Assembly: GCF_000007225.1 (NCBI RefSeq)
Contig: NC_003364.1
Span: forward strand, 1,470,001 to 1,502,000
Direction of reading: 5' to 3'
DNA: 32,000 bases
Source of the DNA: Pyrobaculum aerophilum str. IM2
GTDB lineage: Archaea; Thermoproteota; Thermoprotei; Thermoproteales; Thermoproteaceae
The notes beneath the pieces are model-generated. The model did no database searches and was not told where the DNA came from. It worked only from the letters and a program-made list of their open reading frames with translations. Positions 1-32,000 of the stretch are shown here, piece by piece; position 1 is the first letter of the stretch; each line of letters begins with the position of its first letter. The translations under genes were made by a program, and so were the position numbers.

Positions 1-96
1 TTAATACTAACATCCACAATATAACGTAAAATTATACTTCTAAATTTAAATATTGAAAGTTAAAAAATATATATATATATTTTTTATTTTGTTTAA

Positions 97-1365
97 TTAT
101 ATTCTTTCTATATATATTTTCTTCAGTCTTTTATAGAAAGCAACTTGCGAATTTATAAAATTCAAAAGATTTTCCTCAGAGACCTCCCCTTTTACTTTTA
201 TATATGCCACGGGCACTTCGCCGTATTCTGGATGCAGCTCGCCCACGACCTTAGCCTCCAAGACTGCGGGATGTCTCTTGAGGATTTCTTCTAAGTCGCG
301 CGGGAAAATGGGATAGCCTTTATACTTTATCATGCGCTTCTTCACCCCTTTGAAATATAAAAGGCCTTCTCTCTCCTCCAATATGTCGCCAGTCCTCAGC
401 CACCCATCTATAAACGCCCTCTTAGTCTCCTCCGGATCTTTATAACCGCGCATAACCCAAGGGGCCTTCACCGCCAGTTCTCCATCCTCTAAGAGCCTAA
501 TTTCCACAAGCGGCAGCGGGGCCCCCACGGAACCCTTGCCGTACGCGCTGGGAGGCTCAAAGGTGAGCACCAAGCCCTCCGTAAGGCCGTACACTTGCAA
601 AATCCTCACGCCAGTAACTTCCTCAAACCTCGCCCTTAAGTCGGGGGCTAAGTAGGCTCCGCCTGATACGGCGAATTTAGCCCCCAACTTCCCCACTCCT
701 ATTTTTAACACCTCGGCGTAAAAAGCCGGAGCCCCAACGATAACTGTTGCTTTGGAAAGCTCTTCGACGACATTAGGCGACAATTTCTTCATTAAACGCA
801 CCATGCCTCCCGCCGCCAGGGCGGCCATAGACGTGACCAGCCCCAGCACGTGGGTAATGGGCGCCGTGACGTACACCACGTCGGCTTTCTCAAGCCCCAT
901 GGCAAGAGCCAATGAATGGGCGTTGATCCAAAGAGACGAGGTTTTGTTTAAAACCTGCATGGTTCTTCCCGCGATCCCTGCGTAATACATTACAAACGTC
1001 GTGTCGTATGTCCAACCGCCACCATTTGGCGGGCTGTTTACAGAAAGCGTTTTATAATTTTTTAAAACCTCTGCGTTCTGTTGTAGAAATTCCTCATCTC
1101 CAACAATTAAATCCGGCGAAAAGTCCTCTATTATCATTTTCAAGTCTTCGGAGACGGTTAGGGGATCCACCAAGGCAACCTCCCCGCCGCCGTGTAATAG
1201 CCCCATAAGCGCGGCGTAAGACCACAGTGAATTCCTAGCGGCGAAAACAACTCTGCTGTTCAAAGCCCACTTAGTGGCCTTTTCGAACAACTCCCTATAG
1301 GTTAAACAGCTTTCCCCTTCACATATTGCTAATTTTCCGGAAAGCGTTACTGACCAAAACTTCAT
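97..1365 (-). CDS. ANL-superfamily (AMP-dependent synthetase/ligase-like) protein, short and divergent
   Basis: 422-aa ORF with adenylate-forming core motifs VYGLTEG and LRTGD and the hinge region GVKKRMIKYKG. The P-loop position reads YYAGIAGRTMQ rather than the usual T/S-S-G-T-T-G-x-P-K-G. The ORF stops after FYKRLKKIYIERI, before the usual PKTxSGK lysine motif. Confidence 0.75.
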   Translation of the reverse strand: MKFWSVTLSGKLAICEGESCLTYRELFEKATKWALNSRVVFAARNSLWSYAALMGLLHGGGEVALVDPLTVSEDLKMIIEDFSPDLIVGDEEFLQQNAEVLKNYKTLSVNSPPNGGGWTYDTTFVMYYAGIAGRTMQVLNKTSSLWINAHSLALAMGLEKADVVYVTAPITHVLGLVTSMAALAAGGMVRLMKKLSPNVVEELSKATVIVGAPAFYAEVLKIGVGKLGAKFAVSGGAYLAPDLRARFEEVTGVRILQVYGLTEGLVLTFEPPSAYGKGSVGAPLPLVEIRLLEDGELAVKAPWVMRGYKDPEETKRAFIDGWLRTGDILEEREGLLYFKGVKKRMIKYKGYPIFPRDLEEILKRHPAVLEAKVVGELHPEYGEVPVAYIKVKGEVSEENLLNFINSQVAFYKRLKKIYIERI

Positions 1366-1461
1366 AATAAAAGTATAGTGAGCATGAGTAATTAAAAAAC
1401 GTTATTCTAACTAGATAAGAAATTTAAAAGGGCAGTTTCGCGCGGGCTGAGAAGATATCCA

Positions 1462-2391
1462 CTAGCTATCCCGATCCCTCAGCCCCTTGACTCCCCCTAG
1501 GAGGATATCGATAGCTGGTAACACAGCACCGGCCTCGGATATGTCGCGCACCGGAGTAAGAGGAACGTCGTATTTCTCTGCCAGAGCGATTAAGTCGTCA
1601 CAACGCCGTTTTATCACTTCTTTTTTCACCTCATTAACTGCCGAGACGTCATACATACGGTTTATGAGATCCTCACGGCCAAGCATTTCGCAAAAACGCC
1701 TCCAGAATTTTTCCTCCACTGCGCCCAATGCAACGCGGCCTCCGGCGCACTCATAGGTGGTATAAAAGGGGTATTTGCCCGAGAGGGGGAGATCGCCTGT
1801 GTCTTTTAATAAGGCGAAATTCAGCAGATTTAACAAGTAGGCAACGCCCTCCATACTGACTTCCACATATCCCCGGCGTCCAGCGGCGACCGCCGCCGCT
1901 ATTATAAACGCGGCTAATAATCCCGTGGCTACGTCTACGCTCTGCGGAATAGGCGGCGCGTCGCGTATCAGTCCGGCCAGGCCTGCGAAATTAATGTCGT
2001 GGCCAGGGGAGTCTTTTTTCAAATACCCAACAATAGCTACGTACAATATATTCGGATTCGCGTCTTTCAAAGCCTCATACGATATGCCTAATCTCTTGGC
2101 CGTCGTCCTTCTAAAACTTGAAAGCACGGCCCTTGCCCCTTTTACTAAGTCGAAAAGCCTCTCCCTGTCCTCCTCCTGCCGGAGATCTAGATATACCACA
2201 GCTTTGCCCTCGTTAAGCCACTGATAAAGCGTTGGGCTAAGTCTTTTAACGGGATCTCCGCCCGGGGGCTCAACTTTAACAACATCAAAACCCCAGGTTG
2301 CAAGCAATCTCCCGGCTAGAGGGCCTGGATAGTGCCAGGCGAGCTCTATCACTCTACGCTCCTCCATGCCTCTATAAGCTCGGACGGGCAT
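1462..2391 (-). CDS. Family III CoA-transferase (CaiB/BaiF/alpha-methylacyl-CoA racemase-like)
   Basis: 309-aa ORF. RVIELAWHYPGPLAGRLLATWGFDVVKVEPPGGDP matches the family N-terminus, and SPGHDINFAGLAGL matches the GHDINY active-site Asp region. The likely true start is Met9 (ATG 2367..2365), which still overlaps the upstream thioesterase stop by 19 nt. The protein is shorter than typical family members. Confidence 0.8.
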   Translation of the reverse strand: MPVRAYRGMEERRVIELAWHYPGPLAGRLLATWGFDVVKVEPPGGDPVKRLSPTLYQWLNEGKAVVYLDLRQEEDRERLFDLVKGARAVLSSFRRTTAKRLGISYEALKDANPNILYVAIVGYLKKDSPGHDINFAGLAGLIRDAPPIPQSVDVATGLLAAFIIAAAVAAGRRGYVEVSMEGVAYLLNLLNFALLKDTGDLPLSGKYPFYTTYECAGGRVALGAVEEKFWRRFCEMLGREDLINRMYDVSAVNEVKKEVIKRRCDDLIALAEKYDVPLTPVRDISEAGAVLPAIDILLGGVKGLRDRDS

Positions 2392-2744
2392 TTAGTTGAT
2401 TTAAGCCTTCCGCCTTCGTTTTCAACACAGACCGCCACTATATGGCCCGTCGCCGATAGAAGGCCCGTAGTCTCGTTGTATATCTCAAAGCCGTATTTAA
2501 CGGCCTTTTCCCTGAGCTCTAAAGGCCTCAACACTACGCGGGCCACGTCGCCTCGCCTCAGCGGCGATTTAAACACGGCGTAGGCCTCCACCCTCGGCAT
2601 TCTGCCGTGCACTTCCAGAACTCCCTTGGCTCTATACAGCTCCTCCTCGGCGTGTTCCACAATGGAGAAGAACTCCGAGAAGTGGACTATACCTGCCGCG
2701 TCTGTCTGGGACCAATATATATGGAACTTGATTTCAAAGGGCAT
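2349..2744 (-). CDS. 4HBT/YbgC-type hotdog-fold acyl-CoA thioesterase
   Basis: 131-aa ORF. The N-terminal IYWSQTDAAGIVHFSEFFSIVEHAEEELYR matches the YbgC/4-hydroxybenzoyl-CoA thioesterase pattern, including the catalytic Asp. An AT-rich promoter spacer lies upstream. Confidence 0.8.
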   Translation of the reverse strand: MPFEIKFHIYWSQTDAAGIVHFSEFFSIVEHAEEELYRAKGVLEVHGRMPRVEAYAVFKSPLRRGDVARVVLRPLELREKAVKYGFEIYNETTGLLSATGHIVAVCVENEGGRLKSTKCPSELIEAWRSVE

Positions 2745-2962
2745 AATAAACTCTCAATAAAAATGAAATTAAATTTCTTATTGCGCGATATTTAAAGTAT
2801 TATTGCTTAGAAATAAATAATAGTTTTATAATGAAATATTAAATAGTATTAAATTATTATAAAAAATCTTTTAAAAATTAAAAATATATTTTCATAAAAA
2901 AGTTTTAAAGCCCAGAACTTATACAATAATAAACTTTATAAATAACTCCATGTGCCCATATC
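2745..2962. promoter_or_regulatory. AT-rich divergent promoter spacer (thioesterase operon <-> thiolase operon)
   Basis: 218 bp between divergent start codons, roughly 14% G+C by hand count. CTTTATAAATA sits about 25 nt upstream of ATG 2963. Confidence 0.55.
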
Positions 2963-4102
2963 ATGGTTTTAGCCTACTTAGTAGCCGCAGGCATGAGCAA
3001 GATAGGGAAAAGAGAAGAAGGTTCCCGCGAGTTAATCAATGAGGCTTTTGCCGAAATCGAGCCTCTAATTGATCCAAAAGAAATAGAGGCAGTATACGTG
3101 GGCGTGCAGTCTGAAACCTATGAGCACCAAATTATGTACGGCACACTAGCGGCAGAGGTTTTAGGCTTACTACCCAAGGAGGCGTATAGAGTCGAGGCGT
3201 GTGCCGCCGCTGGGGCATTGGCGTTTCATAACGCGGTAATGGCTGTTAAGTCTGGCCTTGTGGACGTGGCGCTTGCAGTTGGTGTTGAAAAAATGTCAGC
3301 TAAATCTACAGAGGAGGTGACTGATGCCTTAATGGCCGCAAGCGATTTAGTAGATCAATTAAGCGGAGTCACAATACCAGCCCATTATGCAATGATTGCC
3401 AGGAGGTATATGTATCAATACGGAGCCACAGAGGAGGATATGTGTAAAGTAGCCGTAAAAAACCATAAACACGCATTGGACAATCCCAAGGCTCATTTTA
3501 GAAAGCAAATCACTGTCGAGGAATGTCTTAATAGTCGGCCAATTGCCACTCCTCTTAAGCTATTAGACTCGGCGCCTATTAGCGATGGCGCTGCAGTTGC
3601 CGTTGTAGCCTCCGAGAGAGTTGCTCGCAAATATACAGACACGCCGATTAAGATACTGGCCTCAACTGTGGCCACAGATACCCTAAGTGTTTCTCAGAGA
3701 GAAGACATGACGTGGCCGTATGCTGTGTGGGAGGCGGCTCAAAGGGCTTATAGACAAGCAAAAGTAGAGCCCTCTCATATACAAGTAGCTGAAGTACACG
3801 ACGCCTTTACGATAAATGAAATTTTAATGTATGAGGCTTTGGGGTTTAGCAAGCGGGGCTCGGGATATATGCTGATACGAGAGGGGCAAACATATATAGG
3901 CGGAAAAATTGCGGTAAATCCCTCAGGCGGATTAAAGGCTAGGGGCCATCCCATAGGAGCTACAGGACTGGCCCAGATTTATGAATTATACTTACAATTA
4001 ACCGGCAGGGCGGGTTCTAGAAACACCGGGGCAGAACTGGGCCTTGCAGTTAATGAGGGAGGAGTTAATTCAGCAGTAGTTGTACATATATTGAAAGTAT
4101 GA
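2963..4102 (+). CDS. SCP-x/archaeal-type thiolase (acetyl-CoA C-acyltransferase), catalytically complete
   Basis: 379-aa ORF. The nucleophile Cys lies in RVEACAAAGALAF, followed by GVEKMS, and the C-terminal NPSGGLKARGHPIGATG carries the His. It is ATGA-coupled to the downstream DUF35 gene. Confidence 0.88.
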   Translation: MVLAYLVAAGMSKIGKREEGSRELINEAFAEIEPLIDPKEIEAVYVGVQSETYEHQIMYGTLAAEVLGLLPKEAYRVEACAAAGALAFHNAVMAVKSGLVDVALAVGVEKMSAKSTEEVTDALMAASDLVDQLSGVTIPAHYAMIARRYMYQYGATEEDMCKVAVKNHKHALDNPKAHFRKQITVEECLNSRPIATPLKLLDSAPISDGAAVAVVASERVARKYTDTPIKILASTVATDTLSVSQREDMTWPYAVWEAAQRAYRQAKVEPSHIQVAEVHDAFTINEILMYEALGFSKRGSGYMLIREGQTYIGGKIAVNPSGGLKARGHPIGATGLAQIYELYLQLTGRAGSRNTGAELGLAVNEGGVNSAVVVHILKV

Positions 4103-4443
4103 CATTATTGTTATTTAAAGCATTAAATGAAAATAGATTAGTAGGCTCTATATGTAAAAAATGTGGGTATGCCCACTTCCCGCCGTTAGAAAAATGTCCA
4201 AAATGCCGCGGTGAAAATGAGATAGTTGATGTGTCAAAGCACGGCGTGGTTCTAACATATAGCGAGGTTTATGTCTCAAACGGAATCTTTGAAACTCCAT
4301 ACACTGTTGCCATTGCCCAATTCGGAGCTTTTAAAATACCGGGAAGAGTAGTATCAAAAGTTAATATTGGAGATCCTGTTCAATGGGAAATAATAGAAAT
4401 AAAAAGAAGCCCTGGCCGTTGGTATATTTTCAAGAGGATATAA
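4099..4443 (+). CDS. DUF35 OB-fold / rubredoxin-like Zn-ribbon protein (thiolase partner)
   Basis: 114-aa ORF with a four-Cys ribbon, CKKCGYAHFPPLEKCPKC. It is ATGA-coupled (4099-4102) to the thiolase. Confidence 0.85.
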   Translation: MTLLLFKALNENRLVGSICKKCGYAHFPPLEKCPKCRGENEIVDVSKHGVVLTYSEVYVSNGIFETPYTVAIAQFGAFKIPGRVVSKVNIGDPVQWEIIEIKRSPGRWYIFKRI

Positions 4444-6277
4444 TTTTAACTTCTTCTAATGCCCTTTTCACTTCATCTATTGACGCCTCGTCCTCTAAAG
4501 TCGAGATATCACCTATTTCACCGCCGCTAATTAAAGCCCTCAAAACTCTTCGCATAATCTTGCCTGTCCTAGTCTTAGGTAGTTTATTTACTACATAAAC
4601 TTTAGATACTACGGCAACTGGGCCGAACTCCCTCTTAAGAAATTCTACTACTTCTTGAGAGTTTATTCTCACCCCCTCTTTAGGCACTACAAAAATAGCC
4701 AAGGTAGTTCCCTTAATTTCATCGGGAACTCCTACCGTAGCCGCTTCAACAACGCCGGGGAATGTTGCAACTATATTTTCAACCTCAGCAGGGCTTAATC
4801 GATGGCCAGCTATTTTGATGACATCATCCGCCCGCCCGAGTATATAGATGTATCCCTCTTCATCTTTTATGCCAACGTCGCCAGTATAGTACACTCCCGG
4901 AAATTTTGACCAATACGCCTCAATCCACCTCGCTGGATTTCCCCATATGCCCAATGCGAACGCCGGCGGTGTAGGCGGTAATATAACAACATGGCCTTTT
5001 GCGCCAGGCGGAAGCTCTTGACCATTATCGTCATATATTCTTACATCAATTCCTGGATATGGAAGACCTACACTCCCTTCTTTGTATCTAATCCCCCCGA
5101 CTCCATAACCTCCAGGTGCTGCAATAAAGCCAGAGTTTTCGGTCTGTCCCCACGTCTCCACCACGTGGCACCCCTGCCGGTTTTTACACACATGGCTTTT
5201 TAGCCACTTCCAAGCCTCTTTTCCTAAAATTTCGCCTGCGCTCACCACCATTTTTAAACTCTCAAGAGAATACTTAGCGGGCCACTCCTCGCCATATCTC
5301 ATTAATAGCCTCACGGCCGTGGGGGAAAGCCATATAAACGTCGCCTTACTTCTGTCAACAATTTCCCACCACACGCCCGGGTGCGGGTAATCGGGCGCAT
5401 CTTCATACCACACAACGGTGGAGCCGTTTAATAACGGCCCATAGAGCCCATAAGTATGTCCATTTATCCAACCTATATCAGCAGTGGAGAATAGAATATC
5501 TCCTTTTTCAAACCCAAAAAACCACTTAGTGTGCGCATAAGCCCACACCATATAGCTCCCGTGCCCGTGATAAATTCCCTTGGGCTTTCCGGTTGTTCCA
5601 GATGTGTAAAGAATAAAAAGCGGATCGTCAGATTTGACCCAGGTGTATTCAATTTCGCATTTTTCTAAGAGGTTTTCTGCCTGTACGAAATCGCCGTCTA
5701 TTTTTTCGCCCAGGTAATTAAATACAACTACTCTCGCGCTATCCGCCGCCTTTAATGCGATTTCAGCTAGCTTTATAACCTTTCCCCTCCTCCTCATTGC
5801 GTCTACTGTTAGGATAATCTTAGAGCCTGAGTCCAATATTCTTTCATGCAATGCTCTAACGCTGAAGCCTGAAAAAACGACGTTATGTACTGCGCCTATT
5901 TTTGCAACAGCTAACATGGCATATGCCGCCTGTGGAATCATGGGCATGTATATAGTTACTCTATCGCCTTGTTGTACGCCAGCTTTTTTCAATAGACACG
6001 CCCACTTATTAACCTCTTGAGATAATTCACCATATGTAATTATGTGCGGCTTTAATTCGGAGTTGAACCATATAATAGCTGGTTTATCTTTTGAATGACG
6101 TTCTAGGATATTATACGTAATATTTGTAACGCCTCCTACAAACCACCGGTAAAAAGGCGGATTTGAGCCGTCTAATGGCTTTTCCCATTTTTTCTTCCAG
6201 AAGAGCTCTTTAGCTACAGATTCCCAGAAAATCTCAGGATAACTGATAGACTTCCTCCAGAACTCAATATAATCCAT
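4430..6277 (-). CDS. Acetyl-CoA synthetase-family AMP-forming acyl-CoA synthetase
   Basis: 615-aa ORF with YTSGTTGKPKG, WGQTE, YYTGD and LPKTRTGKIMRRVLR motifs and an ACS-type N-terminus (FWESVAKELFW...WFVGGVTNITYNILERH). A TATA-like box lies about 23 nt upstream of ATG 6277. Substrate was not determined. Confidence 0.9.
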   Translation of the reverse strand: MDYIEFWRKSISYPEIFWESVAKELFWKKKWEKPLDGSNPPFYRWFVGGVTNITYNILERHSKDKPAIIWFNSELKPHIITYGELSQEVNKWACLLKKAGVQQGDRVTIYMPMIPQAAYAMLAVAKIGAVHNVVFSGFSVRALHERILDSGSKIILTVDAMRRRGKVIKLAEIALKAADSARVVVFNYLGEKIDGDFVQAENLLEKCEIEYTWVKSDDPLFILYTSGTTGKPKGIYHGHGSYMVWAYAHTKWFFGFEKGDILFSTADIGWINGHTYGLYGPLLNGSTVVWYEDAPDYPHPGVWWEIVDRSKATFIWLSPTAVRLLMRYGEEWPAKYSLESLKMVVSAGEILGKEAWKWLKSHVCKNRQGCHVVETWGQTENSGFIAAPGGYGVGGIRYKEGSVGLPYPGIDVRIYDDNGQELPPGAKGHVVILPPTPPAFALGIWGNPARWIEAYWSKFPGVYYTGDVGIKDEEGYIYILGRADDVIKIAGHRLSPAEVENIVATFPGVVEAATVGVPDEIKGTTLAIFVVPKEGVRINSQEVVEFLKREFGPVAVVSKVYVVNKLPKTRTGKIMRRVLRALISGGEIGDISTLEDEASIDEVKRALEEVKIISS

Positions 6278-6645
6278 AAGTGGAGAGATAATTTATTTTT
6301 ATAAAGACATTTTATAGTGAAAAATTAACAACTATTATGAAAGATTATATAAAATGTAGATTTTGAGAATATTTTATATAAATTGTAATTTTAAGTATAA
6401 TAAAATAATAATTATTAACATTATTTATAGATAGAATCTTTTAAATGTTTTAATTAACGGTTGTAATCATAAAGCATTATTCTAATCTATTTAATTTGTC
6501 TAAAAATTTTGTATAAATACATTATATTATCATTTAATTATTACTAAATTATACTAAATTTTATTATCTGTTTTACTTGGTTAAATAGAAAAAATAGCGA
6601 TTTAGCAGAGATGATAATTAAATTTTAAATTTACAAATTTGAAAA
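6278..6645. promoter_or_regulatory. Very AT-rich 368-bp divergent spacer
   Basis: About 15% G+C by hand count over 6301-6645. It contains TATA-like boxes for both flanking genes (about 6291-6305 for the minus-strand gene, 6623-6632 for the plus-strand gene) and a short direct repeat, ACTAAATT x2, near 6543-6562. Confidence 0.5.
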
Positions 6646-6651
6646 TTGTAC

Positions 6652-7788
6652 ATGGGATGGTCTGAATATGAAGTGTCTTTAAAAATTATTAGAGAATTTG
6701 TAAACCAGTATGTAAGGACGCGGGCTAGGGATATTGATAGGGGCGCCTATCCCAGGGATATCATTAGGAAATTAGGTGAGCTCAACTTCCTCGCCCCCAC
6801 GTTGCCTCCGGAGTTTGGCGGCGCTGGCGCAGATACTCTAACTCACATACTAGTGGTGGAGGAGCTAGCTAGGGCCAGCCCTGGCGTGGCCACTATTATG
6901 GAGATACAGAGCTCTATGATTGCCGAAAATATATATCACAACGGGACGAAGAGAATGAAGGAGGAAATCCTGCCGAAAGTCGCCGCCGGAGAGGTAATCG
7001 TCGCCTTCGCCCTCTCGGAGCCTTGTTGCGGCTCAGACGCAGCGGCTATACGAACTAGGGCTGAGAAAATCGGCGGGGAGTGGGTTATAAACGGCCACAA
7101 GATGTGGATAACTAGCGGCTTATATGCAGACTACTACCTCCTCTTCGCGAGGACGGGCCCGCTTGAGGCGAGGCATAAGGCAATTACGGCGTTTTTAATA
7201 CCGCGGAGTAATTGTGTGGAGGCAACCCCCATTGAGGTAATGGGGGTGAGGGGCACTGGCACCGCCGAGGTAAAATTCAACAGCTGTAAAGCCGGCGACG
7301 AGGACGTAGTAGGCGAGGTGAACGGGGGATGGAGTGTGGCCATGTGGGGGATAAATATGGGGAGACTTAACGTAGGGGCCATAGGGCTGGGAATCGCCGA
7401 GGAGGCCTTTTACCAGGCGTATGATTACGCGCACAAGAGAGAGGCCTTTGGGAGGCTCATAGCGGATTTCCAAGCAATTCAGCACTACCTGGCGGAGATG
7501 TACGCAAGAGTAGAGGCGCTGAGGGCGTTAGTATACAAAACGGCTAAGATGCGGGACGAGAACCACCCAGATTTTCCGCTGTATGCCCAAGTGGCTAAGC
7601 TAATGGGCTCGCGTACTGCCGTTGAAACGGCCAGATTGGCGGTTCAAATTCTAGGCGGCTACGGCTACTCCACGGACTCCCATGTGGAGATGCTGTACCG
7701 CGACGCCAAAGTGACAGAGATCTACGAGGGGACAAATGAAATTATATTAAATACAATATATAAGTTCTTAAAGTCGAAATTTACTTAG
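6652..7788 (+). CDS. Acyl-CoA dehydrogenase (paralog 1)
   Basis: The ORF opens at 6646 (TTG) and the first ATG is at 6652, 24 nt downstream of TTTTAAATTT. The ACAD signature ALSEPCCGSDAAA and the C-terminal YEGTNEI catalytic-Glu motif are present. Confidence 0.9.
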   Translation: MGWSEYEVSLKIIREFVNQYVRTRARDIDRGAYPRDIIRKLGELNFLAPTLPPEFGGAGADTLTHILVVEELARASPGVATIMEIQSSMIAENIYHNGTKRMKEEILPKVAAGEVIVAFALSEPCCGSDAAAIRTRAEKIGGEWVINGHKMWITSGLYADYYLLFARTGPLEARHKAITAFLIPRSNCVEATPIEVMGVRGTGTAEVKFNSCKAGDEDVVGEVNGGWSVAMWGINMGRLNVGAIGLGIAEEAFYQAYDYAHKREAFGRLIADFQAIQHYLAEMYARVEALRALVYKTAKMRDENHPDFPLYAQVAKLMGSRTAVETARLAVQILGGYGYSTDSHVEMLYRDAKVTEIYEGTNEIILNTIYKFLKSKFT

Positions 7789-9127
7789 ATTGTAAATATA
7801 CAGAGGCTTTTTTAATAGCTTTAATTATATTTAAATAGCCTGTACATCTACATATATTTTTTACAGAGAGCTTCAAGACGTCGTCTCTCGCCTGCGGGTC
7901 TATTCTCAAGTAGTCCACAGCGGCCATTATAAAGCCGTGGGTGCAGTAACCGCACTGCATGGCGTACTCTTCGAGAAACGCCTTTTGAACTGGGTGCAAC
8001 TGCCCCCCGCGCTGTAAGGAGCGCACGGTCTCCACTCTATGCCCCGCGGCTTGTACTGCGAAGATAGTACAAGACTTAACGGCGCGTCCGTCTAATAGCA
8101 CTGTGCACGCGCCGCAACGGCCCTCGTCGCACCCCCGTTTTACCTCTTTAAATCCCTTTTCCCTAAGGAAGTCAATAAGCAGTCTCCTCGGCTCCGCGTC
8201 AATTATGAACTCCCCGCCGTTTATCCACGCGGAGTTTCCCCCCGAGCCCCTCCACTTCTCCACCTCCCTCTTTTTAGGCAAAGTCCACTCGGCCCTCCCC
8301 GAGAGCTGGGCCAAGGCTTTTGACATAAAAATAGGCAAAAGCCTTCTCTTCTCATCGTATTTCATATGGGGATCGTCGTACGGCTCGCCTTCTGGCATTT
8401 CAGCGGCGATTTTATCAGCCCTATCCTTGGCCTCGGCCGGCGTTAAGCCGTCCAGCGCCCCCTCCAGCACCACGGGCCTTGTGTACAAGCCGCCTACTGC
8501 TATCCTTGATTTTGTCACAACGCCGTTTTCCTCCTCGGCGGCTACGGCTATTATCAGACTGGGATAGGAGGCGCCCCTCCTCTTATACACCACTACGCCC
8601 TGTCTGCTCCACTTAGGCACGGCTATCTCGACGACTAACCCGTCCTCGGCCTCCGTCTCGTAGGGGCCTTTAATAAACTGGGAGATGGGATATATGTAAA
8701 CGCCTTTTTTCCTCCTCACGGCTACTTCTGCGTTTAATGCGGCTAACACCGCCGGGTAATTAGCCGCGGGGTCTGCGTGGGCTAGGGAGCCCCCGATAGT
8801 TCCCCTATTTCTCACCTGGAGATCTGCTATATGCCACGCGGCCAAGGAGAGGGCAGGGGCCCACCTCACCACGGTCTCGTGCATCGCTACGTCGTTGTGC
8901 GTAAGTAAAGCGCCTATTTTCAGCTTCTCCTCCTCGCGTATATAGCGCAACTCGTCTAGTTCAAAGATGTCCACCAGCCCCTCGTGCGCAACTACGCCGA
9001 GTTTTAACAACGTGGAGATGGACTGGCCCCCTGCCAGCGGCCTATAGCCCTCCTCTACGTACTGCAACGCCTCCTCCACGCTGTTGGCTTTGATGTATTT
9101 AAAATGCCGGGGGTAGGGAGGTCTCAT
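7781..9127 (-). CDS. Fused FAD-binding (CoxM/XdhB-like) + [2Fe-2S] (CoxS/XdhC-like) subunit of a xanthine-dehydrogenase-family molybdoenzyme
   Basis: 448-aa ORF. The N-terminal half has LAGGQSISTLLKLG and RNRGTIGGSLAHADPAA (FAD_binding_5-type). The C-terminal part has C-x4-C-x2-C-x11-C (CDEGRCGACTVLLDGRAVKSC) and QCGYCTHG...CRCTGY. It is ATGA-coupled to the large-subunit gene. Confidence 0.87.
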   Translation of the reverse strand: MRPPYPRHFKYIKANSVEEALQYVEEGYRPLAGGQSISTLLKLGVVAHEGLVDIFELDELRYIREEEKLKIGALLTHNDVAMHETVVRWAPALSLAAWHIADLQVRNRGTIGGSLAHADPAANYPAVLAALNAEVAVRRKKGVYIYPISQFIKGPYETEAEDGLVVEIAVPKWSRQGVVVYKRRGASYPSLIIAVAAEEENGVVTKSRIAVGGLYTRPVVLEGALDGLTPAEAKDRADKIAAEMPEGEPYDDPHMKYDEKRRLLPIFMSKALAQLSGRAEWTLPKKREVEKWRGSGGNSAWINGGEFIIDAEPRRLLIDFLREKGFKEVKRGCDEGRCGACTVLLDGRAVKSCTIFAVQAAGHRVETVRSLQRGGQLHPVQKAFLEEYAMQCGYCTHGFIMAAVDYLRIDPQARDDVLKLSVKNICRCTGYLNIIKAIKKASVYLQSK

Positions 9128-11424
9128 AGCGGCAACGAGCTTATTGTCTTTTTGTATAAGTCCGCCACGGCGTTGGCAATAGCGGCCGGCGCCCCCATGA
9201 CTGGCCCCTCGCCTGATCCCAAAGCGCCTGAGGGGAGGTACCCCACGGGAGTCTCGAAATGAATTAATTCAACGTCCACGCCTACAAACTGGGACAAATC
9301 CGGCGTTCCGTAAGTCTCTAACAATAGGGACTTCGGCGACGCGTTTTCGTCATATTTCAATTCCTCATACAGCGCCATACAAACCCCGTGGTGTATCCCC
9401 CCGAGGAGCTGGCCCTCTAACAGCTCTTTTTTCAAAATCCTCCCGGCGTCGTGGGAAACGACGTATTTTAAAAGCCTAAGCTCGCCCTCTGCCTCCTCCA
9501 CTACAGCTAAATGGGCTTGTATTGCATACGCCGCGGAGGAGTTGACTCTATCCCCGACGGGGGCCTTGACCGTGGGCGGGTGGAAGAACACAGTAGCTGA
9601 GAGATTTGCGTCTACGCCCTCCGGCAAGCCGCCTGGATCCCAGTGGACGGCGGAGGCCAGTTGCCTTAAGTCAAGCTTCCTGTTGGGATTTGCCTCGTCG
9701 TATACAACCCCTTTTTGATACACGACGCGGCCCGCCCCTAATAACGCAGAGCCTAGAGCGATGATCTTCTCTTTAATTATCCTCGCCGCCAATATAGCCG
9801 CACTGGCGACCACGGGAGCGAATCTACTCGAATAACTCCCGCTGGACAACGACCAGGTTAGAGAGGTGTCAACTCTGTAAATCACTTTTACGTTACTGGG
9901 ATCTATTTCGAGCTCCCTCGCCACCACTTCGGCCAGCGCGGTCTCGTGGCCCAGCCCCTCGTTAGTGGCGTTTACAAACACATTCACCGCCCCGTGGGGA
10001 TCGACGCTTATAGTTACGTACTCCCCCGAGCCGGAGTGGGGGTACTTCCTCCTCTCCGCCTGTAGGGCCACGTCCACATAGCCCAGATTAGTTCCGCTCG
10101 GCTCGATAACCACAGCAATTCCCACGCCCACCCTCATCCCCCTCCTCTGCAAATCGCGCCATTTTCTATACTCCGGCTCCAGCGCTTTTAATACTCTGGC
10201 GTAATCTTGCATGGGGTAGAGGCCGCCAGTCACTGTTTCGTAAAAACGCCAGCCGTACTTTTCCAACGGGAATTGGCTTATTAGATTTCTCAGCCTTATT
10301 TCAAAGGGATCTATCCCAAGCCTCCTGGCCAATTCGTCCACCGCCCTCTCCAGCGCAAAGTAAAACTGAGGGCCTCCGTAACCTCTGTTAAGCCCCGTGG
10401 GCATTCTGTTAGTGAACACCACCGTATGCCTCACTTCAATAGCCCTTATGTCATAAGCGCCGTTTAAATTGCCGTGAACTCTATACAACGCCCCCGGCTC
10501 AGGCGGCCTAAGATAGGCGCCGACGTCTTCTACAAAGTCGTATTTAACGGCCAGTATACGCCCCTCTTTAGACGCGGCGATTTCCACAGTGCCGGCTCTC
10601 TCGCCGTTTGAACTACTGGCAACTAGGCTTTCAATCCTAGTTTCAATCCATTTCACAGGCGCGTTGGCAAGCCTTGAGGCGGTTGCGGCGAGAATTATAT
10701 AGGGATAGAGGGAGTATTTAATGCCGAAGCTGCCCCCTATGTCTCTGGGGGTTTGTAGCCTAATTTTTGAAGTGGGCAAGTCAAGCGCTCTTGATATGAA
10801 GTACATATAAAGGGCGGGGCCTTGGATATTTGCCCAAATCTCCAGCTCATCCCCCCTGTAGTCGGCGATTACTCCATACGGCTCTAACGGCATTGCAGTA
10901 TGCCTGGGGAATTTAAACTGGAACTTCTCCACCACGTCGGCGATTTTAAAGGCCTTGTCCACGTCGCCAAACGACATATGCCTCACAGTTGCGACGTTTG
11001 TGCCCAGCTCTTCGTGTACGAGCGCCCTCCCTCTGAGCGCGTCTTCTATAGACGCCACAGGCTCCAAGGGCTCGAAGTCCACATTGACGTAATCAAGCAG
11101 ATCAACGGCCTTGTACTTATCCCTGGCGAGGACCACCGCCACTGGCTCGCCGTAATACCTAGCTTTGCCGACGGCGATTGGATAGTATTTTATCGGCAGG
11201 CCCAAGGCGTTGGGGATGGGGTTTTTAATTATTCTCAAGAGGTCCTCTGGGGCGTAGGCCGCGCCCCCGCGCTTCCAGACGTCGGAAACGTCCACTTTTT
11301 TAATCCTCGCGTGGGGGTAGGGGCTTCTGTATATCGCCATGTGCAAAACCCCCCTGGGCTCGGGCAAGTCGTCTATGTACTCCCCGGCGCCAGTGACAAA
11401 CCTCAGCCCCTCTCTATAGGTCAT
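9124..11424 (-). CDS. Molybdopterin-binding large subunit, xanthine dehydrogenase / aldehyde oxidase family
   Basis: 766-aa ORF with FVTGAGEYIDDL at the N-terminus, GGSFGIK, TNRMPTGLNRGYGGPQF (XDH-type RG-F/Y-GGPQ motif) and the C-terminal GSGEGPVMGAPAAIANAV catalytic-Glu region. No CODH-type AYRCSFR motif is present. Confidence 0.9.
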   Translation of the reverse strand: MTYREGLRFVTGAGEYIDDLPEPRGVLHMAIYRSPYPHARIKKVDVSDVWKRGGAAYAPEDLLRIIKNPIPNALGLPIKYYPIAVGKARYYGEPVAVVLARDKYKAVDLLDYVNVDFEPLEPVASIEDALRGRALVHEELGTNVATVRHMSFGDVDKAFKIADVVEKFQFKFPRHTAMPLEPYGVIADYRGDELEIWANIQGPALYMYFISRALDLPTSKIRLQTPRDIGGSFGIKYSLYPYIILAATASRLANAPVKWIETRIESLVASSSNGERAGTVEIAASKEGRILAVKYDFVEDVGAYLRPPEPGALYRVHGNLNGAYDIRAIEVRHTVVFTNRMPTGLNRGYGGPQFYFALERAVDELARRLGIDPFEIRLRNLISQFPLEKYGWRFYETVTGGLYPMQDYARVLKALEPEYRKWRDLQRRGMRVGVGIAVVIEPSGTNLGYVDVALQAERRKYPHSGSGEYVTISVDPHGAVNVFVNATNEGLGHETALAEVVARELEIDPSNVKVIYRVDTSLTWSLSSGSYSSRFAPVVASAAILAARIIKEKIIALGSALLGAGRVVYQKGVVYDEANPNRKLDLRQLASAVHWDPGGLPEGVDANLSATVFFHPPTVKAPVGDRVNSSAAYAIQAHLAVVEEAEGELRLLKYVVSHDAGRILKKELLEGQLLGGIHHGVCMALYEELKYDENASPKSLLLETYGTPDLSQFVGVDVELIHFETPVGYLPSGALGSGEGPVMGAPAAIANAVADLYKKTISSLPL

Positions 11425-12200
11425 GCCCCCGTGTAGTTAGGCCTTCTTTTTTCAAAAAACGCCTTTATCCCCTCTTCGAAATCTCTGCTGTATCTCAAAA
11501 CCCCAAAGGTTTTACGCTCTAGGTCAAAGCCCACTTCCCTCGGCGCATCTGCTATCATAGACACCAGCTTCTTCGCCTCCTTTAAGGCAAGAGGCGGCAG
11601 CTCTCTGAGCTCTCTGGCGATTTCTAATACCCTCCCCCTCAGTCCCTCCGGCGGAACTACCTCGTCCACAAGCCCCAATTTCAGCGCCTCCTCTGCGGTC
11701 ATCCTCTTGCCCAATAGGATGTAGTACTTCGCCCTGAGAGGGCCCAGGGCTTTTACAAATCTAGTCAGGCCACCGCTGGCTGGCACCATTCCCAGCCTAA
11801 CCTCAGGGAGGCCGATTACGGCATTAGTTGAGGCGATGCGTATGTCGCACGAAAGGGCCAGCTCCAGCCCCCCTCCTAAAACATAGCCCTTTAATTCTGC
11901 TATAGTCGGTATAGGCAACTCCTCCAGCTCCACCAACGTCTTCCCCCAGTCTAACAGGTCTGTCGTAGTGGTTTTTAAAAACTCCCCCATATCGCCTCCG
12001 GCCGAAAAAGCCCTATCCCCCGCAGAGGCCACTATTAACACCCGCGCCTCTGTTTTTAATAAATCCCCCAGGGCCTCGCCGATGGCGCGCCGCATTTCCA
12101 AAGTAATTATGTTTAACCTCTCGGGGTAATTTATTAACAGCTGGTATATCCCCTCCTCCACTTGCTCCAGCCTTATCTTCCCGCCGGCGTATTCCCTCAT
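11421..12200 (-). CDS. Enoyl-CoA hydratase/isomerase (crotonase) family protein
   Basis: Crotonase motifs are present: VASAGDRAFSAGGDMGEF and GYVLGGGLELALSCDIRIAS. The start is placed at Met24 of the ORF (ATG 12200..12198), which forms an ATGA overlap with the upstream aldehyde dehydrogenase stop. The stop is ATGA-coupled to the Moco large-subunit start. Confidence 0.85.
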   Translation of the reverse strand: MREYAGGKIRLEQVEEGIYQLLINYPERLNIITLEMRRAIGEALGDLLKTEARVLIVASAGDRAFSAGGDMGEFLKTTTTDLLDWGKTLVELEELPIPTIAELKGYVLGGGLELALSCDIRIASTNAVIGLPEVRLGMVPASGGLTRFVKALGPLRAKYYILLGKRMTAEEALKLGLVDEVVPPEGLRGRVLEIARELRELPPLALKEAKKLVSMIADAPREVGFDLERKTFGVLRYSRDFEEGIKAFFEKRRPNYTGA

Positions 12201-13633
12201 ATGGGGTACTTCCTCTCCCTCAGCGTAATAGTCAACCAGCGATCGTAAGTAGTCTCGTGGAAAGACCACTCGCCCCCCTCTCTGCCGAAGCCGCTCGCCT
12301 TAATCCCCCCGAAGGGCACGTGGGATTCCTCAAGCATTGTCACGTCGTTGATGTGCACCATGCCGCTTTCAATCGCCTCTGCGATTTTAAAGGCCCTATT
12401 TATATTAGTGGTAACCACCGCCGCCGAGAGGCCGTACTCCGTGTCGTTTGCAACTTCAACAGCCTCGTCGTCGTTTTTAACCGGCACCACCGGGCGTATT
12501 GGGCCGAAGACTTCCTCCCTCATAATTCTAAAATTCCTATCCACGTCGACGAATACAGTGGGCCAGAAATACGCCCCAGCCCTCTTCCCGCCCGTAAGCG
12601 CCCTGCCCCCTCTAGACACCGCGTCTTGGTAAAACCTCTCCATCTCGTCGGCTTGCCTAGGCGATATGAGGGGGCCTTGTTCCACCGTCCTGTCCCTCGG
12701 ATCTCCCACTTTAAGTTGAGAAACTCTCTCTACAAACTTCTTCACAAAGACGTCATAAACCCTCTCATGTACAATAATCCTCTTGCTAGAGGTGCAGATC
12801 TGTCCTTGGTGGAAAAAGGCGCCGAATACAGCTATTCTCACCGCCAGGTTTAAATCGGCGTCGTCTAGTATGATGAGCGGATCGCTGCCGCCGAGCTCCA
12901 GAGTAACCGTCTTCAACGCGCCACCAGCTTTACTAGCAATTTCCCTCCCCGTGGCGCTCTCGCCTGTGAAAGTGACGTGGGACACTTTTTTATTCACAAC
13001 TATTTCATCCCCCACGGTGGAGCCCGGGCCCACTACTAGGTTGAAAACCCCCTTGGGGAACCCGGCTTGGTGTATCATCTCGGCAATTTTAAAGCCGGTG
13101 ACGGGAGTCTCGCTGGCCGGCTTGTAAACAATGGTGTTCCCCGTAGCTAATGCGTGCGCGATTTTCTTCATGGATATTGAAAGCGGGTAGTTCCACGGCG
13201 TTATGACCCCCACCACTCCCTTAGGCCTTTTGAAAACCATTGACACAACTCCTTCAGCGTCTGATTGGAGCGTCTTCCCGCCGTAGTGTCTGGCCAGCTC
13301 CGCGGCGTTTCTCACAAGACGCTCAGTGAAGACAACCTCCCCCCACGCCTTTTTATATATCCCCCCGCCCTCTACCATTAAGATGTTTATTAACTCTTCC
13401 TCTCTGCTTTTAATAATTTCGTAAAGCTTATACAAATACTCCGCCCTTTTAATCGCGGGGAGCTGTGACCAAGCTTTGAGGGCGTCATACGCGGCGTCAA
13501 TAGCCGCTTTGGCGTCCTCCCGTTTTGAAACTGGCGTCTCAGCTATTACTGATCCGTCAATCGGCGAGTGTTTTGGCCTACGTTCTTCAACTTCAATAAA
13601 TTCACCATTTATATAGTTTTTAACTATAATCAT
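12197..13633 (-). CDS. NAD(P)+-dependent aldehyde dehydrogenase
   Basis: 478-aa ORF with ALDH motifs ITPWNYP, TLELGGSDP, FHQGQICTSSKR (catalytic Cys) and EEVFGP. TTATTTAAATATT lies about 27 nt upstream of ATG 13633. Confidence 0.9.
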   Translation of the reverse strand: MIIVKNYINGEFIEVEERRPKHSPIDGSVIAETPVSKREDAKAAIDAAYDALKAWSQLPAIKRAEYLYKLYEIIKSREEELINILMVEGGGIYKKAWGEVVFTERLVRNAAELARHYGGKTLQSDAEGVVSMVFKRPKGVVGVITPWNYPLSISMKKIAHALATGNTIVYKPASETPVTGFKIAEMIHQAGFPKGVFNLVVGPGSTVGDEIVVNKKVSHVTFTGESATGREIASKAGGALKTVTLELGGSDPLIILDDADLNLAVRIAVFGAFFHQGQICTSSKRIIVHERVYDVFVKKFVERVSQLKVGDPRDRTVEQGPLISPRQADEMERFYQDAVSRGGRALTGGKRAGAYFWPTVFVDVDRNFRIMREEVFGPIRPVVPVKNDDEAVEVANDTEYGLSAAVVTTNINRAFKIAEAIESGMVHINDVTMLEESHVPFGGIKASGFGREGGEWSFHETTYDRWLTITLRERKYPI

Positions 13634-13770
13634 GGATTATGATATATTCCAGTTATTTAAATATTTCTTCCGATATAAGTTTATTCACGATATTTAAGAA
13701 TGTAAGATACTTAAAAATAGAGTTGGGGATTACGTAGTATCATTTTTAAATCAATAAAAAATAGATCTAC
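13634..13770. promoter_or_regulatory. AT-rich divergent promoter spacer (ALDH operon <-> acyl-CoA synthetase)
   Basis: 137-bp AT-rich spacer. TATA-like boxes lie at about 13654-13667 (minus-strand gene) and 13743-13751 (24 nt upstream of ATG 13771). Confidence 0.55.
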
Positions 13771-15651
13771 ATGGAATTATGGCGGCCAGAAAAACACCAC
13801 CTTGAGGAGTCTAATGTGGCAAAGTACATAACCTCCCACGGCATCAAGGGGCTTGACGACTTCCTCTCGCTCACTTTTGACAAGCCTGAGGAATTCTGGC
13901 GCTCCTTCGAGAAAGAGGTGTTGAAGCTTGGTTGGTACGAGGAGTACATAAAGGTGCTGGATCTATCCAAGGGAGTCCAATGGCCTAGGTGGTTCGTCGG
14001 CGGCAAGATCAACATAGCGGATCAGCTGGAGGATTCCTCCCGTCCCCTTGTCAAATGGGAGGGGGAAGACGGGTCGACCGCCGTCTGGAGCTATTCTGAG
14101 GTGCTCTACAAAGCCAAGGCGGTCGCCAGCTGGCTGAAGAGAAACGGGCTCGAGAAGGGGGATCGCGTGGCTATCTTCATGCCGATGGTGCCCGAGATAA
14201 TCCCGGTCATGCTGGGGGCCATCAGAGCTGGCGGCGTCATAGTCCCGCTTTTCAGCGGCTTCGGCAAGGAGGCCATAAGGGTTAGGCTCGAGGACAGCGA
14301 GGCTAAGTTCGTCTTCGCCTCCGATATCTCCTACAGGAGAGGCAAGGAGATCGATATGCTCTCGGAGCTGAGAGCCGGCTTGACGCCCTCAGTGAAGCGC
14401 GTGGTGGTGCAGGAACGCTCCGGACGTAGCAGCGGCTATACGCCGCTCTCCGAGGTCTTCAAGACCGGCGGCGACCACGTAGAGAGGGCAGACGCAGAGG
14501 ATCCCATCATGATTATATATACCTCGGGCACCACGGGGAAGCCTAAAGGCACCGTCCATACGCACGACGGCTTCCCCGTGAAGGCCGCCGCCGACGTCTA
14601 CTTCCACTTCGACGTGAGCGAGGGCGAGACCTTGAGCTGGGTGACAGACATGGGGTGGATGATGGGGCCTTGGATGGTCTTCGCCGCGTATCTGCTCAGA
14701 GGCTCCATGGCCTTCTTCGAGGGAGCTCCAGACTACCCCAAGGACAGACTCTGGCGTTTTGTGGAGCGCTTCAAGGTGAACGCCTTGGGCCTGGCGGCGA
14801 CGTTAACGAGATATCTCCGCTCCATAGGCGCAGCGGCGGAGCCCGGCCAGCTGGATTCGCTCAAAGCCTTCGGCAACACGGGGGAGCCCATAGACGTCGA
14901 GAGCTGGCTGTGGCTATACCGCATGGGAAGGGGGCGCATACCGATTATAAACTACTCCGGCGGGACCGAGATATCAGGGGGGATATTGGGTTGCTACGTG
15001 GTGAGGCCCATAAAGCCCAGCTCTTTCAACGGGCCTAGCATAGGCACTAAAGCCGCGGTGTTTACTGAGGATGGGAGGCCGGCCCCGCCTGGCGTTGAGG
15101 GAGAGCTCGTGGTACTCTCGGTGTGGCCCGGCATGACGAGAGGCTTCTGGAGGGATCCCCAACGCTATTTAGAGACTTACTGGAACAAGTGGCCTGGAGT
15201 GTGGGCCCACGGCGACGCTGCCGTAGTGGATGAAGAGGGCTTCTTTTACATACTGGGGAGGGCAGACGACACCATAAAGGTGGCCGGAAAGCGGCTGGGA
15301 CCCGCCGAGATTGAGACTGTCCTCAACGCCCATCCTGCCGTGGCCGAGTCCGCCTGTATAGGCGTCCCCCATGAGATTAAGGGCGAGGTGCCCGTATGTT
15401 TCGTGGTGTTGAAGCCGGGCTATGAGCCCAGTGAGGCCTTAAGGCGCGAGTTGATCAAGCTGACGGAGGAGGCCTTAGGCAAAGCCTTCGGCGCGGTGGA
15501 GGATATAAGGTTCGTCAAGATGTTGCCGAAGACCCGCAACGCCAAGATCATGAGGAGGGTGATAAGGGCGGTGTACTTAGGCCGCAACCCCGGCGACCTA
15601 TCGGCGCTCGAAAATCCGGAGGCCATAGAGGAGATAAAAAGAGCTCTGTGA
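13771..15651 (+). CDS. AMP-forming acyl-CoA synthetase, ACS/acetoacetyl-CoA-synthetase-like
   Basis: 626-aa ORF with YTSGTTGKPKG, HGDAAVVDEEG and LPKTRNAKIMRRVIR. The N-terminus (WRPEKHHLEESNVAKYI...PEEFWRSF) resembles the acetoacetyl-CoA synthetase-type leader. It is visibly more GC-rich than the paralog at 4430-6277. Confidence 0.9.
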   Translation: MELWRPEKHHLEESNVAKYITSHGIKGLDDFLSLTFDKPEEFWRSFEKEVLKLGWYEEYIKVLDLSKGVQWPRWFVGGKINIADQLEDSSRPLVKWEGEDGSTAVWSYSEVLYKAKAVASWLKRNGLEKGDRVAIFMPMVPEIIPVMLGAIRAGGVIVPLFSGFGKEAIRVRLEDSEAKFVFASDISYRRGKEIDMLSELRAGLTPSVKRVVVQERSGRSSGYTPLSEVFKTGGDHVERADAEDPIMIIYTSGTTGKPKGTVHTHDGFPVKAAADVYFHFDVSEGETLSWVTDMGWMMGPWMVFAAYLLRGSMAFFEGAPDYPKDRLWRFVERFKVNALGLAATLTRYLRSIGAAAEPGQLDSLKAFGNTGEPIDVESWLWLYRMGRGRIPIINYSGGTEISGGILGCYVVRPIKPSSFNGPSIGTKAAVFTEDGRPAPPGVEGELVVLSVWPGMTRGFWRDPQRYLETYWNKWPGVWAHGDAAVVDEEGFFYILGRADDTIKVAGKRLGPAEIETVLNAHPAVAESACIGVPHEIKGEVPVCFVVLKPGYEPSEALRRELIKLTEEALGKAFGAVEDIRFVKMLPKTRNAKIMRRVIRAVYLGRNPGDLSALENPEAIEEIKRAL

Positions 15652-15745
15652 TCGAGCATACAATGCTTATAGCGTAGGGGTAGCTTGACCTCAACGAAAT
15701 ATAAATAGAGGCGGCACCTCGTCCGTAACTGTTGTCTTTTATTAC

Positions 15746-15991
15746 GTGATACCGTGGCTTAAGAAGGCAGCGGGGGTCGGTAAAACGATGATCGTAGCCG
15801 ACGTTAGGTTGAGAGGGAAGCTCGAGGCCGACGTCTACGTCGAGGATATCGATAAACGCGAGGTGGAATATTCGCCGAGCCGCTTAGGCTATGTCTGCAC
15901 GGTAGAGCAATGTTATGCCGATATCTTGACGTACGGAGACGCTGGCCCTATCTGGTGGACCTACTATGGTCGTTTGGGCTATACGATGTGA
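15746..15991 (+). CDS. Hypothetical small protein (orphan)
   Basis: 81-aa ORF with a GTG start; an internal ATG at 15787 would give 67 aa. No family was recognised. A TATA-like AAATATAAATAG lies at about 15698-15710. Confidence 0.3.
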   Translation: MIPWLKKAAGVGKTMIVADVRLRGKLEADVYVEDIDKREVEYSPSRLGYVCTVEQCYADILTYGDAGPIWWTYYGRLGYTM

Positions 15992-16469
15992 ATAAGGTCT
16001 ATGCTCTGGCGGGCCCCCGAGGGAGAGCCGTCTTGGCGGCCTTAATGATCTAGGAGATGTTGCTCACAGGTCGTAACAGGTCCTGAGGGTCTTTTGATCC
16101 CTACAGGGAGGACTTCATGCCTTGACTCGATTACGTGGCGAGGTGGACGACGGGATAGATACTCGACAATGGCGCTAAAGATATCGCGTCAATTTAGGAA
16201 GCGTCCCCACTTTAGACAAGATCAAGCGGATCCTCACGAGACTCGGCGCGCGATCCGGCCAATCTCAGCAATTGTTGGCGGACGGGAAGAGGATAGCCTA
16301 CGTGTTGATATATTCCGATATCTTGAACAGATGGGGGTACATGTTGGGCTAAGGTCTATATATAATATTTAGTTCTGCCGAACATAGGGGAGCCCCTAGG
16401 TTCACGTTCGACGTAGACACCTCGCCGCCAGCGTTGACGGATAAGCTATCTGCGTTGAGATAAATCGCC

Positions 16470-16799
16470 GTGATAAACGCCAGCCTGCTGGAGGCGGGCT
16501 ACACGAAGGCCGTCAAGATACATAGATACGTCTACTTCGGGCTTTTCGAACATGACGTCGAGAAGTACGTTCTCCCCTATTTATTGCCGTTGAGAGTGCC
16601 GGTGTTGACTAGGTGGTCGGACGTTCCTCTGTGGGGCTACCTAGGGCGTCCTGGCGTATATGTCAGCTACGATGTCATCGCGGAGATCAAACGGATATCC
16701 GTTGAAACCCTGTGCGTAGATATGCCGGGGGGTGGATTACCTGAGGGCCGGCGTTTCAATAGAGCTCAAGCCGCCGGTGGAGGAATAGGGTGGCTTTAA
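16470..16799 (+). CDS. Hypothetical protein (orphan)
   Basis: 109-aa ORF with a GTG start. No motif was recognised. Confidence 0.3.
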   Translation: MINASLLEAGYTKAVKIHRYVYFGLFEHDVEKYVLPYLLPLRVPVLTRWSDVPLWGYLGRPGVYVSYDVIAEIKRISVETLCVDMPGGGLPEGRRFNRAQAAGGGIGWL

Positions 16800-16809
16800 G
16801 ATCTCCGTC

Positions 16810-17106
16810 TTGGTGTGGCAATTAGCCGAAAAGGCGAAGCATAAGATCATCGAGCCTGTGAGGCGGATCGATCACGACGTTCTGAAGGCCGTCTTGGATC
16901 TTAGAGCCATGTGGGCTGTGCCGAAGGAGGTAGCCGTCAGATATTTCGACGGAGTCCTAAAGGCGCAACTCGCCGAGGCCTTGCCACAAGTAGTCGACGT
17001 CGTCGGCGAATACTGGACGAGCCACCATTATGCGTTGGTGAGAGGTAAATACAGCTCTGTGGCCGAGGGGGTGGATAGGATCTTGAGGACATTGGAGGCG
17101 CTATAA
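16810..17106 (+). CDS. Hypothetical protein (orphan)
   Basis: 98-aa ORF with a TTG start, beginning 10 nt after the previous ORF. The composition looks helical. No motif was recognised. Confidence 0.33.
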   Translation: MVWQLAEKAKHKIIEPVRRIDHDVLKAVLDLRAMWAVPKEVAVRYFDGVLKAQLAEALPQVVDVVGEYWTSHHYALVRGKYSSVAEGVDRILRTLEAL

Positions 17107-17273
17107 ATCACACGCTGAGATTCTATCTGCATAGCACCTAGCCCGAGGACGCGCTCCGCCTCGGCGGATCCACCCGATCAATGTCGTGATGAAGCGAAAG
17201 TGGAGAACATGTATAACTTAATCAATTAGATTATACTTTCAATTGTTAAAAATACCTATTTTCTTTGTACTTA

Positions 17274-18416
17274 ATGAGGGTAGGAATAGCAGGCATAGGT
17301 TGGTTCGGGTTCCAGCCCGAGGTTGTGGACTACTCTTTCCGCGAGATGATGTTTAAAGCGGCTCAGAGGGCTTACGAAGACGCCGGCGGGCTAGACCCGA
17401 GAAGAGATGTAGACGCCTTTGTGTCTTGTCAAGAGGATTTCTGGGAGGGCATTGCCATTTCTGACGAATTTGCGCCGGATCCGATTGGCGGCGCCATGAA
17501 GTCCGTATACACAGTGACTGGAGACGGCCTGCAGTGTGTTGGGCAGGCCTATATGATGATTAAATCGGGCCTTTTCGACGTAGTTGTTGTGGAATCGCAC
17601 GCCAAGCCTTCTGACATAATGACGCTAAATGACGTCATGGCGATGGCCACGGATCCCATATACGTCAGGCCCCTCGGGCTGGACAACGTCCACGCGCTGG
17701 CAGCGCTGGAGGCCCGGGCTTATATGTCGAAATACGGCGTGACTGAGGAGCATTTAGACGCAGTTGTGGAGAAGGCGCATAAAGCAGGCGTGAAAAACCC
17801 AAGGGCAGCCTATGCCTCTCCCGGCAGGGAGAGATCGGCTACTCCAATTGTGGCAGATCCGCTGAGGGAGGCAGACATAGCGAAATTCGTAGACGCGGCT
17901 GTGGTTGTGGTCTTGGCGTCGGAAAGGGCTGTGAGGGAGTACACAGACACGCCGGTGTGGATAGACGGGGCGTGGTGGTCTACCGAGATATCCAGCCTCG
18001 AGCTCCACGACTGGTCCTTCCCCATACACGCGAGGGAGGCCGCTGACGGGGCGTATCAACAGGCCAAAATTGCAGACCCCGCCAAGGAGGTGGGATTCGC
18101 CGAGGTGGACAACCGCTACAGCTTTAAAGAGTTGCAACACATCGAGGCCCTTAGGCTTGCCCCCAAGGGGCTGGCAAAAGACCTCTTGGCCGACGGCGCC
18201 TTCTGCCCCGGCGGCAGACTCCCGGTGAATTTAAGCGGCGGCGCCCTCGCAGAGGGAGTGCCTTTTGAGGCACACGGCTTGGCCAGATTAAGCTACGCCG
18301 TGTGGGTAATGAGAGGCGATATAAAGGCGGAGGTGGATAGACGCGACGTCGCCGTTGTCCACAGCTGGAGAGGCGTGCCGACGACGACAAGCACAGCGGT
18401 GGTGTTGAGGATATGA
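17274..18416 (+). CDS. Thiolase-fold (SCP-x/Ltp-like) protein lacking the catalytic Cys and His
   Basis: The ORF opens at 17265 (TTG) and the first ATG is at 17274, about 24 nt downstream of TTAAAAATA. It has the thiolase layout (MRVGIAGIGWFGF, ...KSGLFDVVVVES..., VNLSGG). The nucleophile position is Val (YTVTGDG) and the GHP His position is Val (EGVPFEAHG). Confidence 0.85.
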   Translation: MRVGIAGIGWFGFQPEVVDYSFREMMFKAAQRAYEDAGGLDPRRDVDAFVSCQEDFWEGIAISDEFAPDPIGGAMKSVYTVTGDGLQCVGQAYMMIKSGLFDVVVVESHAKPSDIMTLNDVMAMATDPIYVRPLGLDNVHALAALEARAYMSKYGVTEEHLDAVVEKAHKAGVKNPRAAYASPGRERSATPIVADPLREADIAKFVDAAVVVVLASERAVREYTDTPVWIDGAWWSTEISSLELHDWSFPIHAREAADGAYQQAKIADPAKEVGFAEVDNRYSFKELQHIEALRLAPKGLAKDLLADGAFCPGGRLPVNLSGGALAEGVPFEAHGLARLSYAVWVMRGDIKAEVDRRDVAVVHSWRGVPTTTSTAVVLRI

Positions 18417-19600
18417 CGAGCCGTAATATTAATTTTAAGCACCGCGTCGCCGTCGTGGGCGCCGGCCTTACTTTATTCAGAAGCAGAATGTTAGAGACCC
18501 CCCAAGAGCTGGCCTGGCTTGCGGCAAAACAGGCGCTGGACGAGGCAGGCCTCACGCTGAAGGATATAGACTGCGTCGTGATCGGGAGCGCCCCCGATGC
18601 TTTCGACGGCGTTCACATGAAGGGGGAGTATTTGGCCGAGGGCGCCGGGGGCATCCACAAGCCAGTTATAAGGGTGTTCGTAGGCGGCGCTACTGGCGTC
18701 TTCGTCCCAATAGCCGCGTGGTGGCATGTGGCATCTGGTCTCTGCAAGAAAGTACTGGCGGTGGCTGAGGAGAAGATGAGCCACGCGGCTAAACCGCATA
18801 CCCAGTACGTCTTCCGCTACATATGGGATCCCATAGTGGAAAAGCCGTTGAACCCCAACTTAATATGGATATTCGCCATGGAGATGCACCGCTATATGTA
18901 TAAATGCGGCGTGAAGAAGGAGGACATAGCGCTGGTGTCAGTGAAGAACAAGCGCAATGCGTGCGGCCATCCCTCGGCCCAGCTCTGCATGCCTAACATC
19001 ACGGTTGACGACGTGTTAAAAAGCGAAGTGCTGGTGTGGCCAGTACAACTGTTAGACATATCTCCCACTAGCGACGGAGCCGCCGCCGTTGTCTTAGCCA
19101 GCGAGGAGGAGGCCAGGAGGATAACAGACACGCCAGTGTGGATAAAGGGCATCGGCTGGACTTTAGACACCACCCACTGGACCAACCGCGATCTGGCATA
19201 CCCAGAGTACGTGCGGCGCGCGGCTGAAATGGCCTACCGCATGGCTGGAATTGACAACCCCAGGAAGCAGATAGACGTGGCGGAGCCCTACGATCCCTTC
19301 GACTACAAGGAGCTTCACCACATGGAGGGGCTGGGCCTTGCCAGGAAGTGCGAAGCGCCGATATTGACGAGGGAGGGCGTGACCCAGAGAGACGGGGATC
19401 TCCCCATAAACCCGTCTGGCGGCCTCCTGGGAGTCGGCAACCCCATCGCCGCGGCGGGGCTGATGAAAGTGGCTGAGATCTTCTGGCAAGTAAGGGGGGA
19501 GGCAGGGGCTAGGCAAGTCAAGAAGCCTGTCTACACAGGCTTGGCGCAGGCGTGGGGCGATTTAATGCAGGCAGGTACTGTGATAGTGATGGGAATATGA
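18413..19600 (+). CDS. Thiolase-fold (SCP-x/Ltp-like) protein lacking the catalytic Cys and His (second paralog)
   Basis: 395-aa ORF, ATGA-coupled on both sides. It has VAVVGAGLTLF, ...ASGLCKKVLAVAEEKMS and INPSGG. The nucleophile position is Gly (VFVGGATG) and the His position is Asn (VGNPIAAAG). Confidence 0.85.
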   Translation: MTSRNINFKHRVAVVGAGLTLFRSRMLETPQELAWLAAKQALDEAGLTLKDIDCVVIGSAPDAFDGVHMKGEYLAEGAGGIHKPVIRVFVGGATGVFVPIAAWWHVASGLCKKVLAVAEEKMSHAAKPHTQYVFRYIWDPIVEKPLNPNLIWIFAMEMHRYMYKCGVKKEDIALVSVKNKRNACGHPSAQLCMPNITVDDVLKSEVLVWPVQLLDISPTSDGAAAVVLASEEEARRITDTPVWIKGIGWTLDTTHWTNRDLAYPEYVRRAAEMAYRMAGIDNPRKQIDVAEPYDPFDYKELHHMEGLGLARKCEAPILTREGVTQRDGDLPINPSGGLLGVGNPIAAAGLMKVAEIFWQVRGEAGARQVKKPVYTGLAQAWGDLMQAGTVIVMGI

Positions 19601-20136
19601 CCGGCGCCACTAAACCCCTAAACCCAAGAGGCACTAAATACGAGCGCGTGGACTTCCCGGTATTTGAGTTCCCCGTTGTCGGCAAGGCCCGTTACAACTA
19701 CACGACAGGCGAGGCGCTGGGCCGCTTCCTGGCGGGGCTGAAAGAGGGGAGGATACTGGGCACCTACTGTAATAAATGCGGGAGGGTCTTCGTGCCTCCG
19801 CGTATGTACTGCTCCTACTGCTTTAGAGAGGTGGACGGGTGGGTGGAGGCTAAGGACGAGGGCGTTGTGGTCACGGCGGTGATGAGCTATATATCTGCCA
19901 CAAGGGCGAGGCTCGAGAAGCCTGTGGCCGTGGGCGTCATAAAGCTCGACATACCCGGCAGGCAGTTTGACGACCACTTCTTCCCCGGCATTATGCACTA
20001 TATATGCGGCGCCACTGAGGAGGACGTGAAGTCCATGCGGATATTCGGGGCCAAGGTGAAGGCCAAGTGGAAGCCTTATGAGCAGAGAACTGGCTCAATC
20101 ACAGATATAGAATGTTTTGAGCTGGTGAGGCCATGA
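19597..20136 (+). CDS. DUF35 OB-fold / Zn-ribbon protein (long form)
   Basis: The start is placed at ATG 19597, which forms an ATGA overlap with the upstream stop; the ORF opens at 19552. A four-Cys ribbon CNKCGRVFVPPRMYCSYC is present. It is 179 aa and carries an N-terminal extension relative to the protein at 4099-4443. Confidence 0.83.
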   Translation: MTGATKPLNPRGTKYERVDFPVFEFPVVGKARYNYTTGEALGRFLAGLKEGRILGTYCNKCGRVFVPPRMYCSYCFREVDGWVEAKDEGVVVTAVMSYISATRARLEKPVAVGVIKLDIPGRQFDDHFFPGIMHYICGATEEDVKSMRIFGAKVKAKWKPYEQRTGSITDIECFELVRP

Positions 20137-20564
20137 GGCGCATTAAGTACTTCCCCGAGGTGATGGAGATCGAGGCTTACGTGTACACGGCAGGCCCAAT
20201 AGGCACTAAATGGCTTGAGACCCTCAAGGCCGGGCGGCTGACGGCGGCTTACTGTCCCAAATGCGGCCGGCTCTTCCTGCCGCCAAAGATGTACTGCCCC
20301 TTCGACTTCGAGGAGGTGAAAGAGCTGAGGGAGATAGCGCCTCTAGGCGTTGTGGAGAGTTACACTGTCATAGAGATGGATTTCTACGGCGAGCCGCTGA
20401 AGGAGAAGAAAGTACTTGCTTTCATAAAGTTCCCTGGGGTGGAGGGCGGATTGTTACACTACGTGAAGTCCGACAAGCCGAGGGTGGGCATGAAGGTCAA
20501 GCCCAAGTGGCGCGACGAGAGGAGGGGGCTGGTGACGGACATAGAGTACTTCGAGGAGGCATGA
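20133..20564 (+). CDS. DUF35 OB-fold / Zn-ribbon protein (variant ribbon)
   Basis: 143-aa ORF, ATGA-coupled on both sides. The ribbon reads CPKCGRLFLPPKMYCPFD, with the fourth Cys replaced by Asp. Confidence 0.83.
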   Translation: MRRIKYFPEVMEIEAYVYTAGPIGTKWLETLKAGRLTAAYCPKCGRLFLPPKMYCPFDFEEVKELREIAPLGVVESYTVIEMDFYGEPLKEKKVLAFIKFPGVEGGLLHYVKSDKPRVGMKVKPKWRDERRGLVTDIEYFEEA

Positions 20565-21703
20565 GCCTATTGACTCAAGAACACGAACTCGCCAGAAAGA
20601 CTGCGAGAGAATTCGCCGAGAAATACGTCGATCCCATTGTGCGCAAAATGGACAGAGAAAACTACTACCCCCGTGAGACAATAAGAGACGCTGGCGAGCT
20701 CGGCATCCTCACGCCGACGGTGCCAGCTGAGTATGGGGGAGGCGGAGGGGATTTGAGGACCGCAGTTGTAGTACTAGAGGAATTGGGCAGAATCAGCGGG
20801 GGGTTTAGCTTGCTGGTAGAGGCGCTGGGCATACTCTTTGCCGACGCCGTTAATAAACACGCATCTAAGAGGCAGAAGGAAGAGATACTTCCCAAGATCG
20901 CCTCTGGGGAAAAAATAGGCGCCTTTGCCCTCTCCGAGCCTTGTTGCGGCTCAGACGCGGCGGCAATTCAGACGGCGGCAGTTAGAAGGGGAGGGGAGTG
21001 GGTTATAAACGGCCACAAGATGTGGATAACTAATGGCCACTACGCCGATTATTACCTAGTGGCCGCAAGGACTGGGCCCAGAGAGGCGAGACACAAGGCA
21101 ATAACAGTCTTTCTCTTAAAGAGGAGCAACTGCGTCGAGACCTCGCAAATTGAAGTAATGGGAGTGAGGGGCACTGGCACCGCCGAGGTAAAATTTAACA
21201 ACTGCGCGGCAAGCGATGATGATATTGTAGGCGAGGTGAACGGGGGTTGGAAGGTAATAGTAGACACTCTAAACGTGGGGAGGACGGCGATATCTGGAGT
21301 GACCGTGGGCATAGCCCGCGGCGCGTTTGAGGAGGCGTTGAAATGGGCGAGGAACAGAGAGCTATTTGACCGGAAGCTAATAGAATTTCAAAACACCCAG
21401 TTTGAACTCGCCGAAATGTACGCCTCTATTGAAACCGCCAGGACTCTGGCTTATTACGCCGCCTACCTCTACGACATAAACTCGCCGGGCTTTCTCATAA
21501 TGTCTCATGTGGCAAAGCTCCAGACAGCCCGCATAGCAGTAGACGTGACGAGGAGGGCGGTGCAAATAGAGGGGGGCTTTGGCTACAGCAAGGAGAGCAA
21601 GGCCGAGATGTTCTACAGAGACGCCAAGATATTAGAAATAGGCGAGGGGACAAACGAGGTGATGAAATACGTAATCTACAAACTAATCGAAAAAGGCCAG
21701 TAG
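20561..21703 (+). CDS. Acyl-CoA dehydrogenase (paralog 2)
   Basis: The start is placed at ATG 20561 (MSLLTQEHELARKTAREF...), which forms an ATGA overlap with the DUF35 stop. The 480-aa ORF in the track is an upstream out-of-context extension. ALSEPCCGSDAAA and GEGTNEV motifs are present. Confidence 0.9.
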   Translation: MSLLTQEHELARKTAREFAEKYVDPIVRKMDRENYYPRETIRDAGELGILTPTVPAEYGGGGGDLRTAVVVLEELGRISGGFSLLVEALGILFADAVNKHASKRQKEEILPKIASGEKIGAFALSEPCCGSDAAAIQTAAVRRGGEWVINGHKMWITNGHYADYYLVAARTGPREARHKAITVFLLKRSNCVETSQIEVMGVRGTGTAEVKFNNCAASDDDIVGEVNGGWKVIVDTLNVGRTAISGVTVGIARGAFEEALKWARNRELFDRKLIEFQNTQFELAEMYASIETARTLAYYAAYLYDINSPGFLIMSHVAKLQTARIAVDVTRRAVQIEGGFGYSKESKAEMFYRDAKILEIGEGTNEVMKYVIYKLIEKGQ

Positions 21704-22089
21704 CCTTACAAGCCAAGCAAATTTACACCACATTCCTCTCGTAAAGATATGTTGAGTAGCTTGGCAAGCGCCAGGGCTTTAGACGGCGTGGTTGACTAGA
21801 TAGGCTTCATGGTAGAGCCCGCAAGACCTTTCGTCGATGCTACTTGCCATCTGCGGCTTTATCTAAAGAAGCAAAACCGTGTTTGTAGCGGCATCCACGC
21901 CTCCCAGAGACGCTGTCGACACGGCGGCTTAGCTCGAAGTCCCCGTAGTCCAGCTCATGCCAGGGGACTACGCAGAGGAGAGAGGAATTGCACTAACCCC
22001 TTTGTCTGTGTATAGACCCGGCGCAGATCTCAGAAAAAAGTGGATAATCTACTTACTTCAGGTTTTTAAAAGGATGTTCTGTCTTTAAC

Positions 22090-22620
22090 GTGGGGCTGAA
22101 AGAGGAGTTTCTCCGCCTCCTCAAGGAGGATGAGGAGTTCCGAATGGCGGTGGCCGGCTACCTGGGCCTGCGGGAGGTGTTAGAGGAGTTGAGGAGGCTG
22201 AGGGAAGATTTTAATAAATTTGCCAAGGAGCAGGGAGCTCGTTGGGAGGAGGCCAATAGGAGGTTTTCGCGGCTTAAGGAGGGGCTCGGCGCCTTGACCG
22301 AGGCGGTGTATACGCGGTATGTGTGGGAGGATCTGGGCAAGGTGATCCGAGCGTCCGGGGAGCGGGTGGTGAGGCGCGTGAGAAATGCTGATTTCGACGG
22401 GGTGGAGGTAGATCTCCTTATAGAAACCGAGGGAAGGATCTACGTGGTTGAGGTCAAGGTAAGGCCCCGGATCGACGACGTGGGAGCTTTGCTGGCTAAG
22501 GCCGAGGTGGTAGGGCGCAAGCTTGGCAAGCTGGTTGTGTCTGTCCTGGCTGGGAGCTACATCGGCCGGGAGGTTGAGGCCTACGCCAGAGGTAAGGGCG
22601 TCCTCGTCTACGTGTACTAG
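22090..22620 (+). CDS. Coiled-coil + PD-(D/E)xK nuclease-like protein (multi-copy archaeal family, DUF3782/DUF1626-like)
   Basis: 176-aa ORF with a GTG start about 24 nt downstream of GTTTTTAAAAGG. The N-terminal half is helical and Glu/Arg-rich. The C-terminal VEVDLLIETEGRIYVVEVKVR fits a D...E-x-K nuclease core. A decayed paralog lies at 29565-30260. The family name is from memory and was not searched. Confidence 0.7.
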   Translation: MGLKEEFLRLLKEDEEFRMAVAGYLGLREVLEELRRLREDFNKFAKEQGARWEEANRRFSRLKEGLGALTEAVYTRYVWEDLGKVIRASGERVVRRVRNADFDGVEVDLLIETEGRIYVVEVKVRPRIDDVGALLAKAEVVGRKLGKLVVSVLAGSYIGREVEAYARGKGVLVYVY

Positions 22621-23027
22621 CCCACCCCCGCTATCTCCACGACGACCTCCCTCTCGGCAGTGCAACCGCTGGCTAAGTAGAGGTTGTAAGCGCCTGTCTC
22701 TATCTCAAGCGGGGCGTCGAAGCCTGTACAAGCACCTCGGGCCCAGCGCAGTTATCCGGGGTACGTGCATGTAAAACCGGTGCGCCGTAACGATGAAAGC
22801 CAAGACGTGGTAGAGGGGTATGAGGGCCATCCTATTATCAACGCGGCTGTCGCCGCTGGTATCTGAGGAATGCGGCATAATCAATGAGGAAGAAGAGGAG
22901 GCCGCAGACCTGCGTCCTATTTCCCACACAGATGTAAACCCCCTCCAGACACTCCGTGATACCATATTAAAATGACGTCTCCCGCACCGGCCGTGTTGGC
23001 GGGCCTCCTAGGCACATGGGCTAAATC

Positions 23028-23861
23028 TCACGCCGTTAGGCGGCAATATTTGTTGTACAGATTTGCGACATTTAACACGCCGGGAATGACGGAGAAGAGC
23101 CCAGGCGTGCTACTCACATGCGAGAGAAAGTTCCCAGGGAATAGCCAGATGCTTAAAAATGGGGTTAAAAAGCCGTTGTTTACTTCAAATTCCTTGAGAG
23201 CCTCCTCGACGTCTCTTAGATGTGTTTGGTGTAGTGATTCTTGGTCTTGGCGATTATGCTGTTCTACCTGTTCAGACACACTTCCCCGTATTTGTTGGTT
23301 GAGTTTCCACGCTCTGAACGTAACTACGACAATTAGCGTCTTGTTATCCACGACAAGAGCTGTGTGCTCCATCATGAGGGAGTAAGTCATGTATGGAGAT
23401 CCGCCGAGCGAATAGCCCCCGCCAGCCCCTTGCACTCCCCAGTCCACTAGGTATATCGAGGCGTTTACACGGAGCCTCTCATCTAAATTGCGGTACGCTG
23501 GCTCTTTCTCGAGCGGGATCATAAACCGTGGCCACTCACTTCTCCTCTTGTACATCCCTCCTCTGCCGTAGAGAGTGAAGTTCAGCGCCAGCTCGTCGCC
23601 AACAGCCCTGAACTCAACCACAGTCAAGTTGCCCGAGACGCACGGCCCCGCCAGCATTAGCCCACCATTTACAAATTGAAGCTGACATACTGCTACGAAG
23701 GTTGAATTTGGCGGCAACTTTACACCGACCCCCTCACTAGCCGAGGTGGTAAACATTAGTAGGCCGACACTAAACAATGCCACGACAGCTACGGCGATTA
23801 ATATCAGCCAAGTTTTCTGCCTCATATTAACTGACGATAAATAGTAAATAGTCCCAGTCAT
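23028..23861 (-). CDS. Exported or membrane-anchored hypothetical protein
   Basis: 277-aa ORF. The hydrophobic segment MRQKTWLILIAVAVVALFSVGLLMF starts at Met13, so the alternative start is 23825. Five N-x-S/T sequons follow the anchor. No family was recognised. Confidence 0.55.
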   Translation of the reverse strand: MTGTIYYLSSVNMRQKTWLILIAVAVVALFSVGLLMFTTSASEGVGVKLPPNSTFVAVCQLQFVNGGLMLAGPCVSGNLTVVEFRAVGDELALNFTLYGRGGMYKRRSEWPRFMIPLEKEPAYRNLDERLRVNASIYLVDWGVQGAGGGYSLGGSPYMTYSLMMEHTALVVDNKTLIVVVTFRAWKLNQQIRGSVSEQVEQHNRQDQESLHQTHLRDVEEALKEFEVNNGFLTPFLSIWLFPGNFLSHVSSTPGLFSVIPGVLNVANLYNKYCRLTA

Positions 23862-23942
23862 AGCCGCATATAAAGAATCCGCAGGTTTCCAGAAATACGA
23901 CCACCTGCTACGCCGCCAGGCATGTACTGCAAGTGGCCCGGC

Positions 23943-24074
23943 TTAACTAACCCTAGGTAGCCACATCCCCATGTCCACATAAACACTTCCGTTCCAACCT
24001 GGATTATTCACCGTCGCTAGCACAAGTAGTGAGTTTCCTATTTTTATAATGCCACGTCTTATGGGTTTAGACAT
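23943..24074 (-). CDS. Possible small AbrB/SpoVT-like protein (43 aa, below the ORF-track cutoff)
   Basis: Hand translation gives MSKPIRRGIIKIGNSLLVLATVNNPGWNGSVYVDMGMWLPRVS. The KIGNS core resembles AbrB/MazE-type swapped-hairpin motifs. GTAAAAAAATGG lies about 26 nt upstream on the minus strand. Confidence 0.25.
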   Translation of the reverse strand: MSKPIRRGIIKIGNSLLVLATVNNPGWNGSVYVDMGMWLPRVS

Positions 24075-24527
24075 GAAGAAGAATCTGCCATTTTTTTACC
24101 TCGCTTATTGAGTTATTGCCCACGCTCACCATACTGACGCCTCTCTACGCAGTGCTAATAGCGGAATCGTAAGGGCCTTCCTTACAAGCTCTGCGCCTAA
24201 GTCTTAATACTTCCGCAACCAGAGGAGCTGGGCTAAGTCTACTTGGCAATGCAAGACTCCTTCTCCGCTATCCCCGGCGCGGTGGGATACGCGTTGGCCC
24301 CAGCGCCTACTGTAGCTGTTGCGTGATTTTATTCCAGGCGATTTGCCGCCAACGCTCACGGCTTCGGAGTCTTCGTAGGGCTGATGTGCTGTGCGGGAGT
24401 GGGAGATAATATTATTAACGCGGCGTGGGCGACTTAAACCCGCCCTTTACTAATTTCAGTATGTAAATTTGTAGGGGAGTTATATATTATTCCCGCGCCC
24501 GAGAGAATTGAAATCGGTGAAAATCGT

Positions 24528-24558
24528 GTTCCGCCTTTGTTCCGCGCGGTTCCGCGCG
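24528..24558. repeat. Three GTTCCGC-core direct repeats just upstream of a promoter
   Basis: GTTCCGCC is at 24528-24535, and GTTCCGCGCG is at 24539-24548 and 24549-24558 (perfect tandem). A TATA-like TCTATAAA follows at 24574-24581, then ATG 24605. Confidence 0.4.
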
Positions 24559-24604
24559 TAGTTTCTATGGCAGTCTATAAACCCCCCTCCGGGATTGAAA
24601 ACTC

Positions 24605-25516
24605 ATGCAGAAAATAATACTCCTCGCAGTACTGGCCGCGGCGCTGGTGCTGGCGCAAAACGCAACTGCGGCTGCTGGAAATGTCACTCTCAATAAATTC
24701 CACTTATGGCTAAAATGTAAAGCAGTAGAACTGTACATTAACACCACAGGGGCAAATTTCACTCTGCCCCAGTGTGAAGAAATCCTGCAGAATTACACCT
24801 TCCACAACCTTACCTTTATAATAGGGAGGGCGGGCGTGAGGCCGCTCCCCATGATCGGAGTGGGGGAGCTAAGAAAGCTAAACGTGTCAGATCCCAAGGC
24901 TGTGTTTGAACAATTAAAAGAAATAAGAAGGCAAGCCCTTGCAAATCTGACGAGACACGTGGCCAAGGCCGTGAACAAAACATATGAAGAGCTAAATGAG
25001 ACGGAAAACTTAACAAACTTAGCGAAGCAAGTAGAGAGAGGGCTGAAAGCCCTCCAGAGGGTAAAACACATTCTCGCCAGAGTCAACGCCTCTAAGACAG
25101 CGATAGAGGCTGTGGAATTTGCAGCGGCGCCCCTAAACGAGACTAAACAGCTACTTGAGTTGTTGAAAAACGCCACAGACGAGGAGGGGCTAGCAAAAGC
25201 CGAGGCGATAATCGCGAGACTTGAAAATAGATTACAGTTGCTTGAAAAAATGCCCTTACCGGCCAGAGAAGCCATTGCAAAACACGTTGACAGAATTAAA
25301 CAAATCGCTGCAAAGCAAATAGAGAAGATAATGGAGAAGATAGCAGAAGTAAAGAAAATAGCAGGCGAAGCCAGAAATACCGCCGAAAAGGCAAAAGAAA
25401 AGGCGGAAAACGCCTCTGAAAAAGGCAAAGAAATGGCAAAGGAGGCCGCTGAAAAGGGCAGAGAGACTGCGGAAAAAGCTAAAGAAAACGCCGGGAAAGG
25501 CAGAGGAGGTGGATAA
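24605..25516 (+). CDS. Secreted, probably heavily N-glycosylated coiled-coil protein with Lys/Glu 11-mer tail
   Basis: 303-aa ORF with a signal-peptide-like N-terminus, MQKIILLAVLAAALVLAQN. I counted 15 N-x-S/T sequons by hand. The protein is largely helical with heptad-like sequence and has no C-terminal hydrophobic anchor. Confidence 0.7.
   Translation: MQKIILLAVLAAALVLAQNATAAAGNVTLNKFHLWLKCKAVELYINTTGANFTLPQCEEILQNYTFHNLTFIIGRAGVRPLPMIGVGELRKLNVSDPKAVFEQLKEIRRQALANLTRHVAKAVNKTYEELNETENLTNLAKQVERGLKALQRVKHILARVNASKTAIEAVEFAAAPLNETKQLLELLKNATDEEGLAKAEAIIARLENRLQLLEKMPLPAREAIAKHVDRIKQIAAKQIEKIMEKIAEVKKIAGEARNTAEKAKEKAENASEKGKEMAKEAAEKGRETAEKAKENAGKGRGGG
25382..25513 (+). repeat. Four 11-residue Lys/Glu/Ala repeats (coding)
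   Basis: The repeats are AEKAKEKAENA / SEKGKEMAKEA / AEKGRETAEKA / KENAGKGRGGG. The underlying DNA repeats GAAAAGGC/AAAGAAA units. Confidence 0.6.
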
Positions 25517-25526
25517 CAAACCCCAA

Positions 25527-25532
25527 TTTTTT
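25527..25532 (+). terminator. Oligo-T tract, candidate archaeal terminator
   Basis: TTTTTT lies 11 nt after the stop codon of the gene at 24605-25516. Confidence 0.3.
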
Positions 25533-25558
25533 CTTTAAATATTTTCCCTTTTAAAGGC

Positions 25559-26185
25559 GTGGTACTTGTAAAAATCTGCGGCGTTGTGAGGGTAGAAGAC
25601 GCTGTGTTATTAGACGGCGTTGCGGATTACATCGGCTTTATAGTAGAGCCTACAAGCCCTAGATCAGTTAAGCCTGAGGCGCTGAGGTCTTTGAGAGACG
25701 CCGTAATAAAGAGCCGACCTGTCTTAGTCACTGCGACAATTCCGCCTAAAGAGGCTGTAGACATAGCGGCAAAGAATGAAATACCCGTGGTACAATACCA
25801 CTCAACTCTAGCTCCCAAAGACTTTGACTACGCCGAGACACGCGGGGTGACCCTCGCACCAGTGGCTGTTTATAAACCGGGGATAGAGTTAAAGCAGTTG
25901 GTAGAGGAGTTATTAAAAACACCACATGAGTACGTGTTAGTTGACGCTGATAAGAAAAGCCAGGAGAGATATGAAGGCGGTTTGAAAATCCCCCTTACCC
26001 TCTTGGCAGAGGTGGCCCCCCTAGGGCGGGTGGCGCTGGCCGGCGGCATTACCCCAGAAAACGCCCAGTTAATCGCCAGACTAAACCCCTATATGATCGA
26101 CGTGGCCAGCGGCGTCGAGGCGAGCCCAGGGGTAAAAGACATGAATAAAGTCAAAGCGTTGTTAAAAGCCGTGGGGAGGCTCTAA
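25559..26185 (+). CDS. trpF: Phosphoribosylanthranilate isomerase
   Basis: 208-aa ORF with a GTG start. Motifs present are [25 protein letters not shown] and [15 protein letters not shown]. No other trp genes lie in the window. Confidence 0.88.
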
Positions 26186-26199
26186 CGCCTACATGTAGT

Positions 26200-27274
26200 G
26201 TTTCAGCGGGGCGCGTCTAATAGGCGCTTCAATACGCCTTCAATCTTTGGCCATTTGTTCCGGCAAAGGACGTTATGCGTACATTTTGTAGTTACACGGC
26301 GGCATTAAGCCATCTGCCACTGTAAACTCTATTGCCGAATTGGCCTCATTGTCTCTACTCTTAGCCCTGCACGCCAGGTTTTTTTAGACATGTCTAATAT
26401 GCTCAACATTGTCTCCCTGGGAACTGTGCCATTGAACAGAGCCAGGTTCAAAATCGGAGAGCTGAAACCCGTACTCAGTTCAACACTCGGGAGTTGAAAG
26501 GCGTGATGTTGAACGAAGTCCTGCTCAACACCTGGGAGCGGGGCGCCAGGGGGCACCGCCCGACCGGTGTCAGATACTGGGAAGGGAGAAATCAAAATTG
26601 GGGGACATGCAGGGGAGAGTCATGAAGGTATTGCCACCCCCACCCCGCCCCGGGCAGGGCGGGGCGGTCCTGGCGCGCGGGCCGAAGGCGGGTGGGCCCC
26701 TTCGGGGCGGAGCCCGCCGAGGGGGAAGCCAGCCCCCCGGGCGGCCCCTCCGCGGGAGGAGTGAACGCAGAGCCCTGTCCCCGGGGAGCCCGGGAGGAAT
26801 AGGGGATGTTTTTAACAGCCCTACAGTCAAGGAGCCAGTCGCTATCACCACGGCTCTGTCCAGCACGCCAGTGTTGACGTAGTACCTCAACACCCTCCAC
26901 CACCCCCTCACCGACGTCACTTCGTCTAGCAGTATGAAAAGCCTCTTCACCCCCCGCCTAGCCGCCCTCCCCACCACGTACTCAAAGGCGCGTCTCAGCT
27001 CCGCGGGGGAGAGGATAATGTCTAAGTCTAAATACGCCACTGAGTCTGGCTCTATCCTCTTCAACAGCTCTCTCACTAACAGCTTAAGCCCAGTGGTCTT
27101 GCCGGTCTGCCGGGGGCCGTAGACAAAATTTAAGGCGGGCGGTTCGAGGCCCAGCTCCCATATCCACCCGGGCACCCACTTCACCCTTTCCCTCTGCCAC
27201 TGCCTCAAGTGCTTGTCCTCCTCTTCTCAGCGGGGCGAGAACCACCAAGGATTGGAGCGGTCCACTACGTCCAT
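26200..27274 (-). pseudogene. Decayed AAA ATPase (AAA_14 + DUF4143-type archaeal ATPase)
   Basis: Walker A GPRQTGKT and Walker B ILLDEV lie in the ORF at 26570-27208. The family-typical N-terminus MDVVDRSNPWWFSPR starts in frame at ATG 27274 but is cut by an in-frame TGA at 27229..27227. A 124-bp GC-rich insert lies after ATGSLTVGLLKTS. The DUF4143-like part (ILNLALFNGTVPRETMLSILDMSKKTWRAGLRVE) sits in a different frame (26329-26595) and ends early. Confidence 0.7.
26655..26778. mobile_element. 124-bp GC-rich insert with inverted termini (MITE-like element or structured RNA)
   Basis: The termini are CAGGGC (26655-26660) and GCCCTG (26772-26777). It is flanked by direct CCCCGGG copies at 26648-26654 and 26779-26785. 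I counted 23 A/T in 124 nt (~81% G+C). Internal hairpins are listed in the findings. Confidence 0.4.
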
Positions 27275-27325
27275 TGTCAGATAAGTGACAATTATTTAAA
27301 AAATTCTTGTCAGTAAACTGACAAG
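27274..27325 (-). promoter_or_regulatory. TATA-like box bracketed by two related palindromes
   Basis: TTGTCA-GATAAG-TGACAA is at 27274-27291, overlapping the ATG at 27274. The minus-strand TTTTTAAATA box lies at about 27293-27302. CTTGTCAG-TAAA-CTGACAAG is at 27306-27325. Confidence 0.45.
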
Positions 27326-27353
27326 ACAAAGGGGATCTAACGGCGGACAGGCG

Positions 27354-27530
27354 TTATATGTAGAGATCCCACTCCAGAATGTAGTCCCGGGCGTTTGCAA
27401 TAAACCTTGCGTGTCTTTTGGCCGCCGTGAGGCTCGTGTGAACTGCGACAAGCCTCCACTGCGGGTCTCTCAGCCGCTGGCTTGTGAGCAGTACTCTGCC
27501 CTTTCTCTTATTTACGTATACATAAAACAC
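27354..27530 (-). CDS. Possible small protein (58 aa, below the ORF-track cutoff)
   Basis: The hand-translated GTG-start ORF reads VFYVYVNKRKGRVLLTSQRLRDPQWRLVAVHTSLTAAKRHARFIANARDYILEWDLYI. A minus-strand GAAAATATAAC box lies about 29 nt upstream. No family was recognised. Confidence 0.25.
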   Translation of the reverse strand: MFYVYVNKRKGRVLLTSQRLRDPQWRLVAVHTSLTAAKRHARFIANARDYILEWDLYI

Positions 27531-27586
27531 AAGTAAAGAGAGTCAGCGGGTTATATTTTCAACAGGTAAAATACCCAGTGCCGGGC

Positions 27587-27907
27587 TTACTCGCGGGGAG
27601 TAGCGCCTATGGCGAATAGAATCTGTCGGAGGGCCTCGCCGCGGGGCGGCTGTTGAGTATTAACAAAGTGGTTTAATGCCAGGGTTATAAACGCCTCCCA
27701 CTGCTCGTCGTCTATCTCAGCGGTAATGCCGTCTACCTCTATAACGCCATCACGCCGCCTTGCTTCAAAGCCGTTTATCCGTAAGTAGTCGCTTTCCACT
27801 ACCAGTTCTACGCCATGTTTCTTCGCCGTGGCGGAAGCGTGGCTGTAGATTAAGGAGGTGGCGTCTTCGCCGAATCGGTGTTTGTCCCTCGGATCTATGA
27901 CTGACAT
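27587..27907 (-). CDS. Hypothetical protein (106 aa), divergent partner of the HEPN-MNT gene
   Basis: ATG-start ORF 24 nt from the shared AT-rich box at 27926-27936. No motif was recognised. Confidence 0.5.
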   Translation of the reverse strand: MSVIDPRDKHRFGEDATSLIYSHASATAKKHGVELVVESDYLRINGFEARRRDGVIEVDGITAEIDDEQWEAFITLALNHFVNTQQPPRGEALRQILFAIGATPRE

Positions 27908-27925
27908 AGAGGGCTAATAATTTCC

Positions 27926-27936
27926 ATATTTATATT
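27926..27936. promoter_or_regulatory. Single shared TATA-like element in a 37-bp divergent spacer
   Basis: ATATTTATATT is the only AT-rich element between ATG 27907 (minus strand) and the plus-strand gene. It lies 24 nt from ATG 27907 and 26 nt from the in-frame GTG at 27957. Confidence 0.4.
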
Positions 27937-27944
27937 GCCCATGT

Positions 27945-28709
27945 GTGTATTCGCATGTGAAAGTTTTGGAGAGATTGCGCCGGCAGTTGGAGCTTATAAA
28001 GGGTTATGCGGTCGAGTTGGAATCTGAGCGTAGTTACCGCGGGATTGAGAGGCTGGAGCAACTCATAATTCAAGCCTTGTTAGATCTCGGCGTGATGGCC
28101 TTATCTGCGCTAGGCGCAACGCCCCCTCGCGTTTATGCCCAGATTGGCGAGGCGTTGCACCGCCATGGCGTTTTGCCGCTGGAGGAGGCATCAATTTTGA
28201 GGGCGTTGGCAGGCCTGAGGAATATTCTAGTGCACGGCTACGCGGCGGTGGAGCCTGAAAAGATACTGGAGTACTCCAGGAAAATTGGGCGCGACGCGTT
28301 TAGAATTGCCGAAATGATCGTGGCGGCGGTAGAGGCAAGGGGGGCAGATCCGCCTGGCCCTGTGGAAAAAATAAGAAGTGTGCTTCAGGGGAGGGTCAGG
28401 CTTGCCTACCTCTTTGGGGGCAGGGCGAAGGGCTACGTCCTCAAGGGGGATTACGACGTGGCGGTGTATCTGGACGGCGGCTGTGATCTCTACGCGTTGG
28501 GCCTCATACAGGCGGATCTCTCAGAGGCTTTGGGGGACGAGCGGGTTGACGTGGTTTGTCTAAACTCGGCGCCGCCTGAATTAGTATTTGAGGCCCTCTC
28601 CGGCATCCCTATTATCGACGACGTGGCTCTAAGGGCTGAGCTCTACGCTAAGGCCCTCGCCGAGTTAAACGATGTTAATATAACAGTCAAACGCGCCTAC
28701 ACGCCATAG
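27945..28709 (+). CDS. Single-chain HEPN (DUF86/HepT-like) - minimal nucleotidyltransferase (MNT/MntA-like) fusion
   Basis: 254-aa ORF. The N-terminal domain has the DUF86 R-x4-H motif (GLRNILVHGY). The C-terminal domain has the MNT signature LFGGRAKGYVLKGDYDVAVYL (hG[GS]...D-x-D) and the VDVVCLNSAPPEL tail. The start is either GTG 27945 or in-frame GTG 27957. Confidence 0.8.
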   Translation: MYSHVKVLERLRRQLELIKGYAVELESERSYRGIERLEQLIIQALLDLGVMALSALGATPPRVYAQIGEALHRHGVLPLEEASILRALAGLRNILVHGYAAVEPEKILEYSRKIGRDAFRIAEMIVAAVEARGADPPGPVEKIRSVLQGRVRLAYLFGGRAKGYVLKGDYDVAVYLDGGCDLYALGLIQADLSEALGDERVDVVCLNSAPPELVFEALSGIPIIDDVALRAELYAKALAELNDVNITVKRAYTP

Positions 28710-29509
28710 CGCTTTCTCCTCCTGGCCGATCTCCACTCCTCTTCTGCGTCTGTGCACTTGGCGCCTATCCTGGCGCATATCTCCTCCACCGTCTTTTTAA
28801 CGCGCGCCCACCACTCCTCCCCGGCCCTTACCTGTCTGTACTGCGCCGCGAGGCGGGCGTCTGCCAGCGGCTTCGGCCTGTACCTGTCGTATATAAGCTC
28901 CGCGCCTGTGGAGTGGGCCAGCTCCACTACCTCCTCTATGTCCCCGGGGCTGTCGTTAAACCCCGGTATTATGGGGCCGAGGAATATCCACACCCTAACC
29001 CCTGCCTCAGCAAGTTTTTCAACTGTCCTCGCCCTGGCCAGGGGGTGGGAGGCGAGGGGCTCTAATATCCTCGCCTTGTCTCTCAGCGTAGTAATAGTCA
29101 CGCCCACGTCCACTCTATCCCTATATTTTACAAAGAGATCTAGGTCGCGCACGGCCATCCCAGATTTTGTCTGAACGGAGACGTGGAAGCCTGCCTCTGC
29201 CAAAATCTCAATGGCGCCTCTGGACAGTCTGTACTTCGCCTCGGGGGGCTGGTAGGGATCTGTGATAGTGGAAAGCCCCACGACCCCCGGCCTATACTTA
29301 GCCGCCTCCCTCTTCAACACCTCTAGGAGGTTTGTCTTTACGTACACCACTTCCCCCCACATTTTCCCCGGCAATCCCCTGGTCATGTCAATGGCATAGC
29401 AGTAGTGACAGCCGTGGAGACAGCCCACGTAGGGGTTGAGGGCGTAGTCATACTCTGGGAGGCCGGAGGGCGCTAAGGCCCTTTTCACGCGAATTTCGTA
29501 GATCTTCAC
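28697..29509 (-). CDS. Radical SAM protein, SplB / 'DNA repair photolyase' (COG1533)-like
   Basis: 270-aa ORF with a GTG start. NPYVGCLHGCHYCYA contains the C-x3-C-x2-C radical SAM cluster motif in the COG1533-typical context. Its 3' end overlaps the HEPN-MNT 3' end by 13 nt. Confidence 0.85.
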   Translation of the reverse strand: MKIYEIRVKRALAPSGLPEYDYALNPYVGCLHGCHYCYAIDMTRGLPGKMWGEVVYVKTNLLEVLKREAAKYRPGVVGLSTITDPYQPPEAKYRLSRGAIEILAEAGFHVSVQTKSGMAVRDLDLFVKYRDRVDVGVTITTLRDKARILEPLASHPLARARTVEKLAEAGVRVWIFLGPIIPGFNDSPGDIEEVVELAHSTGAELIYDRYRPKPLADARLAAQYRQVRAGEEWWARVKKTVEEICARIGAKCTDAEEEWRSARRRKRYGV

Positions 29510-29564
29510 GCCAAATTCTTGTCTCTAATATATCAAATTTTTAAATAGGCTCTCTGTCAAATAG

Positions 29565-30260
29565 GCGGGTTTAAAGGAGGAGGTTCTGAGGTTTTTGCGC
29601 GAGGACGAGGAGTTCCGTCTAGCCGTTGCCGGCCTCCTCGGTCTTGAGGAAATTTTGCGCGAGTTGAAAAACTGAGGTAGGATTTCAACAGCTTCGTGAA
29701 GATTGAAAGCGAGCGCTGGGAGGCCGATGAGAAGAGGTGGGAGGCGAATAACAGGCGACGGGAAGAAAACGAGAGGATGTGGAGAGAGCGGTTTGAGAAT
29801 TGGAAGACGTTTTTGGAGGAAAATGAGAAAAGGTGGGGAGAGCGACAAACGCTGGGCGGAGTGGTACGAGACGTGGAGGAAATTTCTCGGGGACTACTTC
29901 GCCTTTAAGAACGATGTAAACAAGAGGTTTTCTAGGCTTGAGGAGAATCTGGGCGCGTTGGCAGAGGCTGTATATATGCGGTATGTGTGGGGGACCTCTC
30001 AGCTGAGCTGAGGGCTTCTGGCGAGGCAGTCCTTAGGCGCGTTAGAAACGCGGATTTAGACGGGTGGAGGTAGATCTCCTAGAAGAGTTTTCGTTGCAGA
30101 GGTTAAGGTAAGGCCTAGGACGACGTGTGAGCTCTTCTGGCAAAGGCAGAGGTGGTGGGGAGGAAGTTAGACAAGCCGTCAGTCCCAGTTCTCGCGGGCC
30201 ACGTACGTGGGGAGGGAAGTGTGGGTGTACGGCAAGCAAGGGCGTGTTGGTGCTTATATA
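29565..30260 (+). pseudogene. Decayed paralog of the coiled-coil/PD-(D/E)xK gene at 22090-22620
   Basis: A homologous promoter (AAATTTTTAAATAGG) is retained. The start codon position reads GCG instead of GTG. GLKEEVLRFLREDEEFRLAVAGLLGLEEILRELK then hits a TGA. The pieces ...KRFSRLEENLGALAEAVYMRYVW..., RVRNADLDG and VEVDLL lie in three different frames. The ETEGRIYVVE core is partly deleted. The 3' part aligns by eye with 22400-22620 as recognisably similar DNA. Confidence 0.75.
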
Positions 30261-30279
30261 AGCTTCCCTCGGCGCTGGG

Positions 30280-30789
30280 TTAGTTGCTGAGCTTAGCGTT
30301 TTTTAGAACTACATTGACCTCCAGCTCCGCCCAGCCGTTGCCTTCGGTTGTGCAACTACCGCTGAGGTAGAAGTCGTAGTTGCCGGGGGCGATTTCCAAG
30401 GGGGCATCATACCCAGGGATAATAACCATAATTCTGTAACACGGCCCTGTGGCTACTGCGCAGGGCATGTGGATAACATACTCTTGCCCTCCTACGAGCC
30501 TCGCCTTTAGCCCTCCGGCCACTGTGACATTTCCCCCCGCGCCTTTAGTCGCCGTTTGGACTGAGAACTTTATCTCGACGGGTTTCTCGGCTCTTATGGC
30601 GCCTACGCGTACCTCCTTTCCGGAGCATATCTCGGCTAGGTCTAGCTGGAGCTCTGCCGGCTCCATTTCCACGCCGTCTGTAGATATTTTGACAACGCCT
30701 CTTATGCCTGATCCCACTACCCCAACGCTGGCTATAATTATAAGCATTACAACAGCGGCGAGGATCGCTGCTGTGAATAAAGATTTCAT
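30280..30789 (-). CDS. Exported or membrane-anchored Cys-containing hypothetical protein
   Basis: The first ATG is at 30789 (MKSLFTAAILAAVVMLIIIASVGVV), 23 nt from a minus-strand TATTTATAG box; the ORF opens at 30807 (TTG). The body looks beta-rich and has four Cys and one N-x-T sequon. Confidence 0.6.
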   Translation of the reverse strand: MKSLFTAAILAAVVMLIIIASVGVVGSGIRGVVKISTDGVEMEPAELQLDLAEICSGKEVRVGAIRAEKPVEIKFSVQTATKGAGGNVTVAGGLKARLVGGQEYVIHMPCAVATGPCYRIMVIIPGYDAPLEIAPGNYDFYLSGSCTTEGNGWAELEVNVVLKNAKLSN

Positions 30790-30896
30790 AATTGCTACAC
30801 TTAACAACTATAAATACTTGCCCCTCTAGGCTACTGATTACTGTGTATTTTCTGCCCAGTAGGTATAGTTTTTAAAGAAGCATTCCGCAACGTTAT

Positions 30897-31352
30897 ATGA
30901 ATATTTGGTTGCCGTTGCTTGTGGTTTTTTCCCTCGGCGGGTTGGTAGCCTCTTTGCTTGTGGTATATCTCTTTTATATGATCGGCCAGCTCCCCCCTGG
31001 GTGTTATGCAAATGTTGAAATTTTGCCGGGCGTCACCGCCGACTGCGTAAAGGTATTGCAAAGCGAATATGCCTACATTGGCCCAATTCCGCTCGACGTA
31101 GCCGCGGCGTTTTGGTTTATTGTAAACATCGCCGCCGCGCTTTGGCTATACAGGACGCTTGAGAGGAGGGCGGCGCGTTTTGTCTTCTGGTGGCGCCTGT
31201 TGGGCATTGCCATACTCCCCTACCTCATATATCTCGAATTCGCAGTGTTGAAGGCAGTATGCATTTACTGTACTATAATGCACGCGTTTATCATTGCTGA
31301 CTTCGTTGTAATTACTATGTTTCTAAGGAAAGTCGCCCCTTTAATTAAATGA
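30897..31352 (+). CDS. Vitamin K epoxide reductase (VKOR)-family membrane thiol oxidoreductase
   Basis: 151-aa ORF with about four hydrophobic segments. A loop Cys pair (PPGCYANVEILPGVTADC) is followed by SEYA, and the CIYC redox motif sits at the start of the last helix. This matches the VKOR pattern. Confidence 0.8.
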   Translation: MNIWLPLLVVFSLGGLVASLLVVYLFYMIGQLPPGCYANVEILPGVTADCVKVLQSEYAYIGPIPLDVAAAFWFIVNIAAALWLYRTLERRAARFVFWWRLLGIAILPYLIYLEFAVLKAVCIYCTIMHAFIIADFVVITMFLRKVAPLIK

Positions 31353-31417
31353 GCTAAGCTTACGTGGAGGCCATGTTTAGCGCCCTTATGTTTATATAGA
31401 AACGGCTAGAATGCCTT

Positions 31418-32000
31418 ATGGAGGTGAGGGAGTTGCGCCGTGGCTTCCTCGGGCTCATAGTAGGCGTGCCGATACTATTCTTCACGGCCCTCGCCCTGTT
31501 CTACGCGGCCAGCCTGTCAAATTATTACGAGGAGTTGCCCACGGGAGCGAGACACAACCCAGCGGCGACTATGGCGCTGGCAATCACAGCCATTATAGGT
31601 GGCGTTTTGCTGGCTTATGTCTCGTGGATGTTTTGGAGGGGGTATCAAGCGGCGTTGGGGGATAAGGCCGCGGCAATCGGGGCGTTAGTATTGCTACTAG
31701 GGTATGTGGTCTTCTTCCTATTCCTACCGGCAATATTGGCGGGGAATGTTGGCGGAGTGCTGGCGGCTTTTATCATAGGCGTAGCTCTGACATTTGTTGG
31801 CTACGTCCTGGCATTTATAATACCGGCGTACCGCTTTTATACCCTTACGAAAGACGGGATTTTCCTCGCCGCTGTTATCCTCTACGCCCTCTTCTTCCTA
31901 GGCTTAGTCACAGTTTACATAGCGTGGATTTTAATGTACGTAGGCCTCGGCCGCATTGAAGAGAGGCGCGCCTCGGAGTCTGCCGGGCCTGGAATCTCGG
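31418..32000 (+). CDS. Multi-pass membrane protein, 5' part (runs off the window end)
   Basis: This frame is not in the ORF track because it has no stop. Hand translation from ATG 31418 is open to position 32000 and strongly hydrophobic (MEVRELRRGFLGLIVGVPILFFTALALFY...). TTTATATA at 31391-31398 lies about 24 nt upstream. Confidence 0.6.
   Translation, partial: MEVRELRRGFLGLIVGVPILFFTALALFYAASLSNYYEELPTGARHNPAATMALAITAIIGGVLLAYVSWMFWRGYQAALGDKAAAIGALVLLLGYVVFFLFLPAILAGNVGGVLAAFIIGVALTFVGYVLAFIIPAYRFYTLTKDGIFLAAVILYALFFLGLVTVYIAWILMYVGLGRIEERRASESAGPGIS

What the first reader, a model, noticed from the sequence alone, without database searches (positions are those of the whole stretch)
7781..15651. 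Xanthine-dehydrogenase-family molybdoenzyme wired into CoA-ester chemistry (Hmf / 4-hydroxybenzoyl-CoA-reductase-like logic)
Seen:
- A minus-strand operon with three ATGA junctions (12197-12200, 11421-11424, 9124-9127) encodes aldehyde dehydrogenase, a crotonase-family protein, a Moco large subunit and a fused FAD/2Fe-2S subunit.
- It shares a 137-bp AT-rich divergent spacer with an AMP-forming acyl-CoA synthetase (13771-15651).
- Its far end tail-overlaps an acyl-CoA dehydrogenase.
- The large subunit carries the XDH-type RGYGGPQ motif, not the CODH AYRCSFR motif.

Established:
- A few XDH-family enzymes act on CoA thioesters. Examples are 2-furoyl-CoA dehydrogenase HmfABC, encoded with a CoA ligase HmfD and a crotonase-family hydrolase HmfE and preceded by an aldehyde oxidation step, and 4-hydroxybenzoyl-CoA reductase.

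Inference: the gene set (aldehyde -> acid, acid -> acyl-CoA, Moco hydroxylation, crotonase-type hydration/hydrolysis) suggests a heteroaromatic or aromatic aldehyde/acid degradation route via a CoA ester in a hyperthermophilic archaeon. That differs from the glyceraldehyde or CO oxidoreductase function usually assigned by default.
Basis: partly seen in the sequence, partly recalled or inferred. Interest (0 to 1): 0.65.

Follow-up and report, generated by a model that had tools for sequence, protein, structure and literature searches.

The report
Archaeal furoyl-CoA-dehydrogenase-type (Hmf-like) catabolic operon
A Pyrobaculum (hyperthermophilic archaeon) operon encodes a molybdenum hydroxylase and a crotonase that are true relatives of the bacterial furoic-acid pathway enzymes HmfABC and HmfE, so it most likely breaks down a furan-type (heteroaromatic) acid as its CoA ester, a route not yet described in archaea.

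Summary
Its interpretation holds, and the link is homology, not only shared logic.

- **Large subunit (766 aa).** It falls at 100% NJ bootstrap inside the clade of bacterial HmfA-type 2-furoyl-CoA dehydrogenases. That clade includes furoate- or furfural-degrading Cupriavidus pinatubonensis and Dinoroseobacter shibae. CoxL, quinoline oxidoreductase, Kdh and the Sulfolobus glyceraldehyde oxidoreductase lie outside it.
- **Crotonase.** It belongs to the HmfE (2-oxoglutaroyl-CoA hydrolase) group and is linked to this type of large subunit in bacteria and in a second archaeal clade.
- **Operon conservation.** ALDH-crotonase-Moco-FAD/FeS is kept in all six Pyrobaculum loci examined. It is not kept in Vulcanisaeta, Thermocladium or Sulfolobales.
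- **Differences from bacterial hmf.** The FAD and 2Fe-2S subunits are fused and there is no CoxG domain. The ligases are not HmfD orthologues. Several residues that are invariant Phe in bacterial HmfA are aliphatic here.
- **4-hydroxybenzoyl-CoA reductase, CO dehydrogenase and glyceraldehyde oxidoreductase** memberships fail.
- **The ALDH** is the orthologue of crystallised AlDHPyr1147, whose tested substrates have Km of 15-21 mM.

Verdict: an archaeal variant of a known pathway. The substrate (2-furoyl-CoA or a related heteroaryl-CoA) is unproven. Interest is moderate.

The parts
12197..13633 (-). NADP-type aldehyde dehydrogenase, first gene of the operon. Proposed step: aldehyde (for example furfural) to carboxylate.
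   Evidence: Pfam Aldedh, 568 bits. 764 bits to PDB 4H73. The P. ferrireducens orthologue (70% identity) is identical to 4H73 = AlDHPyr1147. That enzyme is NADP-specific with Km 15-21 mM for the aliphatic aldehydes tested; furfural was not tested (PMC5121451). The gene lies next to the crotonase in 6/6 Pyrobaculum loci.
11421..12200 (-). HmfE-like crotonase-family protein (259 aa). Proposed step: hydration or hydrolysis that opens and releases the hydroxylated acyl-CoA (2-oxoglutaroyl-CoA hydrolase type).
   Evidence: ECH_1, 181 bits. 52% identity to the crotonase fused in-cluster to the clade-B large subunit of S. solfataricus, and 33-39% to the HmfE of Geobacillus, Peribacillus, Amycolatopsis, Cupriavidus and Dinoroseobacter clusters. 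Database relatives are named '2-oxoglutaroyl-CoA hydrolase' by JGI. Both crotonase catalytic Glu are invariant (alignment A1). ATGA overlaps at both ends.
9124..11424 (-). HmfA-type molybdopterin-binding large subunit (766 aa) of an acyl-CoA hydroxylase.
   Evidence: Pfam domains. 40-45% identity over the full length to HmfA of hmfABCDE clusters. NJ tree: archaeal clades A+B plus bacterial HmfA-like form a clade at 100%, excluding CoxL, Qor, Kdh and GAOR. 31 of 41 family-specific positions are shared. Below cut-off for glyceraldDH_alpha (431/790), CODH (354/950) and 4hydrxCoA_A (292/995).
7781..9127 (-). Fused FAD-binding (N-terminal) and double [2Fe-2S] (C-terminal) electron-transfer subunit, equivalent to HmfB plus HmfC.
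   Evidence: FAD_binding_5, Fer2 and Fer2_2. The FeS part is 40-43% and the FAD part 28-34% identical to HmfC/HmfB-like proteins. The same fusion follows the large subunit in Pyrobaculum, Vulcanisaeta and Sulfurisphaera. No Cys occurs in residues 1-330.
13634..13770 (.). Divergent promoter spacer between the ALDH operon and the 626-aa ligase gene.
   Evidence: 137 bp, 23% GC. TTTAAATA/TTTTTAAAT boxes lie about 21-28 nt upstream of each ATG, which fits leaderless archaeal transcripts. Promoter function is inferred.
13771..15651 (+). ACS-family AMP-forming acyl-CoA synthetase (626 aa); candidate acid-activating ligase.
   Evidence: ACAS_N/AMP-binding. Below cut-off for acetate-CoA ligase (473/657). 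Only about 25% identical to HmfD, but 32% to the ACS-class ligase of the S. solfataricus clade-B cluster. Orthologues (75-85%) lie 3-6 kb from the large subunit in L001, L004 and L028.
4430..6277 (-). Second ACS-family ligase (615 aa); alternative candidate ligase.
   Evidence: Its 63% orthologue lies directly next to ECH-ALDH and is convergent with the FAD/FeS gene in P. ferrireducens and L018.
97..1365 (-). Short FadD/MenE-class AMP-binding ligase (422 aa); third candidate ligase.
   Evidence: Same NCBIfam class as HmfD (PRK06187/MenE-like). Its 54-55% orthologue ends 4 nt inside the start of the large-subunit gene in P. ferrireducens (8721-10004 against 10001) and directly abuts it in L018.
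6646..7788 (+). Convergent acyl-CoA dehydrogenase. It belongs to the surrounding CoA-ester catabolic island; a role in this pathway is not shown.
   Evidence: Acyl-CoA_dh domains. Orthologues (67-75%) lie within 3 kb of the large subunit in all Pyrobaculum loci.

Best explanation
The minus-strand operon encodes an archaeal version of the Trudgill/Hmf 'lower' pathway for a five-membered heteroaromatic acid, most simply furfural/2-furoate.

**Proposed steps**
1. The NADP-dependent ALDH oxidises the aldehyde to the acid (inferred).
2. An AMP-forming ligase from the island makes the CoA thioester (inferred). The candidates are the divergent 626-aa ACS-type enzyme, the 615-aa ACS paralogue and the 422-aa FadD-class enzyme.
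3. The two-subunit molybdoenzyme is the HmfA-like Moco subunit plus the fused FAD/2x[2Fe-2S] subunit. It hydroxylates the ring of the acyl-CoA with oxygen from water and passes the electrons through FeS and FAD to an unknown acceptor. Family membership is shown. The substrate is inferred.
4. The HmfE-like crotonase completes ring opening and thioester hydrolysis. For furoyl-CoA this yields 2-oxoglutarate plus CoA. Family is shown. The reaction is inferred.

No step needs O2, which suits a facultatively anaerobic hyperthermophile.
For: **Large subunit**
- It is 40-45% identical over its full length to HmfA of bona fide hmfABCDE clusters. These include D. shibae DFL12, a confirmed furfural degrader (PMC3223595). 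They also include C. pinatubonensis, whose strain JMP134 grows on furoate with only hmfABCDE (PMC8091172). Bacterial HmfA proteins are only 46-55% identical among themselves.
- NJ tree with 100 bootstraps: the window clade, a second archaeal clade and bacterial HmfA-like proteins form a clade at 100%. CoxL (8uem), Qor (1t3q), Kdh (7dqx) and S. tokodaii GAOR (4zoh) fall outside.
- Similarity drops steeply outside the family. phmmer scores about 600 bits against HmfA-like proteins, 312 bits against the best PDB CoxL and 194 bits against 4-HBCR.
- 31 of 41 HmfA-family-specific positions are conserved. These include the TGLxRG(Y/F)GG active-site loop and GEGxxM around the catalytic Glu.

**Crotonase and linkage**
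- The crotonase is HmfE-like.
- Its adjacency to this type of large subunit is conserved in about 24 bacterial loci, in three Sulfolobales clade-B loci and in 6/6 Pyrobaculum loci.
- Three ATGA overlaps couple ALDH, crotonase and both Moco-enzyme genes.

**Other points**
- The gene order large subunit, FAD, FeS matches hmfA-B-C, with B and C fused.
- An ALDH also sits in the D. shibae hmf cluster.
- The characterised ALDH orthologue has only millimolar Km for aliphatic aldehydes, so its real substrate is still open.
- JGI labels close archaeal homologues of both proteins with the Hmf KO names.
Against: - No activity or growth data exist for any archaeon. No paper in the held library mentions an archaeal furoyl-CoA dehydrogenase.
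- Identity to phenotype-backed HmfA (40-41%) is below the 45% cut used by Donoso et al..
- No HmfD orthologue is present (about 25% identity). There is also no UbiD/HmfF, CoxG domain, XdhC or MocA in the window.
- The window belongs to archaeal clade A. A paralogous clade B in Sulfolobales has the more hmf-like context (UbiD, Zn-ADH, MFS, ligase, crotonase). Clade B also retains F200 and F204, which are invariant in bacterial HmfA. Clade A has I/A/M there, Ile for F635, and a clade-specific Tyr237.
- Outside Pyrobaculum, clade-A genes stand alone or sit next to LigB/Amidohydro_2-type genes.
- The tree is distance-based, has no HcrA and no C. basilensis HmfA, and the outgroups were typed from PDB alignments.
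Confidence: 0.55

Rival explanations
1. The enzyme family and chemistry are the same (Mo-dependent hydroxylation of an acyl-CoA followed by crotonase-type ring opening or hydrolysis), but the substrate is not 2-furoyl-CoA. Clade A would be a neofunctionalised paralogue acting on another heteroaryl- or aryl-CoA, such as thiophene-2-carbonyl-CoA, pyrrole-2-carbonyl-CoA or a substituted or six-membered ring. Clade B would be the true furoyl-CoA dehydrogenase.
For: - Clades A and B are separate 100%-supported paralogues, each with its own crotonase subtype.
- Clade B keeps the UbiD context and the Phe residues flanking the Mo-site Gln. Clade A replaces F200, F204 and F635 with aliphatic residues. 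It also has an invariant Tyr at the position of bovine XDH Glu802 (the position mapping rests on my own knowledge of XDH).
- Sulfolobales clade-A and A-type crotonase genes lie beside LigB, Amidohydro_2, muconolactone isomerase and FAA hydrolase genes.
- The Pyrobaculum operon is embedded in a large island of thiolase/DUF35, acyl-CoA dehydrogenase, CaiB and thioesterase genes. Furoate breakdown to 2-oxoglutarate would not need these.
Against: - No positive evidence points to any particular alternative substrate.
- Pyrobaculum appears to carry only clade A next to the HmfE-like crotonase, so clade A may simply be its furoyl-CoA enzyme.
- Clade A still shares 72% of HmfA-specific positions.
Confidence: 0.3
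2. The molybdoenzyme is a free-substrate oxidoreductase (a glyceraldehyde/aldehyde oxidoreductase or an N-heterocycle hydroxylase). It merely neighbours an ALDH/crotonase/ligase set that serves branched-chain or fatty acid catabolism in a CoA-ester island.
For: - The best NCBIfam hit is glyceraldDH_alpha (431 bits).
- The ALDH orthologue oxidises isobutyraldehyde, propionaldehyde and glyceraldehyde in vitro.
- The island is rich in beta-oxidation-type genes.
- In Vulcanisaeta, Thermocladium and several Sulfolobales the enzyme genes have no CoA-related neighbours.
Against: - The score is far below the family cut-off (431 against 790). The solved S. tokodaii enzyme scores only 243 bits and is the most distant outgroup in the tree.
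- The crotonase is specifically HmfE-like and overlaps the large-subunit gene by ATGA. Large-subunit/crotonase/ligase linkage is a family-wide trait.
- The ALDH Km values of 15-21 mM argue that these aldehydes are not physiological substrates.
Confidence: 0.1
3. The enzyme is a 4-hydroxybenzoyl-CoA-reductase-like enzyme working reductively (dehydroxylation of a phenolic acyl-CoA), or an aerobic CO dehydrogenase.
For: - It belongs to the XDH family with three cofactor domains.
- 4-HBCR also acts on a CoA ester.
- NCBIfam gives CODH_aero_grp5 354 bits and 4hydrxCoA_A 292 bits.
Against: - All scores are far below cut-offs (950 and 995).
- The FAD part has no Cys at all in residues 1-330, so it cannot hold the extra [4Fe-4S] cluster of 4-HBCR beta.
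- There is no AY(R/A)CSFR Cu-binding loop.
- No coxDEFG-type genes are present.
- PDB 1rm6 scores only 194 bits.
Confidence: 0.03

Closest known systems
HmfABCDE, the 2-furoate lower pathway of Cupriavidus basilensis HMF14 / C. pinatubonensis JMP134 / Dinoroseobacter shibae DFL12 (2-furoyl-CoA dehydrogenase EC 1.3.99.8 plus furoyl-CoA synthetase plus 2-oxoglutaroyl-CoA hydrolase)
   Same: - The large subunit is in the same clade (100% NJ support) at 40-41% identity.
- The active-site loop signature TGLxRG(Y/F)GG and GEGxxM is shared.
- The gene order is the same: large subunit, FAD, FeS.
- An HmfE-type crotonase is in the same operon and an AMP-forming ligase lies nearby.
- An ALDH is present, as in the D. 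shibae cluster.
   Different: - FAD and FeS subunits are fused into one 448-aa protein.
- There is no C-terminal CoxG/SRPBCC domain (bacterial HmfA is about 1012 aa).
- The ligase is not an HmfD orthologue. It is either ACS-class or a short 422-aa FadD-class enzyme.
- No LysR/AraC regulator, XdhC, MFS or UbiD/UbiX genes are present.
- F200, F204 and F635, invariant in bacteria, are I, A and I here. Tyr237 is specific to the archaeal clade. The Mo-site residue 201 is Gln, against His in 15 of 19 bacterial proteins.
- The host is a hyperthermophilic archaeon.
Geobacillus kaustophilus HTA426 plasmid pHTA426 hmf-like cluster (a thermophilic Gram-positive reported as a preliminary furfural degrader)
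   Same: Large subunit 41-42% identical and crotonase 38% identical. Large subunit, FAD, FeS, ligase and crotonase are clustered.
   Different: Subunits are separate, with a separate CoxG protein. The cluster has UbiD, MFS, XdhC, MocA and two HmfD-type ligases.
Sulfolobales 'clade B' clusters (Saccharolobus solfataricus, Sulfurisphaera ohwakuensis): MFS, Zn-ADH, UbiD, HTH_10, AMP-ligase, crotonase, Moco large subunit. Uncharacterised.
   Same: It is the sister archaeal clade (A+B at 100%). The large subunit is 41-44% and the crotonase 52% identical. An ACS-class ligase replaces HmfD.
   Different: Clade B has UbiD and ADH neighbours and keeps F200/F204. No FAD/FeS genes lie next to the large subunit, and no ALDH is present.
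4-Hydroxybenzoyl-CoA reductase HcrABC (Thauera aromatica, PDB 1rm6)
   Same: An XDH-family enzyme acting on an aromatic CoA thioester.
   Different: Much more distant (194 bits; TIGR03194 scores 292 against a cut-off of 995). It works reductively and has an extra [4Fe-4S] cluster in the FAD subunit, for which the window protein has no cysteines.
Sulfolobus glyceraldehyde oxidoreductase (NF041018; S. tokodaii PDB 4zoh) and aerobic CO dehydrogenase CoxLMS
   Same: Same superfamily and cofactor set, and the usual default annotations for crenarchaeal XDH-family genes.
   Different: Scores are below family cut-offs (431/790 and 354/950). Both are outgroups in the tree. The window protein lacks the Cu-binding AYxCSFR loop and has no CoA-independent context.

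Membership tests
HmfA-type 2-furoyl-CoA dehydrogenase large subunit | Groups with HmfA of phenotype- or context-verified hmfABCDE clusters to the exclusion of other characterised XDH-family enzymes | tested here: met
   NJ tree, 759 columns, 100 bootstraps. The archaeal clades plus bacterial HmfA-like proteins form a clade at 100%, with CoxL, Qor, Kdh and GAOR outside. HcrA and C. basilensis HmfA itself were not included.
HmfA-type 2-furoyl-CoA dehydrogenase large subunit | Sequence-similarity thresholds used in the literature: at least 40% similarity with HmfA, HmfD and HmfE homologues in the vicinity (Wierckx 2011), or at least 45% identity to C. basilensis HmfA (Donoso 2021) | tested here: inconclusive
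   40.3% identity to C. pinatubonensis HmfA and 40.9% to D. shibae HmfA. This passes the relaxed 2011 criterion for HmfA and HmfE but not the 45% identity cut.
HmfA-type 2-furoyl-CoA dehydrogenase large subunit | Family-specific conserved residues, including the active-site loops | tested here: met
   31 of 41 positions that are at least 90% conserved in 19 bacterial HmfA-like proteins and absent from 4 outgroups are shared. However, F200, F204 and F635 are not conserved.
hmf gene cluster | HmfE-type crotonase (2-oxoglutaroyl-CoA hydrolase) encoded next to the dehydrogenase | tested here: met
   The crotonase overlaps the large-subunit gene (ATGA). It is 33-39% identical to HmfE of five bacterial clusters and 52% to the clade-B-linked crotonase. 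Database relatives are named 2-oxoglutaroyl-CoA hydrolase by JGI.
hmf gene cluster | HmfD-type furoyl-CoA synthetase encoded in the cluster | tested here: not met
   The best identity of any window ligase to HmfD-like proteins is 22-29%. The ligases present are ACS-class (626 and 615 aa) or a short FadD/MenE-class protein (422 aa). Functional replacement is possible but unproven.
hmf gene cluster | Separate HmfB (FAD) and HmfC (2Fe-2S) subunits and a CoxG/SRPBCC module | tested here: not met
   A single 448-aa FAD-FeS fusion is present, and no PF06240 hit occurs in the window proteins. Bacterial clusters carry CoxG fused to HmfA or HmfC, or as a separate protein.
HmfABC enzyme | Catalytic activity: hydroxylation of 2-furoyl-CoA at C5 | not testable with these tools
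   Needs an enzyme assay. No archaeal data were found in the literature library.
Aerobic CO dehydrogenase (CoxL form I) | AY(R/A)CSFR Cu-binding active-site loop; NCBIfam TIGR02416 / NF040766 cut-offs | tested here: not met
   The loop reads LNRG--YGGPQ. Scores are 287/991 and 354/950.
Glyceraldehyde oxidoreductase (glyceraldDH alpha/beta/gamma) | NCBIfam equivalog cut-offs NF041018/19/20 | tested here: not met
   Scores are 431/790, 192/350 and 175/290. PDB 4zoh scores 243 bits and is an outgroup.
4-Hydroxybenzoyl-CoA reductase | TIGR03194/95/93 cut-offs; Cys-containing insertion binding a [4Fe-4S] cluster in the FAD subunit | tested here: not met
   Scores are 292/995, 64/405 and 138/258. 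No cysteine occurs in residues 1-330 of the FAD/FeS protein.
Crotonase superfamily hydratase/hydrolase | ECH_1 fold with the two catalytic glutamates | tested here: met
   PF00378, 181 bits. E113 (GGGLELA) and E133 (LPE) are invariant in alignment A1.
AlDHPyr1147-type NADP aldehyde dehydrogenase | Orthology to the crystallised P. ferrireducens enzyme (PDB 4H73) in the same gene context | tested here: met
   70% identity and 764 bits. The L001 gene next to the crotonase is 100% identical to 4H73.

The most novel reading that the evidence does not exclude
Clade A is a previously unrecognised archaeal acyl-CoA hydroxylase whose substrate is not 2-furoyl-CoA. It would be another heteroaryl- or aryl-CoA, for example a thiophene- or pyrrole-carboxyl-CoA or a larger ring. 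Together with its own HmfE-type crotonase, it would give hyperthermophilic Thermoproteota an O2-independent, water-dependent route for opening aromatic rings at about 90-100 C. The enzyme has a distinct two-subunit architecture and a remodelled substrate pocket.
Probability: 0.3. Interest if true: 0.7.

Novelty: new variant of a known kind. Interest (0 to 1): 0.5.

Why it matters
- **Source of substrate.** Furfural and related furans form abiotically when sugars are heated (PMC5779731 abstract). Hot-spring organisms should therefore meet them constantly. Even so, furan catabolism through furoyl-CoA has been described only in bacteria in the literature I could search.
- **Extension of the pathway.** If the reading is right, this operon extends the Trudgill/Hmf pathway to Archaea and to temperatures of 85-100 C. 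It would also provide thermostable, oxygen-independent enzymes relevant to detoxifying lignocellulose hydrolysates.
- **A candidate role for a solved structure.** It gives a physiological context to the crystallised AlDHPyr1147, whose natural substrate is unknown.
- **Annotation.** It corrects a systematic tendency to call crenarchaeal XDH-family genes CO or glyceraldehyde dehydrogenases.
- **Specificity determinants.** Two archaeal paralogue clades with different pocket residues offer a natural experiment on substrate specificity in CoA-ester-acting molybdenum hydroxylases, for which only 4-HBCR has a structure.

Tried and rejected
- **CO dehydrogenase, glyceraldehyde oxidoreductase, xanthine dehydrogenase and 4-HBCR.** All were rejected on NCBIfam cut-offs, motifs and the tree.
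- **The 626-aa divergent ligase as an HmfD orthologue.** Rejected at 25% identity. The 422-aa ligase is of the HmfD class but equally distant.
- **The generic crotonases next to clade-A genes in Sulfurisphaera and Stygiolobus.** At 29-30% identity they are not orthologues of the window crotonase, so they do not count as operon conservation.
- **Literature on archaeal furoyl-CoA dehydrogenase or furfural catabolism.** Four searches found nothing.
- **A degraded DAO gene in 15.7-17.2 kb.** The gene is present in the 82% Pyrobaculum relative, but tblastn gave no hit here. Pfam found nothing in the four small ORFs of that stretch.
- **Rfam over the whole window.** No RNA family was found.
- **The real C. 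basilensis HmfA and T. aromatica HcrA sequences.** They could not be obtained. PDB outgroups were retyped from the HMMER alignments, so a few residues may be mistyped.
- **Structure prediction.** Not run, because the tools return no coordinates and so could not test a CoA-sized channel.
- **The third database protein search and the representative-library search.** Not used, because they would not have changed the conclusion.

Full report
**1. Observation**

The window comes from a Pyrobaculum sp.; the large subunit is 100% identical to database protein P0001. The ORF list and Pfam scans confirm a co-directional minus-strand gene set:

| Coordinates | Length | Identity |
|---|---|---|
| 12197-13633 | 478 aa | aldehyde dehydrogenase |
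| 11421-12200 | 259 aa from the ATG | crotonase-family protein |
| 9124-11424 | 766 aa | XDH-family Moco large subunit |
| 7781-9127 | 448 aa | FAD_binding_5 at the N-terminus, two 2Fe-2S domains at the C-terminus |

All three gene junctions are ATGA overlaps. The 137-bp spacer to the divergent 626-aa AMP-forming ligase (13771-15651) has 23% GC and carries TATA-like boxes about 21-28 nt upstream of both start codons. The 3' end of the FAD/FeS gene overlaps the convergent acyl-CoA dehydrogenase gene (6646-7788) by 8 bp. RGYGGPQ lies at residue 347 and the catalytic-type Glu at 739. No CODH-type AYxCSFR loop is present.

The operon sits in a larger CoA-ester island. That island holds three thiolase genes with DUF35/ChsH2 partners, two acyl-CoA dehydrogenases, a family-III CoA-transferase, a 4HBT thioesterase and two further AMP-ligases.

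**2. What the large subunit is**

Curated models do not claim it:

| NCBIfam model | Score | Cut-off |
|---|---|---|
| glyceraldDH_alpha | 431 | 790 |
| CODH group 5 | 354 | 950 |
| 4-hydroxybenzoyl-CoA reductase alpha | 292 | 995 |

Against solved structures the best hits are M. smegmatis CoxL (312 bits), quinoline oxidoreductase (289), Kdh (255), S. tokodaii glyceraldehyde oxidoreductase (243) and 4-HBCR (194).

Uncharacterised database relatives score far higher. After archaeal homologues at 55-82% identity comes a large set of bacterial proteins at 39-45% identity and about 600 bits, many of which JGI names '2-furoyl-CoA dehydrogenase large subunit'.

The genomic contexts of those bacterial relatives are textbook hmf clusters:
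- Amycolatopsis: ligase, large subunit, crotonase, FAD, FeS-CoxG.
- Peribacillus: UbiD ... ligase, XdhC, MocA, large subunit, FAD, FeS, crotonase.
- Geobacillus kaustophilus pHTA426.
- Dinoroseobacter shibae pDSHI01: UbiX, UbiD, ALDH, hmfABCDE.
- Cupriavidus pinatubonensis: LysR, hmfABCDE, MFS, XdhC.

The literature supports these as working pathways:
- D. shibae DFL12 is listed as a confirmed furfural degrader, with HmfA 54% identical to that of C. basilensis.
- G. kaustophilus is a preliminary furfural degrader.
- C. pinatubonensis JMP134, which has only hmfABCDE, grows on furoate.

**3. Phylogeny and signatures**

In pairwise terms the window protein is 40-45% identical to these HmfA proteins, which are themselves only 46-55% identical across phyla.

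I built an NJ tree on 759 columns with 100 bootstraps, using four PDB outgroups retyped. It gives:
- Clade A (window, Pyrobaculum, Vulcanisaeta, Thermocladium and several Sulfolobales) at 100%.
- Clade B (Saccharolobus solfataricus, Sulfurisphaera ohwakuensis and relatives) at 100%.
- A plus B at 100%.
- A plus B plus all bacterial HmfA-like proteins at 100%, excluding CoxL, Qor, Kdh and the glyceraldehyde oxidoreductase.

Forty-one positions are at least 90% conserved in 19 bacterial HmfA-like proteins and absent from the outgroups. The window protein shares 31 of them, including the TGLxRG(Y/F)GG loop, the PRD insertion with YPY, and GEGxxM around the catalytic Glu.

**4. The crotonase and the ligases**

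The crotonase:
- It is 52% identical to the crotonase that precedes the clade-B large subunit in S. solfataricus.
- It is 33-39% identical to the HmfE proteins of the five bacterial clusters.
- It is only 29% identical to a generic crotonase next to the Sulfurisphaera clade-A genes.
- In the database search its relatives beyond Thermoproteota carry the JGI name '2-oxoglutaroyl-CoA hydrolase'.
- Both canonical crotonase glutamates are invariant.

The ligases are a different story:
- The 626-aa and 615-aa proteins are ACS-class and about 25% identical to HmfD.
- The 422-aa protein at 97-1365 is of the FadD/MenE class, like HmfD, but equally distant.
- The clade-B clusters of Sulfolobales also use an ACS-class ligase, so non-orthologous replacement of HmfD seems to be the archaeal rule.
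- Which Pyrobaculum ligase serves the pathway is open. In P. ferrireducens the 427-aa ligase gene overlaps the start of the large-subunit gene, while the 612-aa ACS lies next to crotonase-ALDH.

**5. Conservation**

I combined look-ups by exact protein with a pattern scan of one genome per species. I then scored every locus by tblastn with the window proteins.

- **Pyrobaculum.** All six loci (window, L001, L004, L017, L018 and L028 = P. oguniense TE7) have the HmfE-like crotonase (54-100%) and the ALDH (70-100%) within 4 kb of the large subunit. Two arrangements occur.
- **Vulcanisaeta, Thermocladium and Sulfolobales clade A.** These loci keep only the large subunit plus the fused FAD/FeS gene. 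The V. thermophila crotonase orthologue lies about 190 kb away, beside a tungsten AOR and an FAD-linked oxidase. The Acidianus manzaensis orthologue sits with LigB, muconolactone isomerase, ligases and FAA hydrolase.
- **Bacteria.** About 24 bacterial loci have the crotonase and a ligase beside the large subunit.

The operon as such is therefore genus-level. The large subunit/crotonase/ligase module is family-wide.

**6. Differences that matter**

- Subunits B and C are fused, in hmf gene order.
- There is no CoxG/SRPBCC module, XdhC, MocA, UbiD or regulator in the window.
- The FAD part has no cysteine, which excludes a 4-HBCR-type [4Fe-4S] cluster.

Several positions are invariant in bacterial HmfA-like proteins but differ in clade A:

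| Position | Bacterial HmfA-like | Clade B | Clade A / window |
|---|---|---|---|
| 200 | F (19/19) | F | I/F/A/V across the clade; I in the window |
| 204 | F (19/19) | F or Y | M in 10/14, A in 3 (A in the window) |
| 635 | F (19/19) | C | I in 12/14 |
| 237 | A, S or Q | S | Y (14/14) |
| 201 | H in 15/19 | Q | Q |

Positions 200 and 204 flank residue 201, which aligns with the Mo-site Gln of CoxL. By my own knowledge of the GGFGGKE motif, position 237 corresponds to Glu802 of bovine XDH. These changes suggest a remodelled pocket. They are the main reason I do not equate the substrate with 2-furoyl-CoA outright.

**7. The ALDH**

The window ALDH scores 764 bits against PDB 4H73. The P. ferrireducens gene lying next to the crotonase is 100% identical to 4H73, that is, AlDHPyr1147 / P186_1147. 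The published characterisation (PMC5121451) reports:
- Strict NADP+ specificity.
- Km of 15-21 mM and kcat/Km of 80-200 M-1 s-1 for isobutyraldehyde, propionaldehyde and glyceraldehyde.
- No activity on succinic semialdehyde or betaine aldehyde.
- Aromatic aldehydes not measurable.
- Furfural not tested.
- Its closest structural analogue is a benzaldehyde dehydrogenase.

Such poor kinetics imply that the natural substrate has not been found. The gene context now suggests what to try.

**8. Mechanism proposed**

1. The ALDH oxidises the aldehyde to the acid.
2. One of the island's AMP-ligases forms the thioester.
3. The HmfA-like enzyme with its fused FAD/FeS partner hydroxylates the ring carbon next to the heteroatom, using water. 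Electrons leave through the two [2Fe-2S] clusters and FAD to an unidentified acceptor.
4. The HmfE-like crotonase catalyses hydration and/or hydrolysis, leading to an open-chain 2-oxo-diacid and CoA (2-oxoglutarate if the substrate is furoyl-CoA).

What is shown: family memberships, gene coupling and conservation. What is inferred: every catalytic step, the identity of the ligase, the substrate and the acceptor.

**9. Novelty and score**

The pathway type is known in bacteria. Automated KO annotation already tags the archaeal homologues. I found no paper on it in archaea.

The archaeal version differs in subunit architecture, ligase type and pocket residues. It also exists as two paralogous clades. 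I rate it a new variant of a known kind, with moderate interest (0.5).

Confidence:
- About 0.85 that this is an HmfA-family enzyme acting on an acyl-CoA together with the crotonase.
- About 0.55 for the full furfural/furoate reading.
- About 0.3 for a different acyl-CoA substrate.

Noticed in passing
L005 12308-21931 (JGI 3300005799 Ga0079638_100002) and L006 (Logan SRR19070096_1547): A clade-A homologue (61% identity) with its fused FAD/FeS gene lies next to genes hitting AmoC (PF04896), Monooxygenase_B (weak), AMO (PF02461), a cupredoxin and a Zn-ADH. Together these look like a copper membrane monooxygenase-like cluster on what appears to be a thermophilic Thermoproteota contig. An Amidohydro_2 plus FeS_assembly_P pair sits downstream.
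   Followed up: no
L013 645-10268 (S. solfataricus), L014 1409-14488 (S. ohwakuensis), L030: A second archaeal paralogue group (clade B) has a strikingly hmf-like cluster: MFS, Zn-ADH, UbiD, HTH_10 regulator, ACS-class ligase, HmfE-like crotonase and Moco large subunit. No FAD or FeS subunit genes are adjacent. In S. ohwakuensis an Amidohydro_2 (possible lactonase), FeS_assembly_P and a second ADH follow. Where its electron-transfer subunits are encoded is unexplained.
   Followed up: partly
L001 16277-17752 (P. ferrireducens): The crystallised aldehyde dehydrogenase AlDHPyr1147 (PDB 4H73 and seven further entries) is encoded directly next to the HmfE-like crotonase in this cluster. The structural paper does not discuss gene context. 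The Km values it reports (15-21 mM) suggest the physiological substrate was not among those tested.
   Followed up: yes
window 15652-17264: A 1.6-kb stretch between the 626-aa ligase and the thiolase genes holds only four small + strand ORFs (81-109 aa). They have no Pfam hit and the stretch has no Rfam hit. It is not a remnant of the DAO gene found in the related Pyrobaculum locus L004.
   Followed up: partly
L003 12335-13684 (S. acidocaldarius SUSAZ): The fused FAD/FeS gene is intact by tblastn (45% identity over 460 aa in one segment), but the record's gene calls cover only the FeS end. Neighbours are two Amidohydro_2 genes, a LigB-type dioxygenase, a flavin reductase, an IclR regulator and an ACS. 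This is an aromatic-catabolism-type context, different from that in Pyrobaculum.
   Followed up: partly
L041-L046, L050-L056 (Paraburkholderia sediminicola, Chelatococcus, Acidimicrobiales MAGs and others): A bacterial subgroup has the crotonase immediately upstream of the large subunit, and its ligase is only 31-33% identical to HmfD. It may be another substrate variant of the same module.
   Followed up: no
window 17265-20564: Two tandem thiolase-like genes are followed by two DUF35/ChsH2 genes, and there is another thiolase/DUF35 pair at 2963-4443. This arrangement is conserved in the related Pyrobaculum loci. It resembles archaeal thiolase-DUF35 complexes and steroid side-chain aldolase/thiolase systems. 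Its substrate is unknown.
   Followed up: no

Follow-up and report, generated by a model that had tools for sequence, protein, structure and literature searches.

The gene cluster

The window analyzed here is a 32,000-nucleotide stretch of the Pyrobaculum aerophilum str. IM2 genome (NC_003364.1, positions 1,470,001 to 1,502,000). It contains five consecutive genes on the forward strand, in the order T1 (17274..18416), T2 (18413..19600), D1 (19597..20136), D2 (20133..20564) and a gene for an acyl-CoA dehydrogenase (20561..21703). Each gene overlaps the next in an ATGA (at 18413, 19597, 20133 and 20561), and re-reading the open reading frames and all four junctions in the sequence bore out the sequence-only reading on this point. 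The AT-rich, TATA-like box that it had placed at 17246..17254 of the same strand is also present, with the sequence GTTAAAAAT, 20-28 nt 5' of the T1 start codon. Judged by position only, this box fits a putative promoter for a leaderless archaeal mRNA.

T1 and T2 are large thiolase-fold proteins and D1 and D2 are DUF35 proteins; the four are referred to below as the tetrad. The fifth gene product is complete, with three ACAD domains in Pfam, and is of the short/medium-chain type; its matches lie under all NCBIfam equivalog cutoffs. Further upstream, ACS1 (13771..15651, forward strand) encodes an AMP-forming acyl-CoA synthetase that Pfam places in the acetate/propionate/acetoacetate-CoA ligase family (its NCBIfam matches are all below cutoffs), and it is a possible substrate-activating enzyme. 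An ordinary thiolase-DUF35 pair is also found within the window (2963-4443), and the canonical thiolase of that pair (2963-4102) has its Cys, HDAF and GHP all intact.

The thiolase-fold proteins

T1 (380 residues) is an SCP-x-type thiolase-fold protein according to its Pfam match (Thiolase_C_1, 6e-20), its assignment to NCBIfam PRK06066 (NF004722; 601 bits, cutoff 516), its alignments and its AF2 model (pLDDT 91), which superimposes on archaeal thiolases with TM scores of 0.85-0.91. T2 (395 residues) matches Thiolase_C_1 (2e-32) and Thiolase_N, belongs to NCBIfam PRK06065 (NF004721; 784 bits) and has an AF2 model with a pLDDT of 86. The close structural neighbors of both models in the fold search are all SCP-x-type thiolase-fold proteins, many of them known to have DUF35 partners, in agreement with the SCP-x/archaeal thiolase layout proposed for the two proteins from sequence. 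Both archaeal families are already known as NCBI equivalog models, for which no function is given.

The active-site positions were located by HMMER alignment to solved thiolases and by MAFFT alignment with PDB sequences, and three residues are missing from both proteins, namely the nucleophilic Cys and the His residues of HDxF and GHP. In T1, D-N-R-Y replaces HDxF, with Asp or Glu at the His position in 81/81 orthologues, and G-V-P replaces GHP. The Cys site of T1 is a Thr beside a 3-residue deletion; the loss of the catalytic Cys and the Val at the GHP site had been read correctly before, while the Val assigned to the Cys site turns out, as a minor correction, to be its neighbor. In T2, the earlier reading of Gly for Cys and Asn for the GHP His was confirmed: the Cys is replaced by Gly92, HD[AC]F by Y293-D-P-F and GHP by G-N343-P. 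The Gly is present in 76/76 members of the T2 family and the Asn in all 72 sequences that are complete at that position; Tyr293 is Tyr in 72 of 76 and His in the remaining 4. With the Cys and both His residues absent family-wide, the alignments indicate that neither T1 nor T2 can be a Claisen thiolase. Many databases mislabel both proteins as acetyl-CoA acetyltransferase; these names are automatic fold-level transfers, and the curated NCBI models say only 'thiolase domain-containing protein'.

The two proteins do not look equivalent. T2 has an invariant cluster at active-site positions (G92, D-P-F, N343-P344 and H302), retains the NPSGG and VKN..NA..P.A motifs of the substrate (pantetheine) tunnel, and is 70-76% identical between archaeal orders, from Pyrobaculum to Bathyarchaeia. 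The retained tunnel motifs and this degree of identity argue for a constrained, working active site, and the extremely conserved T2 looks like the catalytic subunit, proposed here to be an aldolase. T1, in contrast, looks catalytically degenerate and is proposed to be a non-catalytic partner subunit.

The DUF35 proteins

The claim that two different DUF35 proteins follow the large ones was upheld by Pfam, which finds both zf-ChsH2 and OB_ChsH2_C (together DUF35) in each. D1 (179 residues) has a zinc ribbon and an OB fold, matches PDB 3IRB at 7.5e-19 and carries about 45 additional N-terminal residues; all four of its zinc-ligand Cys residues are invariant in 64/64 sequences. D2 (143 residues) matches 3IRB at 1.7e-22 and has a degenerate zinc ribbon, in which the fourth ligand is Asp58 in the Pyrobaculum protein. 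3IRB is the structure of SSO2064, the founding DUF35 crystal structure. The best matches of an SSO2064 fragment are the D2 genes of Sulfolobaceae loci (49-57% identity), and D2 is probably its orthologue.

Conservation and gene neighborhood

The cluster was followed through 80 genome loci from Thermoproteales, Sulfolobales, Desulfurococcales/Acidilobales and Bathyarchaeia. T1-T2-D1-D2 is complete and in order at 44 of them, an arrangement far from chance; most of the others are partial because of contig ends. In Vulcanisaeta, T1-T2 is present with no D1 or D2 within 8 kb. The conserved unit, found across many heat-loving archaea, is the tetrad, and the gene set is a translationally coupled unit, consistent with a heteromeric complex. 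Co-occurrence of the five genes, proposed as a check of the sequence-only reading, holds for these four and fails for the acyl-CoA dehydrogenase gene, which adjoins the tetrad at only 12/80 loci, downstream of it in Pyrobaculum and Thermoproteus and mostly upstream in other lineages, chiefly Sulfolobaceae. The dehydrogenase is a lineage-specific addition, coupled to the tetrad here but outside the conserved unit. The commonest neighbor is an ACS-like CoA ligase, a synthetase of the ACS1 type (27/80 loci). For the most part the tetrad stands by itself, and neither a hydratase nor a carboxylase is conserved beside it in the 80 neighborhoods.

Proposed function of the tetrad

Tyr293 of T2 aligns with Tyr294 of Ltp2 and Tyr302 of Sal, each opening a Y-D-x-F/Y motif, and the latter two residues are catalytic bases that are essential by mutagenesis (PMC12329534). 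Because T2 has the Tyr that serves as base in Ltp2 and Sal, a retro-aldol reaction, as the sequence-only reading had suggested, is the best available idea. On balance, the tetrad is probably a heteromeric retro-aldolase of the Ltp3/Ltp4 type in which T2 is catalytic. According to this model, T1, T2, D1 and D2 would form one enzyme, with a T1-T2 thiolase-fold heterodimer placed between two different DUF35 proteins, a heteromeric form of the DUF35-aldolase-aldolase-DUF35 tetramers of Ltp2 and Sal. The enzyme would not carry out thiolysis. Instead, T2 would bind a 3-hydroxyacyl-CoA, Tyr293 (or His in a few orthologues) would act as general base on the 3-hydroxyl, and the C2-C3 bond would be cleaved by a retro-aldol reaction into acetyl-CoA or another short acyl-CoA plus an aldehyde or ketone; the degenerate T1 would serve as its structural partner. 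The pathway would be supplied in Pyrobaculum by the acyl-CoA dehydrogenase, presumably co-transcribed with the tetrad, and by the ACS-type ligase encoded close by, with an acid converted to acyl-CoA, then to enoyl-CoA and, by an unlinked hydratase, to the 3-hydroxyacyl-CoA. The missing thiolase residues, the motif pattern, the conserved gene order and the counterpart in bacteria are observed; complex formation, aldolase chemistry, reaction direction and substrate are all what we infer. Several observations count against the model: T2 has neither of the known catalytic acids, four orthologues have His for Tyr293, no hydratase is conserved beside the tetrad, the T1-T2 pair of Vulcanisaeta has no D1 or D2 nearby, these archaea are without sterols, and T2 shows no specific pairing with PRK08313 in a neighbor-joining tree.

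The tetrad might instead be a non-catalytic CoA-ester-binding scaffold or regulator that organizes or channels substrates for a hydratase, reductase or dehydrogenase, much as a DUF35/thiolase core nucleates fatty-acid-synthase assembly in Sulfolobus or as PhlA sits beside active PhlC. Every canonical catalytic residue is indeed missing, many protein interfaces could explain the very high conservation of T2, and in S. acidocaldarius it is the DUF35 protein through which ketothiolase, reductase and dehydratase are assembled (bioRxiv 10.1101/2024.07.05.601840). A pure scaffold would nevertheless have no need for the invariant residues and tunnel motifs of T2, the usually solitary tetrad lacks conserved enzyme neighbors that could be its clients, and the bacterial relatives studied genetically act as enzymes (PMC6678751), which together make this role unlikely.

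Some other Cys-independent reaction of CoA esters, such as decarboxylation of malonyl- or beta-carboxyacyl-CoA, hydrolysis or isomerization, is doubtful to a similar degree; chain-length-factor-type ketosynthase partners and the weak activity of the T. brucei protein TbSLP provide models for the decarboxylation. T2, however, has Gly rather than the Gln that ketosynthase partners with decarboxylating activity typically have, and no carboxylase is conserved around the tetrad. The absence from T2 of the catalytic acid of either characterized aldolase would suit such a reaction. TbSLP, also Cys-less and with a YDCF motif, slowly decarboxylates malonyl-CoA, but the rate was judged too low to be physiological and the protein has been reinterpreted as an aldolase (PMC12329534). 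In the pathway proposed for Ltp3/Ltp4, aldol cleavage is immediately preceded by a carboxylation (PMC6678751), a point in favor of this reading.

Finally, it is very improbable that one large protein is a working thiolase with a relocated nucleophile, for example Cys52 in the strongly conserved N-terminal SCQEDFWEG motif of T1: the acetyltransferase names that would favor this are fold-level transfers, Cys52 is Val, Ser, Ala or Thr in 14/81 orthologues and distant in sequence from the nucleophile loop, and both thiolysis His residues are also gone in T1 and T2.

From the earlier interpretation, the non-thiolase nature of the proteins and the coupled 2+2 gene set survive, and the proposed retro-aldol chemistry stays the leading idea; membership of the dehydrogenase in the conserved unit, equivalence of the two large proteins, uniqueness of the layout and kinship with Ltp2 do not survive.

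Comparison with known systems

Archaeal thiolase-DUF35 complexes likewise combine an SCP-x-type thiolase-fold protein with a stand-alone DUF35 partner, and their thiolase is the best structural match of T1 (TM 0.89-0.91). Those thiolases, however, are catalytically intact (Cys, HDCF, GH), there is one DUF35 type, and the second large subunit is HMG-CoA synthase or missing. PhlABC and MucABC (PDB 5M3K, 9VBO) resemble the tetrad in that each complex combines a DUF35 protein with two unlike subunits of the thiolase superfamily, only one of which is active. They differ in that PhlC retains its catalytic Cys88, PhlA is KAS-III-like rather than SCP-x-like, the DUF35 protein is of a single type and the chemistry is Friedel-Crafts acyl transfer.

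The steroid side-chain retro-aldolases Ltp2-ChsH2 (PDB 6OK1) and Sal-Shy (PDB 9MYR), in which ChsH2 and Shy are the DUF35 components, share with T2 the thiolase fold, Gly at the nucleophile position and the replacement of His in GHP (by Asn in T2, Tyr344 in Ltp2 and Gln352 in Sal). They need a DUF35 partner (PMC12329534), and T1 and T2 are co-encoded with D1 and D2. In contrast to the tetrad, Ltp2 and Sal are homodimers between two identical DUF35 domains, which carry a fused MaoC hydratase. The acids that they use in catalysis, Tyr344 in Ltp2 and Cys304 in Sal, correspond to Asn343 and Pro295 in T2, and the two enzymes are only 26-27% identical to T2 and belong to another clade. The original Ltp2 analogy thus holds for the base but not for the Tyr344 acid or for descent.

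The sequence-only reading knew of no description of a doubled, doubly inactivated arrangement in archaea. The layout is not unique, since actinobacteria carry the same 2+2 module, in which Cys-less thiolase-like PRK07937 and PRK08313 genes accompany two DUF35 modules. Acidimicrobiales have the two modules split, whereas in Streptomyces they are fused and have crotonase and acyl-CoA synthetase genes as neighbors; the fusion argues that two DUF35 units work together. The larger bacterial protein is 37-39% identical to T2 and has G, Y-x-P-F and N-P in common with it, and PRK08313 and PRK06065 are mutual second-best NCBIfam matches. T2 nevertheless scores 292 bits against the PRK08313 cutoff of 514, and is therefore a separate family; canonical archaeal thiolases are only slightly more distant from it than PRK08313 is. 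In a neighbor-joining tree, the two archaeal and the two bacterial families form one group apart from true thiolases and Ltp2/Sal (bootstrap 97%), and T2 does not specifically pair with PRK08313 (21%).

The gene order of the actinobacterial module is that of M. tuberculosis Rv3521-ltp4-ltp3 (Rv3521-Rv3522-Rv3523), where a DUF35 gene adjoins the two ltp genes. PRK08313 and PRK07937 are presumed here to be Ltp3 and Ltp4 from gene order, the NCBI name 'lipid-transfer protein' and protein lengths, rather than from sequence. The little-studied Ltp3-Ltp4 pair is described as a heteromeric aldol-lyase, indispensable for sterol side chains branched at C24 (PMC6678751, PMC6593523, PMC6273163), a role defined from genetics only. 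The archaeal and bacterial modules differ in that the order is T-T-D-D in archaea and D-D-T-T in bacteria, bacteria often have the DUF35 modules fused, a crotonase gene adjoins in Streptomyces and not in archaea, H-A-P-F and N-P of the PRK07937 protein are D/E-x-R-Y and V-P in T1, and the archaeal hosts lack sterols. In both, adjacent paralogous genes for Cys-less SCP-x proteins are found with two DUF35 modules, starts and stops overlap, and acyl-CoA synthetase genes lie close by. The tetrad would then be the archaeal counterpart of the PRK07937/PRK08313 pair and its two DUF35 modules, in the layout of Ltp4/Ltp3.

Gene organization and conservation

The gene cluster analyzed here encodes two thiolase-fold proteins, T1 (17274-18416) and T2 (18413-19600), two DUF35 proteins, D1 (19597-20136) and D2 (20133-20564), and an acyl-CoA dehydrogenase (20561-21703), all on the + strand. 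An ORF check placed the five reading frames at exactly the coordinates proposed in an earlier sequence-only reading, and the four consecutive overlaps that it had described were found as ATGA at every junction (18413, 19597, 20133 and 20561). The AT-rich box noted there, GTTAAAAAT, is present 20-28 nt 5' of the first ATG, a location that would suit the TATA box of a leaderless mRNA in a crenarchaeon. Pfam searches find Thiolase_C_1 in each of the two large proteins, in agreement with the SCP-x-type thiolase layout ascribed to them, and identify D1 and D2 as DUF35 proteins, each with a zinc ribbon and an OB fold. The fifth gene encodes a complete acyl-CoA dehydrogenase by the same searches.

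A pattern scan using one genome per species yielded 109 confirmed loci, 80 of which were kept; these span Pyrobaculum, Thermoproteus, Vulcanisaeta, Thermocladium, Sulfolobaceae, Acidilobaceae, Aeropyrum, Pyrodictiaceae, other Desulfurococcales and Bathyarchaeia. The full tetrad T1-T2-D1-D2 occurs in the same order in 44 of the 80, and most of the others end at contig ends. The acyl-CoA dehydrogenase adjoins the tetrad in only 12 loci, downstream in Pyrobaculum and Thermoproteus and mostly upstream in other lineages, chiefly Sulfolobaceae. The five-gene operon that had been put forward as a unit is thus a four-gene core joined by a lineage-specific dehydrogenase: conservation extends to the tetrad and not to the fifth gene. 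In Vulcanisaeta T1 and T2 are adjacent, and neither D1 nor D2 was found within 8 kb on either side (loci L012-L020). Two loci from MAGs labelled Thermoproteales and Thermoproteaceae rather than Vulcanisaeta (L014 and L015) carry T2 on the opposite strand.

The surroundings of the tetrad were surveyed by clustering three genes on each side in the 80 loci and applying Pfam to cluster representatives. In 27 loci the tetrad has beside it an AMP-forming ligase from the acetate/propionate/acetoacetate-CoA ligase family (the copy in the window, ACS1, is at 13771-15651 on the + strand), and these ACS-type ligases and the 12 acyl-CoA dehydrogenases are the only recurrent neighbours; the three flanking genes per side include no conserved hydratase or other gene of a pathway. 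The remaining neighbours are lineage-specific housekeeping genes, encoding HisRS, a peptidase, NUDIX and CBS proteins and, in one lineage, 2-oxoacid dehydrogenase E2 and E3. That lineage, related to Acidilobaceae and Desulfurococcales, comprises seven loci (L027, L041, L045, L046, L053, L054 and L061) with fixed surroundings: an opposite-strand NUDIX hydrolase upstream, the tetrad, a CBS protein, and opposite-strand genes for the E3 and E2 subunits of a 2-oxoacid dehydrogenase complex, with individual genes missing from some of the seven. These surroundings give a weak hint of branched-chain acyl-CoA metabolism.

The four subunits are conserved to very different degrees. Between Pyrobaculum and Sulfolobales, Desulfurococcales or Bathyarchaeia, T2 is 70-76% identical, whereas the same comparison gives 42-55% for T1, 39-62% for D1 and 33-59% for D2; the canonical thiolase and its Bathyarchaeia counterpart share about 46%. 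In a homologue search, T2 proved 100% identical to a P. arsenaticum protein. All four zinc-ligand cysteines of D1 are present in 64 of 64 sequences. The zinc ribbon of D2 is degenerate, with only two invariant cysteines in the family and Asp58 instead of Cys as the fourth ligand in the protein from the window. The first DUF35 structure was that of SSO2064 (PDB 3IRB; PMC2954200), and the best matches of an SSO2064 fragment are D2 genes of Sulfolobaceae loci (49-57% identity), so SSO2064 is, from sequence similarity, a probable D2 orthologue. The founding DUF35 structure, which would then probably belong to the tetrad system, thereby gains a likely set of partners.

Fold and active sites of T1 and T2

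AlphaFold2 models of both proteins (pLDDT 91 for T1 and 86 for T2) are standard SCP-x thiolase folds, with the alpha/beta/alpha/beta/alpha architecture and TM scores of 0.8-0.9 to solved thiolases. All of the close structural neighbours are SCP-x-type thiolase-fold proteins, including many with DUF35 partners (6ET9, 7PXP, 5M3K, 6OK1, 9MYR and 9VBO); the search confirms the fold, and it does not tell thiolases from aldolases. PDB 4YZO (ST0096 of Sulfolobus tokodaii), a "thiolase-like protein" that aligns with T2 in HMMER, has Ser at the nucleophile site and keeps the HD and GHP motifs; it is another non-canonical archaeal family, separate from T1 and T2.

The active sites were located by HMMER alignment to solved thiolases and by a separate MAFFT alignment with the canonical thiolase of the window, archaeal thiolases 7YVY and 6ESQ, BbsB, Ltp2 (6OK1), Sal (9MYR) and 4U4E, and the two approaches agree. 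Where Claisen-type thiolases (EC 2.3.1.9/2.3.1.16) have the nucleophilic Cys of the xxACxSG loop, T2 has Gly92 and T1 has Thr beside a three-residue deletion. The His-Asp-[Cys/Ala]-Phe motif is Y293-D-P-F in T2 and D-N-R-Y in T1, and the Gly-His-Pro motif is G-N343-P in T2 and G-V-P in T1. All catalytic residues are intact in the canonical thiolase/DUF35 pair of the window (2963-4443). The loss of the Cys and the GHP His from both proteins, as read by eye in the earlier note, is therefore upheld by both alignments, including Gly and Asn at the two sites of T2 and Val at the GHP site of T1; a small and inconsequential slip was to name, for the Cys site of T1, the Val next to the actual Thr.

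These substitutions recur among orthologues from the 80 genomes. In T2, Gly at the Cys site and D-P-F are each found in 76 of 76 sequences, Asn-Pro in all 72 that are complete at the GHP site, and Tyr at the start of the motif in 72 of 76. The other four, from three Acidilobaceae (L027, L041 and L046) and one Stygiolobus (L059), have H-D-P-F, which implies that the proposed catalytic base can also be His. In T1, the first position of the HDxF motif is always Asp or Glu.

Because the Cys and both His are missing, neither T1 nor T2 can, as judged from the alignments, be a Claisen thiolase. NCBI has an equivalog model for each, PRK06066 for T1 and PRK06065 for T2, whose names say no more than "thiolase domain-containing protein", and on these residues the database label acetyl-CoA C-acetyltransferase is wrong at the functional level. 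Hundreds of archaeal genes tagged "acetyl-CoA acetyltransferase" cannot be thiolases, and metabolic reconstructions that count them as such are wrong for Sulfolobales, Thermoproteales, Desulfurococcales and Bathyarchaeia. A thiolase with a relocated nucleophile is very improbable: the candidate residue, Cys52 of T1, is not conserved, being replaced in 14 of 81 orthologues.

Proposed reaction of the tetrad

Catalytic residues are described for two steroid side-chain retro-aldolases of thiolase fold with DUF35 partners. Ltp2 uses Tyr294 of its Y-D-H-F motif as base and Tyr344 as acid; for Sal the corresponding residues are Tyr302 (in Y-D-C-Y) and Cys304, and Gly stands at its former Cys position (PMC12329534). 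T2 has Tyr293 at exactly the base position and Gly92 at the former Cys site, but the acid positions of Ltp2 and Sal are occupied by Asn343 and Pro295, respectively, so that T2 shares the base and not the acid with these enzymes; T1, with Asp or Glu, lacks even the base. The search for Ltp2-like Tyr residues that had been suggested thus succeeds for the base of T2 and fails for the acid Tyr and for T1. A neighbour-joining tree unites Ltp2, Sal and 4U4E (94.5%) and places them with the thiolases, across a 97% split from T1 and T2; by this method T2 lies outside the Ltp2/Sal clade.

The preferred model is a T1-T2 heterodimer flanked by D1 and D2, in which Tyr293 of T2 (His in a few species) would be the general base acting on the 3-hydroxyl group of a bound 3-hydroxyacyl-CoA. 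The products would be an aldehyde or ketone and a short acyl-CoA such as acetyl-CoA, and T1 would have a structural role. For Pyrobaculum, the enoyl-CoA precursor would come from the coupled dehydrogenase together with the nearby ligase, and the hydratase would be encoded at an unlinked site. A physical complex with DUF35 proteins is suggested by the adjacency of the genes and their translational coupling. The sequences show the missing thiolase residues, the motif pattern, the synteny and the parallel in bacteria; subunit association, chemistry, reaction direction and substrate are inferred. Aldolase chemistry is favoured slightly over all else together, and a looser proposition, that the proteins form a heteromeric unit that is non-thiolytic, is considered more likely. 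There are two other readings: the tetrad might be a non-catalytic scaffold, which seems unlikely, or might catalyze another Cys-independent reaction such as decarboxylation, of which the chances appear just as slim. Complexes of other known kinds do not fit: there is no HMG_CoA_synt domain for a thiolase/HMG-CoA synthase/DUF35 complex, both large proteins being of SCP-x type without the Cys, and neither is KAS-III-like, or has the Cys, as in PhlABC-type acyltransferases. The ketothiolase/DUF35 pair described in work on Sulfolobus fatty-acid synthesis is catalytically intact (bioRxiv 10.1101/2024.07.05.601840).

If the retro-aldol model is correct, thiolase-fold aldolases extend beyond steroid degradation, as a widespread and probably ancient route for cleaving 3-hydroxyacyl-CoAs. 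The predicted archaeal complex could serve as a thermostable biocatalyst for C-C bond formation.

Other features of the window

The 1.6 kb between the ACS-type ligase and T1 (15652-17273) contain four small + strand ORFs of 81-109 aa without Pfam matches. This stretch is common only to Thermoproteus sp. UBA157 (L007), the ligase-T1 distance in other Pyrobaculum loci being about 100-300 bp, and it looks like a variable insertion. A minus-strand run of four genes (7781-13633), divergent from the ligase, encodes an aldehyde dehydrogenase, an enoyl-CoA hydratase, a molybdenum hydroxylase large subunit and a fused FAD/2Fe-2S subunit. Together with the dehydrogenase of the operon, they would provide all the steps of an aldolytic cycle of chain shortening. 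Other Pyrobaculum loci do not keep this neighbourhood. A single 254-aa ORF (27945-28709) joins a HepT-like RNase domain to a nucleotidyltransferase domain and looks like a fused toxin-antitoxin-type pair. An Rfam scan of the window gave no matches.

Relationship to bacterial modules of a putative Ltp3/Ltp4 type

In the searchable literature, the archaeal tetrad is touched on only by the paper on the SSO2064 structure and by a proteomics study that mentions SSO2061; a search with the guessed tags Msed_0390-0394 returned nothing. The suggestion that the doubled arrangement is undescribed in archaea is therefore borne out within that scope, but Actinobacteria share the layout, which belongs to a known and barely characterized kind. 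Plasmid sequences searched with tblastn pointed to a locus in Streptomyces. It encodes a crotonase and a divergent acyl-CoA synthetase, along with a 313-aa protein with two DUF35 modules, a 350-aa PRK07937 protein (named "lipid-transfer protein") and a 388-aa PRK08313 protein; a second Streptomyces has a chromosomal copy with the same content. In both (L082 and L086) the fused DUF35 modules precede the Cys-less PRK07937- and PRK08313-type genes. In Acidimicrobiales contigs (L083-L085) two separate DUF35 genes come first and the thiolase-like pair second, with start and stop codons overlapping. Nearby genes encode an SDR and a KshA-like Rieske oxygenase in Acidimicrobiales, and crotonase and acyl-CoA synthetases in Streptomyces. 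In a parallel to the degenerate zinc ribbon of D2, the leading DUF35 gene in Acidimicrobiales shows the OB fold only.

The PRK08313 protein is 75-80% identical between Streptomyces and Acidimicrobiales and 37-39% identical to T2, with which it has in common the signature G, Y-x-P-F and N-P (G92, YDPF and NP in T2; G, YVPF and NP in Streptomyces; G, YAPF and NP in Rhodococcus). T2 and the Streptomyces protein have each other's NCBIfam models, PRK08313 and PRK06065, as second-best match. The scores against the bacterial models fall short of the cutoffs, at 292 bits for T2 with PRK08313 (cutoff 514) and 117 bits for T1 with PRK07937 (cutoff 419); T1 and T2 reach those of their own archaeal models instead. 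Of 200 neighbour-joining bootstraps, 97% united T1, T2, PRK07937 and PRK08313 and kept them separate from Ltp2/Sal and true thiolases; within the group, T1 joined PRK07937 in 70% and T2 joined PRK08313 in only 21%.

Gene order in the bacterial loci matches Rv3521-ltp4(Rv3522)-ltp3(Rv3523) of M. tuberculosis (PMC6429209). A homologue search with the Streptomyces PRK08313 protein gave no match named Ltp3. Gene order, the NCBI name and protein lengths make PRK08313 a candidate Ltp3 and PRK07937 a candidate Ltp4. Published accounts make Ltp3 and Ltp4 a heteromeric aldol-lyase that is essential for sterol side chains branched at C24, citing for this role the genetics of Wilbrink et al. 2012 (PMC6678751, PMC6593523, PMC6273163). 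The literature found on Ltp3-Ltp4 biochemistry comprises genetics and reviews only. An operon with two adjacent paralogous Cys-less thiolase-fold genes and two DUF35 modules is what the window, the 44 complete archaeal loci and the five bacterial loci (L082-L086) share with Ltp3/Ltp4-type modules.

The archaeal hosts are sterol-free hyperthermophiles with isoprenoid membranes, and the tetrad draws interest because it is so widely distributed, because T2 is conserved to an extreme degree, and because of the question what such organisms cleave with it. One wide-ranging and doubtful reading is that the tetrad is an ancient module of Thermoproteota/Bathyarchaeia and Actinobacteria, which in archaea would perform a carboxylation-independent retro-aldol step carrying beta-oxidation past beta-branched carbons, and which would have been taken over at a later stage by degraders of sterols to deal with C24-branched side chains. 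The substrates might then be 3-hydroxy-3-methylacyl-CoAs from isoprenoid-derived acids or leucine, an attractive but unsupported guess; for leucine, 3-hydroxyisovaleryl-CoA would yield acetone and acetyl-CoA. If that is true, the tetrad is a missing piece of isoprenoid-lipid or branched-chain catabolism. The predicted archaeal complex, which would be thermostable, could provide a tractable model for the Ltp3/Ltp4 pair of mycobacteria and of industrial sterol-converting strains.
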